DNA of 54,032 bases from Candidatus Micrarchaeota archaeon (GCA_040754495.1 JBFMCO010000031.1:1-54032), one strand, 5' to 3'. Shown: positions 1-54,032, numbered from the stretch's first letter. The notes: generated by a model not told the origin, from the letters alone. Numbers and translations are program-made.

Positions 1-148
1 CTATGAGCGGGGCGAGGAAGAAGACGAACTCCCGCGGGTAGCCGAGCATCCCCTCGGGCGTCGCGAAGACTATGCCGAGCGCGAGCGATATGGAAAGGAC
101 GCTGATGGCTATCTGCACCGCTTCGTCCTTCTCGACAAGGATGTCCAA
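1..148 (-). CDS. Partial membrane protein (N-terminus only), possibly site-2 protease (M50) family
   Basis: TTG at 148 directly follows the stop of 149..532 and the frame stays open to the window edge: MDILVEKDEAVQIAISVLSISLALGIVFATPEGMLGYPREFVFFLAPLI. Hydrophobic. The HExxH motif would lie outside the window, so the family is a guess. Confidence 0.45.
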   Translation of the reverse strand, partial: MDILVEKDEAVQIAISVLSISLALGIVFATPEGMLGYPREFVFFLAPLI

Positions 149-532
149 TCAGTCCACCAGCCTCTCTTCGTAGATGATGCGTATCCTCGGCGGGCTGATG
201 AGGCCGGTGTAGCTTTCCACGACGCCTATGACCTCCGTGCCGTTCTGGAGGGCGATTTTTATCTGCTGGTTCTTCCTTCCGGACGCGGTCGCGGTGCCGA
301 GCCTGCCTATGATGCTCGGAATCGCCGAATCCGTCACGACAGAAACAGTGTCCCCGGCCTTTATCCCCCGTATCTCCGGGTAGAACGCGGTGATGGCTAT
401 CGAGAGAACCGTGCCGAGGGCCATCATCTTGAGCGCGAATGTGAGCGTGGAATCCGGCAGGAGCGCGAACGCCAGCAGGGACATGCAGAGTGAAAGCACG
501 AGCAGCTTGAACAGCATCTTCAGTCGCATCAT
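149..532 (-). CDS. Hypothetical membrane protein (2 N-terminal TM helices, small beta-rich C-terminal domain)
   Basis: 127 aa ORF starting 1 nt after the cdc48 stop; hydrophobic N-terminus. Confidence 0.7.
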   Translation of the reverse strand: MMRLKMLFKLLVLSLCMSLLAFALLPDSTLTFALKMMALGTVLSIAITAFYPEIRGIKAGDTVSVVTDSAIPSIIGRLGTATASGRKNQQIKIALQNGTEVIGVVESYTGLISPPRIRIIYEERLVD

Positions 533-533
533 A

Positions 534-2675
534 TCACCTGTACATGGTCGCTGCGGTGGTCTTGAATTTCTGGACGCTCTCGATGTCCTCCTTCTTCACG
601 CTCGGCACTACCGATTTGAAGGAGAGCTCAAAGTGCCTGGCCGAGACTTTCCTCGCCCCGTCCCTTATCGCAGCCATGCCAGCCTCCCGGACAAGGTTGT
701 CGATGTCAGCGCCCGTGTATCCTTCGGTGAGCCTCGCAAGGTCCCGCAGGCTCACCTCCTTGTCAAGGGGCATCTTCGCGGTGCATATCCTGAATACCTC
801 GAGCCTGGCGTTCTCGTCCGGGGGCGTGATCTCGACCAGCCTGTCGAACCTCCCCGAGCGCAAGAGCGCGGCATCGAGAATGTCCGGCCTGTTCGTAGCT
901 CCTATGACGACTACGTTCTTGAGACTGCGGAGGCCGTCCATCTCGACTAGTATCCCGTTTACGATATCCTCGTGGATGATCGATGGATTGCTGGCCGACC
1001 TCGACCTCGCTACCGTGTCTATCTCATCGATAAAGATTACGCTCGGAGCCGCCATCCTCGCTTTCCTGAAAAGTTCTTTTGTCAGCCTTGCCGATTCGCC
1101 TACGTGCGGCTGGACCAGGTTTGAGCCTTTAATGGCAATGAAATTCGCCCCGCACTCGTTCGCGACCGCCTTTGCCAGCATGGTCTTGCCGGTCCCGGGC
1201 GGCCCGTAGAGCAGGATGCCCTTTATCGGCCGGATGCCCATCTTCTCGAAGAGCTCCGGCTTCTTGAGCGGAAGCTCCACGGCCTCCTGTATCTCCCTCT
1301 TCACCTGCTGGAGGCCGCCTATGTCGCTCCACTTGATGGTCGGCCTCTCCACATACACCTCGCGCAGGGCAGAGGGCTGTATCTCGTGCATCGCGTTGAA
1401 GAAATCGTCCCTCACGACGCTGATGCTCTCGAGTATCTGCGGGGAGAGCGTCTCCTCCTCTATGTTTATCATGGGCAGCATGCGCCGGAGCGCCTTTATG
1501 GCAGCCTCCTTTGTAAGCAGGCTGAGGTCCGCCCCGGTGTATCCATGCGTGACGGATGCCACTTCCGGAATGTCCACGCCCTTGTCAAGGGGCATGTTCC
1601 GCACGTGTATGTTGAGTATCTCCTTCCTGTCGCTCTTGTCCGGCACGCCGATTTCGATTTCGCGGTCGAACCTGCCCGGCCTGCGCAGGGCCTGGTCGAT
1701 GGAGTCCGGCCTGTTGGTCGCCCCGATGACGATGACTTCGCCCCTCGCCTTGAGGCCGTCCATTATGGTGAGGAGCTGGGAGACCATCCTTTTTTCCACC
1801 TCGCCCATTACCTCCTCCCTCTTGGGCGCAATCGCGTCGATTTCGTCTATGAATATAATCGATGGCGCGTTCTCCTGCGCCTCGGCAAAGAGCTTGCGCA
1901 GCCTCTCCTCGCTTTCCCCGACGTACTTGCTTATTATCTCCGGGCCCCCGACATAGTAGAAATTGGCGTCGCTCTCGTTCGCGACCGCCTTTGCAAGCAG
2001 GGTCTTGCCGGTCCCGGGCGGGCCGTAGAGGAGTATGCCCTTCGGGGGGTCAATCCCCAGGCGTTCGAATATCTCAGGGTGGCGCAGCGGCAGCTCGACC
2101 ATCTCCCTTACCTTTTGTATAGTGTCCTTGAGGCCGCCGACATCGTCATAGGTTACGTTCGGGACGTTCTTTATCTCCTTTATGGGCTCCTTGTTTATCC
2201 TGACCTCGGTCTCCTCGCCCACCATCACCGCGCCCTGGGGGAACACCTGCGCCACGACGAGCGGGATGGAGGTGCCGAATATGCCGACCGGAAGGAGGTT
2301 GCCCTTGAGGAGCGGCTTGCCGATCAGCCTCTTCTTCACGTACTGGTCGAAGCCGACGGAATAGCGCACGGGCTCCTGGGGCGCGAGCACCACCCTTTTT
2401 GCGGATTTGGCCTGCACGGGCTCGACGCGCACCTTCTCGCCAAGGCCCACGCCGACGTTCTGGCGCAGGATGCCGTCCATCCTTATCATGTCCAGGCCCT
2501 CGTCGTCCGGGTGGGCCTGCCATACGATGGCGAGCGCGGCCTTCTTGCCGATGAGCTTGATGATGTCGCCCGTCGAGACTCCCATGCCGCTCTTGGCCTT
2601 GGAGTCGATTCTCGCTATCCCGCGCCCGATATCGTTCTGGAACGCTTCGGCGACTTTCAGGTTCACAGGGGGCAT
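534..2675 (-). CDS. cdc48: CDC48/VCP family AAA+ ATPase
   Basis: N-domain (DIGRGIARID), two Walker A motifs GPPGTGKT, Walker B IIFIDEID/VIFIDEID, SRH RPGRFDR, C-terminal MYR (HbYX-like). Confidence 0.98.
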   Translation of the reverse strand: MPPVNLKVAEAFQNDIGRGIARIDSKAKSGMGVSTGDIIKLIGKKAALAIVWQAHPDDEGLDMIRMDGILRQNVGVGLGEKVRVEPVQAKSAKRVVLAPQEPVRYSVGFDQYVKKRLIGKPLLKGNLLPVGIFGTSIPLVVAQVFPQGAVMVGEETEVRINKEPIKEIKNVPNVTYDDVGGLKDTIQKVREMVELPLRHPEIFERLGIDPPKGILLYGPPGTGKTLLAKAVANESDANFYYVGGPEIISKYVGESEERLRKLFAEAQENAPSIIFIDEIDAIAPKREEVMGEVEKRMVSQLLTIMDGLKARGEVIVIGATNRPDSIDQALRRPGRFDREIEIGVPDKSDRKEILNIHVRNMPLDKGVDIPEVASVTHGYTGADLSLLTKEAAIKALRRMLPMINIEEETLSPQILESISVVRDDFFNAMHEIQPSALREVYVERPTIKWSDIGGLQQVKREIQEAVELPLKKPELFEKMGIRPIKGILLYGPPGTGKTMLAKAVANECGANFIAIKGSNLVQPHVGESARLTKELFRKARMAAPSVIFIDEIDTVARSRSASNPSIIHEDIVNGILVEMDGLRSLKNVVVIGATNRPDILDAALLRSGRFDRLVEITPPDENARLEVFRICTAKMPLDKEVSLRDLARLTEGYTGADIDNLVREAGMAAIRDGARKVSARHFELSFKSVVPSVKKEDIESVQKFKTTAATMYR

Positions 2676-2679
2676 TTTA

Positions 2680-3648
2680 TCACCGGACGAGCGTCTGGCC
2701 GTCCTTTTGCTCTATCTTGACCGCAATCCTACTATTTAATAGCTCATCTTTTTTAAGGCTCACGACGGTGGAAAGCGCGATGTCCTCCGCCGCCTGCACG
2801 CCCATGAACCTGAGGGCGTTCTGCCTGTCGAAGAGCGCTTCCTTCCCGCCCACCTCAACTACGAGTTCTGAGTTCCGGGTTTCGAGTTTTGTGACCTGCC
2901 CAAGGAGCATGTCGCCTTTCCTCCTCGAAAGCATGCGCGTGTGGCCGTCTATCTCTACGTTTCCGTTCCTCACGGCCGCCCCCTCGATGATGACCTCGTC
3001 GCCCTCCCGCAGCCTCTCCGAGCGGGCAAGCCCCTCGAATATGACGCAGCGCCTCTCGGTTTTGCCGTCTGCCACCATGAACGAGAAGCCCCGTACCGTC
3101 CTCCCGAGCCTCACGAAGCTGTCCGCCCCCTCGATTGCGGCCACGTAGCCGCGTACATGGGCGCTCTCGTTCTCTTTCAGCTCGGCAAGTTCGGTGAAGG
3201 CGGCCTTATCGGTGACATCGAGCGTGCCGCTGTAGCCAAGATGCAGCTCGCCCCCCTTCTCATAGGCCCCCCTGACGGATATGCCGTCCCGCGTCCTGAG
3301 TTTTGCCGCAAGCTCCACGTCCCCGTTCCACAGGATGAGGGGCTTTCCGCCGCTCTCGTCCTCCACCTCCACCACCCTCGAGCGCTTTCCGGAAGAGTAT
3401 GCGGCGACCGGCCAGACTTTCTTCACTTTCGCAATGAACGAAACGCGCTTCTCGCCTTTCGGGATGTCGGCCAGCCTGTAGCTCTTCTCCTCGGTTTTCA
3501 GGAGGCCTTTCTCCTTCGCGATGAGGCGGAGGGCGACCTCGCGCGTCAAAAAGCCGTGGAATGATTTTATCCTCTCGGCGACCAGTGCCTCAAGCTCCCC
3601 CTTTTGCACGGATTTGAGAAGCTCTGCCTCAAGGTCCATATGCTGCAT
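2680..3648 (-). CDS. OB-fold ssDNA-binding protein, RPA-like
   Basis: EAALRLIAKE-type N-terminus (EVALRLIAKEKG), then two OB-fold-like segments (VEVEDESG..LILW; FMVADGKTE..CVIF). Start may be 3639. Confidence 0.75.
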   Translation of the reverse strand: MQHMDLEAELLKSVQKGELEALVAERIKSFHGFLTREVALRLIAKEKGLLKTEEKSYRLADIPKGEKRVSFIAKVKKVWPVAAYSSGKRSRVVEVEDESGGKPLILWNGDVELAAKLRTRDGISVRGAYEKGGELHLGYSGTLDVTDKAAFTELAELKENESAHVRGYVAAIEGADSFVRLGRTVRGFSFMVADGKTERRCVIFEGLARSERLREGDEVIIEGAAVRNGNVEIDGHTRMLSRRKGDMLLGQVTKLETRNSELVVEVGGKEALFDRQNALRFMGVQAAEDIALSTVVSLKKDELLNSRIAVKIEQKDGQTLVR

Positions 3649-3660
3649 TCTCAGGAAACG

Positions 3661-3666
3661 TTTTAA
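3661..3666. promoter_or_regulatory. Shared TATA box between divergent RPA-like and NFACT genes
   Basis: GAAACG-TTTTAA lies ~22-23 nt from the ATGs at 3639 (-) and 3689 (+). Confidence 0.5.
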
Positions 3667-3688
3667 TCTGCTGTCGATGAATCAAATC

Positions 3689-4684
3689 ATGCACAAGATG
3701 TCCAACCTCGAATACTCATACATCGCCGGCGAGCTGGGGCGCCTGCTCGCCGGGAAGCACTTTTCCCGCCTGAGGAAAATTGGCGAGAGCTTATACCGCA
3801 TGAAAATCGGGAGTTCGGAGATAATCGCCGAACTCGGCGTGCGCATCCACGAGACGCGGCGCATCGAGGACTCCAGGGAAGGCGACAAATTCACGGACAA
3901 GGCGGAAAAGGAGCTGGACAACGCCAGGCTGCAGCAGATAGAGCAGGTGCAGGGGGACAGAATCCTCTCATTCATTTTCGACAAGGGCTCCCTCGTCTTC
4001 GAGATGTTCGGGCAAGGCAATGCAATGCTCGTGAAAGACGGGAAAATCGTCTGCGCCCACAGGTACGAGTCGTGGTCGGACCGCGAGATAAGGGCAGGCG
4101 CGGAATACCGCCCGCCGAAGACCGCCCCAACGGACAGGCTCGAAGCCACGGACAAATACATAATCGTCTCGCTCATGAAGCTCCCCATCGGCAAGGACTA
4201 CGCGCTTGAGGCGCTCGCAAGGTGCGGCATCGATGAGAAAACCCCGGGCACGGCGCTGAGCGGGAACAAGCTCATGGAACTGGAGATGGCCATTGCCGCT
4301 ATCAAGGCGGATGCGCGCCCGGTTGCGTTCGTTAAGGACGGCAAAATCGCGGATTTCGCCCTTGTCCCGCTCTCGAAGCACAAGGACCTCGAAGTCCGCG
4401 TATTTCCTACGCTCAGCGAGGCCGCGGACGAATATTATTCAAAACTCGAAGCCCCAAACCCGAAACTGGAGAAGCTCCTCGAGCGCCTCGGGAAGCAGAA
4501 GGAGAGGCTTTCGGCCCTCAGAGAGGAGGAGAAGGACATGAAGGCCAAGGGCGACTACATCTACGGGAACTACGCCCGGGCCGAGGAAGCCATCGCGCTC
4601 GCCAAAAAGGGCGGGTTCGCCGAGCTCGAGAAGCTCGGCGCGAAGATAGACAAAAAGGAGAAATCCGTCGAAATAGATCTGTGA
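3689..4684 (+). CDS. NFACT (Rqc2/RqcH/FbpA) family protein, short form lacking NFACT-R
   Basis: MSNLEYSYIAGEL start, IEQVQGDRIL, VFEMFGQGNAMLV, HhH-like GKDYALEAL..GID, then a coiled coil. Start trimmed from ORF 3521. Confidence 0.85.
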   Translation: MHKMSNLEYSYIAGELGRLLAGKHFSRLRKIGESLYRMKIGSSEIIAELGVRIHETRRIEDSREGDKFTDKAEKELDNARLQQIEQVQGDRILSFIFDKGSLVFEMFGQGNAMLVKDGKIVCAHRYESWSDREIRAGAEYRPPKTAPTDRLEATDKYIIVSLMKLPIGKDYALEALARCGIDEKTPGTALSGNKLMELEMAIAAIKADARPVAFVKDGKIADFALVPLSKHKDLEVRVFPTLSEAADEYYSKLEAPNPKLEKLLERLGKQKERLSALREEEKDMKAKGDYIYGNYARAEEAIALAKKGGFAELEKLGAKIDKKEKSVEIDL

Positions 4685-5092
4685 CTAATACGTCGATTCG
4701 TTGGTGATGAGGTGCGGCTGCAGTATGAGCGCCGCCCTCTTGGGCTTGTCCACTACGACCGAGAGCACGGTATTGACGCTGTCCTTCGTGAGCGTGTGCA
4801 CGTTCTGGATGTTCACGCCCTCCTTGGAGAGCAGGTTGGTTATGCGGTTCAGCTCGCCGGGCTTGTCGGGCAGCTTGATGACGACCGCGTTCGGGTCCTC
4901 GACCTTGTAGCCTGCCGCCTCGACGACCTGCTTGCCTTTGGCCGGGTCTGAGATGCCAAGCGAGATTATGGCCTTCCCGCCCACAACGTCCACGTTTATT
5001 GTGTCTATGTTGATTTTGCTCTTCGCCAGCACGTAGGATATGTCTGCAAGTAGGCCAACTTTGTCGTCCGCGACTATGGTAATAGACTTCAC
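4685..5092 (-). CDS. Tandem ACT domain protein
   Basis: Two ACT repeats: DDKVGLLADISYVLAKSKINI and PDKPGELNRITNLLSKEGVNI. Confidence 0.9.
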   Translation of the reverse strand: MKSITIVADDKVGLLADISYVLAKSKINIDTINVDVVGGKAIISLGISDPAKGKQVVEAAGYKVEDPNAVVIKLPDKPGELNRITNLLSKEGVNIQNVHTLTKDSVNTVLSVVVDKPKRAALILQPHLITNESTY

Positions 5093-5113
5093 ATCCCCAC
5101 CTATGACGATTGT

Positions 5114-5160
5114 TTCCGGTTCCGGGTTTAGGGTTCAGGACAAATACCCAGAGAAACCTG
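5114..5160. repeat. Degenerate 7-bp-periodic intergenic repeat
   Basis: Minus strand reads cctgaac cctaaac ccggaac cggaaac. Confidence 0.55.
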
Positions 5161-5161
5161 C

Positions 5162-5458
5162 TCACAATCTGTAAATCTGAATATAAGGTGTCTTCTTTAT
5201 ATACATAACGTCCTTCTTTTCACAGAGGCCCATTGAAACAGCTATCGCCACAGATTCCTTTCCGACCAGGTTGGCCGAGTCGAATTTTTCGAGCGCCTTC
5301 CGGACCCGCGCATCATCAGCTTTCTCGCCGGCATAGAACCCGCCGTGCGTGGAAAGGTCCATGTACGCGCCCTTGCCCTCGAGCACCTTCCCCATGAGAT
5401 TCTCGTCGCATACGGCCACTATGCGCCCCTGCATGCTCTCGTGAATCCTGAGGTACAT
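5162..5458 (-). CDS. DUF424 family protein
   Basis: MYLRIHES..RIVAVCDENLMGK..GFYAGE..ANLVGKESV..AVSMG..I.KTPYIQIY; 98 aa from ATG 5458. Confidence 0.88.
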   Translation of the reverse strand: MYLRIHESMQGRIVAVCDENLMGKVLEGKGAYMDLSTHGGFYAGEKADDARVRKALEKFDSANLVGKESVAIAVSMGLCEKKDVMYIKKTPYIQIYRL

Positions 5459-5481
5459 GCAATGCCCTACCAGAGCGCGAA

Positions 5482-5487
5482 TATAAA
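5482..5487. promoter_or_regulatory. Shared TATA box between divergent DUF424 and lipoprotein genes
   Basis: TATAAA is 24 nt from ATG 5458 (-) and 22 nt from GTG 5509 (+). Confidence 0.5.
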
Positions 5488-5508
5488 TGTAAGCGGAGAA
5501 ATTCCTGC

Positions 5509-6030
5509 GTGAGACTCCTCGCAGCAGCCATCGTCCTGCTCCTTTTCGGATGCCTCCAGCAGGCAGAAGCCCCGCAGGCCCCGGAACAGCCGGCCGCTCC
5601 TCCGGAACCGCAGCAGGAGCCTCCTGAAGTCCAGGCAGTGGAAGGCAACATAACCGAACTGCCAGGGCCCGCCCCGCCCGCATCTCCAGGACCGGAGAAT
5701 GCGACAAACATGACACCGCCCCCGGATAACCAGTCTGGCGAAGAGCCCGCAGTTCCGCCGCAGCCGCCTCCTGAGGAAGGCATCGCTTTCGGGAACGGCA
5801 GATACGAGCTGTTCCTTGACGACATCTCGGTCGTGCCGGTATCGGACAGGCCATGCGGCATATTCAGCATCCGCCATGCGAACGGCACCCTGATAGAGAA
5901 GACGTTCATATGCCCCGGGGACTCGGAGACGTTCGATGCTCCTGAAGGGACCTACCGTATTTTCGTGCAGGACGTGGCCGCAGGCTACACGAAGGAAGCG
6001 CGCTGGGCCAAAGTAATCATCTACGGCTGA
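5509..6030 (+). CDS. Hypothetical lipoprotein with Pro/Glu/Gln-rich linker and small beta domain
   Basis: Signal with lipobox-like LLFGC; PEQP-rich stalk; C-terminal domain with a Cys pair. Confidence 0.75.
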   Translation: MRLLAAAIVLLLFGCLQQAEAPQAPEQPAAPPEPQQEPPEVQAVEGNITELPGPAPPASPGPENATNMTPPPDNQSGEEPAVPPQPPPEEGIAFGNGRYELFLDDISVVPVSDRPCGIFSIRHANGTLIEKTFICPGDSETFDAPEGTYRIFVQDVAAGYTKEARWAKVIIYG

Positions 6031-6071
6031 TTTGCGCAATCATTTTATTCTGCCGCTGTCCTATCCCGGCC

Positions 6072-7580
6072 ATGAGACTGCTGCCCGTAATTCTCGCGTT
6101 CGTGCTCATCTTCGGATGCTACGCTCCGGCCAAGGTGATTAGCTCATTCGATGACTGCGTTAAAGCCGGCTATCCGGTGCTGGAGTCCTATCCCCGCCAG
6201 TGCAAGACCCCTGACGGGAAGACGTTCGTGTCCGAAGAGGACCAAAAGCGCATCATGGAAGGCATAAAGACCTTCGACGAATGCGCCGCGGCCGGCTATC
6301 CAATCATGGAATCCTATCCCCGCCAGTGCAGGACGCCGGATGGCAGGACGTTCGCTTCCCAGAAGGACGCCTTCGACATTAATCTTGACGCCTCCTGCTC
6401 GGCAGATACGGACTGCCGCCTTGTGGATTCCTCGCTCGGCTTCGCCTGCTGCTATGCCGGCGCGTGCAGCCCCGCCGACTATTCGCAATACAACTGGATT
6501 GCCGTGAACGGAAGGTGGTTCGATGCAGGCCGCTCGGCATACTGCCCGGCCGAGAGCGAGTGCGGCCCGGCCCCGATGTGCCTCCCGCGGCCAATCAACG
6601 AGAACTATACCGCAAGATGCGTCGAGAACAAGTGTGTCAAAGCTCCAACTGCTGGGCTGGGAGCCGGGTGCTGCGACGAGTGCCTAGCCGCCTTCGACCG
6701 CAGCCCGGTGGGAGTCGGTCCGGAAGGCGCCAAATGCGGGCAGTTCGCAAGCGCTGCGCCAATCAGCGTCTCGTGCATGTCGTATTTCGCGTCGAACCCG
6801 GTTACCGTGGCGCAGTGCGGCTATACCCTCCCATCACCCGAACCGTCCCCCTCCATTAACATCACCGAAGGCGCCTGCAACACGCTCTATTCCAGCGGCG
6901 CGATGGAGGACAAGCTGAACATCATCTTCCTGCCATCCCGGCATTACTCCAACATGAGCAGGTTCGCAGAGGATACCGTGCTCTTCAAGGACGCGCTTTT
7001 CGATTTCCCGTTCTACCAGGAGAACTCAGGGAAAATCAACATGTTCCTGATGGCAGGGACGAGCGGGGCAGACGGCTGCGAGCTTGCGGGAGGCACAACA
7101 CCGTATTGCAACATAAGCGCCATGCGGTCTCTCGCCTCTGGCTGCTCATTCGACCAGGGCAGGGGCGACCAGCTCGTCGTCATTTTCGACAACGACGCGA
7201 TTTCCACGCCATACGCCCGCGGCGAGGGGCCGGACGACATCCTGTTCATCGGCTCGGGCGCAAGCGGCATCTTCGTGCACGAGTTCTCCCATTCCTTCGG
7301 GGACCTGGGCGACACCTATGACGGGAGCTGGAACAACACCATTGACCCCGAGTACCCGAACTGCGCGAGCATGACTCCCGGCTACACGTGCGAGGACAAA
7401 TGGGGCGACCTTATCGGCTCCGGGAGCGGCGACCAGCTCGTCGGCTGCTACCAGAACTGCCATGCGGAGAACTGGTATCGGCCGACCTTCAGCGGCGACG
7501 TCATGCGCGACTCGTCCAAGGACTTCTACGACCCGGTGTCCCTGCAGCACATGCTCGGCCTGATGAGCATGTACAACTAA
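6072..7580 (+). CDS. Secreted lipoprotein with two Cys-containing repeats, a Cys-rich region and a C-terminal M64-like zinc metallopeptidase domain
   Basis: IFGC lipobox; two copies of FD(D/E)C..AGYP..ESYPRQC.TPDG.TF; HEFSHSFGDLGD zincin motif; WYRP...VMR. Confidence 0.75.
   Translation: MRLLPVILAFVLIFGCYAPAKVISSFDDCVKAGYPVLESYPRQCKTPDGKTFVSEEDQKRIMEGIKTFDECAAAGYPIMESYPRQCRTPDGRTFASQKDAFDINLDASCSADTDCRLVDSSLGFACCYAGACSPADYSQYNWIAVNGRWFDAGRSAYCPAESECGPAPMCLPRPINENYTARCVENKCVKAPTAGLGAGCCDECLAAFDRSPVGVGPEGAKCGQFASAAPISVSCMSYFASNPVTVAQCGYTLPSPEPSPSINITEGACNTLYSSGAMEDKLNIIFLPSRHYSNMSRFAEDTVLFKDALFDFPFYQENSGKINMFLMAGTSGADGCELAGGTTPYCNISAMRSLASGCSFDQGRGDQLVVIFDNDAISTPYARGEGPDDILFIGSGASGIFVHEFSHSFGDLGDTYDGSWNNTIDPEYPNCASMTPGYTCEDKWGDLIGSGSGDQLVGCYQNCHAENWYRPTFSGDVMRDSSKDFYDPVSLQHMLGLMSMYN
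6138..6353 (+). repeat. Intragenic tandem duplication, 42-codon spacing
   Basis: ISSFDDCVKAGYPVLESYPRQCKTPDGKTF vs IKTFDECAAAGYPIMESYPRQCRTPDGRTF. Confidence 0.9.
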
Positions 7581-8251
7581 GGCTTCCGGCATACCCGGTC
7601 GCGCAGGAACGGTGCGGCGCCGGGGTTCGGCTCTACTGCCGCCCCGAACGCCGTCTTCCTCAGGAATTCCACCATCTCCGGGTGCCGGGGCATCCAGATA
7701 TCGAAGTACACCTCGTTCCCCATGGCGTGCTCCATCGCGGTCATGCCTTTTTCGTCCCTGGCAAATACGTCCGCGCCTTCCGCGACCGCCTTTTTCACGC
7801 CTTCAAGGTCGCCATTTTTTGCCGCATCGAGGAGAGCATTGTCCGTGTTGCTCTTCGCGCCTGCCGGCCTGTCCATCGCAGCGGCCCGCCTGCGGTATTC
7901 CCCATTCACGGCAGCGGAAGCCTCTTCAAGCACCGGCAGGACGTTTAGCAGTTTCGAGTTCAGCGTTTTGCGGGCGCCTGACGCCATCTCCTTCAGCGCA
8001 TCGCCCCATCGTCCGACCTGCTCCAGCGGCGAATCCCTGCTCGCCTGGGCAAGATACGCGCATACGGATGCGACGCCCCTGGCATCGCCGGCTTTCACCA
8101 TCGCGGCCAGCGCCTCAATCGTATCCTGCGGCCTTTTCATGAGAGGCAAATCCGGCCCGGTATAGACCGCACCGACCATGGCAGGCCCTCTCCGGCACCG
8201 CTCTACAAGCTCAAGACTAGTTCTGGCTCTCTGTCCCATCCCTGATTTCAA
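7577..8251 (-). CDS. Ankyrin-repeat-containing protein
   Basis: ALLDAAKNGDLEGVKKAVAEGADVFARDEKGMTAMEHA is a typical ankyrin repeat. Start uncertain (8251, 8239 or 8179). Confidence 0.7.
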   Translation of the reverse strand: MKSGMGQRARTSLELVERCRRGPAMVGAVYTGPDLPLMKRPQDTIEALAAMVKAGDARGVASVCAYLAQASRDSPLEQVGRWGDALKEMASGARKTLNSKLLNVLPVLEEASAAVNGEYRRRAAAMDRPAGAKSNTDNALLDAAKNGDLEGVKKAVAEGADVFARDEKGMTAMEHAMGNEVYFDIWMPRHPEMVEFLRKTAFGAAVEPNPGAAPFLRDRVCRKP

Positions 8252-8388
8252 AACACCCTTTCATATTTTTCACCTCGCAGAGTGCGCCATCAGGCACATC
8301 TGTCGCTGTTGATGATTGAGCGCGCCGGAGGTATTTAAATCGGCGTCACAAAATCCATCCGCATTATAAATCGTTTATCGTTCCTATC

Positions 8389-9030
8389 ATGGAAGGGGTG
8401 CGTAAAATCAAGTCTGGGCTTGTCCGGGCGTTAGCAATAGCCGTTGTCATCCTCAGCTCAATAATAGTCGTAGAGTGGCTGAGCGGAATGCCGCTGCAGC
8501 AGTCGCTGTTTCCCTATTCCATCACCACGAAATTCACCACCGCCGTCTCATTCGTGGTGGCTGGCCTTATGCTCTACCTCATTCCGGAAAAGGCGCACCA
8601 CTTGCTGCGCAGCATGCTGCTGCCTCTGCTCACATTGGCCCTCGTTATACTGATATTCCCGGTTTTTGTTTCCTCCCTGCTCGGCCTCGAGACCGGGTTC
8701 GAGCAGCTTTTCGTCAAAGAAAGCGCCGGAACCACCATGACGGTGTTCCCCGGGAAACCGGCTGTCGCTACAATGGTCGATTTTCTGCTCATAATGCTGA
8801 GCGGCGCGCTGGCCATCCTGGAGCCGTCTATGAAGAAGCCGGCGTTGCTGGCGGGCCTGATTAATTGCCTCAGCGGGGCGTCCGCCATCATGGGCTATCT
8901 CTTAGGCATTCCTTCGCTGTATTTCGATATCCCTGGCTTAAGCAACCCCATGGCCATCCCCACGGCGCTGATGTTCGTGCTTCTGGGTGCGGCGCTCGTG
9001 TCAATCGCGCAGGACGGTGAAGACGCATGA
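8389..9030 (+). CDS. Polytopic membrane protein resembling the membrane sensor module of histidine kinases/diguanylate cyclases
   Basis: About 6 hydrophobic segments with repeated (M)..TA..F...G..L motifs (FTTAVSFVVAGLML; MAIPTALMFVLLGAAL). Confidence 0.65.
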   Translation: MEGVRKIKSGLVRALAIAVVILSSIIVVEWLSGMPLQQSLFPYSITTKFTTAVSFVVAGLMLYLIPEKAHHLLRSMLLPLLTLALVILIFPVFVSSLLGLETGFEQLFVKESAGTTMTVFPGKPAVATMVDFLLIMLSGALAILEPSMKKPALLAGLINCLSGASAIMGYLLGIPSLYFDIPGLSNPMAIPTALMFVLLGAALVSIAQDGEDA

Positions 9031-9473
9031 GACTCATCGACCGGCTTGTCATCCTGCTGCTTGTCCCCCTTCTCATCCTCGTAGCCTACCAGGTAAACGG
9101 CTACAATGCCGTCGTGGACAAGATAAGCCGCCAGGCTGAAATGGTCGACGACGAATCTGTCCGGGCAGGAATAGAGCAAGCGCTGCAGGACGGCCTCAAC
9201 AGCCTTTATCTGCTCTCGCTGACTACCTTTTTGGTGTTCATACTGGCGATTCTTTTCCTGAACGCGCTGATTGTAAGGCCCATCAACGAGGTATCCGCTG
9301 CCATCGACCAGCTCACACGGGGCAAATTCGAAGTGGAAATAGGAAAAAGCGATATTTCTGAGATACAGGCACTGATAGATTCCTTCAATCGCATCATCAC
9401 CAGCCTGAAATTCGCCGTCTCGAAACGGTCGGACATCGGAGGACCGCCGCCGGGAAGGCGGAAGAGCGGGTAG
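9027..9473 (+). CDS. Small 2-TM HAMP domain protein with no output domain
   Basis: ATGA overlap with the upstream gene; IVRPINEVSAAIDQLTRGKF...SEIQALIDSFNRI is HAMP-like. Confidence 0.8.
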   Translation: MRLIDRLVILLLVPLLILVAYQVNGYNAVVDKISRQAEMVDDESVRAGIEQALQDGLNSLYLLSLTTFLVFILAILFLNALIVRPINEVSAAIDQLTRGKFEVEIGKSDISEIQALIDSFNRIITSLKFAVSKRSDIGGPPPGRRKSG

Positions 9474-9486
9474 GCTGACAGCCCCC

Positions 9487-10101
9487 TCATAATGATTTCA
9501 GGCCGGCGTAAGCGTTCAGCATCTGCATCGCGAACATCGCGAGGCTCATCAGCAGGAACAGCAGGAGCGAGAGCCGCATCGCTCCCAAGGCGCCGTCTAG
9601 CGCAGCCTTGCCCTCGCCGACCGCGTTCCTCGCGTTCGAGATTTCGGTTCGGATGCCGCTCATCCCGGCCCTCACTTCGGCCAGGTTCGTACTTTCAAGC
9701 GTCGATTCGGTCTGCTCCACCATGAGCGAGGACTCCTCGAGGCCGCCCGAGGCCTCGGAGAGGTCCCCGGTTACGAAGCTCCCGCCAGGTATCTGGGATA
9801 TGAAAGAGGAGACGCCTGCGAGCGAGGTTCCAGCGGCGCTGAGGGCGTCCGAAAGAGGCGCAAGGGACGCCCTGACGCTGCTTATGGACCGGTCAGTAGC
9901 ATTGACGAAACCCTCCGCCCCCTCCACGGTCATTTCAACGTTCGTTATCGTGTTGTTCGTGCTGTTGAGGACCGAATACGCAGCGCTTCCGAGCGTGTCT
10001 ATCGTGCCGCTTATCATGAAGTAGATGACGAACGCGAAGACGATTCCAAGGACTCCCAGCGCAATGGACGCCTGATAAAGCGTCTTCCTCCAGTCGGACA
10101 T
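9487..10101 (-). CDS. Hypothetical membrane protein (TM - helical domain - TM)
   Basis: 204 aa; hydrophobic ends around an amphipathic S/A/T-rich helical core. Confidence 0.7.
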   Translation of the reverse strand: MSDWRKTLYQASIALGVLGIVFAFVIYFMISGTIDTLGSAAYSVLNSTNNTITNVEMTVEGAEGFVNATDRSISSVRASLAPLSDALSAAGTSLAGVSSFISQIPGGSFVTGDLSEASGGLEESSLMVEQTESTLESTNLAEVRAGMSGIRTEISNARNAVGEGKAALDGALGAMRLSLLLFLLMSLAMFAMQMLNAYAGLKSL

Positions 10102-10151
10102 GCCAAGGCCTCCCCGGCAAATAATATAATGCTGAGGCCAGATAGCTGGTC

Positions 10152-10550
10152 ATGAAAGGATTCAGTGTCGATTTGGAAGGGGAGACGCGCAAGAACACCG
10201 ATTTCCGCCGCGTCCTGTACACCGGCAGGCACAGCCAGCTCGTCCTGATGTCCCTTCGCCCGGGCGAGGAAATAGGCGATGAAGTCCATGACACCGTGGA
10301 CCAGTTCTTCCGCTTCGAGCAGGGGGAAGGCAAGGTCGTGATAGACGGGAAGGAGCACAAGGTCCGGGACGGGAGCGGAGTCATAGTGCCGGCAGGGGCA
10401 AGGCACAATGTAGTGAACACGTCGAAGAAGTCTGACCTGAAGCTCTACACGATTTACTCGCCGCCCGAGCACCAGGATGGCACGCTGCGCAGGACGAAAG
10501 CCGAAGCAGAGGCGAAAGAGGAGCATTTCGACGGGAAGACGACGGAATAG
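10152..10550 (+). CDS. Cupin domain protein
   Basis: GEEIGDEVH..VDQFFRFEQG and VIVPAGARHNVVN are cupin motifs 1 and 2. Confidence 0.93.
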   Translation: MKGFSVDLEGETRKNTDFRRVLYTGRHSQLVLMSLRPGEEIGDEVHDTVDQFFRFEQGEGKVVIDGKEHKVRDGSGVIVPAGARHNVVNTSKKSDLKLYTIYSPPEHQDGTLRRTKAEAEAKEEHFDGKTTE

Positions 10551-10657
10551 ACGCCGGAGTCAATACGGATGAAGTTTCGATGTCCGTTAATATGTCTCCT
10601 TCCCACCCCCGCCTGAGTTCGCGTGGGAGGGGGAATCAGAAACGTTGAGAGAAATGA

Positions 10658-10679
10658 AGGGGGAGGCGCTCCTCCCCCT
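10658..10679. terminator. GC hairpin between convergent cupin gene and tRNA-Leu; possible terminator
   Basis: AGGGGGAGG-CGCT-CCTCCCCCT forms a perfect 9-bp stem 12 nt past the tRNA 3' end. Confidence 0.45.
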
Positions 10680-10690
10680 GCGTTTCTTCA

Positions 10691-10892
10691 TGCAGGAGGA
10701 AGGATTTGAACCTTCGAAGGCGCTAAGCCAGCAGATTTCCCATTCCCCGATTGAAACGGGAACTTGGCTTGATCTTGAGTCTGCCACGTTTGGTCCTCCC
10801 GTTGGCTGATACTGCCTCAGGGCTTTGGGGTGAAGCCCTTTGCCCTGAGTATGCAAAAGCCAAAGGGCTCTTGACCGCTTCGCTACTCCTGC
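10691..10892 (-). tRNA. tRNA-Leu(CAA) with two introns (D-loop 10790..10870, 81 nt; canonical 37/38 10737..10773, 37 nt)
   Basis: The spliced form GCAGGAG TA GCG AAGCGGTCAAA CGT G GCAGA CTCAAGA TCTGC TGGCTTAGCGCCTTC GAAGG TTCAAAT CCTTC CTCCTGC A folds as an 84-nt type II tRNA. Central 4-bp helices GGTC/GACC and CTCA/TGGG have 3-nt bulges. CCA not encoded. Confidence 0.93.
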
Positions 10893-10988
10893 AGAAAATT
10901 TCCCCCTGTTTCTCTCAGGGCAAATTTTCTATCAAACTTCCTGAGATAAACCCAGGAACGATAAAAGTTGGAATGAATAGAATAAAAA

Positions 10989-11261
10989 CTAGTACTCGAC
11001 CACGATTTTCCCGCTCTTGAGCTTGCACTGGCACATGAGCCGCTCCTTCGGGTCGGTGGCAAACGTCGCAAGGCCTGCCTGCTCGAGCTCGTTCGGGGCC
11101 TCCAAATTTTCCATGCCTTCCAGAACCTTCACCTTGCACGAGGCGCAGCTTCCGGTCTTGCACGCGAATAGTATCGAGCATTTTCCGTCAAGCTCGGCCA
11201 GCAATGTGCCGTCCGGGACCTCGACAGTTGCGTTGTCGTTCTTGACTTCCACTGTTGCCAT
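10989..11261 (-). CDS. 2Fe-2S ferredoxin
   Basis: FACKTGSCASC...RLMCQ gives the Cx4Cx2C...C pattern; 90 aa from ATG 11261. Confidence 0.92.
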   Translation of the reverse strand: MATVEVKNDNATVEVPDGTLLAELDGKCSILFACKTGSCASCKVKVLEGMENLEAPNELEQAGLATFATDPKERLMCQCKLKSGKIVVEY

Positions 11262-11329
11262 AAAACCACTCATGGGTGTTTTCATAAGAGGGCTTAAAAA
11301 GCCATTATGAAGCGGTTTCGACAGGCGCC

Positions 11330-11911
11330 TCATTTCCTCGCGAAAACAAGATACGCCGTGTGCATGAGGCCGAAATGCTGGGGGCGGAACCCGAAATCGC
11401 GCACCTCGTACTCCCTCATGATGCACTCAATAGTGAAAACCTCGGAAAAGCTCTTCTGCGCCTCGAGGTGCAGGGCTTTGGCCTGCTCGGAGTGCAGGCA
11501 GTGCGCGGCAAGGTATCCGCCCTTTTTCAGGGCCGCATGCGCGAAAGCTGCGATTTTCTCCGCATCCGCTATGTCGCAGAAAACAAGGTCCCAGCTCCCG
11601 TCTTTTTCCTCTATTCCGTGCAAAACGTCGTGAAGCCTGAACGTTACGTTCGTCAGGCCAGCCCGTTTGACATTGGACTCGGCCAGCTCCATGAACTCCT
11701 TCCTCTTCTCGTAGCTGACGACCTCCTTGGCGATATTGGCAAGCTGGACGGTCATGAAGCCCGAGCCGCTCCCCAGCTCGAGCACCTTCGAGTCCTTTCC
11801 GATGCCCGTATAGCCTATCACCGCGCCGGCATCTTTCGGCAGCGTCACCGCAGGCCCTCCGCGCTTGAGCTTCCTGAGGATGGTCGGGAAATGAAAGTCC
11901 GGTTTGTCCAT
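11330..11911 (-). CDS. trmI: tRNA (adenine-N1)-methyltransferase, TrmI-like (short N-terminus)
   Basis: LKRGGPAVTLPKDAGAVIGYTGI, VLELGSGSG SAM motif, YEKRKEF, C-terminal R..RP....LMHTAYLVFARK. Confidence 0.85.
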   Translation of the reverse strand: MDKPDFHFPTILRKLKRGGPAVTLPKDAGAVIGYTGIGKDSKVLELGSGSGFMTVQLANIAKEVVSYEKRKEFMELAESNVKRAGLTNVTFRLHDVLHGIEEKDGSWDLVFCDIADAEKIAAFAHAALKKGGYLAAHCLHSEQAKALHLEAQKSFSEVFTIECIMREYEVRDFGFRPQHFGLMHTAYLVFARK

Positions 11912-11946
11912 TGAAAACCCTCTCAGCAATTCATAGTGGGGTTTTC
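11912..11946 (-). promoter_or_regulatory. Conserved leader hairpin directly upstream of the trmI start codon
   Basis: GAAAACCCCACTATGAATTGCTGAGAGGGTTTTCA-ATG; a near-identical element precedes scpB. Confidence 0.6.
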
Positions 11947-12013
11947 GATCCCCATCTGCTGGAATTGACCTTGCATGCTTAGCTATTTATACAGAAAGCA
12001 TCCCTTTCAATCC

Positions 12014-12349
12014 ATGGTCAAGGCAGGGGCACTGAGGAAGCGCTACGTGCTTTTCGAGCTGATCGGCCCGGACATGCCAGAGGAGCAGCTCAAGCGCGCC
12101 CTGTACGCCGAGGCGCTGAAGTTCTTCGGGGAGTTCGGCCTCTCCCACGTCGCGCTCAAGCTAATCGGCTACGACAAGGAAAAAAAGGCCGGCATACTGC
12201 GCTGCGAGCGCGCTCACCTTGAGAACGTGCTCGGCTTTTTGGCCTTAATCAGCTCGCTCGAAGGCTCTGAAGCCCGCTTGGTCGCGCGCAAGTCCAGCGG
12301 GACCTTGAGGAGCTTGGGCATGGAGTTCCGTCCCACCCAATCAAGATAG
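12014..12349 (+). CDS. rnp2: Ribonuclease P protein component 2 (Pop5/Rpp14)
   Basis: LRKRYVLFEL, ..FFGEFG, GILRCER, SGTLRSL. Confidence 0.9.
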   Translation: MVKAGALRKRYVLFELIGPDMPEEQLKRALYAEALKFFGEFGLSHVALKLIGYDKEKKAGILRCERAHLENVLGFLALISSLEGSEARLVARKSSGTLRSLGMEFRPTQSR

Positions 12350-12624
12350 TCCTTCTGCCCGCATTTCACTTCGATGCCTATTATCTCAGGCACTTCGTGC
12401 GGGTGCGTCTTCCTGACGTGCGCTTCCAGCGAAGAATAGGCGGTTTTCGACGTCTTTATGAGAAGCAGGTATTCCTCGTCGCTGACAATCTTGCCCTTCC
12501 AGCGGTAGACCGAGTCCTCGATTTTTATCATGCTGACGCAGGCGGCAAGCTCCTTTTTCACAAGTTCCATCGCGGCCTTGGCCGCGCTCTCCCGGTCCGG
12601 ATAGGTCGATAGCACGATGAGCAT
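12214..12624 (-). CDS. cutA: Divalent-cation tolerance protein CutA
   Basis: LVKKELAACV, SVYRWKGKI, EYLLLIKT, HPHEVPEII, DYLDWV. The C-terminal extension overlaps rnp2. Confidence 0.93.
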   Translation of the reverse strand: MLIVLSTYPDRESAAKAAMELVKKELAACVSMIKIEDSVYRWKGKIVSDEEYLLLIKTSKTAYSSLEAHVRKTHPHEVPEIIGIEVKCGQKDYLDWVGRNSMPKLLKVPLDLRATKRASEPSSELIKAKKPSTFSR

Positions 12625-12632
12625 GAGGTGAT

Positions 12633-13826
12633 TCAGCCGGGCTTCTTAAAAACGATTTCGATGACGTCCCTGTGGTGGAGCGGATGGTCCTTGCCCACCG
12701 CCTGCTTGGTCTTGTAGTCTATAGCCTTGATGAATCCCTTCCCGATGTCGGTGTGCAGCTTGAAGGCGAAATCCAGCGCGGTCGTCGTTGGCGGCATGAG
12801 GAAGCAGTCCGGAAGCGTCCGTCCCTGCGCATCAACGAGGTCCCCGCCTCCGGGGAAGATTGCGATGAAATTCAGGAAGTCGAACACCGCGGCATTGAGG
12901 CATTTCTGTATCCCCGTGCCCCCATACTTGTCGCAGACGGCCTTCATGATGGCCATCGCGTTCTTCTGCTGCTCGTTCAGCTCGGATTTCACCCTGAACT
13001 CCCTGTCGCCGGGGATGTAGTCTATGAACCCGGCCTTCGCGGCCCCTTTCAGGGTAATCTCCGCCTCGGCCGAGCACGGTATCACAAGGTATTCCGGGAA
13101 CTCCTTTTTGAGCCGCTGGTAGTTGTCCCAGCCCGTGGATAAGTCGCATTTGTTGGCTGCGATGATGATGGGTTTCCCTATCTGCCTGATTTTCTTGCAG
13201 AATGAAAGCCTCTCCGCGTCGCTCCAGTCAAGCAGGCTTTTTTCCTCGAGCTTCAGCTCCTTGAGCACCCGGTAAAGGATGTCCTTGTTCATGCCGAGGC
13301 CGCTGAACTGCTCGGTCAAAATGTCCTCGTTCTTCTTCTTGACCAGCCTCGCCTCCCTCTGGAGCTTCTGCCAATTGCCATCCAAAATGCCCTTTATCCA
13401 GTAGTCCAGCTCCTGCTCCAGGAACCGCACGTCGTTGCAGGGGTCGTAGCTCCCCACCGGGACCTTCTCGCCCATCTCGTTTGTCGAGCCGCTTGCATCC
13501 ACGATATGCACGAGCACGTCCGCCTGCCTCAAATCATCGAGGAACTTGTTGCCAAGGCCCTTGCCCTCGTGCGCGCCCGGCACCAGGCCGGCGACATCGA
13601 GAAGCTCGACCGGAACGAACCGCCTCGAATTCACGCAGAATCCGGTTCGGGGGTTGCACTGCTTCCCGAACTCCTTGTCAACGCATTCCACTTCGACATA
13701 CCCGACGGCGCGGTTCGGCTTTATCGTAGTAAAAGGCCGTGCGGAGCGCTCGACCGGGACCGAGGTCGCGGCCATGAAAAAAGTGCTTTTGCCGGTCGAA
13801 GGCTTACCTACTATCCCTATCAGCAT
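12633..13826 (-). CDS. ychF: OBG-family translation-associated GTPase/ATPase (archaeal YchF-like) with TGS domain
   Basis: GKPSTGKST, PFTTIKPN, DVAGLVPGAH.G.GLGNKFLDD, NKCD, C-terminal TGS (FKLHTDIG). Confidence 0.95.
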   Translation of the reverse strand: MLIGIVGKPSTGKSTFFMAATSVPVERSARPFTTIKPNRAVGYVEVECVDKEFGKQCNPRTGFCVNSRRFVPVELLDVAGLVPGAHEGKGLGNKFLDDLRQADVLVHIVDASGSTNEMGEKVPVGSYDPCNDVRFLEQELDYWIKGILDGNWQKLQREARLVKKKNEDILTEQFSGLGMNKDILYRVLKELKLEEKSLLDWSDAERLSFCKKIRQIGKPIIIAANKCDLSTGWDNYQRLKKEFPEYLVIPCSAEAEITLKGAAKAGFIDYIPGDREFRVKSELNEQQKNAMAIMKAVCDKYGGTGIQKCLNAAVFDFLNFIAIFPGGGDLVDAQGRTLPDCFLMPPTTTALDFAFKLHTDIGKGFIKAIDYKTKQAVGKDHPLHHRDVIEIVFKKPG

Positions 13827-14340
13827 GGAAATTGCCTCTCTTGAGATACCCTTCGTTCAATTCGCGGTATTCCTCTACGTTCGCCCTGATTCTCTCAATA
13901 TGTTCTTTGGTGACGGTTTTAACAACCTTGGCAGGAATGCCCATCGCAATAGAGCCGTCGGGTATGGCAGTCCCCTCCGTCACCACGCTGCCTGCGCCTA
14001 TTATGCAGTTTTTGCCGATGGATGCCCCGCTGAGGACCACCGCGCCCATCCCGATAATCGTCCCGTCCCCGATTTTCGCCGCATGGACGATTGCCCGGTG
14101 CCCGACGACCACATCGTCCCCGATGTCCACCGGTATCATCTGCTCCGTATGGAGCACGCAGTTGTCCTGGATGCTTGTCCGCTTCCCTATCCTGATTGCG
14201 TTCAGGTCGCCCCTGACGACTGCGTTGAACCAGACGCTGGAACCGTCCCCGACCTCCGCCTTCCCTATGACGTCCGCGCTTGGAGCGACGAAGCAGTTTT
14301 TCCCAATCTCCGGCTTCGAGCCCGAATATTCGTATATCAT
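13804..14340 (-). CDS. Gamma-class carbonic anhydrase family protein
   Basis: Hexapeptide repeats, VWFNAVVRGD, NIQDN-like SIQDNCVLH, VGHRAIVH. Confidence 0.93.
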   Translation of the reverse strand: MIYEYSGSKPEIGKNCFVAPSADVIGKAEVGDGSSVWFNAVVRGDLNAIRIGKRTSIQDNCVLHTEQMIPVDIGDDVVVGHRAIVHAAKIGDGTIIGMGAVVLSGASIGKNCIIGAGSVVTEGTAIPDGSIAMGIPAKVVKTVTKEHIERIRANVEEYRELNEGYLKRGNFHADRDSR

Positions 14341-14454
14341 AACGCCACCTGCCCGGGACGCCGCCCGCGCCCTCGTTTTCAGCAATCCCGGCGAGGTATT
14401 AAAATAATTGACCACCATTCATACGTTCACCCCGGATTCTGCGAACTGGTGCAA

Positions 14455-15699
14455 ATGGAAATCTCGTACAAACTCAGCGTCATCCGCCATCTCCGCGATT
14501 TGAAAGCGGAGCAGTGGCTTGACCCGGACAGGATGGCCGGGATACAGGCGAAGCGGCTTGCAGGCATTCTCGATGCGGCGCGTAATCTCGGCCAATATCC
14601 CGCCCTGGGCAACTTTTCCGTGCAGCATCCCGACGAGCTCGCAGCCCTGCCCATAATCTCGAAGGAGGACGTCCAGCGCTTCCCGGCGCGATATTACGGA
14701 GCCTCCGACCCATTCATCAGCGCGACGAGCTCCGGCACGACCGGCAAGCCGCTCAAGGTATCGCTCGACCGGGAGATGGCGGCCGAGAACGAGGCGGCGA
14801 TGTTATGCCTCCTGACCGACTTCGGCCTCACCCCGCTCGACAGCTATGCAGAAACGCGGGTTTCGGCCGGCCGCGCTTCGACAGGCAGGTACGGCATTTT
14901 CCGGCGCCTCATCCTCCCGGTCCTCGGCAGGGAGGAGGAGCACATGGAGCTCCTGCGGAAGCACCGCGTGAACGCCCTCCGGGCATACGTCTCGATAGCC
15001 GAGGTGCTGGCGGGCCTGAACGCCGAGGCCGCGCATCCACTTCGGATGAAGTTCATCAACTGCGGGGCCGAGACCCTGACCGGAGGCGCGAGGCGCAGCA
15101 TCGAAGCCTCATTCTCATCAGAGATTTTCATGAACTACGGGGTCAGCGAGTTCGGGTTCGCGGCCTGGGAGTGCAAAGAGCACAGCCTGCATGTGAATTG
15201 CAGCTCGGTCATCCTCGAAATCGTTGGCCGGGACGGCAAGACTAAGAAAAGCGGACAGGGGGAAATCCTCCTCACCACCCTCCACAACCGGCTGATGCCG
15301 CTGATACGGTACCGGACCGGAGACCTCGGGAGCTGGGGCAAAGAATGCCCCTGCGGCCGGGGCTGGCCCGTCCTGAAATCGCTAGACGGCCGGCTTGCGG
15401 ACGTCATAGAGCTTCCGAGCGGCCGGCTCTGCCCCTCGATAAAATTCTATTTCCCCTCCAACATGAAGAGCGACGTCTCAGCAATCAGGCAGTACCAGGT
15501 GGTCCAGAAGGAGCCTGGCCTTTTCGTCTTCAGGTTCGTGCCTGCCGGAGCCGGGCCGGGCCCGGAGTGCCTGAAGGAAATCCGGGAGAAGATGGTGCTG
15601 GCGGCGGGCGAGGAAATCTCGGTCGAGTTCGAGGAGGCGGAAGCAATACCCCGCGAGCCGGGCGGGAAGATAAGGCACGTAGTCCCGCTCAGGCATTGA
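14455..15699 (+). CDS. Phenylacetate-CoA ligase/CapK-like adenylate-forming enzyme
   Basis: SSGTTGKP, NYGVSEFG, LIRYRTGD, YQVVQ, C-terminal GGKIRHVV. Start trimmed from ORF 13546. Confidence 0.88.
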   Translation: MEISYKLSVIRHLRDLKAEQWLDPDRMAGIQAKRLAGILDAARNLGQYPALGNFSVQHPDELAALPIISKEDVQRFPARYYGASDPFISATSSGTTGKPLKVSLDREMAAENEAAMLCLLTDFGLTPLDSYAETRVSAGRASTGRYGIFRRLILPVLGREEEHMELLRKHRVNALRAYVSIAEVLAGLNAEAAHPLRMKFINCGAETLTGGARRSIEASFSSEIFMNYGVSEFGFAAWECKEHSLHVNCSSVILEIVGRDGKTKKSGQGEILLTTLHNRLMPLIRYRTGDLGSWGKECPCGRGWPVLKSLDGRLADVIELPSGRLCPSIKFYFPSNMKSDVSAIRQYQVVQKEPGLFVFRFVPAGAGPGPECLKEIREKMVLAAGEEISVEFEEAEAIPREPGGKIRHVVPLRH

Positions 15700-15708
15700 G
15701 CAATAAAG

Positions 15709-17040
15709 CTATGGCGAGCGCGGAATAGTAATCGAAGCAGGGTCGACGCCCAGAGACCTGAGATGGCGCTCAAGCGTAGCTCTTTGCGCCGTAATCCTGG
15801 CTCGCAGCTCCGCATCGACCGAGGTGCTGTTTGCGACGATCCTCAAGACGACATACGCCCTCGTAAGATGCGCCGTCCTGTCCCTTGCGGACTTTGCTCC
15901 CTTGTAGAGCGCGATGTTCAGCTCGTACGCGCTGACATATGCGCTCGGGTCCGACGGCCTGAGCCTCATCATCGCGTCATACTCGGCAAGCGCCTCGGAG
16001 TTCCTCCCGGATTTCCTGCAGGCATCCGCGAGCGATTTGCGGATGTCGAATTCCCTCGTCCCCTTGGATGCCCTCAATATGGGTATGGCCTGGAGGAGCG
16101 AGAGGGCGGCCCGGTAATGTGTAATGGCGCTGGCATAGCGTTTCGCGTCATGCTCCTTTTCCGCGAACTCTTCCACCCTGCCGAAAACGTTCAGCGCCGC
16201 CCCTCTCAGGCGTGCGTTGATGAACGGAATGGTCGACCCCAGTGCCGAAGCGTCTGCAAGCGCGGGTATCGCCTGCGCAAACGCAGCGGCGCGCGCCGTG
16301 CCGCTTGCTGCATGGGCCTGCGCGTCGAAATAACCCGCCCGGATAACCAGCTGGCCGGCGACGACGTCCGCCGCCGTGGGGAGGAGGACCATCGTGCCGA
16401 TGCCTGTGAGGTTCGGGCTGTGGTTCGCAGGGCCGTAGGAAATGGACCTTCCGCTGTATAGCCCCCCGATCGTCGCTTCGGAGAAATCCCGGACCGGCGT
16501 AGGCGCCTGCTGGGTCATGTCGAAAACGAAATTATGGTTGTTCACGGTGACGAACAGGACCGCGTGCGGAACTGTCGCCGCCGAACCCGGCCGGCCTGTC
16601 GTGAAATCTATCCCTGCGAACCGGACGCCTGTCAGCGGGATGCCGAGCCGCATCGCCGCCGCGATGAACGTGGTCGCCAGCTCGTCGCAGTCGCCGCTGC
16701 GGCGCGAAAGCACCGCCCCCGGGGCCCTCGGCTCCCGTCCCGCATCTGACAGATACGTGAGGCCGAGCGTTCCGCCGACCCTCAGCACGTTGTAGAGCTG
16801 GGTAAGCGCGGTTTCTATCTGGGCCGGCGTGGGGTTCGGGCCGAGCCTCTGGAAGGCGGTCCGGATGCTCTCAAGCTGCTGCGGTAACGGGGTGCCCATG
16901 TTGAAATAGTTGTTCATGATTACCTGCTGCGCAGCCTGCATTCCCGCCGGTCCCCCCGCCTGCAATCCCGCCTGCGCTCCCATAAGCGGCATCCCCAGAA
17001 AAGGGGGCGGCCCAGCTTGCCCGACTTGCTTTTGTGCCAT
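15709..17040 (-). CDS. Transglutaminase-like (Cys-His-Asp) domain protein with C-terminal TPR-like helices
   Basis: GDCDELA, PHAVL and VFDMT supply a triad; Q/G/P-rich N-terminus; TPR-like YASAITHYRAAL and ALAEYDAMMRLRPSDP. Confidence 0.75.
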   Translation of the reverse strand: MAQKQVGQAGPPPFLGMPLMGAQAGLQAGGPAGMQAAQQVIMNNYFNMGTPLPQQLESIRTAFQRLGPNPTPAQIETALTQLYNVLRVGGTLGLTYLSDAGREPRAPGAVLSRRSGDCDELATTFIAAAMRLGIPLTGVRFAGIDFTTGRPGSAATVPHAVLFVTVNNHNFVFDMTQQAPTPVRDFSEATIGGLYSGRSISYGPANHSPNLTGIGTMVLLPTAADVVAGQLVIRAGYFDAQAHAASGTARAAAFAQAIPALADASALGSTIPFINARLRGAALNVFGRVEEFAEKEHDAKRYASAITHYRAALSLLQAIPILRASKGTREFDIRKSLADACRKSGRNSEALAEYDAMMRLRPSDPSAYVSAYELNIALYKGAKSARDRTAHLTRAYVVLRIVANSTSVDAELRARITAQRATLERHLRSLGVDPASITIPRSP

Positions 17041-17044
17041 AAGC

Positions 17045-18220
17045 TCACTTCCTCAGTATGACTACGCTTTCCCGGGTCCTGACCTTTTGCGGCCGGACGT
17101 CCGCGATGCGCTCGGCCCCGACCACGATTTCCGCGTCAGAGAACCCGAGCCGGAGGCCCATCTGCGCTAAAATCTCGTCCACAAGCACGTGCGTTTCGTG
17201 TATCACTGAATTGGACACGTTGATGTGGCACTGCCCGCCGGCCTTCAGCACCCGGTGCATCTCCGCCATGGAAAGCTCCATGTCCCTCAGATACGTGCCG
17301 ACAATCGGTATGCGGGAGCCGGTGTCGCCGGCCTCGGGGGGCAGGGCGGTTTCCAGTTTCCTGTCCCCGGTTCTGATGAAGGAGCGGATGGCCCTCATGC
17401 GGACTTCCTCGGCCTCCGCCTTGCTCATCGAAAGCAGGCTCAGCTCGAGGCCATAGACCTTGGAGTAGTCTATGTTGTTCAGGTACGGGGGCGACGTGAC
17501 TATCATGTCCGCGCTCCCGCCCTCCATGCCAAGCGCCCTCGCGTCCCCGAGGAAGACCTGCGGGGAGAATCCCTGCCGCCTGCCCGCAAGGTCGCGCACC
17601 ATGCGCTTCACCCTGCGCCTGAATATCTCCCGGGCTGGCATCGCCCTCTTGCGCTTGTCGATTTTCAGGACCCCGCCGTCCTTGACGACTATGCTCGCCT
17701 GCGGAAGGACGGAGAGCAGGGCAAGGAGCAGGAGGTTGCGCGTGCGCCCCTCCTCCCCTTCGATTGCCTCCCTGAGCGAGAGTATCTCGTTATAGTTCCT
17801 CCTGGGGAAAGCCGCGCGCGGGGAGAACAGCTCGAACTGCCAGTCGGCCTGCGGAACGGAATCCGTCCTTTTCGAGAGGAAGGCGAGCGCGGCCTCGAGG
17901 TCGGCCTGCTCATAATCATCCGTCTTCGTCCTGGAGGCGAACACAGCAAGCGGCGAGGCGTCCACGCCGGCGGACATCACCCCGGCTTCCTTGGCTGCAA
18001 GGAGCGACGTTCCCACGCCGCAGAAAGGGTCGAGCAGGGTGGCAGGGGCCGCGCCCCTGTCATCCTTGTAGCGGGACATGCACCATTGCACGAGCTCGGG
18101 GGCGAATCCCTCCTTGTACCAGAACCAGCCGTGGACCGGCTTCTCCTTCGAGAGCTCGAAGGTCATGAACCTGCCGAGTTCGGGTCTCTCTATTATCTTC
18201 AGCATCTCCCCACCGGTCAT
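17045..18220 (-). CDS. Amino-DNA methyltransferase (N4-cytosine type, motif I before SPPY), orphan
   Basis: PVHGWFWYKEGFAPELV, LLDPFCGVGT, IVTSPPYLNNIDY. Start may be 18205. Confidence 0.85.
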   Translation of the reverse strand: MTGGEMLKIIERPELGRFMTFELSKEKPVHGWFWYKEGFAPELVQWCMSRYKDDRGAAPATLLDPFCGVGTSLLAAKEAGVMSAGVDASPLAVFASRTKTDDYEQADLEAALAFLSKRTDSVPQADWQFELFSPRAAFPRRNYNEILSLREAIEGEEGRTRNLLLLALLSVLPQASIVVKDGGVLKIDKRKRAMPAREIFRRRVKRMVRDLAGRRQGFSPQVFLGDARALGMEGGSADMIVTSPPYLNNIDYSKVYGLELSLLSMSKAEAEEVRMRAIRSFIRTGDRKLETALPPEAGDTGSRIPIVGTYLRDMELSMAEMHRVLKAGGQCHINVSNSVIHETHVLVDEILAQMGLRLGFSDAEIVVGAERIADVRPQKVRTRESVVILRK

Positions 18221-18627
18221 TTCCCCTCCTCCCTCTTGCGCCCGAGCTCAGCAGCCTCCTTGGAAAGCTCATCCGCCTCGGCGTTCTTCTCGCGCGGGAT
18301 GTGCTCGAAGCTGACTTTCAGCCCCTTGCAGAGATGCTCCACCCTCTCCTTGAGGGGCCGCAGCTCCGGGTCCCTGACCTTGTACTCCCCGTTGAGCTGC
18401 CGCACTATGAGCTGGCTGTCGCTTTTCACGTGCGCCTCCATCTCCCCCAGCTCGTGGATGGTCTCGAGGGCCCTTATCACCGCGGTGTATTCCGCTATGT
18501 TGTTCGTCCCCTGGCCGATGTACTCGCTGAGCTCCTCGATGCGCAGGCCGTCCCTGTAAATCACGACGCCTATACCCATCGGGCCGGGGTTTCCGAGCGA
18601 TGCCCCGTCTGTGAATATGACAAGCAT
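18217..18627 (-). CDS. rnhA: Ribonuclease HI
   Basis: IFTDGASLGNPG, TNNIAEY, KSDSQLIVRQLNGEYKV, PREKNAEADELS. Confidence 0.95.
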   Translation of the reverse strand: MLVIFTDGASLGNPGPMGIGVVIYRDGLRIEELSEYIGQGTNNIAEYTAVIRALETIHELGEMEAHVKSDSQLIVRQLNGEYKVRDPELRPLKERVEHLCKGLKVSFEHIPREKNAEADELSKEAAELGRKREEGK

Positions 18628-18650
18628 GCGAAATCCTCGGAGCGCAATCA

Positions 18651-18656
18651 TTTAAA
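18651..18656. promoter_or_regulatory. Shared TATA box between divergent rnhA and PH-domain genes
   Basis: Palindromic TTTAAA is 24 nt from ATG 18627 (-) and 22 nt from ATG 18678 (+). Confidence 0.55.
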
Positions 18657-18677
18657 TCTGCAGCGGCTTATCCCTGC

Positions 18678-19127
18678 ATGGCGCGTTCTTTCCATCCGCA
18701 CCCAATAGTCGGGGTAACGAAAGTTATCCTCATGGCGCTCATCCTCACCGGCCTGCTCTTCTTAATCCGGGAGTTCCTGGACCGCATATTCGTCACCCTG
18801 CTCGTGCTGCTCTGGCTCATGACCTTCGCGTTCGCCCTTCTGGCCTTCCTCGCCTCGCGCTTCCACACCCTCACGCTTGAGGAGAACAGCATCATTTACC
18901 ACTCGGGCCTCATCTCCACGCGCAACGTCATACTTCCGTACGCAAAAATCACCGAGGCAAGCTACACCCAGGGCCTCGTGCAGCGCGTCTTCGGAGTGGG
19001 GACGCTCAAGATAGACACGGCAGGCGGCTCGGACGTGGCGATATACCTGAACGACGTAAAGTACGACGACCTGAAAAAGATACTCGGGGAAGTGAATACG
19101 AGGGGCGGCAAAGGGGACGGCACATAA
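18678..19127 (+). CDS. Bacterial-type PH domain (bPH_2) membrane protein
   Basis: 2 TM then GLIS...IPY.KI....YTQG..QR.FGVGTL.I.TAG pattern. Confidence 0.88.
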   Translation: MARSFHPHPIVGVTKVILMALILTGLLFLIREFLDRIFVTLLVLLWLMTFAFALLAFLASRFHTLTLEENSIIYHSGLISTRNVILPYAKITEASYTQGLVQRVFGVGTLKIDTAGGSDVAIYLNDVKYDDLKKILGEVNTRGGKGDGT

Positions 19128-19190
19128 GGGCAGCCGGCATCGGGCACGCGGTTCCCGGCTTCGGTTTCCGGTTTTGCGTTTTGGGTTTTG
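19128..19190. repeat. Degenerate 7-bp-periodic intergenic repeat
   Basis: ggcagcc ggcatcg ggcacgc ggttccc ggcttc ggtttcc ggttttg cgttttg ggttttg. Confidence 0.75.
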
Positions 19191-19192
19191 CT

Positions 19193-19687
19193 ATGACAAA
19201 AGGATTTGAGTTCTCGGACATGTTCCTCATAATCAGGGACAAATCCCTCATACTCAAGCTGCGCAGCCTCGGCGCCGGGGTGGAGGAGGAGGAGCAGACT
19301 AGGATAACGTACCTGGAGGCGGCATATTTCGCAGAGCGCGGCGTAATCCCGCTTCCCAGGGACGACCTCATAGCCCGCGCCGCGGGCAAAGACGCCCTCG
19401 CGCACGAGAAATTCGCAATCATAAAGCACCTGCGCGACCGGGGCTACATCGTGCGGCCGAGCCTGGATGGCACGCCTTATTTGCGCCTGCACAGGAAGGG
19501 CCTGCGGCCCGGCGAGGACAAGACGTATTACCTGCTCGAAGTCGTGCCGGAAGGCTGGAAAGCGGGCATCGAAAGCCTTCTCCCTTCCCTTGAAACCGCA
19601 GGCAGGCTCAGGAAGGAGCTTGCCATAGCCATCCCCGGCCCGAAGGGCCCGCTCTTCATAAAATTCTCCAGGGCCACTTTCGACTGA
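19193..19687 (+). CDS. endA: tRNA splicing endonuclease subunit, probably non-catalytic (structural) type
   Basis: ITYLEAAYF, KHLRDRGYIVR and RLRKELAIAI fit the EndA fold. Catalytic Tyr and His positions read H and K. Confidence 0.8.
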   Translation: MTKGFEFSDMFLIIRDKSLILKLRSLGAGVEEEEQTRITYLEAAYFAERGVIPLPRDDLIARAAGKDALAHEKFAIIKHLRDRGYIVRPSLDGTPYLRLHRKGLRPGEDKTYYLLEVVPEGWKAGIESLLPSLETAGRLRKELAIAIPGPKGPLFIKFSRATFD

Positions 19688-19743
19688 ACCACTCTATTAT
19701 AAAATCTCACATCAAATCAGCCTATGTTTTATGGTGATCAGCC

Positions 19744-20499
19744 ATGGATAGGGCATTTGTAATCTCGGGCACATCAGTCGAGGCCGGGCAGCAGAAGCCG
19801 GCCGCCGCAGTCCTTTTCTCCAATTCCGCGCCTAAAATGCAGTCGCTTTTGCCGCTCGGATTCCAGGACATACGGTCTGTCGAGGAAGCAAGGCCGCTCT
19901 CGAAGCAGCCGACCGAGCCGACGGCATACGTCTTCTCTCCCGGCTCATGCAGAATCGGCATCGTCCGCCTGGACTGGTCCGGCAATATCGTCAGCAAGGC
20001 GGCCGCGGCCGGTGAGCCGCATGCGATGATTCCTCCTGTTTCCGGCCCTGCTGCAGACCGCGTCCTCTACCAGCCGAAGGCCTATGTCATCTCGGCGCAG
20101 GTCCGGGAGGGGCGGGTGGCAAGGCCGGTCGTGGCGGTCCTTTTCATCAAGCCCGAGCCCGGGGAGAAGGCGATGCAGCCGGACAAGAAGACCCTAAGCC
20201 GCATAGGCCTCTGCGACATCCAGTCCGTGGAGCAGGTCTCGACCGGAGCCGACCTCCGCGGCTGCGCGCTTTACGTTTTCGAGAGGACGCCCGCGGCCAG
20301 ATCCGTCTCGGTCATCGGCCTTGCCCGGGATGGCAGCGAGCGCCAGCGGCAGGAGCGGAGGGGCGAGCCGCACTCAATCATCCCGCCGGTTGCAGGCTCC
20401 GCGGCGGAGCGCCTCCTCTACCCGAGAGGCGCGCTTTCGGGCAATGACTTCCCGAGGCAGCCGCAGGGCCAGGCCCAGAGGCGCAGGACCACCCTTTAA
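19744..20499 (+). CDS. Hypothetical protein made of two tandem copies of an unrecognised ~110-aa domain
   Basis: A(F/Y)VIS..AVLF..G..DI.SVE..YVF..GEPH..IPPV.G.AA.R.LY occurs twice. Confidence 0.8.
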   Translation: MDRAFVISGTSVEAGQQKPAAAVLFSNSAPKMQSLLPLGFQDIRSVEEARPLSKQPTEPTAYVFSPGSCRIGIVRLDWSGNIVSKAAAAGEPHAMIPPVSGPAADRVLYQPKAYVISAQVREGRVARPVVAVLFIKPEPGEKAMQPDKKTLSRIGLCDIQSVEQVSTGADLRGCALYVFERTPAARSVSVIGLARDGSERQRQERRGEPHSIIPPVAGSAAERLLYPRGALSGNDFPRQPQGQAQRRRTTL

Positions 20500-20524
20500 A
20501 AAGCGGCCCGGATAGAACCATGCC

Positions 20525-21238
20525 ATGAAGCCGCTATTGCTCATCGGGCTCATGGCCATACTGCTCTCCGGATGCATAGCCATCGACTACAATCAGAAGG
20601 TGGACCGTGACGGGGGCTCAGTCATCACCCAGAGGATGAACTTCAGCGGGCTGCTCGCGCTCGGCAACGGCTCCAGCGCTTCGATGTCCGACCTGTCCGG
20701 CATGTGCGAGAACGTGACGGAAGGGCAGAGCGGCATCGGCTGCACGTACGCTGACGGCGTAGTAACACTTAACAAGAGCGTCGGGGCCGATGAGGGCGTC
20801 TATCTTTTCAACCGGAGCTCAGAGTTCCCGTACGTCATCTACACGCTGGAAGTGAGGAAAGCGCCCCAGCTCGTGGAATCCGAGGTGTCGGCGCAGGGAG
20901 GGGCGGGCGCCGGCATGCCTGCCGACTCGGACTTCAAGGACCCATCATCCAAGCTCGCGGCCACGACGCTACGCACCGCCGGGGCGAAGATGACATACAC
21001 GGTCGAGATGCCCGGCGAGCTGATAAGCGCGGAGAACGGCGAGATAATACTGGAACCCGGAACCGGCAGGAAATTCGCCCGCTACGACCTTATCGAGCTC
21101 ATGAGTGCAGGCAATTACGCGGTCGTAAAATCCAGGGAGCTGGACCTGCTCATGATAGGCGCGGCCGCAGGGGCGGTCGTCCTTTTGATTGGGGCGCTCG
21201 CGGTCGCGGCCGTCCTCCTCAAGGCGATGAAGCGCTAG
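20525..21238 (+). CDS. Membrane-anchored lipoprotein-like protein (LppM/DUF3153-like)
   Basis: LLSGC lipobox, V..DGG, MTYTVEMPGELISAENG, C-terminal TM followed by basic residues. Confidence 0.65.
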   Translation: MKPLLLIGLMAILLSGCIAIDYNQKVDRDGGSVITQRMNFSGLLALGNGSSASMSDLSGMCENVTEGQSGIGCTYADGVVTLNKSVGADEGVYLFNRSSEFPYVIYTLEVRKAPQLVESEVSAQGGAGAGMPADSDFKDPSSKLAATTLRTAGAKMTYTVEMPGELISAENGEIILEPGTGRKFARYDLIELMSAGNYAVVKSRELDLLMIGAAAGAVVLLIGALAVAAVLLKAMKR

Positions 21239-21268
21239 GTTAATTAAGCGGGAGCGAGAAGCCACCGC

Positions 21269-22780
21269 ATGGCCGAATCCTTGGGGACGATTATCACCAC
21301 CGAAGAGTCTCCTTCGACATCCGAGTTCTATTTCGTTCTGAAGATCGGGGGCGTCCGCAAGGGCCAGTACGTCCAGGTGCCCCATGGCCGGGGGCTTCTC
21401 TTCGGGTTCGTGTCCGAGGTCTACAAGTCGAACCGGTATTTCGAGAGGGCCGAGAGCGTGGCCGAGTTCGAGCGCGGCTCCAGCATGTCATCCAATTTTC
21501 CTTCATCCTCCTGGGAATACATCCTTGGCGCCGTGAAGGTGCTCGGCGTGTTCGAGGAAGGGCGGTTCGAGAGGGCCTTCAGCCCCCCCTCGCCCGGCGG
21601 CCCGGTCTTCATCGCCGAAGGCCCCATCCTGCGCTCGTTCCTCGGCTTCGAGGACACGGGCCTGCACCTGGGCTCAATCGAGCACCATGACGTGCAGGCG
21701 AGCATCTCCCTCACGCGCCTCCTGCAGAAGCACATGGCCATCCTGGCCATGAGCGGGGCCGGCAAGTCCCACCTAGCGTGCGTCCTCCTCGAGGAGCTCC
21801 TCGGGCGGAAGAGGGAGGATGGCCGCGTGGCCGTGGTCGTGGTGGACATCCACGGGGAATACCTGGGTTTTGCGCACGACCCAGTCTTCGGGAAGAGGAC
21901 CACGGTGGTAGAGGGAAGCAGGATGAGCGTCCCCCTGAAGAAAGTGTCGCCGGAGACGATGATGGAGTGGCTTCCCCACCTGTCAGCGCCCCAGCGCGAC
22001 GTCCTGCGGCACGCCCTTTCGCAGCTCCGTGAGGAGAGGAAGGACTCCGCGGGATATTCGTTCAAGGACCTCCTGGACACGGTGGAGAAGGCCGACGTTT
22101 CCAAGGACGAGGTGAAGCGCGCGCTGCGGCGCAGCCTCATGGAACTGAAGCGCTATCACTTCCTCTCGCCCGCCGCGGAGAACCCGAAGCTCGCATCCGA
22201 GGTCCGGCCCGGGCACCTGCTCGTCCTTGACTTCAGCACGCTCGATTCCATGCGCAAGAAGCAGATTCTCGTGTCGCTTACCGCCCGGCGTCTCTTCAAT
22301 CTGCGCAAGAAGGGCAGGATACCCCCGTTCCTCCTGCTGATAGAGGAGGCGCACAATTTCGCGAGGGAGAAGGCCGAGGAGAGCGAGGCCGTCTCCCGCG
22401 CCATAATAGAGACGATAGCCCGCGAGGGGCGCAAGTTCGGCGCATCGCTCTGCCTGATAAGCCAGAGGCCGGTGAACCTGAGCACCACCGCCCTCTCCCA
22501 GTGCAACACCCACATCATACTGAGGGTGACCAACCCCAACGACCTGGACCACATCCAGATGAGTTCGGAAGGCATAGACGCGAGGGTGGCCAAAAGCATC
22601 ACCGGCCTGAAAGTCGGCGAGGCCATCCTGGTCGGCGAGGCCGTGAACCATCCTGTTTTCATACGCGTGCGAGGCCGGAAATCCGAGAAGCGCGAGAAGG
22701 GCGCGCCCCTGCACACTCAGGCAGTGGAGTTCGAGAAGAACCAGGAGAGGAAGGAGAAGAACGCCGAGGCTTTCATCTAG
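21269..22780 (+). CDS. herA: HerA-like ATPase (HAS barrel + HerA/FtsK motor)
   Basis: HAS-barrel N-terminus (GQYVQV..FGFVSEV), Walker A AMSGAGKS, Walker B LIEEAHNF, IAREGRKFG, ISQRP. Confidence 0.88.
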   Translation: MAESLGTIITTEESPSTSEFYFVLKIGGVRKGQYVQVPHGRGLLFGFVSEVYKSNRYFERAESVAEFERGSSMSSNFPSSSWEYILGAVKVLGVFEEGRFERAFSPPSPGGPVFIAEGPILRSFLGFEDTGLHLGSIEHHDVQASISLTRLLQKHMAILAMSGAGKSHLACVLLEELLGRKREDGRVAVVVVDIHGEYLGFAHDPVFGKRTTVVEGSRMSVPLKKVSPETMMEWLPHLSAPQRDVLRHALSQLREERKDSAGYSFKDLLDTVEKADVSKDEVKRALRRSLMELKRYHFLSPAAENPKLASEVRPGHLLVLDFSTLDSMRKKQILVSLTARRLFNLRKKGRIPPFLLLIEEAHNFAREKAEESEAVSRAIIETIAREGRKFGASLCLISQRPVNLSTTALSQCNTHIILRVTNPNDLDHIQMSSEGIDARVAKSITGLKVGEAILVGEAVNHPVFIRVRGRKSEKREKGAPLHTQAVEFEKNQERKEKNAEAFI

Positions 22781-22857
22781 CCTGATTATGGCCGCCTTTC
22801 TTCTGCCCCGCAGGGCAGTACATCCGAACGTTCGCAGACACAAACTGCCATTATGTG

Positions 22858-22946
22858 GTGGTTTTGAGTCCCGGGTTTCCAGTCCCGGACGAAATAGCAG
22901 TTTGCAATATTCGCAGCCAAAACAGGAAACTGGAAACCGAAAAGCG
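22858..22946. repeat. Degenerate 7-bp-periodic intergenic repeat in inverted arrangement
   Basis: tggtttt gagtccc gggtttc cagtccc ... gcagcca aaacagg aaactgg aaaccga aaagcgc. Confidence 0.65.
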
Positions 22947-23037
22947 CCGTAGTAGTGCAGACGTGGCAGAAGATGTTCGGAACTACTGGCAGGGCGCATG
23001 GGAGATACTTTTTAATCCTTGAGAAAGATATAGCCGC

Positions 23038-23865
23038 ATGTACGGCCGTCCGGTTCTGGTCCTGCTTCTACTGCTCTCATCGTCCTTTGCGCTGGACATA
23101 GTCTCACCCTCGGTCATCGACGTGGAGGACGGGGACGTAATCGACATCGGCACGATAGGCCCGGGGCAGACGGTTTCGATACTCATCGACCCCATAGCGA
23201 AGGAGGGCGGCCTCCACGGGCAGGGCGGGCAGTATGACGAGGCCCTGGTCATGGACCTGCCAAAGGGCTGGACGAGCGAGGACAGCAAGCTCTACCAGAA
23301 CCCGCTCCAGGTTACGATAACGGCCGACCCGGATGCGCCTGAGGGCAACTACACGGCGCGCGTGAGGGTTATAGACGAGAACAACGGCGAGCTTCTCGGC
23401 AACGTCACCTTCGAGGTCAAGGTGCGCGTGACGTGGGACGTCATGGATTTCGACGTCTCGCCCACATACAAGACCGTCGGCCCGGGCCAGCCGGCCCGCT
23501 TCGAGCTGAAAATCCGGAACAAGGGCTCGACAAGCGACGTCTTCCAGGTGAGCGCGACCGGGGCAAAGAGATGGGAGTTCGTGAAGCCCGTCTTCGTCCC
23601 CGCGCAGAGCACGAAGACATTCTACTACGAAATCGTCGCGGACGAGGAGGAGACGTACAAGACCACCCTGAAGGTCGTCTCGATGGCGAGCGACAACATC
23701 GCCGACGAGAAGAACGTCACGCTGTTCGTCCAGTCCAACCTCATGGGGGACTACCGGGCGGCCAACAACGGCGTAATCGTCTTCCCGATTTTCGAGGCCC
23801 CGATATATGCCGCGGCCGGCCTGGTCTCCAGCGTCCTGGACGCGACAATGTCCGCTTTCCGCTAA
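23038..23865 (+). CDS. Secreted/surface protein with two Ig-like (COG1470/NPCBM-associated-type) domains
   Basis: Signal peptide; VTITADPDAPEGNYTARV; FELKIRNKGSTSDVF; hydrophobic C-terminus. Confidence 0.7.
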   Translation: MYGRPVLVLLLLLSSSFALDIVSPSVIDVEDGDVIDIGTIGPGQTVSILIDPIAKEGGLHGQGGQYDEALVMDLPKGWTSEDSKLYQNPLQVTITADPDAPEGNYTARVRVIDENNGELLGNVTFEVKVRVTWDVMDFDVSPTYKTVGPGQPARFELKIRNKGSTSDVFQVSATGAKRWEFVKPVFVPAQSTKTFYYEIVADEEETYKTTLKVVSMASDNIADEKNVTLFVQSNLMGDYRAANNGVIVFPIFEAPIYAAAGLVSSVLDATMSAFR

Positions 23866-23897
23866 TCCTAAAAACCGCTCCGGACATCAAATATGCA

Positions 23898-25415
23898 ATG
23901 TCAAGGAGAGAGGCTATAGACTCGGCTGTCCGCAGGCTTATTGCCGGAGAGAGGAACCTGGACAGGATAAAGCGCGACGAGTGCAGGCATTATCGCATCG
24001 GCTCCATGCTCAAGAACCCGGAGCTAATCGAGGCGTTCCCCCCCGGGACGCTCACGAGGGAGCTTCACGAGCTCCTGCTGAAGAAGCCCTCGAGGACCCT
24101 CTCCGGAGTGACTCCGGTCGCTGTGATGATACGGCCGCAGAATTCATGCAGGTGGGGCTGCGCATACTGCCCCTTCACCGGCCTTGCAGCGAAAAGCTAC
24201 ACAGGCTTCGAGCCTGCGGCGCTCCGGGGAAGGCAGTACGGCTTCGACCCCTCCCTCCAGGCGTCGAGCAGGGTGAGGCAGTTCGAGGGCGGCGGCCACC
24301 CGGCCGACAAGTGCGAGGTCATAGTGATGGGCGGGACGTTCCTGGAGACGGAGCCGGCATACAAGCGCGATTTCATCAAGGGCATATACGACGGCCTGAA
24401 CGGGTTCCGCTCAGCGTCGCTCGGAGAGGCGATAGCCGCAAACGAGCGCGCCCCCACGCACAGGGCGGTCGGCCTCACAATCGAGACGAGGCCTGACGTG
24501 TGCGTGGGGCACATCGGGGAGATGCTCTCCTACGGCGCCACCCGCGTGGAGCTCGGCGTCCAGCATCCGGACGATGAAATCTACCGGCTCATAAACCGCG
24601 GCCATCTCGTGAAGGATGTCGTGGAATCGACGAGGGCCCTGAAAGACGCCGCCTTCAAGGTGCTCTACCACATCATGCCCGGCCTCCCTGGCTCCGGGAA
24701 GGAGAAGGACGTGTCATCGGTCCGGCGCATCTTCGAGGACGGGCGGTTCAGGCCCGACATGCTCAAGATATACCCGACGCTTGTCATGAAGGGCACTGCG
24801 CTCCATTCGATGATGGAGCGCGGGGAATATTCGCCATACAGCGCGGAGGAGGCAGCGGACGTCATATCGGAGTTCTACCGCCACATCCCGGGCTATGTGC
24901 GCGTGATGCGCATCCAGCGCGACATCCCTGCCGGCCGCATCGAGAGCGGCGTCAAGAAGAGCAACCTCAGGGAGCTTGTGGATGCGAAGATAAAGGAGAA
25001 GGGCATCAGGCCGATGGAGATACGCTCCCGCGAAATAGGCCTCCGGGGCGGGGCCAAAGGGGGCCTTGAGATGCGCACGCTCGAATACGGTGCGAGCGGC
25101 GGCAAGGAGTTATTCCTGTCATTCGAGGACGAGGAGGACCTCATCGCGGGCTTCCTCCGGCTCAGGCTGCCAGGCGTTGCGGGGACGCGCGCGTTCGTGC
25201 GGGAGCTGCACGTCTACGGGAGCGAGGTGCCGTTGGACGGCGAGGGGAAGGTCCAGCACCGGGGCCTTGGCACGAGGCTCCTTGCGGAAGCGGAACGACT
25301 GGCCGGGGAGGAGGGGATGAAAGAGCTTGCGATAATAAGCGGAGTAGGCGTAAGGGAATATTACAGGAAAAGGGGTTATTCGCTAAAAGGGCCGTACATG
25401 TGCAGGGGGTTGTGA
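23898..25415 (+). CDS. elp3: Elp3 tRNA uridine(34) acetyltransferase (radical SAM + GNAT)
   Basis: KPSRTLSGVTPVAVM, CRWGCAYCP, IETRPD, TRVELGVQ, DMLKIYPT, RELHVYG, QHRGLG, VREYYRKRGY. Confidence 0.97.
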   Translation: MSRREAIDSAVRRLIAGERNLDRIKRDECRHYRIGSMLKNPELIEAFPPGTLTRELHELLLKKPSRTLSGVTPVAVMIRPQNSCRWGCAYCPFTGLAAKSYTGFEPAALRGRQYGFDPSLQASSRVRQFEGGGHPADKCEVIVMGGTFLETEPAYKRDFIKGIYDGLNGFRSASLGEAIAANERAPTHRAVGLTIETRPDVCVGHIGEMLSYGATRVELGVQHPDDEIYRLINRGHLVKDVVESTRALKDAAFKVLYHIMPGLPGSGKEKDVSSVRRIFEDGRFRPDMLKIYPTLVMKGTALHSMMERGEYSPYSAEEAADVISEFYRHIPGYVRVMRIQRDIPAGRIESGVKKSNLRELVDAKIKEKGIRPMEIRSREIGLRGGAKGGLEMRTLEYGASGGKELFLSFEDEEDLIAGFLRLRLPGVAGTRAFVRELHVYGSEVPLDGEGKVQHRGLGTRLLAEAERLAGEEGMKELAIISGVGVREYYRKRGYSLKGPYMCRGL

Positions 25416-25418
25416 TGG

Positions 25419-26300
25419 ATGGGCGATGGTGCGGGCGCGGAACGCGCGAGGCCTCTTCTGGAAGGAATAGAGAAGCGCCTGGAGATGGAGGCCGAGGGCG
25501 CGGACGCGGCGAAGGCCGGCCTGCGGGGCTTGCGGAGCGAACTCCAATCCTGGCTGGAGCGCGGCGGGACTGAGGGAGAGTTCCGCAATATAGAGCGCAG
25601 GGCCCTCGGCCTTTTCAACGAATTCGACCGGGCGAGGTTCTTCGGGACGCACCGCATCGTGAGGGCTGATTTGCCGACGCCCGAGCGCAGCGAGGAGGCG
25701 GTTACCCTCTCGGAATCCGACCGCGTCTCGGGCGAGCGGGCGCTCTACGGGATGCTCCGGAGCGAGACAATGGAAGAGGCATGGCTCTATGTGGAATACA
25801 CGAGAGGCGGGCGCCGGATGCACGCATGGTACGAGATAGGCGAGCAGGAGACCGCCGAGACGGCGAGGACCGCACTGTCCGACATAGCGGCGATACTTTC
25901 AGATATAGGGCCGGAAAGCATCGTCTCCCTGTCGCACTACCACATACACCCCACGGCCATCAAGCGGAGGGCGACGGTCTCCAACAACGACCTTTCCAGC
26001 TTCGTATTCATCTCCGAGAATGTCGCACGCAGGTTCCCGGGCCTTGCCGGGAGGATGGACATGAAAATTGTGAACGAGGAGGGGATATACACGCTGCGTG
26101 GCTACGACCTCCGCCGCTTCCAGGACGTAACCGGCCGCGTCCTGAGCGACGAGGGCGCCATGATGAAATGGTTCAGCATCCCCTTCAAGACAGGTACGGA
26201 TTTCGTGCGCGCTTGCCGGGAAATAGGGATAGAGGCGACGTTCTCGCAGCGCGGGCAGCGCAGGCTGCTTGCTGGCGGCCCGCGCACTGTCACGCCCTGA
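25419..26300 (+). CDS. Hypothetical protein with JAB/MPN-like metal-binding motif
   Basis: EEAWLY ... HYHIHP-x9-SNND resembles the JAB E...HxH...SxxD motif. Confidence 0.6.
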   Translation: MGDGAGAERARPLLEGIEKRLEMEAEGADAAKAGLRGLRSELQSWLERGGTEGEFRNIERRALGLFNEFDRARFFGTHRIVRADLPTPERSEEAVTLSESDRVSGERALYGMLRSETMEEAWLYVEYTRGGRRMHAWYEIGEQETAETARTALSDIAAILSDIGPESIVSLSHYHIHPTAIKRRATVSNNDLSSFVFISENVARRFPGLAGRMDMKIVNEEGIYTLRGYDLRRFQDVTGRVLSDEGAMMKWFSIPFKTGTDFVRACREIGIEATFSQRGQRRLLAGGPRTVTP

Positions 26301-26301
26301 A

Positions 26302-27114
26302 TCAGGGGGCCCCTGCGGCCAGTTTCTCCTCCTCGTGGTAGGTCTTCAGGAGCTCGTCCTGCTGCTTGAGGAGCTCAAGGTATTCCTTCTGGAGGTCGGC
26401 GAAATCCTTCTCCTCGTCGTCGCTGAACCTGCTGACCTGCCTGAGGGCGTTCTTGAGCTGGATGCGCGCGTTGAGGTCGGTCATCCTCCTGATGTTGTCC
26501 TCCAGGTGCGGCTTCGACGTCTCGCTCACCCAGACGGACCGGTTCTGCAGCTCGAGCCGGACCTCCCTCTCCACGGCCTCTTCGCAGGGCCTCAGCTCGG
26601 TTCCGGCAATCACGCAGCGGATGCCGCAGCGGCGCAGGAACCTGGCCAGCCTCTTCCTGTCTTCTTCGGGAAGCGAGCTTATGGAAAGCGGGGCATTGAC
26701 AGCGCCGGCGGCCACGGCGCCGGCAAGCGCCTTGCGCTCGCCGTCCTCCATGCGCGCCATCAGCACCGAAGCCTTGGCTATCTCGAAGCGGTTCGTGAAA
26801 TTCCTCTTCACAATCATGCCGCGCTCCTTGAGCGTCTGGAAAGCCTTGCCGTCCCTGACCTTCATCCCTTCCCTCAGGGCGTCCGGCGGGAACGATGCGA
26901 GGGCGGCGCCCAGCGCGTCCAGCCCTTCCTGGTCGGGAAAGACCAGCTCCACGCCGGCCGCGCGCGCCTTCGCGTCGAGCTCCGAGGCGCTTGAGCCCAC
27001 AGCCGCAAGCTCGCCGTCGACGTGCGCTCCCAGGACCGATTTCTGGAACTCCAGCTCAGCCTTTTTCTTTTTCAGCTCTATCAGCCTTGCCAAATCGCGT
27101 GCGCTTATCTCCAT
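26302..27114 (-). CDS. Hypothetical protein with N- and C-terminal coiled coils
   Basis: 270 aa, E/K/L/A-rich; fills the gap convergent to 25419..26300. Confidence 0.7.
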   Translation of the reverse strand: MEISARDLARLIELKKKKAELEFQKSVLGAHVDGELAAVGSSASELDAKARAAGVELVFPDQEGLDALGAALASFPPDALREGMKVRDGKAFQTLKERGMIVKRNFTNRFEIAKASVLMARMEDGERKALAGAVAAGAVNAPLSISSLPEEDRKRLARFLRRCGIRCVIAGTELRPCEEAVEREVRLELQNRSVWVSETSKPHLEDNIRRMTDLNARIQLKNALRQVSRFSDDEEKDFADLQKEYLELLKQQDELLKTYHEEEKLAAGAP

Positions 27115-28762
27115 GCTTTCGCCTTGTCATGAATAATAGCAGAATAAGTAATAAAAACAGTGACAGGGCGGCCGCGGCGCCGAGCAGCAGGGCGGTCCAG
27201 GGGGAATCCTGCACCGCAGGCTCTTCCTGCGGGCTTTGGGCTGCAGGCTCCATGGCCTCCCTCATCCGCGCCGTAGCCTCGTCAAGCCCTTTTGCGAAAA
27301 GCGCCGTGCCATATGCGGCCTGCGTCTGGTTCTGCGCCAGCAGGAACGCGGCATGCGACTGATAGACCTTTCCCCAGAGGGAGTCCCTCCGCTCGGTCGC
27401 GAGAGGACTCGAGTCCTCCTCATCGTCCGGCCGGGCCGAGTTCGAGACGATGTAAACAGAGTCGTATATCGCCGCGCCGTAGCGGCCCTTGTCGTATGAA
27501 TCCTGCGCAATCCCGAGCCTCTCTTCCAGCTCCCCGCTCTTGCCGGGCGCAGCGCGGGCCTGCGCGAGGTAATCCCCGGCGATGTCCTTCCATGCCGACT
27601 CGTCTATGGCGCCGCCGCCCCCAGGCGCCGCCGAGAGCACCTCTTTCGCCACGTGGCACCATGCCTGCGCGTACATAAGCTCGTTGTACCTCACGAAGCT
27701 CTCGTCGCGGAGCATCCTGTCGCTCACATTCGTGCGCTCGAGCCTGTCCATGGCCCAGGCCTGCCTCTGGTCGGCCCCCACCACCCACTCGAAGTTGGAG
27801 TCGGTCAGCGCGGGCCTCCCGATGCCGGTGAGGCAGATTCCGGCCTCGCCCTTCTTGCGCGCAAGGTCCGGCTCTCCGGAGAGTATCACGCTTATGGTGG
27901 AGACGTCTATGTAGTTGAGGAACGCCTCGTTTGCCGCGCTAAAGACATAGCCCTTCTCGAGGATGCCCTCCTGGCGGGCCACCTCGCTCGTGAAGAACTC
28001 CCTCACTGCCGCAGTGTCGTTCTCGGCCTCGGGCATGGATGAGACGAGGCTCTCCTCCAGCTCTATCATCCTCTCGGAAACCGGGCGGAACGCCGCGAGG
28101 CCGGGCTCGTCATAGGGCGGGACGTCCGGCGTCTTGCGCTCCTCCACAGCCAGCCCCTCCTGGTCTATGCTCAGGTTTTCCGTCATGAACCCGATGACGT
28201 CGCCGGCGCTGCGGGCCTGGAGCACCTTTATGCCATAGTCGTCCTCCATGTCGCGCAGCAGGAGCATCTCGTAGAAATTCTCGACCGGCGTCACGAAATA
28301 CGCCGCGCCCATCCTGGCCGCGCCCCTCGCCTTCTCGTAAAGGCCCCCGACCGGCCCTATTTGCCCTGCCTCGTCTATCGTGCCGGTGATGACGGTGTCG
28401 TTCCTGAGGGGCTTCCCTTCGAGCAGCGCGTATGTCATGACGGCAAGGGCCGTCCCGGCGCTCGGGCCGTCCACGAAGCCGGTCCCGGGGTTGTCGCCGA
28501 AGCTGACAAGCACGTCGCAGGGGCCCTCCCCGGAGATGCTTTGCGCGTAGGCGGCGGCCTGCTCTATGGATTCCTGCGTCGTCACGCCGGTGCGCGGCTC
28601 CACGCTCACGTAGGCGTCGCCCGGGCCCTCGGCAAGCGTTATAGTCACGTTCACGAGGCCCCCGTCGTCGCCTACGACCGCCGGGACGTATCTTGTGATG
28701 CTGCCCGAGCACGAGGCCGCGGCGAGCGACGACAATGCCATTAGCAGGAGCAAAATCCGCAT
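27056..28762 (-). CDS. Membrane-anchored extracellular S16 (Lon protease domain) serine protease
   Basis: Signal peptide; VDGPSAG (Ser) and GPVGGLYEKA (Lys) dyad; no AAA domain; C-terminal TM. Confidence 0.88.
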   Translation of the reverse strand: MRILLLLMALSSLAAASCSGSITRYVPAVVGDDGGLVNVTITLAEGPGDAYVSVEPRTGVTTQESIEQAAAYAQSISGEGPCDVLVSFGDNPGTGFVDGPSAGTALAVMTYALLEGKPLRNDTVITGTIDEAGQIGPVGGLYEKARGAARMGAAYFVTPVENFYEMLLLRDMEDDYGIKVLQARSAGDVIGFMTENLSIDQEGLAVEERKTPDVPPYDEPGLAAFRPVSERMIELEESLVSSMPEAENDTAAVREFFTSEVARQEGILEKGYVFSAANEAFLNYIDVSTISVILSGEPDLARKKGEAGICLTGIGRPALTDSNFEWVVGADQRQAWAMDRLERTNVSDRMLRDESFVRYNELMYAQAWCHVAKEVLSAAPGGGGAIDESAWKDIAGDYLAQARAAPGKSGELEERLGIAQDSYDKGRYGAAIYDSVYIVSNSARPDDEEDSSPLATERRDSLWGKVYQSHAAFLLAQNQTQAAYGTALFAKGLDEATARMREAMEPAAQSPQEEPAVQDSPWTALLLGAAAALSLFLLLILLLFMTRRKHGDKRTRFGKADRAEKEKG

Positions 28763-28927
28763 GCACCAGTTTCCGCCGCCCCGCATTAAAACCCTTTTGG
28801 CCCTGCCGGCTCCACGGCCGGGCTCCTCGTGCGAACCATTCCGTTTAAAACACGTTCTACAACACGCTTAGGATGACGCCCGGAGGGCCGGACAAGGTTT
28901 TAATATATGCAAGGGAAAATACCATTC

Positions 28928-29674
28928 ATGGACACGAGTCTCGAGCGCAAACTCTCCATCCTGCGCAAGAGGATAAGGAAGCTGGACGGGGCGCTCGTCG
29001 CTTTTTCCGGCGGCGTGGACAGCACGTTCCTGATGCGCATCTGCAGGGAGGAGCTTGGCGAGAAGGCGGTGGCGGTCACCGCGCTCTCGGACAGCTATCC
29101 CCGCTCGGAGCTTTCCATGGCCCGCCGCGTGGCCAAGATAATCGGCGTGAAGCACCTGGTGGTCGACCCGAAGCAGCCGGAAGGCGCGGAGCAGCCCCGG
29201 CCCTCGGAGTTCTGCCGCGGCTCGAACGTTTATAGCTGCCTGAAAAGCATGGCGATGCGGATGAAGCTCGGCAACGTCCTGGACGGCTCGCACCGCGACG
29301 ACGCCTCGGAGAAGGGCAGGCATTTCATGGCCGCAAGGCGCGCGGGCGTGAGGAGCCCGCTTCTCGAGAGCGACCTCACCAAGGCCGAAATCCGCCTGCT
29401 CGCCAAGGAGCTGGGCCTGCCCAACTGGGACGCGCCCTCATCGGCCGAGAGGAAGAAACCGGCCAGGGAGCCATTGCGCCCCTCCGCAAGGAGGCTCGCC
29501 CTGGAATACGTGCGCTCAATCGAGCCCGGGGCGGCCCTCATCGTGCGCGGAGGAAGGGTGTTCATCTCGGTCAGCGAAGCGTCCATGGGGCGGTTGGCAA
29601 AGCGCATCACCGAGCTGCAGAAAAGGCTGCGGGCCATGGGGTTCTCGGAAGTACTGCTGAAACTCTCGTCCTGA
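28928..29674 (+). CDS. LarE-like PP-loop ATPase, degenerate
   Basis: VAFSGGVDS, AVAVTA, SPLLE..LTKAEIR..AKELGLPNWD. The CYxCK, YRPG and ACLASR motifs are not present. Confidence 0.75.
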   Translation: MDTSLERKLSILRKRIRKLDGALVAFSGGVDSTFLMRICREELGEKAVAVTALSDSYPRSELSMARRVAKIIGVKHLVVDPKQPEGAEQPRPSEFCRGSNVYSCLKSMAMRMKLGNVLDGSHRDDASEKGRHFMAARRAGVRSPLLESDLTKAEIRLLAKELGLPNWDAPSSAERKKPAREPLRPSARRLALEYVRSIEPGAALIVRGGRVFISVSEASMGRLAKRITELQKRLRAMGFSEVLLKLSS

Positions 29675-29679
29675 CTCAT

Positions 29680-29757
29680 GGGTTGCGGGTTCCGCGTTTT
29701 CGGTTTTGGAAAAATGCAAAACCCTAAACTGGAGACCCGAAACCGGCTGCCGGCTTC
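29680..29757. repeat. Degenerate 7-bp-periodic inverted repeat between convergent genes
   Basis: gggttcc gcgtttt cggtttt g-gaaaaatg-caaaacc ctaaact ggagacc cgaaacc ggctgcc ggcttcc. Confidence 0.75.
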
Positions 29758-29758
29758 C

Positions 29759-30328
29759 CTAAGCCACCTTCTTGAAAGACAGTATCCCCTTCTCGGTCCT
29801 GATGAACTCGTAGCTCTCGGAAAGGTACAGCTTCTCGAGCGCGCTGCCCGCCTCGGTTATGTAGTCCGCTATGCTGCCCTTGGGTATGTCCTCGTAAAGG
29901 TATCCTATGGTGTATTTCAGCCCGGTTGACGCGGCCTCCTTCTCCCTCTCCTTCAGGAGTATCCTCCGGACGCCCCGGCCCTCGTAGGCGAGCAGAACGG
30001 CCGGGTCCTCAAGGTAAAGGGCGTTAGGCTCGCCGCTCGTTATCCGCTTGCTCTCAAGGTCGAGCTTGGCAGGCCACGCGAGTCCCACGCCGACCAGCAT
30101 CCTGTTGACGGTCGCGCCGAAGCTCTTCCCGTAGGACACGATGTTGTTCACCTCGACGTCCGTGACGTCGAAGGCGCATTTCCGCATGACCTTGACGCAG
30201 TCCTCTATGTCCTCGGCGGTCAGCCTCTTGACCTCCACCTCTTCCTCGTCAAGGAGATGGATGAACTTGGGTTTGGCCGCTTCCTGCGGCTCCGCTTTTT
30301 TCTCGCTCTGCCTGAAAGATTCGACCAT
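29759..30328 (-). CDS. GNAT-like acetyltransferase fold protein
   Basis: VEVKRLTAEDI, LVGVGLAW, LEDPAVLLAYEGRGVRRILL (acetyl-CoA motif-like), EKLYLSESYE. Confidence 0.6.
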   Translation of the reverse strand: MVESFRQSEKKAEPQEAAKPKFIHLLDEEEVEVKRLTAEDIEDCVKVMRKCAFDVTDVEVNNIVSYGKSFGATVNRMLVGVGLAWPAKLDLESKRITSGEPNALYLEDPAVLLAYEGRGVRRILLKEREKEAASTGLKYTIGYLYEDIPKGSIADYITEAGSALEKLYLSESYEFIRTEKGILSFKKVA

Positions 30329-30334
30329 TTGTGC

Positions 30335-30676
30335 TCACATGAAACGCGTATTGCAGGACGGGCACTGCGTCAGCATGGCCTCCATCTTATAGCCACAGAT
30401 AGGACATACATAGAAGGTTTTATTAGCCCTTTCAAGCTCCGCCTCGAAGCTGAAGCCGCATTTGGTGCACTTCTTCGCGTCCAGCTCGACCAGCGTCTGG
30501 CACTTGGGGCACTTCCTCCTGAACATGCTCTTTATGCGCACGCCGCATTTCGGGCAGCGCTCCATGGCCAGATTGACCTTCTCCCCGCAGTTCGGGCAAC
30601 TCTGCGTCTGCCCCTTCCTAGAGGATGAGGGGGGCCCGCCCTTGAGGGCATTGCCGAGGAGGTCTCCTAGTCCCAT
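30335..30676 (-). CDS. Triple zinc-ribbon protein
   Basis: Six CxxC motifs: CPNC/CPKC, CPKC/CTKC, CPIC/CPSC. Confidence 0.85.
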   Translation of the reverse strand: MGLGDLLGNALKGGPPSSSRKGQTQSCPNCGEKVNLAMERCPKCGVRIKSMFRRKCPKCQTLVELDAKKCTKCGFSFEAELERANKTFYVCPICGYKMEAMLTQCPSCNTRFM

Positions 30677-30681
30677 GTAAA

Positions 30682-33600
30682 TCAGCTTATCGTGCAGTTG
30701 ATGTCATAGTCGCGCAGGGGGAGCTGGATGCCGCAGAAGCTCCCAAGCTCGGATATCGTGCCCGTGTCCCCGAGGCCGCAGTCGACGTTCGGGTCGCCGG
30801 TCCTGGGGAACACCACCGGCTTGTTGATGGAGTTCACGAACGTGTCCTTCACGTACGTGTATTTCTTGCCGTTCGCCCCGGCGAGGCAGCATTTCTCGGG
30901 CTTGTCGAAGCCGGCGATGACGTCCATGTAGGCGTCGTTGCTGACCTCGCTCATCGTGAACGGGCCGATGTCGTCCACCGTTCCGTTCGAATACGACAGG
31001 GTGCAGGTGTAGCTCCCGGCCGTCATGTTGCAGAGCGCGCATTCGTCCGCTCCGGTATCCACGACCGTGTCGGCCGGGCACTTGGCCTCGTCCTCGTCCA
31101 TCCCGTCAGGCACGGTGCAGAGGAAGCCGTTGTCGCACTTCCTCGGGTCCATGAGCGCGCGCGAGTATTCCGAGCACGGCCCGGTCCCTATCTTGTCGAT
31201 GCTCGCGCATTTGGTGCAGTTCTGGGCATCCACGGCGCCGACGCGCGTGAAAAGGGCGACCGGATATCCGGTGGACATCTTCTGCATCGCACCCTGGAAG
31301 GCGCAGAACTTCGGCGTCTTGTAGCCGATGCTCCCGGTGATGTCCACCAGGCCCTTCCCGCCTGCGCTTGACCTTGCGGGCGAGTAGATGATGCCGGTCA
31401 CGCCTGCCTTGACGAGGTCGTCCTGCTGGGTGACGATGGTCTCGAAAAGCTCGTCGTAGGTGTTGGAGTTCCAGTACCCGTCGTTGCTCTGCACGTTCAG
31501 GCCGACCACCATCGTCGGCTTACGCCTGGACTGCAGGGCGGTGCGGCCGTAGGACGCTATGTCCTCGGCGATGGCGATGCTCCTGTTCTTCACGTCGCTG
31601 ATGCCGCCCAGCACGGACGAGTGGCTCGATACCGGGTAGTCGAATGTCACCATGTCCAGGCTGAAGGTCGCGCGCGGGTCGGAGAGGACTGAATTTATGG
31701 AGTCGTTGAATGACGCGATGCTCGAGGGGCTGTCCACGTGGAACGCGGTCAGGCAGCCGAAGCATTTCTCCTTCACTATGTTGCTCCGGTTTATGATGGT
31801 CTCTATCTTGGTCTCGTCGGCCTCGCCGCTCACATGGTCCACTATGACGACCGAGGCGCCCATCTCCCCGAAGAGCCTCTGGAAGTCGTACTGCTGGTAG
31901 TAGTCGTCCGAGCCCGAATCAAGGTAGAACAGGAAGAAGCTGCCGTCCCCTGCGTCCGGGTTGTTTATGTTCCAGTTGCTCGCATCGCTCATGTCGAATA
32001 CCGGCATCACGCCTGCCTTCATGTAATTGCCCAGCCTCTCCTTGAGGATGGAAGCCTCCGGGCTGGTCCTCGGGGAGCCGACCGAGCCCAGGGACTCCTT
32101 GTAGTCGTTGATGTCCGTTATGTGTGTGTTGAAGCAGGAGACGTTATCCGTCACCCTGAAGCCCATGAACCCTTCCCAGTTGACCTTGTACGAGGGCTGG
32201 CAGATGGACTCGAGGTTGCTGTAGGAGCCGCCCTCAACGTTAGCGGTGTAGGCCGGCATGTAGACCCTGCTGTAGGCCGTAATGTTCTGGAACGCCAGGG
32301 TGGAGGTCGTGCACGGCTGGCACCAGCCGTAAGTCCTCACCTCGGGCAGGTACGTGCTGTCGTCCACCGCGCAGTTCCCTATTTTCCCGTTGCCGGGCGT
32401 GTACTTGAACAGGTAAATATAGCGGCTGAAGGCCAAATCGTAATACATGTTCGGGCTCTCGAAAAACCACCACGGATAGTAGTCCCTGCGCACCTCGCAG
32501 CTGCTCGTGCCGGGGGTGCTCGTCATGTACTCGTCGTAGATGTTGCGCTCCCTGAGCGCCTGGCCCGCCGTAGAGGCGATGTGGTATCCTATCAGGTCGA
32601 AGTAGTTGTGGCCTGTGAAGTCGGCATCCGAGAATCCCTTGGAATACATGACTATCCACGGGATGGACGATACCACCGCGTCGTAAGACTGGATGGCGTC
32701 CCCGCAGCCGTCGCTGAAGCCCTGCGTCTTGATGGCCTTCACCCTCTCCTGGAAGTACGGCTTGAAGGAGTCCATGAGGGCGCTCCAGTCCGAATCGCTC
32801 ATGCTGCTCAGCTCGACCTTGACGTAGTCGGTCGCGCCTATGCTGCAGTTCTTCACGACCGCCATGCTGTTGAACTCCGAGTCGCTGCCCGCAAGCGCAT
32901 AGCCGATTATCGTGCTGCCGCCGTACTGGACCTCGTCGTCGCCCTGCTTGCCGAAGAACACCGCGCCGCCGGCCGGGGGCCTCGAATAGTCGTAGAGCGA
33001 GGAGCACAGCACGGTCGTGCTCTCGTTGTTGGTTCCGTAGTCGAACTGGCAGTATTTTTTCTGCGTGTTGTAGAAATAAGTGTACACGCTGTTCGTAACG
33101 GTGCGGTTCGTGCCCTGCCTCGTGTTGCTGAACAGCGATATGTCGAATGCGTCCCAGTACGGGTCCATCGCCGCCTCATCCTGGGAGAGGGTGTTGTACG
33201 AAATCCCCGGGTTGATGCTTAGCGGATACTCCAGGTGCACCGGATAAGCCTGGATGGACGCGTAGGTGAAGGTCGGGGTCGCGCCCCCTCCGGGTACGGT
33301 CACGGACTTGGTCGGCGCGCACACGACCACGGTCTGGCCTACCTCGTTCTGCACCCTGTTGCAGTCCGCGACCACTTCGTCGCCGTCGCCAGCCAGGCCG
33401 GGATACTCGAGGAGCACCCCCCTGTTGTACACCTGCGTGTCGCACGCACCCGAGTAGCAGTCGTTCGTCCTCGCATCGCACTCGAAAGGCGCTCTCGTGG
33501 TGCTGGCCGAGGTGAGCCCGTACATGGTCGAGGCATGGGCTATCGAGAGCTGCTTCCTGTAGAACGCGTCGTCTATCTTCTTGTAGATGCCGTCCTGCCT

Positions 33601-34533
33601 CACGAACGCATCCTCGTATACGTAGCCTCCCCAGTCGCTCCAGTACGCGTTCCAGTCCTCCCTCGCGTGGTGGGCGAACTTGTAGTTCGACGCGTCAGGC
33701 ACAACCGGGGTGAAGGTGAAGCCGCCGGCATATGGCATGCCGCCGGTTTTCGCAGCCGCGCTCTCGGTAAATCCGAAGGGGTTCGGGGTGCCGAAGGGGG
33801 ACGTTGCGCTATCGTCGAGGCAATTGACGTTTATGCTGGCCCCGGGGTTGTATCCAGTGATTGAGCTCGTCAGGTAGTTCATGTACCTGTCCACCCTCTG
33901 CGCGCCCGAGGCGCCGGAGTTGATGTTGCAGAACTTATCCGAGAGCGGGAAGAAATACCTGTACTGGTCGAATTCGTCGAATGAGCCGCCGACGCCCACC
34001 CTGAACACGTTTATCGACGACTTGCTGCTCCTCATTATCTGGCGCAGCTTCGCGTCCATCGTGAGGAACCGGCACTGGGCCTTGTAGAAGTTCGCCGCGC
34101 CTCCTTCTCCGGTGTCCGGGGGTATGTCGCCCGATGAGCCCTCGACGTTCCCCTCGGCGCTGCTCGTGTCGTTGCCGCTCGTCACGAAGCCGGGTGCGAA
34201 CTGCGGCTTGAACTTGAAGTCCCCGCAGACCATCGCGGTGCAGTTCTGGGATATGCACGGCACTATCTGGTCCTGCGTGCAGACGGGTATGAGGTAGGAC
34301 TTCGTGCCGACCGAGACGTTGCAGTGGCCGGTCGTGTTGGTGGCGTTGTCGTCGCAGAGGCCGTTCGTCTGGGAGATGAGGTTGTACGTAAGGAAATCCG
34401 TGGTGTTGTAGAGCATGCAGCCCTCGCTGATGTTCTCCTTGAGGCAGCACCCGAGCTTCTGCACGGGCTGGATGCACCCTGCGGCCAGGAGGGCCAGGAC
34501 GACCGCTGCAATTACAATCGGGGCTCTCATCAT
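30682..34533 (-). CDS. Giant Cys-rich surface lipoprotein (1283 aa) with a possible glycoside-hydrolase-like barrel near the C-terminus
   Basis: LLAAGC lipobox; many Cys, aromatic residues and N-x-S/T sequons; overlaps the upstream stop by 4 nt. Confidence 0.85.
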   Translation of the reverse strand: MMRAPIVIAAVVLALLAAGCIQPVQKLGCCLKENISEGCMLYNTTDFLTYNLISQTNGLCDDNATNTTGHCNVSVGTKSYLIPVCTQDQIVPCISQNCTAMVCGDFKFKPQFAPGFVTSGNDTSSAEGNVEGSSGDIPPDTGEGGAANFYKAQCRFLTMDAKLRQIMRSSKSSINVFRVGVGGSFDEFDQYRYFFPLSDKFCNINSGASGAQRVDRYMNYLTSSITGYNPGASINVNCLDDSATSPFGTPNPFGFTESAAAKTGGMPYAGGFTFTPVVPDASNYKFAHHAREDWNAYWSDWGGYVYEDAFVRQDGIYKKIDDAFYRKQLSIAHASTMYGLTSASTTRAPFECDARTNDCYSGACDTQVYNRGVLLEYPGLAGDGDEVVADCNRVQNEVGQTVVVCAPTKSVTVPGGGATPTFTYASIQAYPVHLEYPLSINPGISYNTLSQDEAAMDPYWDAFDISLFSNTRQGTNRTVTNSVYTYFYNTQKKYCQFDYGTNNESTTVLCSSLYDYSRPPAGGAVFFGKQGDDEVQYGGSTIIGYALAGSDSEFNSMAVVKNCSIGATDYVKVELSSMSDSDWSALMDSFKPYFQERVKAIKTQGFSDGCGDAIQSYDAVVSSIPWIVMYSKGFSDADFTGHNYFDLIGYHIASTAGQALRERNIYDEYMTSTPGTSSCEVRRDYYPWWFFESPNMYYDLAFSRYIYLFKYTPGNGKIGNCAVDDSTYLPEVRTYGWCQPCTTSTLAFQNITAYSRVYMPAYTANVEGGSYSNLESICQPSYKVNWEGFMGFRVTDNVSCFNTHITDINDYKESLGSVGSPRTSPEASILKERLGNYMKAGVMPVFDMSDASNWNINNPDAGDGSFFLFYLDSGSDDYYQQYDFQRLFGEMGASVVIVDHVSGEADETKIETIINRSNIVKEKCFGCLTAFHVDSPSSIASFNDSINSVLSDPRATFSLDMVTFDYPVSSHSSVLGGISDVKNRSIAIAEDIASYGRTALQSRRKPTMVVGLNVQSNDGYWNSNTYDELFETIVTQQDDLVKAGVTGIIYSPARSSAGGKGLVDITGSIGYKTPKFCAFQGAMQKMSTGYPVALFTRVGAVDAQNCTKCASIDKIGTGPCSEYSRALMDPRKCDNGFLCTVPDGMDEDEAKCPADTVVDTGADECALCNMTAGSYTCTLSYSNGTVDDIGPFTMSEVSNDAYMDVIAGFDKPEKCCLAGANGKKYTYVKDTFVNSINKPVVFPRTGDPNVDCGLGDTGTISELGSFCGIQLPLRDYDINCTIS

Positions 34534-35555
34534 ATCACTTTGCTTACCATCTTGGTGAGTTCGAACGTGTCTCCGCCCAGCACGCTCATCATGTACCTTA
34601 TGAATATCATGGTCATGAAGAACGCGACCAGCGGGTGGAGTATGAGCGAGATGTAGGATTTCGCGAGGTCGTTCCTCACGCTGTCCAGGGTGAGGCCCGC
34701 GCTGCTGCCGAATCCGGCCGCCTCGAGCGAGTTCAGCACCGACACCGCGTTCGTCATCGTGGCGTAGCAGTATGGCGCCGCCTGGGTGGCGATGTTCGGC
34801 GTGGGCGGGATAGGCGAGGCGACGAACCCGGGGTCGAGCAGGACGAAGAATATCGGGAATATGAAGTACATCCCCACGCCCATGGCTATGAACAGCGCGC
34901 CGGGCCCGCGCGTTACGTAGAAACTGCGCAGGAGTATGCCCACCGGCACGAAGACGTGCAGCATGTTCACCCGCAGGTACTCCAGGAGGGACGACTGCGC
35001 GTTGAGGCCGATGAGAAGGACCGTGGCGAGGTTATTGACTATCCTGGCCGTCTCCGTGTCCCGGTAGAGCCCGCTCACCCAGTCCCCCTTGAAAAACGTC
35101 ATCCCGAATATGCTCGCCTGCATGTTGAGTATGTAGAACTCGGCTATCAGCCAGCCCGAGGACGTCGTCGCGTCCTGGATCGCGGCGACCTCGCTCGCCC
35201 TGGTCTGGAGGCGGCACCTTATGGCGCTGTACGCCTCGTCCATGGTGGTCTGGTTCGTGGTGCCGATGTGGTATGCCGTGCCCCCGCAGTAGACGTCCCC
35301 GTGGATGAACGAGCGGGATATCCCCATTGCGCTCTCCACCATGAGCACGAGGAAGATGGCCATGAACCCGGTCGCCGCGGCCCGGAGTATCTCGCTCGAC
35401 GCGAAGGCCTCCAGTTCCCTGATTGAGAACGCGCGCGCCGCCATGAGCATTATCGTGTGCGCGAGGATTGCCGTCGCCACTGCCAGTATCGACAGGGGGA
35501 GCCAGTTGGCCCATGCCCCGTAGAAGCTGCTGATGGAAAGCACCGGCATCATCAT
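34530..35555 (-). CDS. Polytopic membrane protein, paralog 6 of CedA/VirB6-like array
   Basis: Blocks RELEAFASSEILRA, PVGILLRSFYVTRGPGALFIAMG..YFIFP and HPLV..FIRYMMSVLGGD. Start trimmed from ORF 35762. Confidence 0.8.
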   Translation of the reverse strand: MMMPVLSISSFYGAWANWLPLSILAVATAILAHTIMLMAARAFSIRELEAFASSEILRAAATGFMAIFLVLMVESAMGISRSFIHGDVYCGGTAYHIGTTNQTTMDEAYSAIRCRLQTRASEVAAIQDATTSSGWLIAEFYILNMQASIFGMTFFKGDWVSGLYRDTETARIVNNLATVLLIGLNAQSSLLEYLRVNMLHVFVPVGILLRSFYVTRGPGALFIAMGVGMYFIFPIFFVLLDPGFVASPIPPTPNIATQAAPYCYATMTNAVSVLNSLEAAGFGSSAGLTLDSVRNDLAKSYISLILHPLVAFFMTMIFIRYMMSVLGGDTFELTKMVSKVI

Positions 35556-35557
35556 AT

Positions 35558-36634
35558 CTACACCAGTTGGGTTATCCTGCTTAAATCTATATCCTCTCCG
35601 TAGAGGCGCGCTATATAGCTCACGCTTGCAATCGTCGCGAGCAGGGCTATGCTCGGGAAGAACACCGCCGCGACGAAGGAGTTCGACGCGAACATGATGG
35701 CCCCGGCGGGGTTCTCCAGGTCGTTCGAGCCGAAGCCGCAGCCTCCGGAGCTGAAGTAGCACGCCCTCAGGTAGTCCTCGCCCATCATGCTCTGGGCCAC
35801 GCCGCCTCCTCCTTCCCGGGCCGGGTATTTGTCCTCGTTGTAGGCGGACATGGGCTGCGGAAGCGGCGTGAAGCCGGTCCCTGCATCAAGCAGGGTGTTC
35901 CTCATGAGGTAAAGGATGCTGAGCAGGAACGGATAGACCACCAGGAAGGCCATGGCGAGAGCTATGAAGAGCGAGCCGAAGGAGCGCATATACGGCATGG
36001 ACCGCATGAAGACGCCGAGGGGCAGGAAGAGGAAGACGAATCCCTTGTACACGAACAGCAGGATGAAGAGGAAATTGAGCACCATGAAGTGGGAGATTAT
36101 CGCGCCGTTGAAGAAGATGTTCATCGCCGCCATGTGGGCGCCGTATCCGCCGAGGGGCTGCTGGGTGTCTCCCGAGTAGCCGAAGAGGCAGCCCCACCCT
36201 ATCCTGCCTGTCGCGAGGTCACAGATGAAGGCGTTGAAGAACGACAGCGTCGTGTACGCTTCGAGGTGGTATCGCACGACCGTCAGGGCGTTGTGCGAAT
36301 AGAGCGCGGTCTCGTTCAGGTAGCTCTGCGCCGCGCTGTAGATGTCCGGGTTTCCGGGCGGCGCTGTCAGGTCGAAGAGGCCCGCGACCTCGTCCATCCT
36401 GATGGCGCAGAACGTGTTCATGATGGTAAGCAGCACGAAGACCGTGGCCATGGAGATGACCAGCTGGACGGCCTCGGTCCTTCCCCACAGCGTCAGCTTG
36501 GGGTTCGCGAGAGCGGTCCCGGCCATATACGCGCCCCCGATTATGAGCGACGTGGTGACGCTCGCGACGGCCAGCAGCGGCATTATCGTTGCGCCAAAGA
36601 ACGCTCCGAACTCAGGACCGCAGATATTGACCAT
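35558..36634 (-). CDS. Polytopic membrane protein, paralog 5 of CedA/VirB6-like array
   Basis: AYMAG..NPKLTLWGRTEAVQ, PLGVFMRSMPYMRSFGSLFIALA..LVVYP, FPSI..IARLYGEDIDLSRITQLV. Confidence 0.8.
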   Translation of the reverse strand: MVNICGPEFGAFFGATIMPLLAVASVTTSLIIGGAYMAGTALANPKLTLWGRTEAVQLVISMATVFVLLTIMNTFCAIRMDEVAGLFDLTAPPGNPDIYSAAQSYLNETALYSHNALTVVRYHLEAYTTLSFFNAFICDLATGRIGWGCLFGYSGDTQQPLGGYGAHMAAMNIFFNGAIISHFMVLNFLFILLFVYKGFVFLFLPLGVFMRSMPYMRSFGSLFIALAMAFLVVYPFLLSILYLMRNTLLDAGTGFTPLPQPMSAYNEDKYPAREGGGGVAQSMMGEDYLRACYFSSGGCGFGSNDLENPAGAIMFASNSFVAAVFFPSIALLATIASVSYIARLYGEDIDLSRITQLV

Positions 36635-37600
36635 TCACACAAACCTCGATACCGCACTGACGTCCACTTCTGCCCCGGCGAGCGATGTCAGCGCCCTTAA
36701 GCTCGCCGCGAACATGAGCAGGCTTATGACCGGCCCCAGCGTCGCCCTTATCATCAGGTCGTATAGGAACTTCCGGATATTGGCCCTCATGGTGTTGTAT
36801 CCGTCTATCGCGTCGTTCTCGTTGTCCTCGTCCGTGTCGCCGGCGTTGCAGTCGAGGGATACGCCGGAGGCGGTACCCCGATACGGAGTCGAGAGCGACT
36901 CCGCCGGGTCCAGGAACGTCGCGCCCATGGACTCGTTGAACACCACGCCGAGCGGGAGCATTATGTGGAGGGACACGCCGAGGGCAATCAGCAGGCCGCC
37001 CGCCCCCCTTGTCAGCTTGAGCGTGCGGAGGACGATGCCGAGGGGCAGGATGAAATTCAGCGAGAACTCCTGCGACAGCTGGATGAGCCTTTTCATGGTG
37101 AATAGCTCGCCTATGGCGAAGCCGGTGATGCCCCCGGCCATCGAGAGGGGCGTCGCAAGCATCGTGTAGCTGCCGCACCCGCTGACCGAGTATCCCATTC
37201 CGAGGATGCTGCAGGAGCTGGCCTTCGAGCCCTGCACCGCGACGTTCTTATCGTAATCCGCTACGGTGGACATGACGAGCTGGACCTCGTTCAGGTTGTC
37301 GTCTATGCTGTCAAGCGCCGCCTCCTGGAGCGAGGCGGCCGTGGAATTGACGAATATCCCTGATACATAGTTGAGCATGGAGTCCGTGCCTGTCAGGAGC
37401 ACAACCATAAGCAGGACCGCAATCACCTGGAAGAGTTCCTCCTTGGCGACCACCTGGAGCTCGTTCGCCCCGAGGCCCGTTCCCACCATGTAGAGGACGC
37501 CGAGAACCGCGACCGAGGTCACGATTGCGACGGCGGCCACGCCCTGCCATGCCGCGAAGGCGGCCGGGACAATCAGCAGCAAGAGCAGGAGCATCCTCAT
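36635..37600 (-). CDS. Polytopic membrane protein, paralog 4 of CedA/VirB6-like array
   Basis: Signal; LYMVG..NELQVVAKEELFQ, PLGIVLRTLKLTRGAGGLLIALG..HIMLP, GPVI..LTSLAGAEVDVSAVSRFV. Confidence 0.8.
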   Translation of the reverse strand: MRMLLLLLLIVPAAFAAWQGVAAVAIVTSVAVLGVLYMVGTGLGANELQVVAKEELFQVIAVLLMVVLLTGTDSMLNYVSGIFVNSTAASLQEAALDSIDDNLNEVQLVMSTVADYDKNVAVQGSKASSCSILGMGYSVSGCGSYTMLATPLSMAGGITGFAIGELFTMKRLIQLSQEFSLNFILPLGIVLRTLKLTRGAGGLLIALGVSLHIMLPLGVVFNESMGATFLDPAESLSTPYRGTASGVSLDCNAGDTDEDNENDAIDGYNTMRANIRKFLYDLMIRATLGPVISLLMFAASLRALTSLAGAEVDVSAVSRFV

Positions 37601-39693
37601 CAGAACACCTTCGCAAGGCCCGGTATCTCTATGTCTCCTCCCAGGAGCCCGGACAATCCCTTGATGAATACCAGAGTCGCCACGATGTTGAAGAGCGGGA
37701 GCAGGTAGGCCGGTATCATCAGCTTGGCCACGTTCTGTATCTCGACCTTGCCGACCAGGCCCTCGCCCCCGATTTTCGTGTATTCGCCGGAAGACTTGAC
37801 CGGTGCGTTGTTGGTCGGCCCGCACAGCTCTGCGCACTGGGTGTTTATCGGCGGGCTGTAGACATAAGATTCCTCGGTGAAGAGGCAGCTCTCGCACGTG
37901 TTGCGCGGGATTGCCACCCTGTAGTCCTTGGAACAGGCGTCGACGGAGCATCCCCCGGTTATATAGTCGTTCGGGAGCGACGATGATACGAGGCGCTTCT
38001 CCACCGGGCAGGAGTCGCACTGGCCGGCCGGCGGGTTCAGGGAGGTTATGTCCGAGAGCCTCACTGTGCAGCTGTCATAGTTCGTGATGCACGCGATGCA
38101 TGCGCCTTTGAGAGCCGCGCCGTCCTTGCACTGCGCGGGGAGGTCGGCCGGGTCCGCGTCGGCTATCCTGCACTCGGCCGGGCACGCGTCTGTGCAGAGC
38201 TCCTGGCAGTTGCCGGTGTCAGGAATCACCCACACGCAGTTCTCCGAGGCCGTCAGGCTCGCCTGGCAGTTGGACGCCTTCACGCAATCGGCGTAATTGC
38301 TGCCCTCTATGTCCACGGTGCTCGGCCTCCAGTCCAGGTCGCTCCTCTTTGCTATCCTGCAGTCGAACCTTGACTCCAGGCACTGGCCGGTGCTGCCGTC
38401 GGTATCCTCCGTGCAGTCCGGATTCAGCGGGGGCACGACCTTGCACGAGGCCGGGCACCTGTTGTATTCCGCCAAATCAAAGCTCGGGGCCGTGGTATTC
38501 ACGAGGCGCGCCACCTTGCATTCGGCAGGAACCTGGGCGCACGCCTGCTGGACCTCCAGCACAGAGCAGTTGCCTGCTGATGGGGGGTACGGCAGCTCCC
38601 TGCACGGCACGGGGCAGTCGGCCATGCTCCCGTAGTAGCACGAGATGACGTCCTTGTTGTATGCGGGGCTCTCAGGGTTCGAGCCTGTGGCCCGGTCCAG
38701 CGTCCCGGCCAGGAGCTGCTGGACGGTCCCGGAATCGGCGTCCGTGAATGCGCCGTAGACGTCGAAGGGCGATACCAGGTTGCCGCCGTCGTAATATGCC
38801 GTGGGGGCGGCGATGGAGCATTCGTTGGGGCATAATGGCACGTCGTCGTTCATGAGCTTGTCCCCGTTCACGGCCATGTCCAGCGTGACCCAGTCGAAGA
38901 TGTACATCCCCGGGAAGAAGAACATTATGCCTGCGGCGACCGCTATCAGGAGCCCACCGATTTTCCTCGTGAAGAAGAAGGAGCGGGCGACTATCCCTAT
39001 GGCGAGGATGACCGGGCCCATCTTGAACGATATCTCGTTCACGAAGAACCGCTGGGCCTCCAGTGTCGAGAGGAGGTTCGTGTAATACTCGAAGAGGATG
39101 GCGTACATGTCCTGGTCAAGGACGTAGTGGCCCGCGACCGTGGTGCCGATTCCGGCCTGCAGGCAGATTAGCGGAAGGAAGGCGGTCGTGCAGTAGAATC
39201 CGAGCCTCTTGCCAGCGGCGCTCCCTGCGTACATGTTGGCCCTGAGGATGTCGCGCGCCCCGACTTCCGCGGTGTCCACGTAGTCGTTGAGGTACGCCAT
39301 CGTCACGTTCTGGAGGCAGCTCTGCCCCACGGTGTAGCAGGCCGGCACGAGCGTCGGGTCCAGGCCGCTCCCGATGGCCATGCCCATCACTATGGCGTCT
39401 ATGAAGGAGATGGTGGCTATGAGGACGACTATTATGAGGGCGTTCGCGACTATCTGCACCAGCTCGTTGCTGGCCCATGCCTTCACCTCGGGCATCTCCA
39501 GCCCGATGCCGACCGCATAGCCTATGCCGACGAGTATGACCGAGAGCATCAGCGACATGACGGCGAGCGCCTGCCAGTACTTGACGATTTCGAGCGGGGA
39601 GCCCCCGGTCTGCGTCTCGAACTGCTGCTCGCTCACGCTCTCCGTGGCAAGGAGAAGGCCGGAAAGCAGGACGAACGCCAGCATCAGTTTCAT
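37600..39693 (-). CDS. Polytopic membrane protein, paralog 3 of CedA/VirB6-like array, with large Cys-rich insertion
   Basis: GYAVG..PEVKAWASNELVQ, AIGIVARSFFFTRKIGGLLIAVA..MFFFP, LPLFN..FIKGLSGLLGGDIEI; ~340-aa insert with ~30 Cys. Confidence 0.82.
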   Translation of the reverse strand: MKLMLAFVLLSGLLLATESVSEQQFETQTGGSPLEIVKYWQALAVMSLMLSVILVGIGYAVGIGLEMPEVKAWASNELVQIVANALIIVVLIATISFIDAIVMGMAIGSGLDPTLVPACYTVGQSCLQNVTMAYLNDYVDTAEVGARDILRANMYAGSAAGKRLGFYCTTAFLPLICLQAGIGTTVAGHYVLDQDMYAILFEYYTNLLSTLEAQRFFVNEISFKMGPVILAIGIVARSFFFTRKIGGLLIAVAAGIMFFFPGMYIFDWVTLDMAVNGDKLMNDDVPLCPNECSIAAPTAYYDGGNLVSPFDVYGAFTDADSGTVQQLLAGTLDRATGSNPESPAYNKDVISCYYGSMADCPVPCRELPYPPSAGNCSVLEVQQACAQVPAECKVARLVNTTAPSFDLAEYNRCPASCKVVPPLNPDCTEDTDGSTGQCLESRFDCRIAKRSDLDWRPSTVDIEGSNYADCVKASNCQASLTASENCVWVIPDTGNCQELCTDACPAECRIADADPADLPAQCKDGAALKGACIACITNYDSCTVRLSDITSLNPPAGQCDSCPVEKRLVSSSLPNDYITGGCSVDACSKDYRVAIPRNTCESCLFTEESYVYSPPINTQCAELCGPTNNAPVKSSGEYTKIGGEGLVGKVEIQNVAKLMIPAYLLPLFNIVATLVFIKGLSGLLGGDIEIPGLAKVF

Positions 39694-40679
39694 CCGACCA
39701 CCCTCAGGGCCTTGTGCACAGAGCCAAGGAACGTTATCAGCACCGCTATCGTGAGGTTCGGCAGGAAAATGGCCTGCGGTATCAGGCGCGCCACGTTCCA
39801 GAATCCGTTCGGGTTGTAGCATGTGAGCAGCGGCCCCTCCGCGCAGCTGTAGCTGTCTATGGGGTCGTCGCAGACGCCGGCCGCGAAGCTGCTGCAGTCG
39901 TCCAGGACGGCGTCATACATCGCGAGGTTGAAAACGTACATGAACGGCACCACCACGTAGAGGCCGAGGGCTAGCGCTATGAGGATGTTGCCCATCTGCC
40001 GCGTCGGTATGAAGAACCTGAGCACGAAAGCGCTCGGGAGTATCCATTTGATGACGTTCTCGTTTATAAAGTCCAGCGCCAGCTTCTGCATGCTCACGCT
40101 CATGAGGGCCGGGACCAGGAACGTGTTCAGTATGATGTCGTACTGGTTCGATATCACCCTCTTGTAGGCGCCGGGGGTGGCCGTGTAGGAATTGAGCAGC
40201 GGTATGGCGAGGCTCCACGAGAACGTGGAATCCATGAGGTAGTCCAGGTAGTTCTGGATGTAGCTCTTCGAGAGCGTCGTCGCATCGTTCTTGACCGCTT
40301 TCACGTAGCACGAGGCCACGCTGTTTATGCCTGAGCCCGGGCTGTAGCAGTTCGAGGGAAGGGTGCCGAGGTTCTGGAACGTGGTGTGGTAGAAGAAATC
40401 CATGAGGTTGCATGAGAATACCAGGATGCCGCTGAAGCCCAGCAGGAGCAGGATGGAGAACCCGAAGTGGTAAGCCTCGTCCTTCGCGAAAACCACGTAG
40501 TGTGTGTTGCCGATAACGCTGCCGACCATGTAGGCGGCGGCGAGCACGACTATGGTCAGCCCTATTATGGCGCCGAGGAGCATGCCCTGTTCCGAGAACA
40601 CGATTTCCGTGGCATTGGATATGCAGGAAGCCGGGAACGCCAGGCCGGCAAGCAGCAGGACTATTATCGCGGCTCTCAT
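39690..40679 (-). CDS. Polytopic membrane protein, paralog 2 of CedA/VirB6-like array
   Basis: Signal; AYMVG..NTHYVVFAKDEAYH, PSAFVLRFFIPTRQMGNILIALA..YVVVP, LPNL..FLGSVHKAL. Confidence 0.8.
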   Translation of the reverse strand: MRAAIIVLLLAGLAFPASCISNATEIVFSEQGMLLGAIIGLTIVVLAAAYMVGSVIGNTHYVVFAKDEAYHFGFSILLLLGFSGILVFSCNLMDFFYHTTFQNLGTLPSNCYSPGSGINSVASCYVKAVKNDATTLSKSYIQNYLDYLMDSTFSWSLAIPLLNSYTATPGAYKRVISNQYDIILNTFLVPALMSVSMQKLALDFINENVIKWILPSAFVLRFFIPTRQMGNILIALALGLYVVVPFMYVFNLAMYDAVLDDCSSFAAGVCDDPIDSYSCAEGPLLTCYNPNGFWNVARLIPQAIFLPNLTIAVLITFLGSVHKALRVVG

Positions 40680-41875
40680 ATCAGCCTCTGTACCCCCGCC
40701 ATGTACCATTCGCCGCCGAGCGCGGTCGAGAGGCTTCTCGCCCCGACCACCGTCACTATCCCTATGAGTATGAAGTCAAGATACGACACCAGCACGAGGT
40801 TGTTGACCGCCTTCAGGAAGCCCATTACCTCAGTGAAAACGCCCTCGGCGTAGAAATCATACGGGCCTGCCGAATAGACCGCCTCCCAGATGATGAGCAG
40901 GACCGTGTTTACTATCTGGAAGATGAGCTGGATGAGCGGGTACACCACCTGGTGCATGAGGGGCTCCCTGCACGGGGCCTGGTAAAGGCCGGCTGTCCAT
41001 GGCGTGAGGAGGAGCGGGAGGCAGATGATGGCAGAGAATATCTGCTCGGTCACGAAGAGCAGGCTGCGCACCGGCACCGACTCGCACAATGGCTCTGCCA
41101 TCACCATGGCCCACGGGTTCGCGGAGAGCCTGCTCAGGTCCATGGTCGGATTCGGCATGGTTATCGTGCCATTCAGCGCGTCCGCGAAGATTATGGACAC
41201 CGGAAGGAAGACTATGCCCGCTATGGAGACCGCTATCAGCGTGTTGCCGAGTCTCCGCGTGAAAGGTATGAGCCGTGCGATGAACGAAAGCGGCAGCAGT
41301 ATCTTCGGCACCACTACCTTCAGGAAGACGAGGAGGAGCATGAGGCCCTCGGAGAGGAAGATGGAGTTCGTCAGGCCCTGGGCAGCCATGTTCAGGGGCC
41401 CCAGCATGATGGCTATCCCGCCCAGCGTGTTGGTCGAGTAGTTTATGGAGAAATACCAGATGGGTATGTTCAGGTACGGCGCGTACGTGGCGGCGGTCCT
41501 TATCCTGCCCGCGGCGCGTATCAGGTACTCGAAGGAGGAATCGAACGTGCCGAGCCATCCCTGGACGATGTTCTGCGCCGCGGTTATGAAGTCGCTCTCC
41601 CCGGTCAGGGCGAACGTGATGCCGTTGGAGCTGATAAGCCCGCCCGTTATTACAGCTATCAGTATGAGCGCGGCCAGGAACTCGCGCAGCTCGGTCTTCA
41701 CCCACGCATCGAACTTCGGGTCCGAAATGGAGTGCGAGAACATGTTCGCCATGCCAAGGAAAGCGCCGACCACGAGGGCCACAGCCGGGACCGCGAAGGT
41801 GAGGTCGAGGGGCTCCGCGGCGAACGAGAGGCTGGCTAGCAGCACTAGTAGGACGCCGGCTCGCCTCATCGTCAT
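40676..41875 (-). CDS. Polytopic membrane protein, paralog 1 of CedA/VirB6-like array
   Basis: Signal; ANMFS..DPKFDAWVKTELRE, PLSFIARLIPFTRRLGNTLIAVS..IVFLP, RSLSTALGGE. Confidence 0.8.
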   Translation of the reverse strand: MTMRRAGVLLVLLASLSFAAEPLDLTFAVPAVALVVGAFLGMANMFSHSISDPKFDAWVKTELREFLAALILIAVITGGLISSNGITFALTGESDFITAAQNIVQGWLGTFDSSFEYLIRAAGRIRTAATYAPYLNIPIWYFSINYSTNTLGGIAIMLGPLNMAAQGLTNSIFLSEGLMLLLVFLKVVVPKILLPLSFIARLIPFTRRLGNTLIAVSIAGIVFLPVSIIFADALNGTITMPNPTMDLSRLSANPWAMVMAEPLCESVPVRSLLFVTEQIFSAIICLPLLLTPWTAGLYQAPCREPLMHQVVYPLIQLIFQIVNTVLLIIWEAVYSAGPYDFYAEGVFTEVMGFLKAVNNLVLVSYLDFILIGIVTVVGARSLSTALGGEWYMAGVQRLI

Positions 41876-41897
41876 GCCTCTAATTCTTAGGAATGCC

Positions 41898-41903
41898 TTT
41901 AAA
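41898..41903. promoter_or_regulatory. Bidirectional TATA box for the paralog operon and the divergent giant membrane protein
   Basis: Palindromic TTTAAA is exactly 23 nt from ATG 41875 (-) and from ATG 41926 (+); purine-rich BRE-like GAAAACG on the minus side. Confidence 0.65.
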
Positions 41904-41925
41904 CGTTTTCTATGGAAGCTATATC

Positions 41926-44900
41926 ATGAGAGCCCTCGTCTTGCTGCTCCTGCTTGTCCCGGCCGTCCTGGCAGTCGAAGAGTGCATCTCCTGCGAGGAG
42001 ATGCAGGGCACGCCGCCGGCGCGCATCCTCAACATCCTCGACAGCTCGAACCAGACGATAGAGATTATCGCCTATTACGAGAACTACAGCGCGACGCCTT
42101 CGCGCCAGTACATCAACGATTCCATCATAATAATACACATGACGAACGCCACCGGCCTGGACCAGCTCTACAAGACCTACACGAATGCGGAGGGCAAGGC
42201 GTACTTCGATTTCGGCTCGTGGAAGGACGGCTGCGCTAACTTCAAGATACTCTACTGCCCCTTCTGCGCGCCCGGCTCACCGGCATGCGGCTTCAAGGCG
42301 TGCCTTGATTACGCGCAGATAAACACGACCGCGACCAGCGCGGACGATATCACGGCCGGTCCGGGCGGCAACCCGGTTCCCTCTCCGATAAATCCCGCGC
42401 GCTACCTGGCAACCGTGGACCAGGCATCGTACTGCCCGCCCCCGCCGTCGCTCGGCGAGACTCCGGGCCTCTGCCTTCCCCTCCTGATAATCTTCTCCCT
42501 GCTCTCCGGGGCCCTCTACCTGACAGGCAGAAACCCGTTCGCGGCATTCAACATCGGGGGCGCGCGCATAGGCCGGCACATCCGCTACCAGGCGAGGGGC
42601 AGGGGCTTTGCCATGGACCTGAAGGCGATTGCAATGTCCATCCGCAGCGCGGCCGGGGAGATGGAGGCAGCGACGGACGAGAAGGGCAACGTCGTGAAGG
42701 ACGAGAAGGGCAACGTGGTCAGGAAGGGTTCGCTCTCAGAGCCGAAATGGTTCCTATTCTCAAACATCCGCGACCTTGGGGACGTAATCGGGGGAACGCG
42801 GGGCGGCGTCACTGAAGTGAGGACCGCGGACCTCAAGACCGTCCAGCTTGCCGGCGGAAGAAGGGCAAGGCCTGGCATTTCCAAGGCGTTCAGCGAGGCC
42901 GGGAGGCAGGCGCGCGGCGGCTACGTCCGCGTTTTCGGCGCCGAGCAGAGGGACAAGGAAGGGAAGGTCACAGGAAGGGAATTCGGGGCGGGGAGGGTGA
43001 TGTCGGAATGGGGCACCGAGCTTCTCCACGGCCTCGGAAGGATTGTGGCGACGGCCTGGGACAGCACGTGGCTCTCATATCTTACTACGCTCAACGCGGG
43101 AAGCGCTCTGGAGCGCTCCATAACCGGCACGGAAAGGCAGACGAGGGCGGCGTTCCTTGCCGATGTTGAAATCATGACCGACCGCTACGGCCGCGACGTC
43201 CGGGACATGGGCGTGCGCATGCGCGAGACGACGGTCGACACCGACGGTTCCCTTACCGGAAGGGCAGGAGCGAGGTACCTTGACCTTGGCGAAATAACTT
43301 CTGCCGACGGGACGCGGGGCAGGGCGATAGTCGTCGAGTTGCCGGCGGTAGGCGAGAACGGGCAGTGGTCGGCCACGGTTTCGGTCGTCGTGGGGACCGG
43401 GGCCGAGCGCAGGGTGACGAATTATAGCTTCGAGAACGGCCGCGTGAGCGGCGTCGAGCAGCTCATGAACGTCGGCACTCGGAACCAGGTGGGCATGAGC
43501 TTCAGGGTGGGCGAAGGGGGGACGGTCGTTGCCTCGGGCCTTGTAACCTACGGGGCGGATGGAGCGCGCTCGGTAATGGAAGTCCATCGCGACGCGGAGG
43601 GCCGCATCGACCGGGTGGGCAACAACATCGTCTTACAAAGGAACGAGAGGGGCGAGGTAACAGGCGTATTCGATTCCGCCCAGGCCGGCCAGAGGGGCCA
43701 GCCGGGCCTTGCGCTCCAGCAGGGAAATGCGACCTATGACGCGGTCAATGCACTCATCAACAGCGACGGCCGGAACATCAACTCGATAGCCGGCGTCTTC
43801 GCGCTGAACGACGCGAACATGCGCGACCTAACAAGGAACACGATGAACACCCTGAACTCGCAGTGCGAGCGAACGCGGCAGGTGTACATGGACCAGTTCG
43901 GCCTCGTTCAGGTGGCGGAATCAAGCCTCCTAGGGACAATGGATGAGAACGGCCGCGTGAGGGCGCCGGATGCCGGCTCTTATGATGCCAACATCCGGGT
44001 TGTCGATTCCAGCTATACTCCTTCCGGAGAATCAAGGGAGCGGGGGCTTGCCGCTGGAACGACGATAACCGTGCAGGACGGCCAGTACCAGCGCGTGACC
44101 GGGGCAAACGGCGCTGATATCCCCCTCACGACCCGGACGATCCAAGGCGATGTGGTCGAGACCAGGATAGGGAACACGAGCGTCGTCCTCAACTCCGGAT
44201 ACAGGGAGAACCGCGACGCCGGCGGCGTCCGGGAGCACATGGGCGGCGTGAGCGAGGCCGCGGCCAACGTGATGCAGAGTTACTACTCATACCAGCCCCA
44301 TCTCCAGGAATCCGCTGGTCGCGCTTTCCTGGATGCAAATCCGGCTGTGCGGGAAGCAATGACGGCCGTTGCGCAGCAGAGGGCGCAGGCTACTGAAAGG
44401 TTCGAGGCCGCGCTCGACGCGCGCGGGGTGAGCGGCGGCACCCGCGAGGCGGCCACGGCGCTGTTCTCCTCCGTAACCTTGGGCGGTCAGGAGCTGAGGC
44501 TGTCCGGTGAAATCGAGCTTGCCGAGAGGCAATTCCAGAGGGCGAGCGCGAGGGGGGCGGAGGGCATTGCCGGCCTGAGCCTCCGCGGCCAGGCTTATGC
44601 TGCCGTCCTGTTGTCCGGCGTCCCGCCAGACTCTCCGGAAGGGCAGAGGCTGATGCAGCCCCGGCTGGAGGAAATCGGAAGGCGCGAATACGCGGCCCTT
44701 CAGCAGGCCAATTCTCCGGACCCCGCGACACGCGCACAGGGAGAGCAGGCGCTCCGTGACATGGGGTACCGGCCAAGGGAAGGGCAGAGCATGGTTGATA
44801 CCGTGGTCGCCTACCGCGTCCGGGCCGATGAAGTCGGGCAGAGGCTCGTCATCCAGGAGCGCGTCGATGCGCAGGTCGGCGCCGCGATGGCCGGACGGCC

Positions 44901-46137
44901 GGGACTGCTCGTCCCGGGAAGCGTGCTCGGCGACCCCGAATCCGGCCCGCTGGCATCCAAGGCCGCCACCGCAGTGCTCGGCCTTGGCACATCCCTTATC
45001 GGAATGCCGGAGGCCGAGGTCCGCGAGCGCATCGCGCAGCGCGTGGCTGCCGAGCCTTCGATACGGCCTGAAGACCGCCAGCGCGTCGTCGAGATGGCGA
45101 CAGAGTATATTCCAAGGGCGACTGAAGTGGCGAGAGATTACTCTGAAGCGGCCCGGGTGGTGACATCCGAGGTCAGTTCAAGGACGTACGTCTACGCACC
45201 GCACGATGCCGATATGGCGCTGGCAAGGGCCGCAGGCTCCATGACCGTCGGCCCGGGCGGGCCTCCTCCGGAGGGCAGCGACGAGCAGCGGCGCATCCTA
45301 GCCCAAGGCAACCAGTTCCTGCTCGATGCCAGCCGCACGCTCACCCGCCTCGGGCCCGATGCATCGGCCGAGGACCAGAACAGGGCAATGGGCGGCCTCC
45401 TCATGAATTATGCCAGCCAGTACGCCGCCCAGCTCACGCCGCAGCCCATGCCACAGGCCGGCACGCCGCAGGCGCAGGACTTCCAGCAGAGGAGCGGCGT
45501 CGCCATCGATTCGCCGGATGCAGCCTCCAGATGGGCAGCAGCCGAGCAGCAGCGCATCCTGGAAGCCAGCAGGACGCCGCCTTACGGCATGAGCGACGTC
45601 CAGGCATTCCTTGCGCTCGCGGCCGGAGGGCCTAACATGAACCAGGCGGAAGCACTCGCAAGAGGCGGCATGCAGACCGTATCCATGGGCCCAGTGGACC
45701 CGGCACATCCGCCTCAGCCGGTCGCATCGCTCAACCCCGCGGCGGTCACAGGCTTCGTGGTGAGTACGGATGCCGCGGTGGCCGCTGCGCGGGAGCAGGG
45801 CTGGAGGATGCCCGATGAGGTCTTCCAGTCCGGAATCCGGGGCATGGCCGCTTACCATCGCGGCGATGATGCGTATGCCCAGCAGGAGCTCACAAGGACC
45901 GCAGTCCTCACGAGTGTCTTTTCAGACGAGCGCGTGAGGGACGAGGAGAGGTACCGGGAAATGCGAAGGTACGGCGGCGAAGATGTCGGTCCATCTGACG
46001 AGTTCATGGAAAGGTACCGTGCGGCGCGGAGGTCTGCCCGCGAAGCGACGGGCATCGACATCGGCGAATACAGCCGTACGCCGCGTGCGCCTTCGCCCCC
46101 GCCCGCTGAAGGCCGGCAGCCCCGCGGGAGCACCTGA
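41926..46137 (+). CDS. Giant single-pass membrane protein (~1400 aa): signal peptide, Cys-rich ectodomain, TM, long A/G/R/E-rich tail
   Basis: MRALVLLLLLVPAVLA signal; Cys-containing ~165-aa region; TM LCLPLLIIFSLLSGALYL; uninterrupted ORF. Confidence 0.85.
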   Translation: MRALVLLLLLVPAVLAVEECISCEEMQGTPPARILNILDSSNQTIEIIAYYENYSATPSRQYINDSIIIIHMTNATGLDQLYKTYTNAEGKAYFDFGSWKDGCANFKILYCPFCAPGSPACGFKACLDYAQINTTATSADDITAGPGGNPVPSPINPARYLATVDQASYCPPPPSLGETPGLCLPLLIIFSLLSGALYLTGRNPFAAFNIGGARIGRHIRYQARGRGFAMDLKAIAMSIRSAAGEMEAATDEKGNVVKDEKGNVVRKGSLSEPKWFLFSNIRDLGDVIGGTRGGVTEVRTADLKTVQLAGGRRARPGISKAFSEAGRQARGGYVRVFGAEQRDKEGKVTGREFGAGRVMSEWGTELLHGLGRIVATAWDSTWLSYLTTLNAGSALERSITGTERQTRAAFLADVEIMTDRYGRDVRDMGVRMRETTVDTDGSLTGRAGARYLDLGEITSADGTRGRAIVVELPAVGENGQWSATVSVVVGTGAERRVTNYSFENGRVSGVEQLMNVGTRNQVGMSFRVGEGGTVVASGLVTYGADGARSVMEVHRDAEGRIDRVGNNIVLQRNERGEVTGVFDSAQAGQRGQPGLALQQGNATYDAVNALINSDGRNINSIAGVFALNDANMRDLTRNTMNTLNSQCERTRQVYMDQFGLVQVAESSLLGTMDENGRVRAPDAGSYDANIRVVDSSYTPSGESRERGLAAGTTITVQDGQYQRVTGANGADIPLTTRTIQGDVVETRIGNTSVVLNSGYRENRDAGGVREHMGGVSEAAANVMQSYYSYQPHLQESAGRAFLDANPAVREAMTAVAQQRAQATERFEAALDARGVSGGTREAATALFSSVTLGGQELRLSGEIELAERQFQRASARGAEGIAGLSLRGQAYAAVLLSGVPPDSPEGQRLMQPRLEEIGRREYAALQQANSPDPATRAQGEQALRDMGYRPREGQSMVDTVVAYRVRADEVGQRLVIQERVDAQVGAAMAGRPGLLVPGSVLGDPESGPLASKAATAVLGLGTSLIGMPEAEVRERIAQRVAAEPSIRPEDRQRVVEMATEYIPRATEVARDYSEAARVVTSEVSSRTYVYAPHDADMALARAAGSMTVGPGGPPPEGSDEQRRILAQGNQFLLDASRTLTRLGPDASAEDQNRAMGGLLMNYASQYAAQLTPQPMPQAGTPQAQDFQQRSGVAIDSPDAASRWAAAEQQRILEASRTPPYGMSDVQAFLALAAGGPNMNQAEALARGGMQTVSMGPVDPAHPPQPVASLNPAAVTGFVVSTDAAVAAAREQGWRMPDEVFQSGIRGMAAYHRGDDAYAQQELTRTAVLTSVFSDERVRDEERYREMRRYGGEDVGPSDEFMERYRAARRSAREATGIDIGEYSRTPRAPSPPPAEGRQPRGST

Positions 46138-46141
46138 TGCG

Positions 46142-46459
46142 ATGGAACGCCAGCAGACCGCGCCCATAAAGCGCCTCAGGCACCTTCTCACCTCGGGCAA
46201 CCTATGGCTCTATCTCCTCTCGCTAATCAGGAAGGAAGGGGAGCTTTATGCGTATTCCCTTGATGAGCGCATAGAGAAGGAGTTCCTCTTCAGGCCGAAC
46301 AAGATAATGGTCTATGTCGTACTTTACCGGCTGGAAGGCGAAGGGCTTATCTCGTCGCAATTCAAGGAGCGGCGGAAGTACTACCGCCTGACCGGCAAGG
46401 GGGCGCAGGCGCTGGGCTCGGCCCGCGAATATTTCAAGGCGCTTGCCGGGAAGCTCTAA
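46142..46459 (+). CDS. PadR family transcriptional regulator
   Basis: LYLLSLI..GELYAYSL, VYVVLYRLEGEGLI, RRKYYRLTGKG. Confidence 0.92.
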   Translation: MERQQTAPIKRLRHLLTSGNLWLYLLSLIRKEGELYAYSLDERIEKEFLFRPNKIMVYVVLYRLEGEGLISSQFKERRKYYRLTGKGAQALGSAREYFKALAGKL

Positions 46460-46490
46460 TTATATTCCTTTGCCGATATACTATCCCAGC

Positions 46491-47360
46491 ATGCGGAAAC
46501 AGATTCATCATGCTGATTCGCCCGTCGGCCTCTCCAGGCGCGATTTTCTGAGGGCCGGGGCCGCAGGGCTTGCGGCGCTGGCCGCGGGAGGGTGCGGGGC
46601 GGCATTGAGGAGCACTCCGGCTTCGTCGGCATACTCCAGGCACGATGATTTCCACGGCCGCTACCCCGCAAGCTTCCGGCCCGAATACGGGAACCTGCGG
46701 CAGTCCCGCATGGTGCGGCTCGCAGGGATGGAAGTGCCCGTGCTCTTCCTTGACAAGACCCTGGCGGAGCTTGATGCGTCAAGCCGGGAGCTGCGCCGCC
46801 ATTCGGAGACGCCTGATGGGAAGAGCGGCGAAATCCTAACCTTGCGGAGGGTGCGCCTGAGGTCCCCTGACGCAGACACCCTAGTTGGCGACCGCCTTCG
46901 CGAACTCACGGCCAGCATGCTAAAGCAGGATGACGGACTCGACTGGACCCCGGAAAACGGCGCCATGGCGCCGCTTGGAGACGTTAGCGCCGGATATGCG
47001 ATTGAGGGCGGGACCCACAGCCTCGGGCTCTTCTTCCCTCCCCTACTGGATTTTCCCGGAAGCGGCGGGACCCCCGGCATGCGGCTCTTCGACGCTGCGG
47101 CGTTCCCGGAAATAGTCAGCTCCGTTGCCGGGCGTGAACTGCGGCGGCTGCTCGCCGTTGTCGAGAGGCGCCCAAGCCATATGAACTTCCACTTTCTTGC
47201 AGCCGATGAAAGCGGCAACCCTCTTCAGAGGCACATAGGGGGCTATCTGGCATGCGGTATCACGTTCTACCCCCGCTCGCTCGGTCTGAGGGCCGGGCCC
47301 GGCCTCCTTATCGAGCGGGGCGGCAGGGACCCGGTCGACGGCCGGCCCGTCCTGCCCTGA
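46491..47360 (+). CDS. Hypothetical Tat-exported lipoprotein
   Basis: LSRRDFL twin-arginine motif followed by AALAAGGC. Confidence 0.7.
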   Translation: MRKQIHHADSPVGLSRRDFLRAGAAGLAALAAGGCGAALRSTPASSAYSRHDDFHGRYPASFRPEYGNLRQSRMVRLAGMEVPVLFLDKTLAELDASSRELRRHSETPDGKSGEILTLRRVRLRSPDADTLVGDRLRELTASMLKQDDGLDWTPENGAMAPLGDVSAGYAIEGGTHSLGLFFPPLLDFPGSGGTPGMRLFDAAAFPEIVSSVAGRELRRLLAVVERRPSHMNFHFLAADESGNPLQRHIGGYLACGITFYPRSLGLRAGPGLLIERGGRDPVDGRPVLP

Positions 47361-47396
47361 GATACGCTTTAAGGCTTTGCCCGGCCAACTTGCGCT

Positions 47397-47939
47397 ATGG
47401 CCAGAATCGTCATCACAGGCTCGCCCGGAACCGGCAAGTCCGTTATATCGCGCGAGGTCGCGCGGCTTCTTTCGCTCGAGATTATAGACCTCAAGAGAAT
47501 CGCCCGCGGCCGCGGCCTCGTAGGGAAGGGCCACGAAGTGGACATCCGGCGCCTTTCCCGGGCGCTTTCGTTCCTTTCCGGGAAGAGGGATTATGTCGTG
47601 GAAGGGCATCTGGCATGCGAGCTCCGAATTCCAGCGGATTACGTATTCGTCCTCCGCGCCCATCCATCAGTCCTGCGCCGGCGCCTTTCCAGGCGCGGCT
47701 ACGGGCATAAGAAGCTGGAGGAGAATCTCATTGCAGAGATGCTCGACTACTGCACCCAGAGGGCGCGGGCGGTCTACAGGAGGAAGCCCCTGGAGCTCGA
47801 CACCTCTCGCAGGACGGCCAGCTCATGCGCCAGGGAAATCGCGGAAGCGATAAAGCAAAAGAAGAAAAAACTTGACATGGTAGATTACACCAAGGACCTA
47901 CGCAGGCATCTGGGCCTGAACAGGATGGGGGACGGATGA
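47397..47939 (+). CDS. Archaeal adenylate kinase, AK6/Fap7 type
   Basis: ITGSPGTGKS, VVEGHL, VFVLRAHP..L..RL..RGY..K..EN..AE. Confidence 0.92.
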   Translation: MARIVITGSPGTGKSVISREVARLLSLEIIDLKRIARGRGLVGKGHEVDIRRLSRALSFLSGKRDYVVEGHLACELRIPADYVFVLRAHPSVLRRRLSRRGYGHKKLEENLIAEMLDYCTQRARAVYRRKPLELDTSRRTASSCAREIAEAIKQKKKKLDMVDYTKDLRRHLGLNRMGDG

Positions 47940-47968
47940 CGGCCCGATATATGGGACGGAATCCGGAT

Positions 47969-48002
47969 GAAAACCCCACTTTGAAGACGTAGGGGGTTTT
48001 CA
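47969..48002 (+). promoter_or_regulatory. Conserved leader hairpin directly upstream of the scpB start codon
   Basis: GAAAACCCCACTTTGAAGACGTAGGGGGTTTTCA-ATG; 9-bp perfect stem; matches the trmI leader. Confidence 0.6.
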
Positions 48003-48503
48003 ATGAAGGAGGAAAAAAGGATAATCGAGGCAGCGCTCTTCATGAGTTCCCGCGCCATGTCGCTCGAGGAGTTCCGCACGCTCACAGGCATCGGCGCCCT
48101 CGGCTACATCCAGGGCGTGCTGGAGGAGCTTCGGAAGGACTACGACGAGCGGGGGAGCGCGGTCGAGATTACCGAGGCGGACGGGAAATACTCCATGCGC
48201 GTCCGGGGCGAGCTTCTGCCCCGCGTCAAGCAGTTTGCGCAGGACACGGAAATCAGCCGCAGCGCCCTGCGCACGCTCGCGTACCTCTCCAAGCACGACG
48301 GGATGCTCAAATCCGAACTGGTGAAGAGGATAGGCACGCACGTGTATGCCGACGTGAAGGAGCTTGTCGAGAACGGCTTCCTCAAGCCCCAGAAATCAGG
48401 CCGCTCTGCAAAGCTCACGCTCACGGACAAGTTCAGGAAGTATTTCGTGCAGGAGAAGCAGGAGGCCCCCCCGGAATCACAGACCACCCTGCCGACGCAA
48501 TGA
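48003..48503 (+). CDS. scpB: SMC-Scp complex subunit ScpB
   Basis: IIEAALFMS, ISRSALRTLAYL, VKELVENGFL, LTLTDKFRKYF. Confidence 0.92.
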   Translation: MKEEKRIIEAALFMSSRAMSLEEFRTLTGIGALGYIQGVLEELRKDYDERGSAVEITEADGKYSMRVRGELLPRVKQFAQDTEISRSALRTLAYLSKHDGMLKSELVKRIGTHVYADVKELVENGFLKPQKSGRSAKLTLTDKFRKYFVQEKQEAPPESQTTLPTQ

Positions 48504-48520
48504 ACATTGTTTTGCTCGTT

Positions 48521-48678
48521 GCTGACGTCGCATAACCTGGTAGTGCGCCGGTCTTGAACGGTTTCCGGCACCCAGTTCCCGGTTTCCGGTTTTGTGTTCT
48601 GGAAACGGGAGACGGGAAACCGGAAACCCGCGATAACCGGTCCCCTGTGGATTGCAGGTTCAAATCCTGCCGTCAGCG
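48521..48678 (+). tRNA. tRNA-Ser(TGA) with a 76-nt intron at 37/38 (48559..48634)
   Basis: GCTGACG/CGTCAGC acceptor stem, G73, D arm GCAT/GTGC, anticodon stem CCGGT/ACCGG, long variable arm, T arm GCAGG-TTCAAAT-CCTGC. BHB with AAC/ATA bulges and a 9-bp intron stem GGTTTCCGG/CCGGAAACC; one mismatch in the central helix. Confidence 0.92.
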
Positions 48679-48876
48679 ATTTTTGTTCACCTGCCTCGCC
48701 CTCCGGGCTCGGCGTGAACAACCTCAAGATAAATCGCTGGACTTGAACCGCAGTTCAAGCGCCCAGCGATTTTGTTAAACGCCCCCGCTTCCTCTCGGGA
48801 AGGCGGTGCCGGGCAATAAAATTGGCCCGCAGTTAGGGTCCCCAACATATTTAACTTCTCTATCCCCTATCCCTGC

Positions 48877-49191
48877 ATGCAAGCAGACCAGAAAAAACCG
48901 AGGCTGCTGATTAGCGAGAAGGACATCGACAGGGTTGAGAAGGAGACCCTGGAGCTGGTCATCAGAATTTTGCCCGAGATCGAAAAAAGCCTCGCGAGCT
49001 GGGACGGCTTGAAGCACAAGCCCCCTGCCCTTAAGAAGAAGTTCGACACTTACAGGAAGCTCCACGGGGACCTGAGCGCATGGGCAAGGAAAATGCTGGT
49101 CCCCTCGGGAAAGGCCGGAAGTTTCGACGAGAGGGTGGACCGGATGTGGGCGTTCATTTCAGTCTCCAGGGCCATAAAAAAGGTGGATTGA
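48877..49191 (+). CDS. Hypothetical protein (104 aa, helical)
   Basis: TATTTAA ~22 nt upstream; stop abuts the TTG start of the next gene. Confidence 0.65.
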   Translation: MQADQKKPRLLISEKDIDRVEKETLELVIRILPEIEKSLASWDGLKHKPPALKKKFDTYRKLHGDLSAWARKMLVPSGKAGSFDERVDRMWAFISVSRAIKKVD

Positions 49192-52100
49192 TTGGGCGTA
49201 TTCAGGGAGCGCCAGCCGGTGGATGAAACGCAAAGGCTGACCCAGCTCCAGGCCGAAGGCCCTATAAGGCAGCAGCCGCAGCCGACGCCTGGAGCGCAGC
49301 AGGCCCAGCCCGTATCGCAATACCGTCCCCCGGAAACCCCCCAGGTCCAGGATGCGAGGCAGGCGCAGCAGTTGTCTTCAAGCCTGTCGCAGACCGGGCA
49401 GAGCCTGACACGACCGGCTGAGACCGTGGCATCCCAGCTTCCGTTTACTGAAAGGGCGGCGCAGCAGAGGCAGGAGGAGATCACCGAAGGCAGGAAAACG
49501 GCCGAAAGCGAGTTCCCTTCGGAAACGGCCATCGTCAAAAGCCTTGGCGACAAAGCTTCCGAAGAGATGGGCAAATCGAAGGAGGCGCGCGCTGCAGGTG
49601 ACAAGAGGGGCGCACTCGATCACGCGGAAAAGGCGTGCGCCCTGTACAACGAGGCGGCGGAGAAAACGTCCGCCCTGGAGAAGCTTAGCGCCACCGTAAG
49701 CGAACTTAAGTCTGAGAAGGCCCTCGAGGAAGTAATCACCGCCCTGAAAGCCCCCGTTCCGCTCGACAAACTCACCCTCTCATCCGCCCGGGAGGTTTCG
49801 GAATACGCGGCATCCGCTTCGGCGGATCTTAAGACGGCGGCTCTTAAGGACAAGGCCGCTATCGGCGCCATCCACGCCCGGGGCATCGCCGCGCTGAAAG
49901 CAGGAAAGGCGGATGAGGCATCGCTCCATAAGGAGCTCGCAAAGGCTTATCCACGCGCCGGCCCGAAAAACAGGAAGGTCATCGAAAAGGCCAGTTCGGA
50001 ATCGGCAAAGGGAAGGATGGGGGCGGCAGATGTGCTTGCCATGATGAGCATGCTCCGGAAGTCCCCATCGGGAGCCGGCATCCCCCCGGGAAAAATACGG
50101 GAGCGCATCGTTTTATTGCAGGCAAAACTAAAAGGGCTTTCCTCCCTTCCCGGCTTGGCTTCGCGACTTGCTGAAATCGAAGCGCTCGTCGGGCCTGCAC
50201 TAAGGTACATCGCAAAGGCCGAGGAGATGCGTAAAACGGGCGACGATGCGAAAGCCGGGGAATACGAGGACCTAGCCGTCCGCCATCTTGATGAGGCGGA
50301 GTCTCTGGTTGCCGGGCTCGAGAAACCGGGCGCCGTCCCATCACCGCCGCCGGCAGCGCATGCAAAGCCTGAAGCCAAAGCACCTGCAAGGCCGGCGCTG
50401 GGCATGCCCGAAGCGGCGCCGCCAAAGCCTGCGGAAATTCCGGAAGAACCCGGGACGCCGCCCGGACTGACAGCATTCCTGAACGCGGAATTCTCAGGAC
50501 GGGATGGCGAGCTGAAAGGCTTGCTGATGGCCACCGGAGAGAAGCCGGAGGATCTGCTGAAATCCCTGGGGGGCATCTATGTCGAGAAGATAGCTGGCGT
50601 CATGCCGAAATTGAAGGATGACGCTCTTGCCGCCGCGATGACACACCTGGTTTCCATGGCCAAGCCGACCTTGGAGGACCTGGAGTCCGCGAGGGATTTC
50701 TATAAAAGCGTGACGATGGTCGCACCTCCAAAACCCGAAGCAGCAAAAGCCGCAGAGGGGGCAGAAGAAGCGGAAAAAGGAATACCGGCAGACCTCATGG
50801 GATTCCTGAAGGCAGAATATGCGGGGCGGGAAGGTATGCTGGAAGACCTGCGCCGGGCGGCCGGAGAGAAACCCGAAGGCCTGCTTAAGGCGTTGGGAGG
50901 GATTTATTCTGAAAAGATAAGCCGCGTGATGGAAAAACTGAAAGAGGACCACCTGATCGTAGAGGCGATGAGCCACCTGACCTCGATGGAGAACCCCACC
51001 CTCGGAGACATAAAACTCGCCCGTGAATTCTATGAACGCGTGGCGCCTGCGTGGGAGGAAAAACCGCGGGTAAAACTGAAAGCTGAAATCGAATACGCGT
51101 TCGCTCCCGCCGCAGCGAAGCCTGCCCCGCCGACCGGTGCCGTGACCACACCAGCCGAGGCGAAGGTCCCGCCGGCGCCTGTACCTGCGGCCGGAGCAGC
51201 GAAAGCGGCAGAAAAACCGGCTATCGCGGCGGGGCCGTCGTCTCCGGTCAAAGCGTTCCTGGAAGAAGCTGAAAAGCTCGGAACTGCTCTTGCGAAAGCA
51301 AGCCCCTCGCTTGCAGCGCAGCTTGATTCCATGCTCGCCCCCCTGCGGGCAAGTCCGTCTCCGGAAGAGGCGAAGCGCGCCCGCGCGGCTGCGGCCCTTT
51401 CTGAGTTTTATCTCGGGACAAAAGACCCTGAGAGGCGAAAAGAGCTCGAGGCCGTCCTGATGAATCTGGCCGGGGGCAAAATAAAAACCGAGAACGCTTT
51501 CCAATACCTCCTCATATTTTCCGAAAGGGCCGAAGCGGAGGCGCTGGGGAAATCCGACAAGGGCAGGGAAAAGGCGGCTTACGAAATTGCAATTGCTGAA
51601 ATGGGCAAATTGGCCGCAAGGACGGCAAAAGGAGAATCTATCGGTGCTGACGAACATGGGAGAGCATCAGCGCTCGTGCTTTGCGCGCGGGCCTTTGCGG
51701 CAGGCAAAAGCAAGGTTGACAGGAATTACGCGCTGAGCCTGAGCAGGCGGCTTTCGGCCGGCGAGATAGCCACGGATGACGCGATATGGCTCGCAAATCT
51801 CCAGCTCACGCGTGCCGGGACCCATTCGGCGATAGTTGATTCCCTCAAAGGGAAAGAGGAGAAAAATGTCCTGGTCAATGCCAACGCATACTACGATAAT
51901 GCGGCGATGCTCTTCGAGCGCGGCGACAAGAGGGGCGCGGAAGCGGCGCTGGGGATGGCCGCGCTTTTGGCGGGCGCCGCGGCGCACGGAGACAAAGGTG
52001 CTGAGGCCGTGGCCTTCGTCTACTCGGTCATGGGCGACTACAGCGGGAGCCCCGCCGCCAGGGAAAGGATTCTTGGAAAGGCCCCGGACGAGCTGGGATC

Positions 52101-53913
52101 AAAGATTGCTCCGGTGCCGCCGGCCGCCCCGCTTTTCCGCGCGGCCGCGTCTCCTGGCTCATCTTTCGAGAAAGAGCTTGGGGCCGGCGGATCCTCGATG
52201 TCGCTCTTTGCCCTTGATCTTGCCCGCCACTCTGAGAAGGTAGAAAGGCTGGACTTCGAATCCGATGCCTCTTTCATAGGAAAACCGCATGCGAAGAAAA
52301 AATTCGACCATGGCAAATCGCGTCTGGAAAAAGCCTCCGTGAAAGCCGGAAAGGCAGGAAAACCGGATGAAGCGGCCAGGCTTGGGGAGGAGGCGGAACG
52401 ATGCGACTACGAAAAAATGAAAGCAAGGGCCGACGACTCCCGGAAGCTTTATGATGAAGGCGCAAAGGAAGTCGAAAAATCCCTGGAGATCATGCGAAGG
52501 GCCGTCTCGCTTACGGCCGAAGCCGGAAAGGAGACCGATCCGAAAAAGGAAGCGGAACTTCTCTCCGGGGCTGAGGCGCTTTCAAAGGAAGCTTTCGAAT
52601 TGAACGCGAAGGGGATGGCAATAAAGAACGCCGCAAAAAGCGGGATCGATGCGCTTTCTGCGCTTGGCGACAGCATAACCGGCGTGAGCACCCTGCATCG
52701 CGAGAGAGGAAGGAGGGAGCTCGATCTTGCAGCGGCCGCATTCCACGATGTCGGCCTGAAGATCGCCGGGACAGGGGCAATAAGCGCCGCCGACGTGGCA
52801 CGCATGGAGGCCGCGACCGATGCCGCGGCAGCAGGAAAGCTTGCCGTGGAATTCGAGAAAACGCTGACCAGGGTGATCGCAACCGAAACGGCAAAGTACA
52901 AGGAGCTCGTGGCGCGGGACGAGGAAAATGCCGGGAAATACTGTCCGGACGGCAAATGCATCCTGATGCCGGTTCCAGAAGGAAAAAAGATACTCGCGAA
53001 AGACTCCGAAGGCAGGCCGATCACAGGGAAAACAAGCGAAGGCAGGGATATAGTGTGGACGACTCCTGCCTACAACGCCGCCGATATGAAAGAACGTCTT
53101 GCGAGGGGCAAAGCCGCGCTTGCGAAAGAAGACGTCGCAGGTGCCGTGAAGGCAAGAGCCGGGGCTGCGGCGGCGATGGCTCTGTACGAGCGCAGGACGT
53201 CCGTCGTGCTTGCAAGCCGGGGCCTTCTGGCGGACTCGGGAGACGTGGAGATGGCAACAGGCGTAATGAACGAGTTCAAGACATCCGACCTGCTCGCTTC
53301 GCTGAGCGAGGCCAGCGGGTATATGGGATCTGGAGACCTTGACACGACGATGAAGAAGCTTGCCGGATTCGACTCGGAATTCGAAAAGATGCTCGTCCTG
53401 CAGTCCGCTTCGAATGTGGCCGCAAAATGGGACAAAATAGCCTTCGCGTACGAATTGAGGGCGAAGGAATTGCGCGGCTTCGGCACGCCGACGGAAGAGG
53501 AAAAACGGGAAGACGAGGTTCTCAAAGCGAAAGGCATTGAGCCGGACAAGCGTGCGAAGGATGAGCACAATGCGCATCTCAGCGCGGTGAGACTATTCAT
53601 AACCGCTCCCATGGCCGCGGGCGCGGAGGTTGCGGGGACGGAAGCGCTCATGCATGCCGCTGCGGCCAAAGCGGAACTTGAGAAGATGAGGGGAATGGGT
53701 TCCGCAGAAAGAAGAGCCGGTCTTGAGAAACTTGCCGGTGATGCATGGGGCGGGGCCGGCGCTTTCGCAAGAAGAGCCAAAGAGTTTGAGCTCGGAAAAT
53801 GGGCTGCCGATGAAGCCCTCAGGGGATTCGATCTTGCTGCAAGGCATGACTGGGGCGAAAAGTTCCGGAAGCCGGCCATGGACGCCTTCCAGCTCGGCAT
53901 GCTTCTTTCATAG
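49192..53913 (+). CDS. Giant Ala/Glu/Lys-rich alpha-helical protein (1573 aa) with an internal ~85-aa duplication
   Basis: Uninterrupted ORF; Q/P-rich N-terminus; repeats at ~50458-50712 and ~50785-51042; no signal peptide seen. Confidence 0.85.
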   Translation: MGVFRERQPVDETQRLTQLQAEGPIRQQPQPTPGAQQAQPVSQYRPPETPQVQDARQAQQLSSSLSQTGQSLTRPAETVASQLPFTERAAQQRQEEITEGRKTAESEFPSETAIVKSLGDKASEEMGKSKEARAAGDKRGALDHAEKACALYNEAAEKTSALEKLSATVSELKSEKALEEVITALKAPVPLDKLTLSSAREVSEYAASASADLKTAALKDKAAIGAIHARGIAALKAGKADEASLHKELAKAYPRAGPKNRKVIEKASSESAKGRMGAADVLAMMSMLRKSPSGAGIPPGKIRERIVLLQAKLKGLSSLPGLASRLAEIEALVGPALRYIAKAEEMRKTGDDAKAGEYEDLAVRHLDEAESLVAGLEKPGAVPSPPPAAHAKPEAKAPARPALGMPEAAPPKPAEIPEEPGTPPGLTAFLNAEFSGRDGELKGLLMATGEKPEDLLKSLGGIYVEKIAGVMPKLKDDALAAAMTHLVSMAKPTLEDLESARDFYKSVTMVAPPKPEAAKAAEGAEEAEKGIPADLMGFLKAEYAGREGMLEDLRRAAGEKPEGLLKALGGIYSEKISRVMEKLKEDHLIVEAMSHLTSMENPTLGDIKLAREFYERVAPAWEEKPRVKLKAEIEYAFAPAAAKPAPPTGAVTTPAEAKVPPAPVPAAGAAKAAEKPAIAAGPSSPVKAFLEEAEKLGTALAKASPSLAAQLDSMLAPLRASPSPEEAKRARAAAALSEFYLGTKDPERRKELEAVLMNLAGGKIKTENAFQYLLIFSERAEAEALGKSDKGREKAAYEIAIAEMGKLAARTAKGESIGADEHGRASALVLCARAFAAGKSKVDRNYALSLSRRLSAGEIATDDAIWLANLQLTRAGTHSAIVDSLKGKEEKNVLVNANAYYDNAAMLFERGDKRGAEAALGMAALLAGAAAHGDKGAEAVAFVYSVMGDYSGSPAARERILGKAPDELGSKIAPVPPAAPLFRAAASPGSSFEKELGAGGSSMSLFALDLARHSEKVERLDFESDASFIGKPHAKKKFDHGKSRLEKASVKAGKAGKPDEAARLGEEAERCDYEKMKARADDSRKLYDEGAKEVEKSLEIMRRAVSLTAEAGKETDPKKEAELLSGAEALSKEAFELNAKGMAIKNAAKSGIDALSALGDSITGVSTLHRERGRRELDLAAAAFHDVGLKIAGTGAISAADVARMEAATDAAAAGKLAVEFEKTLTRVIATETAKYKELVARDEENAGKYCPDGKCILMPVPEGKKILAKDSEGRPITGKTSEGRDIVWTTPAYNAADMKERLARGKAALAKEDVAGAVKARAGAAAAMALYERRTSVVLASRGLLADSGDVEMATGVMNEFKTSDLLASLSEASGYMGSGDLDTTMKKLAGFDSEFEKMLVLQSASNVAAKWDKIAFAYELRAKELRGFGTPTEEEKREDEVLKAKGIEPDKRAKDEHNAHLSAVRLFITAPMAAGAEVAGTEALMHAAAAKAELEKMRGMGSAERRAGLEKLAGDAWGGAGAFARRAKEFELGKWAADEALRGFDLAARHDWGEKFRKPAMDAFQLGMLLS

Positions 53914-53966
53914 TCTAGGACAAAATTAGACGAACTTTTATAAATTGTCCTCCGTAGATACTATCT

Positions 53967-54032
53967 ATGGTCTGGCATCTACCAAAAGGAGATGAATTCC
54001 TCCCCAAAATATCCGTTGAAGAGTTAAGGCAA
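53967..54032 (+). CDS. Partial ORF at the window end (MVWHLPKGDEFLPKISVEELRQ...), product unknown
   Basis: TTTTATAAA (53936..53944) lies 23 nt upstream of the ATG; frame open to the edge. Confidence 0.5.
   Translation, partial: MVWHLPKGDEFLPKISVEELRQ

Follow-up and report, generated by a model that had tools for sequence, protein, structure and literature searches.

Among the closest described counterparts of the machinery discussed here are Ced of the Sulfolobales, with a CedA/CedE channel, the CedA1 pilin and the CedB and CedD ATPases, and Ted of the Thermoproteales, made of TedA, TedC and TedB. CedA and CedE are VirB6-like paralogs; both are required for DNA import, and a hetero-oligomer has been proposed (PMC11868833). 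The N-terminal hairpin of CedA is homologous to the CedA1 pilin (PMC9905601). Among bacteria, Rickettsiales harbor multiple tandem VirB6 paralogs, and one of these proteins carries a very large extension (PMC7648143).

The locus under study lies in a contig of Candidatus Micrarchaeota archaeon (JBFMCO010000031.1), analyzed as a single stretch of 54,032 nucleotides that we call the window. It is an array of six consecutive, translationally coupled genes on the minus strand (34530-41875). A published account of this six-gene array was not found in the literature, and the array is apparently unpublished. We regard it as probable that its products are anciently duplicated, position-specific five-helix paralogs that make up the VirB6/CedA/TedA-type part of a chromosomal, Ced/Ted-like machine descended from a type IV secretion system (T4SS).

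The six-gene array and its neighbors

The first gene of the array, paralog 1 (40676..41875, minus strand like the other five), encodes 399 aa with a signal-like N-terminus and with additional hydrophobic segments that separate the central motif from the C-terminal helix; its orthologs in other Micrarchaeota are 40-78% identical. It is followed by paralog 2 (39690..40679, 329 aa), paralog 3 (37600..39693, 697 aa), paralog 4 (36635..37600, 321 aa counted from the ATG at 37600), paralog 5 (35558..36634, 358 aa) and paralog 6 (34530..35555, 341 aa), the member whose structure was modelled. ATGA overlaps join paralogs 1 and 2, paralogs 2 and 3, and paralog 6 and the gene that follows it. Paralogs 3 and 4 overlap by 1 nt, paralogs 4 and 5 abut with a 0-nt gap, and paralogs 5 and 6 are 2 nt apart. 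ORF coordinates and junctions thus agree with the preliminary description, which had reported six consecutive genes with overlapping or abutting stops and starts.

Pairwise identity among the six proteins is only about 18-22%. When profile HMMs were built leaving one protein out, however, the model of five paralogs detected the sixth with E values from 2.3e-9 to 2.4e-23 (Z = 1e6). The six array genes are true, old paralogs, as had been proposed for examination by HMM. A central motif, LPxGxxxRxxxxTRxxGxLIAxxxxxxxxxP, is common to all six, with invariant R, R, G, I, A and P, and the first hairpin contains an invariant E. The preliminary description had assigned the same three blocks to each protein. 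The blocks are present, but with exceptions: the C-terminal LGG(D/E) tail is a shared block from which paralog 2 departs, as its sequence stops at G and lacks the rest, and the Y-M-x-G of block 1 is absent from paralogs 1 and 6. Likewise, the loops were said to differ completely and to carry Cys pairs. The outer loops are indeed wholly different between paralogs and contain Cys pairs, except that the first outer loop of paralog 1 has none.

The topology predicted from the helices of the AlphaFold2 (AF2) model and from hydropathy has the N-terminus outside, five transmembrane (TM) helices and the C-terminus inside. The large predicted outer loop, between TM2 and TM3, holds Cys pairs. The arrangement predicted for the array proteins matches that reported for VirB6 of Agrobacterium tumefaciens, which likewise has five TM helices, an outside N-terminus, a cytoplasmic C-terminus and, after TM2, a large extracytoplasmic loop leading to TM3. 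Cys pairs and the Cys-rich ectodomain insert of paralog 3 fall in predicted outer loops, while the R/TR motif falls in a predicted inner loop. The insert (about 37729-38871) comprises some 390 residues between TM4 and TM5, 32 of them Cys. In the arrays of C37, L009, L010 and G038, too, the gene at position 3 is the long one.

Downstream of paralog 6 and coupled to it, a gene on the minus strand (30682..34533) encodes a giant Cys-rich, lipoprotein-like protein of 1283 aa, whose partnership with the array is conserved in this order; the one lead to its nature, at the level of features, points to clan GH-A glycosidases. On the other side, a divergent gene on the plus strand (41893..46137), separated from the paralog 1 start by 17 nt, encodes a second giant protein (1414 aa). 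Its position is conserved in relatives, and a paralog of it follows the second module, on contig C48. Directly after it lies a gene for a PadR-family regulator, also conserved in relatives (45983..46459, plus strand, as the ORF is listed; its actual start probably lies near 46134). Searches of Pfam and NCBIfam gave no significant family for either giant protein. Throughout this order, the array is invariably flanked by a pair of giant proteins, which have no T4SS counterpart, and the locus in relatives sits in a housekeeping neighborhood conserved across the phylum (ScpB, Pcc1, prefoldin and adenylosuccinate synthase). ARAGORN found no tRNA in the window.

Family spread, gene order and linkage to pilin and motor genes

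An exhaustive HMM search retrieved 2,890 cluster representatives at E<=1e-3, 280 of them at E<=1e-30. The family is present in 57 of the 61 Micrarchaeota genomes sampled, and all named matches are annotated as 'hypothetical protein' of Candidatus Micrarchaeota. Some members elsewhere reach 1,100-1,680 aa, with inserts that can exceed 1,000 residues. The source genome contains three six-gene arrays, namely that of the window and two on other contigs, plus one singleton. In the family tree, position labels cluster (11 changes compared with 26.1 when shuffled; 0 of 200 shuffles). The positions of the window array and the C37 array pair one to one with SH-aLRT of at least 99, and position-2 genes form one clade across the six arrays compared (SH-aLRT 84). 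The number and order of the six genes are constant across orders. Hence, the gene order of the array is fixed, and the family is spread across the phylum.

Analysis of relatives revealed genomic links between the family and two other components, a VirB2-like pilin and a split VirB4/CedB-like motor. In all five complete genomes, the distance from a singleton member to a CedB/VirB4-like ATPase gene is about 1 kb. By coordinates, four of the five have a VirB2-like gene that abuts the singleton; in the fifth (G033) the two are about 400 bp apart. The VirB2-like copy of G011 matches Pfam TrbC/VirB2 with E 4e-5 and T4SS_pilin with E 1.6e-4, both under the Pfam cut-offs. The operon of the singleton in relatives reads pilin, singleton, VirB4-N-terminal-domain-like protein and ATPase. 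In three of the five complete genomes, distant from one another, the array itself lies directly upstream of the motor, in one operon with genes for two 277-aa proteins and the ATPase. The best NCBIfam match of the linked ATPases is CedB (E 5e-27, 2e-18 and 1e-18), followed by VirB4-like and CedD, with scores that in all cases are far below the equivalog cut-offs.

A homolog of the 277-aa proteins is encoded in the source genome, on contig C32. Its nine best Foldseek matches are TrwK/VirB4 chains (prob 0.96-1.0), and an exhaustive search also placed TrwK/VirB4 at the top, with the N-domain matched (Z 8.8, 165 residues aligned). A genome-wide sequence search with PF03135, the VirB4 N-domain, yielded nothing; the fold of the 264-aa protein nevertheless matches that domain. 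The source genome also encodes a T4SS_pilin-like protein (E 1.2e-4), on contig C5, and two CedB/VirB4-like ATPases; motor parts are found on contigs C32, C71 and C34. No motor gene was seen beside any of its three arrays. The absence of pilin and VirB4 from the operon, pointed out in the preliminary description, therefore holds in the window, but the genome has both on other contigs and the operon of relatives includes the motor. Pilin and array family are both missing from the same families (f10, f11 and f14).

A HerA-like gene of the window (21269-22780), matched by DUF87 only, was considered as a motor and rejected: its product is 23% identical to the array-linked ATPases and lacks their AAA_10/TraG-type Pfam matches. 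Searches of the genome (80% complete) for two families, the PF03432 relaxase and the PF02534 VirD4 protein, found nothing. Together with the conserved housekeeping location, this result does not fit a plasmid-type conjugation system. Counterparts of VirB5, VirB8 and VirB10 were not seen either.

Profile searches and structural comparison

Sequence-based searches were largely negative. The six proteins gave no match at E<=1 in a Pfam set that does not include PF27251 (CedA1), and none at E<=0.1 among NCBIfam models. Searches of PDB sequences with profiles of 6 and 80 rows returned nothing or only AcrZ-like noise. A Pfam scan of 80 aligned family members detected no recurrent family: TrbL matched 0 of 80, and T4SS_pilin matched a single one (E 0.005). 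A whole-genome search with PF04610 (TrbL/VirB6) was also empty. The 'CedA motif pattern' invoked in the preliminary description is not reflected in detectable sequence or profile similarity to any of the VirB6, TrbL or Ced models searched. When the family was aligned with micrarchaeal pilins by hhalign, the TM1-loop-TM2 segment fell on the pilin hairpin in the expected register, with values that are not significant (prob 0.3%, E 0.21). In the ESM Atlas, structure searches recovered the family's own cluster only; 23% of the proteins in an adjacent Micrarchaeota cluster bear a domain assigned to Pfam CedA1 (score 0.90).

The AF2 model of paralog 6 (pLDDT 77.8, pTM 0.74) was compared with solved structures. 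A Foldseek search of the PDB, which the preliminary description had suggested, produced nothing at E<=0.001, with TrwI at E 2.8. An exhaustive alignment against 48,161 representative PDB chains was, however, headed by two VirB6-class proteins: DotA of the Dot/Icm T4SS (Z 7.3, 273 residues aligned, rmsd 9.9) and TrwI/VirB6 of R388 (Z 6.9, 142 aligned, rmsd 4.3). In a second structural look, ranks 1 to 3 were all TrwI/VirB6 (Z 6.9-7.4, 209-220 aligned, rmsd ~7 Å). The alignment with TrwI is colinear, with residues 13-333 of the model on residues 8-273 of the chain, and identity to VirB6-class chains within the structural alignment is 4-5%. Helical models frequently attain a full-length Z of about 7, with an rmsd of about 7 Å, by chance; the structural case for VirB6 is based on rank and colinearity rather than on the score. 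TTYH (E 1.4-3.8), BAR-domain proteins and designed helical repeats, found by Foldseek at E ~1-4, were dismissed as generic helical matches.

Prediction of a complex of paralogs 5 and 6 gave a score of 0.42, compared with 0.00 for the best control, and lends weak support to their association. The pLDDT of the partner is at least 66, and the runs agree in at least 63% of contacts. In the calibration, the mark was reached by 58 of 80 solved complexes and by 2 of 110 mismatched pairs; just 7 of those 80 complexes reached it with scores of 0.60 or less, a range that also includes both passing mismatches. Because paralogs 5 and 6 are related, their likeness could contribute to the score.

Interpretation and comparison with known systems

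The CedA/VirB6-like reading of the preliminary description is supported in kind because of the structural matches, headed by TrwI and DotA, and the gene context, with pilin and motor in the operons; similarity at the level of sequence or profile was, however, undetected. Gene context is the stronger of the two lines of evidence. The hetero-oligomeric pore and the role in host contact, nutrient uptake or effector delivery that the preliminary description also proposed are putative. A tentative model can be outlined as follows. The six proteins would come together in the cytoplasmic membrane as a single hetero-oligomeric platform or channel. Its cytoplasmic face would display the conserved R-x5-T-R loop and the LGGD tail, and there the motor, presumably assembled from the proteins with two TM helices and a VirB4 N-domain plus the CedB-like ATPase, may dock. 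On the outside would be the variable loops with their disulfide bonds, the large Cys-rich insert of paralog 3 and the giant lipoprotein rich in Cys, and the VirB2-like pilin might polymerize from the base of the channel. By analogy with Ced and Ted, the cargo would most likely be DNA moved between cells. The machine is a candidate route for exchange of DNA or other material with other cells.

A bolder version, which we deem rather unlikely, is that the six subunits form a pseudo-sixfold, hetero-hexameric VirB6-type ring matching a hexameric VirB4-like motor and that, with its Cys-rich ectodomains and the two giants, the ring is the long-sought contact conduit by which Micrarchaeota draw DNA, lipids or metabolites out of their hosts, in other words, a symbiosis organelle made from conjugation parts. 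A quite improbable alternative dispenses with the T4SS altogether: the array might encode an envelope complex, either an anchor or platform for giant Cys-rich surface proteins or an S-layer, or a TTYH-like scaffold with five TM helices, and its adjacency to ATPases in other lineages would have a different or secondary meaning. Such a complex would account for the absence of a T4SS link at the sequence level and for an array that in this order is flanked by giants, in a housekeeping setting, and not by a motor; TTYH chains do appear among the weak Foldseek matches, with E values of 1.4-3.8, and the structural Z is within the noise of helical proteins. Yet it is the VirB6 class, not TTYH, that heads both VIA-align lists and that alone covers the whole model. 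Furthermore, in all five complete genomes the place of VirB6 in a pilin/VirB4 operon is taken by a singleton, array and split VirB4-like motor share an operon in three distant genomes, and family and pilin are lost together.

One can also accept the relationship with T4SS and propose that the paralogs are six alternative, interchangeable subunits, channel-forming or adhesin-bearing, each of which builds homo-oligomers with its own ectodomain and serves different partners or conditions. Complete divergence of the outer loops, inserts of more than 1,000 residues in members elsewhere and the retention of three arrays and a singleton in one genome are in line with this proposal, as is the precedent of Rickettsiales, which keep several VirB6 paralogs, one hugely extended (PMC7648143). 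We give it little chance, however: six genes in the same number and order across orders, position-wise orthology and tight translational coupling are better explained by equal stoichiometry of six subunits.

If the preferred reading of the array as part of a Ced/Ted-like machine is correct, the known range of such systems extends beyond Thermoproteota, and a hetero-oligomeric VirB6 platform would be a new way to match a channel to a hexameric motor. A T4SS-derived machine that is inherited vertically throughout the phylum would also bear on the question of how DPANN archaea, which lack most biosynthetic pathways, acquire material from their hosts, and its genes could be tagged, deleted or imaged in the few Micrarchaeota in culture. 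What would set the machine apart is the combination of six fixed VirB6-like subunits with a pilin, a split VirB4 motor and giant, disulfide-rich partners at the surface.

The micrarchaeal set resembles Ced and Ted as a chromosomal, 'domesticated' archaeal derivative of a T4SS with a VirB2-like pilin, polytopic VirB6-like proteins and VirB4-like ATPases. With Ced it shares the possession of more than one VirB6-like paralog and of two ATPase paralogs (PMC9905601, PMC11868833); CedB is the best NCBIfam match of the micrarchaeal ATPases, and PF03432 and PF02534 were not found. In contrast with the one or two VirB6-like proteins of Ced and Ted, the micrarchaeal array has six in fixed order, with a singleton and up to three arrays per genome; its motor is split into proteins with two TM helices and a VirB4 N-domain and an ATPase; and it is accompanied by giant Cys-rich partners and large ectodomain inserts. 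The micrarchaeal proteins, known here from their genes alone, have no detectable sequence similarity to Ced models, and their bearer is a DPANN symbiont instead of a free-living crenarchaeon.

Over the full length, the modelled array protein is matched best in structure by TrwI of R388 (PDB 7O3V, 8RT9 and 8RTD) and by DotA of Legionella Dot/Icm. These matches are colinear and share the arrangement predicted for the array proteins, in which five TM helices are combined with a large outer loop that follows TM2 and with a C-terminus in the cytoplasm. As with bacterial VirB6, the family adjoins VirB4-like and VirB2-like genes in relatives. Identity to TrwI and DotA in the structural alignment is, however, only 4-5%, and Pfam TrbL is unmatched; besides, TrwI is a homopentamer with VirB5, while no counterparts of VirB5, VirB8 or VirB10 were seen here. 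Rickettsiales such as Anaplasma, with virB6-1 to virB6-4, offer another parallel: these host-dependent organisms with reduced genomes likewise have several VirB6 paralogs in tandem, one of which is greatly extended (PMC7648143). The rickettsial proteins are bacterial, are recognized as VirB6 by sequence and number four or five, whereas the micrarchaeal paralogs are six, far more diverged and distributed phylum-wide.

The six-gene array in the window

The six paralogs are encoded consecutively on the minus strand of the window (34530-41875) by genes of 399, 329, 697, 321, 358 and 341 codons. Junctions 1/2 and 2/3 are ATGA start/stop overlaps, junction 3/4 overlaps by 1 nt, junction 4/5 has no gap and junction 5/6 has a gap of 2 nt, which confirms the overlapping or abutting stops and starts reported in the preliminary description. 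The six genes are translationally coupled. A seventh gene, encoding a 1283-aa Cys-rich lipoprotein-like protein (30682-34533, minus strand), shares an ATGA overlap with gene 6. A gene for a 1414-aa protein begins on the opposite strand, 17 nt away from gene 1, with a PadR regulator gene after it. A Pfam search with the 1283-aa protein gave no match; its 10 nearest named clusters in the ESM Atlas are all clan GH-A glycoside hydrolases (GH42/GH5/GH53, scores 0.81-0.84), an observation to be taken as a lead only.

Identity among the six paralogs is only about 20%, and several pairs fail in pairwise phmmer comparisons. When a hidden Markov model (HMM) was built from any five paralogs, the sixth was found with E values of 2.3e-9 to 2.4e-23 (computed for a one-million-sequence database); mutual paralogy, as initially proposed, therefore holds. 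Three sequence blocks had been described as common to all six. An invariant Glu in the first hairpin, a central motif LPxGxxxRxxxxTRxxGxLIA...P and a C-terminal LGG(D/E) tail were indeed found, but paralog 2 lacks the tail, and Y-M-x-G is absent from paralogs 1 and 6. The Cys pairs ascribed to the variable loops are likewise not universal: the outer loops are Cys-rich, but the first outer loop of paralog 1 has no Cys pair.

Additional features were detected elsewhere in the window. ARAGORN found no tRNA across the 54 kb, while Rfam identified one of 158 nt (44.7 bits; 48521-48678, plus strand), a discrepancy expected for an intron-bearing archaeal tRNA. The only match of a 576-aa protein (27056-28786, minus strand) is the Lon protease C-terminal proteolytic domain (E 5.5e-11, residues 105-174).

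Distribution, duplication and age of the family

All named homologs of the paralogs belong to Candidatus Micrarchaeota, are annotated as 'hypothetical protein' and carry no Pfam domain; their ESM Atlas neighbours are Microcaldota, from the same phylum. In an exhaustive HMM search, the family had 2,890 cluster representatives with E<=1e-3, of which 280 reached E<=1e-30. Lengths of 1,100-1,680 aa are common among them, and in these long proteins a large insert interrupts the match. The family is present in 57 of the 61 sampled genomes of the phylum, and the four genomes without it fall in families f10, f11 and f14 of the sample.

Long contigs of other Micrarchaeota carry the same block within a housekeeping neighbourhood: ScpB, an AAA_18 kinase-like gene, PadR and a giant protein are followed by a divergent array (about 399, 330, 680-700, 326, 355-370 and 341-354 aa) and then by a Cys-rich protein (about 1,270-1,290 aa). 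Genes for Pcc1, prefoldin and adenylosuccinate synthase are found in the same neighbourhood. The module is a vertically inherited, chromosomal one and not a mobile element.

The genome that carries the window (G000; 1.63 Mb in 72 contigs, 80% complete) harbors two more six-gene arrays, on contigs C37 (1-8227) and C1 (59-7890), and a single-copy family member ("singleton") on contig C32. The C37 array runs on into a paralog of the Cys-rich giant, and contig C48 (1-6168) begins with the C-terminal part of a paralog of this giant, followed by a paralog of the 1414-aa protein. Hence, the whole eight-gene module is duplicated, and C37 and C48 look like one second complete module with the six paralogs, the Cys-rich giant and the 1414-aa paralog on the same strand. 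The C1 array is more diverged, and no giants are visible beside it.

A maximum-likelihood tree places every window gene beside its positional counterpart on C37 (SH-aLRT at least 99), and the array positions of three distant genomes form separate, well-supported clades. Position labels change 11 times on the tree, compared with 26.1 times when shuffled, and none of 200 shuffles gave a value as low. The two singletons in the tree form one group (94). The tree does not resolve the deep branching order of the positions, and it places the C1 sequences on long branches. The position-wise clustering argues that the sixfold duplication is old and that gene order has been kept since.

Pilin and motor genes linked to the family

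Gene context provides the strongest evidence. A singleton is located about 1 kb from a DUF87/AAA_10 ATPase gene in five out of five complete Micrarchaeota genomes, and in three of them a second ATPase gene, paralogous to the first, is found about 2 kb downstream of an array. In the singleton operon, a 127-aa pilin-like protein is encoded first, then the singleton itself, a two-helix transmembrane (TM) protein of 265 aa and the ATPase. The array operon begins with a six-TM protein of 243 aa; the six paralogs follow, then two 277-aa proteins with two TM helices each, and last the ATPase. Both ATPase types have CedB as their best NCBIfam match, followed by VirB4-like families and CedD, all far below equivalog cut-offs. 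Two Pfam models of pilins, TrbC/VirB2 (E 4e-5) and T4SS_pilin (E 1.6e-4), match the 127-aa protein with scores slightly short of the cut-offs, and the best PDB sequence for the pilin profile is TrwL, the VirB2 of R388 (E 0.11). The pilin gene abuts the singleton in 4/5 complete genomes and is about 400 bp away in the fifth (G033); in some genomes, such as G006, pilin-like genes lie just upstream of an array. Pilin genes were found in 53 of the 61 genomes, and the families without the membrane protein family have no pilin gene either; both tallies, 57 and 53, take in one unpublished genome, G029, which contributed no sequence to the analysis. Gene order and co-occurrence thus tie the family to a VirB2-like pilin and a split VirB4-like motor.

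The split was recognized in a homolog of the 265/277-aa proteins that lies directly after the C32 singleton. Its model (pLDDT 74.5) had TrwK/VirB4 chains as its nine best Foldseek matches (E 0.006-0.04, probability 0.96-1.0, about 180 columns), and TrwK/VirB4 also ranked first in an exhaustive structure search (Z 8.8, 165 aligned, rmsd 4.5), the match lying in the N-terminal domain of the chain. These model-based matches indicate that the two-TM protein with a VirB4 N-domain and the separate, VirB4 C-domain-like ATPase would together make up a VirB4. A similar arrangement has been proposed for CedB plus CedD (PMC11868833).

The preliminary description noted that no pilin or VirB4 gene lies in the operon. 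This is true of the window, but the system as a whole has both. On contig C32, the singleton and the gene for the VirB4-N-domain-like protein are preceded by genes for a DsbD-like membrane protein and a thioredoxin-like protein; beyond them lie an opposite-strand gene for a 927-aa protein and an ATPase gene. On contig C71, the end of a 277-type gene is followed by a gene whose product is orthologous to the array-linked ATPase and shares 52% identity with it; a piece of the other 277-type gene is on C34, and C5 encodes an 84-aa T4SS_pilin-like protein (E 1.2e-4). No match to PF02534 (VirD4-type) or PF03432 (relaxase) was found in this 80% complete genome. A HerA-type ATPase encoded in the window among genes without Pfam matches (DUF87, E 2e-30; 21269-22780, plus strand) was also considered as the motor; at just 23% identity to the array-linked ATPases, it was set aside as probably a DNA-repair HerA and not a machine part.

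Two further observations concern neighbouring genes. In three distant genomes (loci L031:2771-3502, L030:3619-4368 and L028:14650-15381), the gene directly before the array encodes a conserved six-TM protein of about 245 aa that belongs to no known family, and a stand-alone homolog of the 243-aa type is found in G000 (C6:500-1237); this protein may be a further component, for instance a pilin-processing or assembly factor. The C32 pair immediately upstream of the singleton (C32:42503-45413; L024:4503-7417), a DsbD/CcdA-type membrane protein and a thioredoxin-like protein (Redoxin + Thioredoxin_10), would be consistent with a disulfide system that works outside the cytoplasm and is dedicated to the machine's Cys-rich ectodomains.

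Fold of the family and likeness to known systems

Pfam, NCBIfam and PDB were searched by sequence, both with single proteins and with profiles of 6 and 80 rows, and yielded nothing meaningful for the six paralogs; the Pfam TrbL/VirB6 search of G000 (80% complete) gave no match. For the proposed kinship with CedA/VirB6, structure gave a lead. Paralog 6 was modelled with AlphaFold2 from an alignment of 80 family sequences (pLDDT 77.8, pTM 0.74), and Foldseek found no significant match to this model in the PDB. In an exhaustive VIA-align comparison with 48,161 representative chains, the two highest-ranking entries are VirB6-class proteins: DotA from the DotA-IcmX protochannel of Legionella (Z 7.3 over 273 aligned residues, rmsd 9.9), and the R388 plasmid protein TrwI/VirB6 (Z 6.9 over 142 aligned residues, rmsd 4.3). 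The remaining entries each cover only one helical hairpin. When the Foldseek candidates were re-examined, three TrwI chains came first (209-220 aligned, rmsd about 7 A, 4-5% identity) with Z scores of 6.9-7.4, a range often reached by chance in helical proteins, so that the score alone proves nothing. The TrwI alignment is colinear (model residues 13-333, chain residues 8-273). A VirB6-class fold is a good lead because of rank, coverage and colinearity, not because of the score. In the predicted topology, five TM helices lead from an outside N-terminus to a cytoplasmic C-terminus, with a large outer loop that contains Cys between TM2 and TM3 and an inner loop rich in Arg; it matches the topology reported for VirB6 of A. 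tumefaciens.

We propose that the six paralogs form one hetero-oligomeric membrane base or channel of the VirB6 type. The motor would dock on the cytoplasmic side, where the conserved R/TR loop and the LGGD tail lie, and the variable, disulfide-bonded ectodomains would lie outside together with the giant lipoprotein. Prediction of a complex of paralogs 5 and 6, the one direct test of assembly (score 0.42, versus 0.00 for the best control), gives weak support and carries little weight here. By analogy with Ced/Ted, the cargo is probably DNA exchanged between cells.

In the literature covered by the search, no description was found of the array or of a T4SS-like system in Micrarchaeota; the nearest item concerns giant nanohaloarchaeal proteins proposed to carry VirB4/TraG-like domains (PMC10266531). 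The system is most likely a Ced/Ted-like domesticated type IV secretion system. CedA and CedE are two VirB6-like paralogs, both required for DNA import, and a hetero-oligomer has been proposed for them (PMC11868833), as we suggest for the six micrarchaeal paralogs. In Rickettsiales, too, several VirB6 paralogs are kept in tandem, and one of them has a huge extension (PMC7648143).
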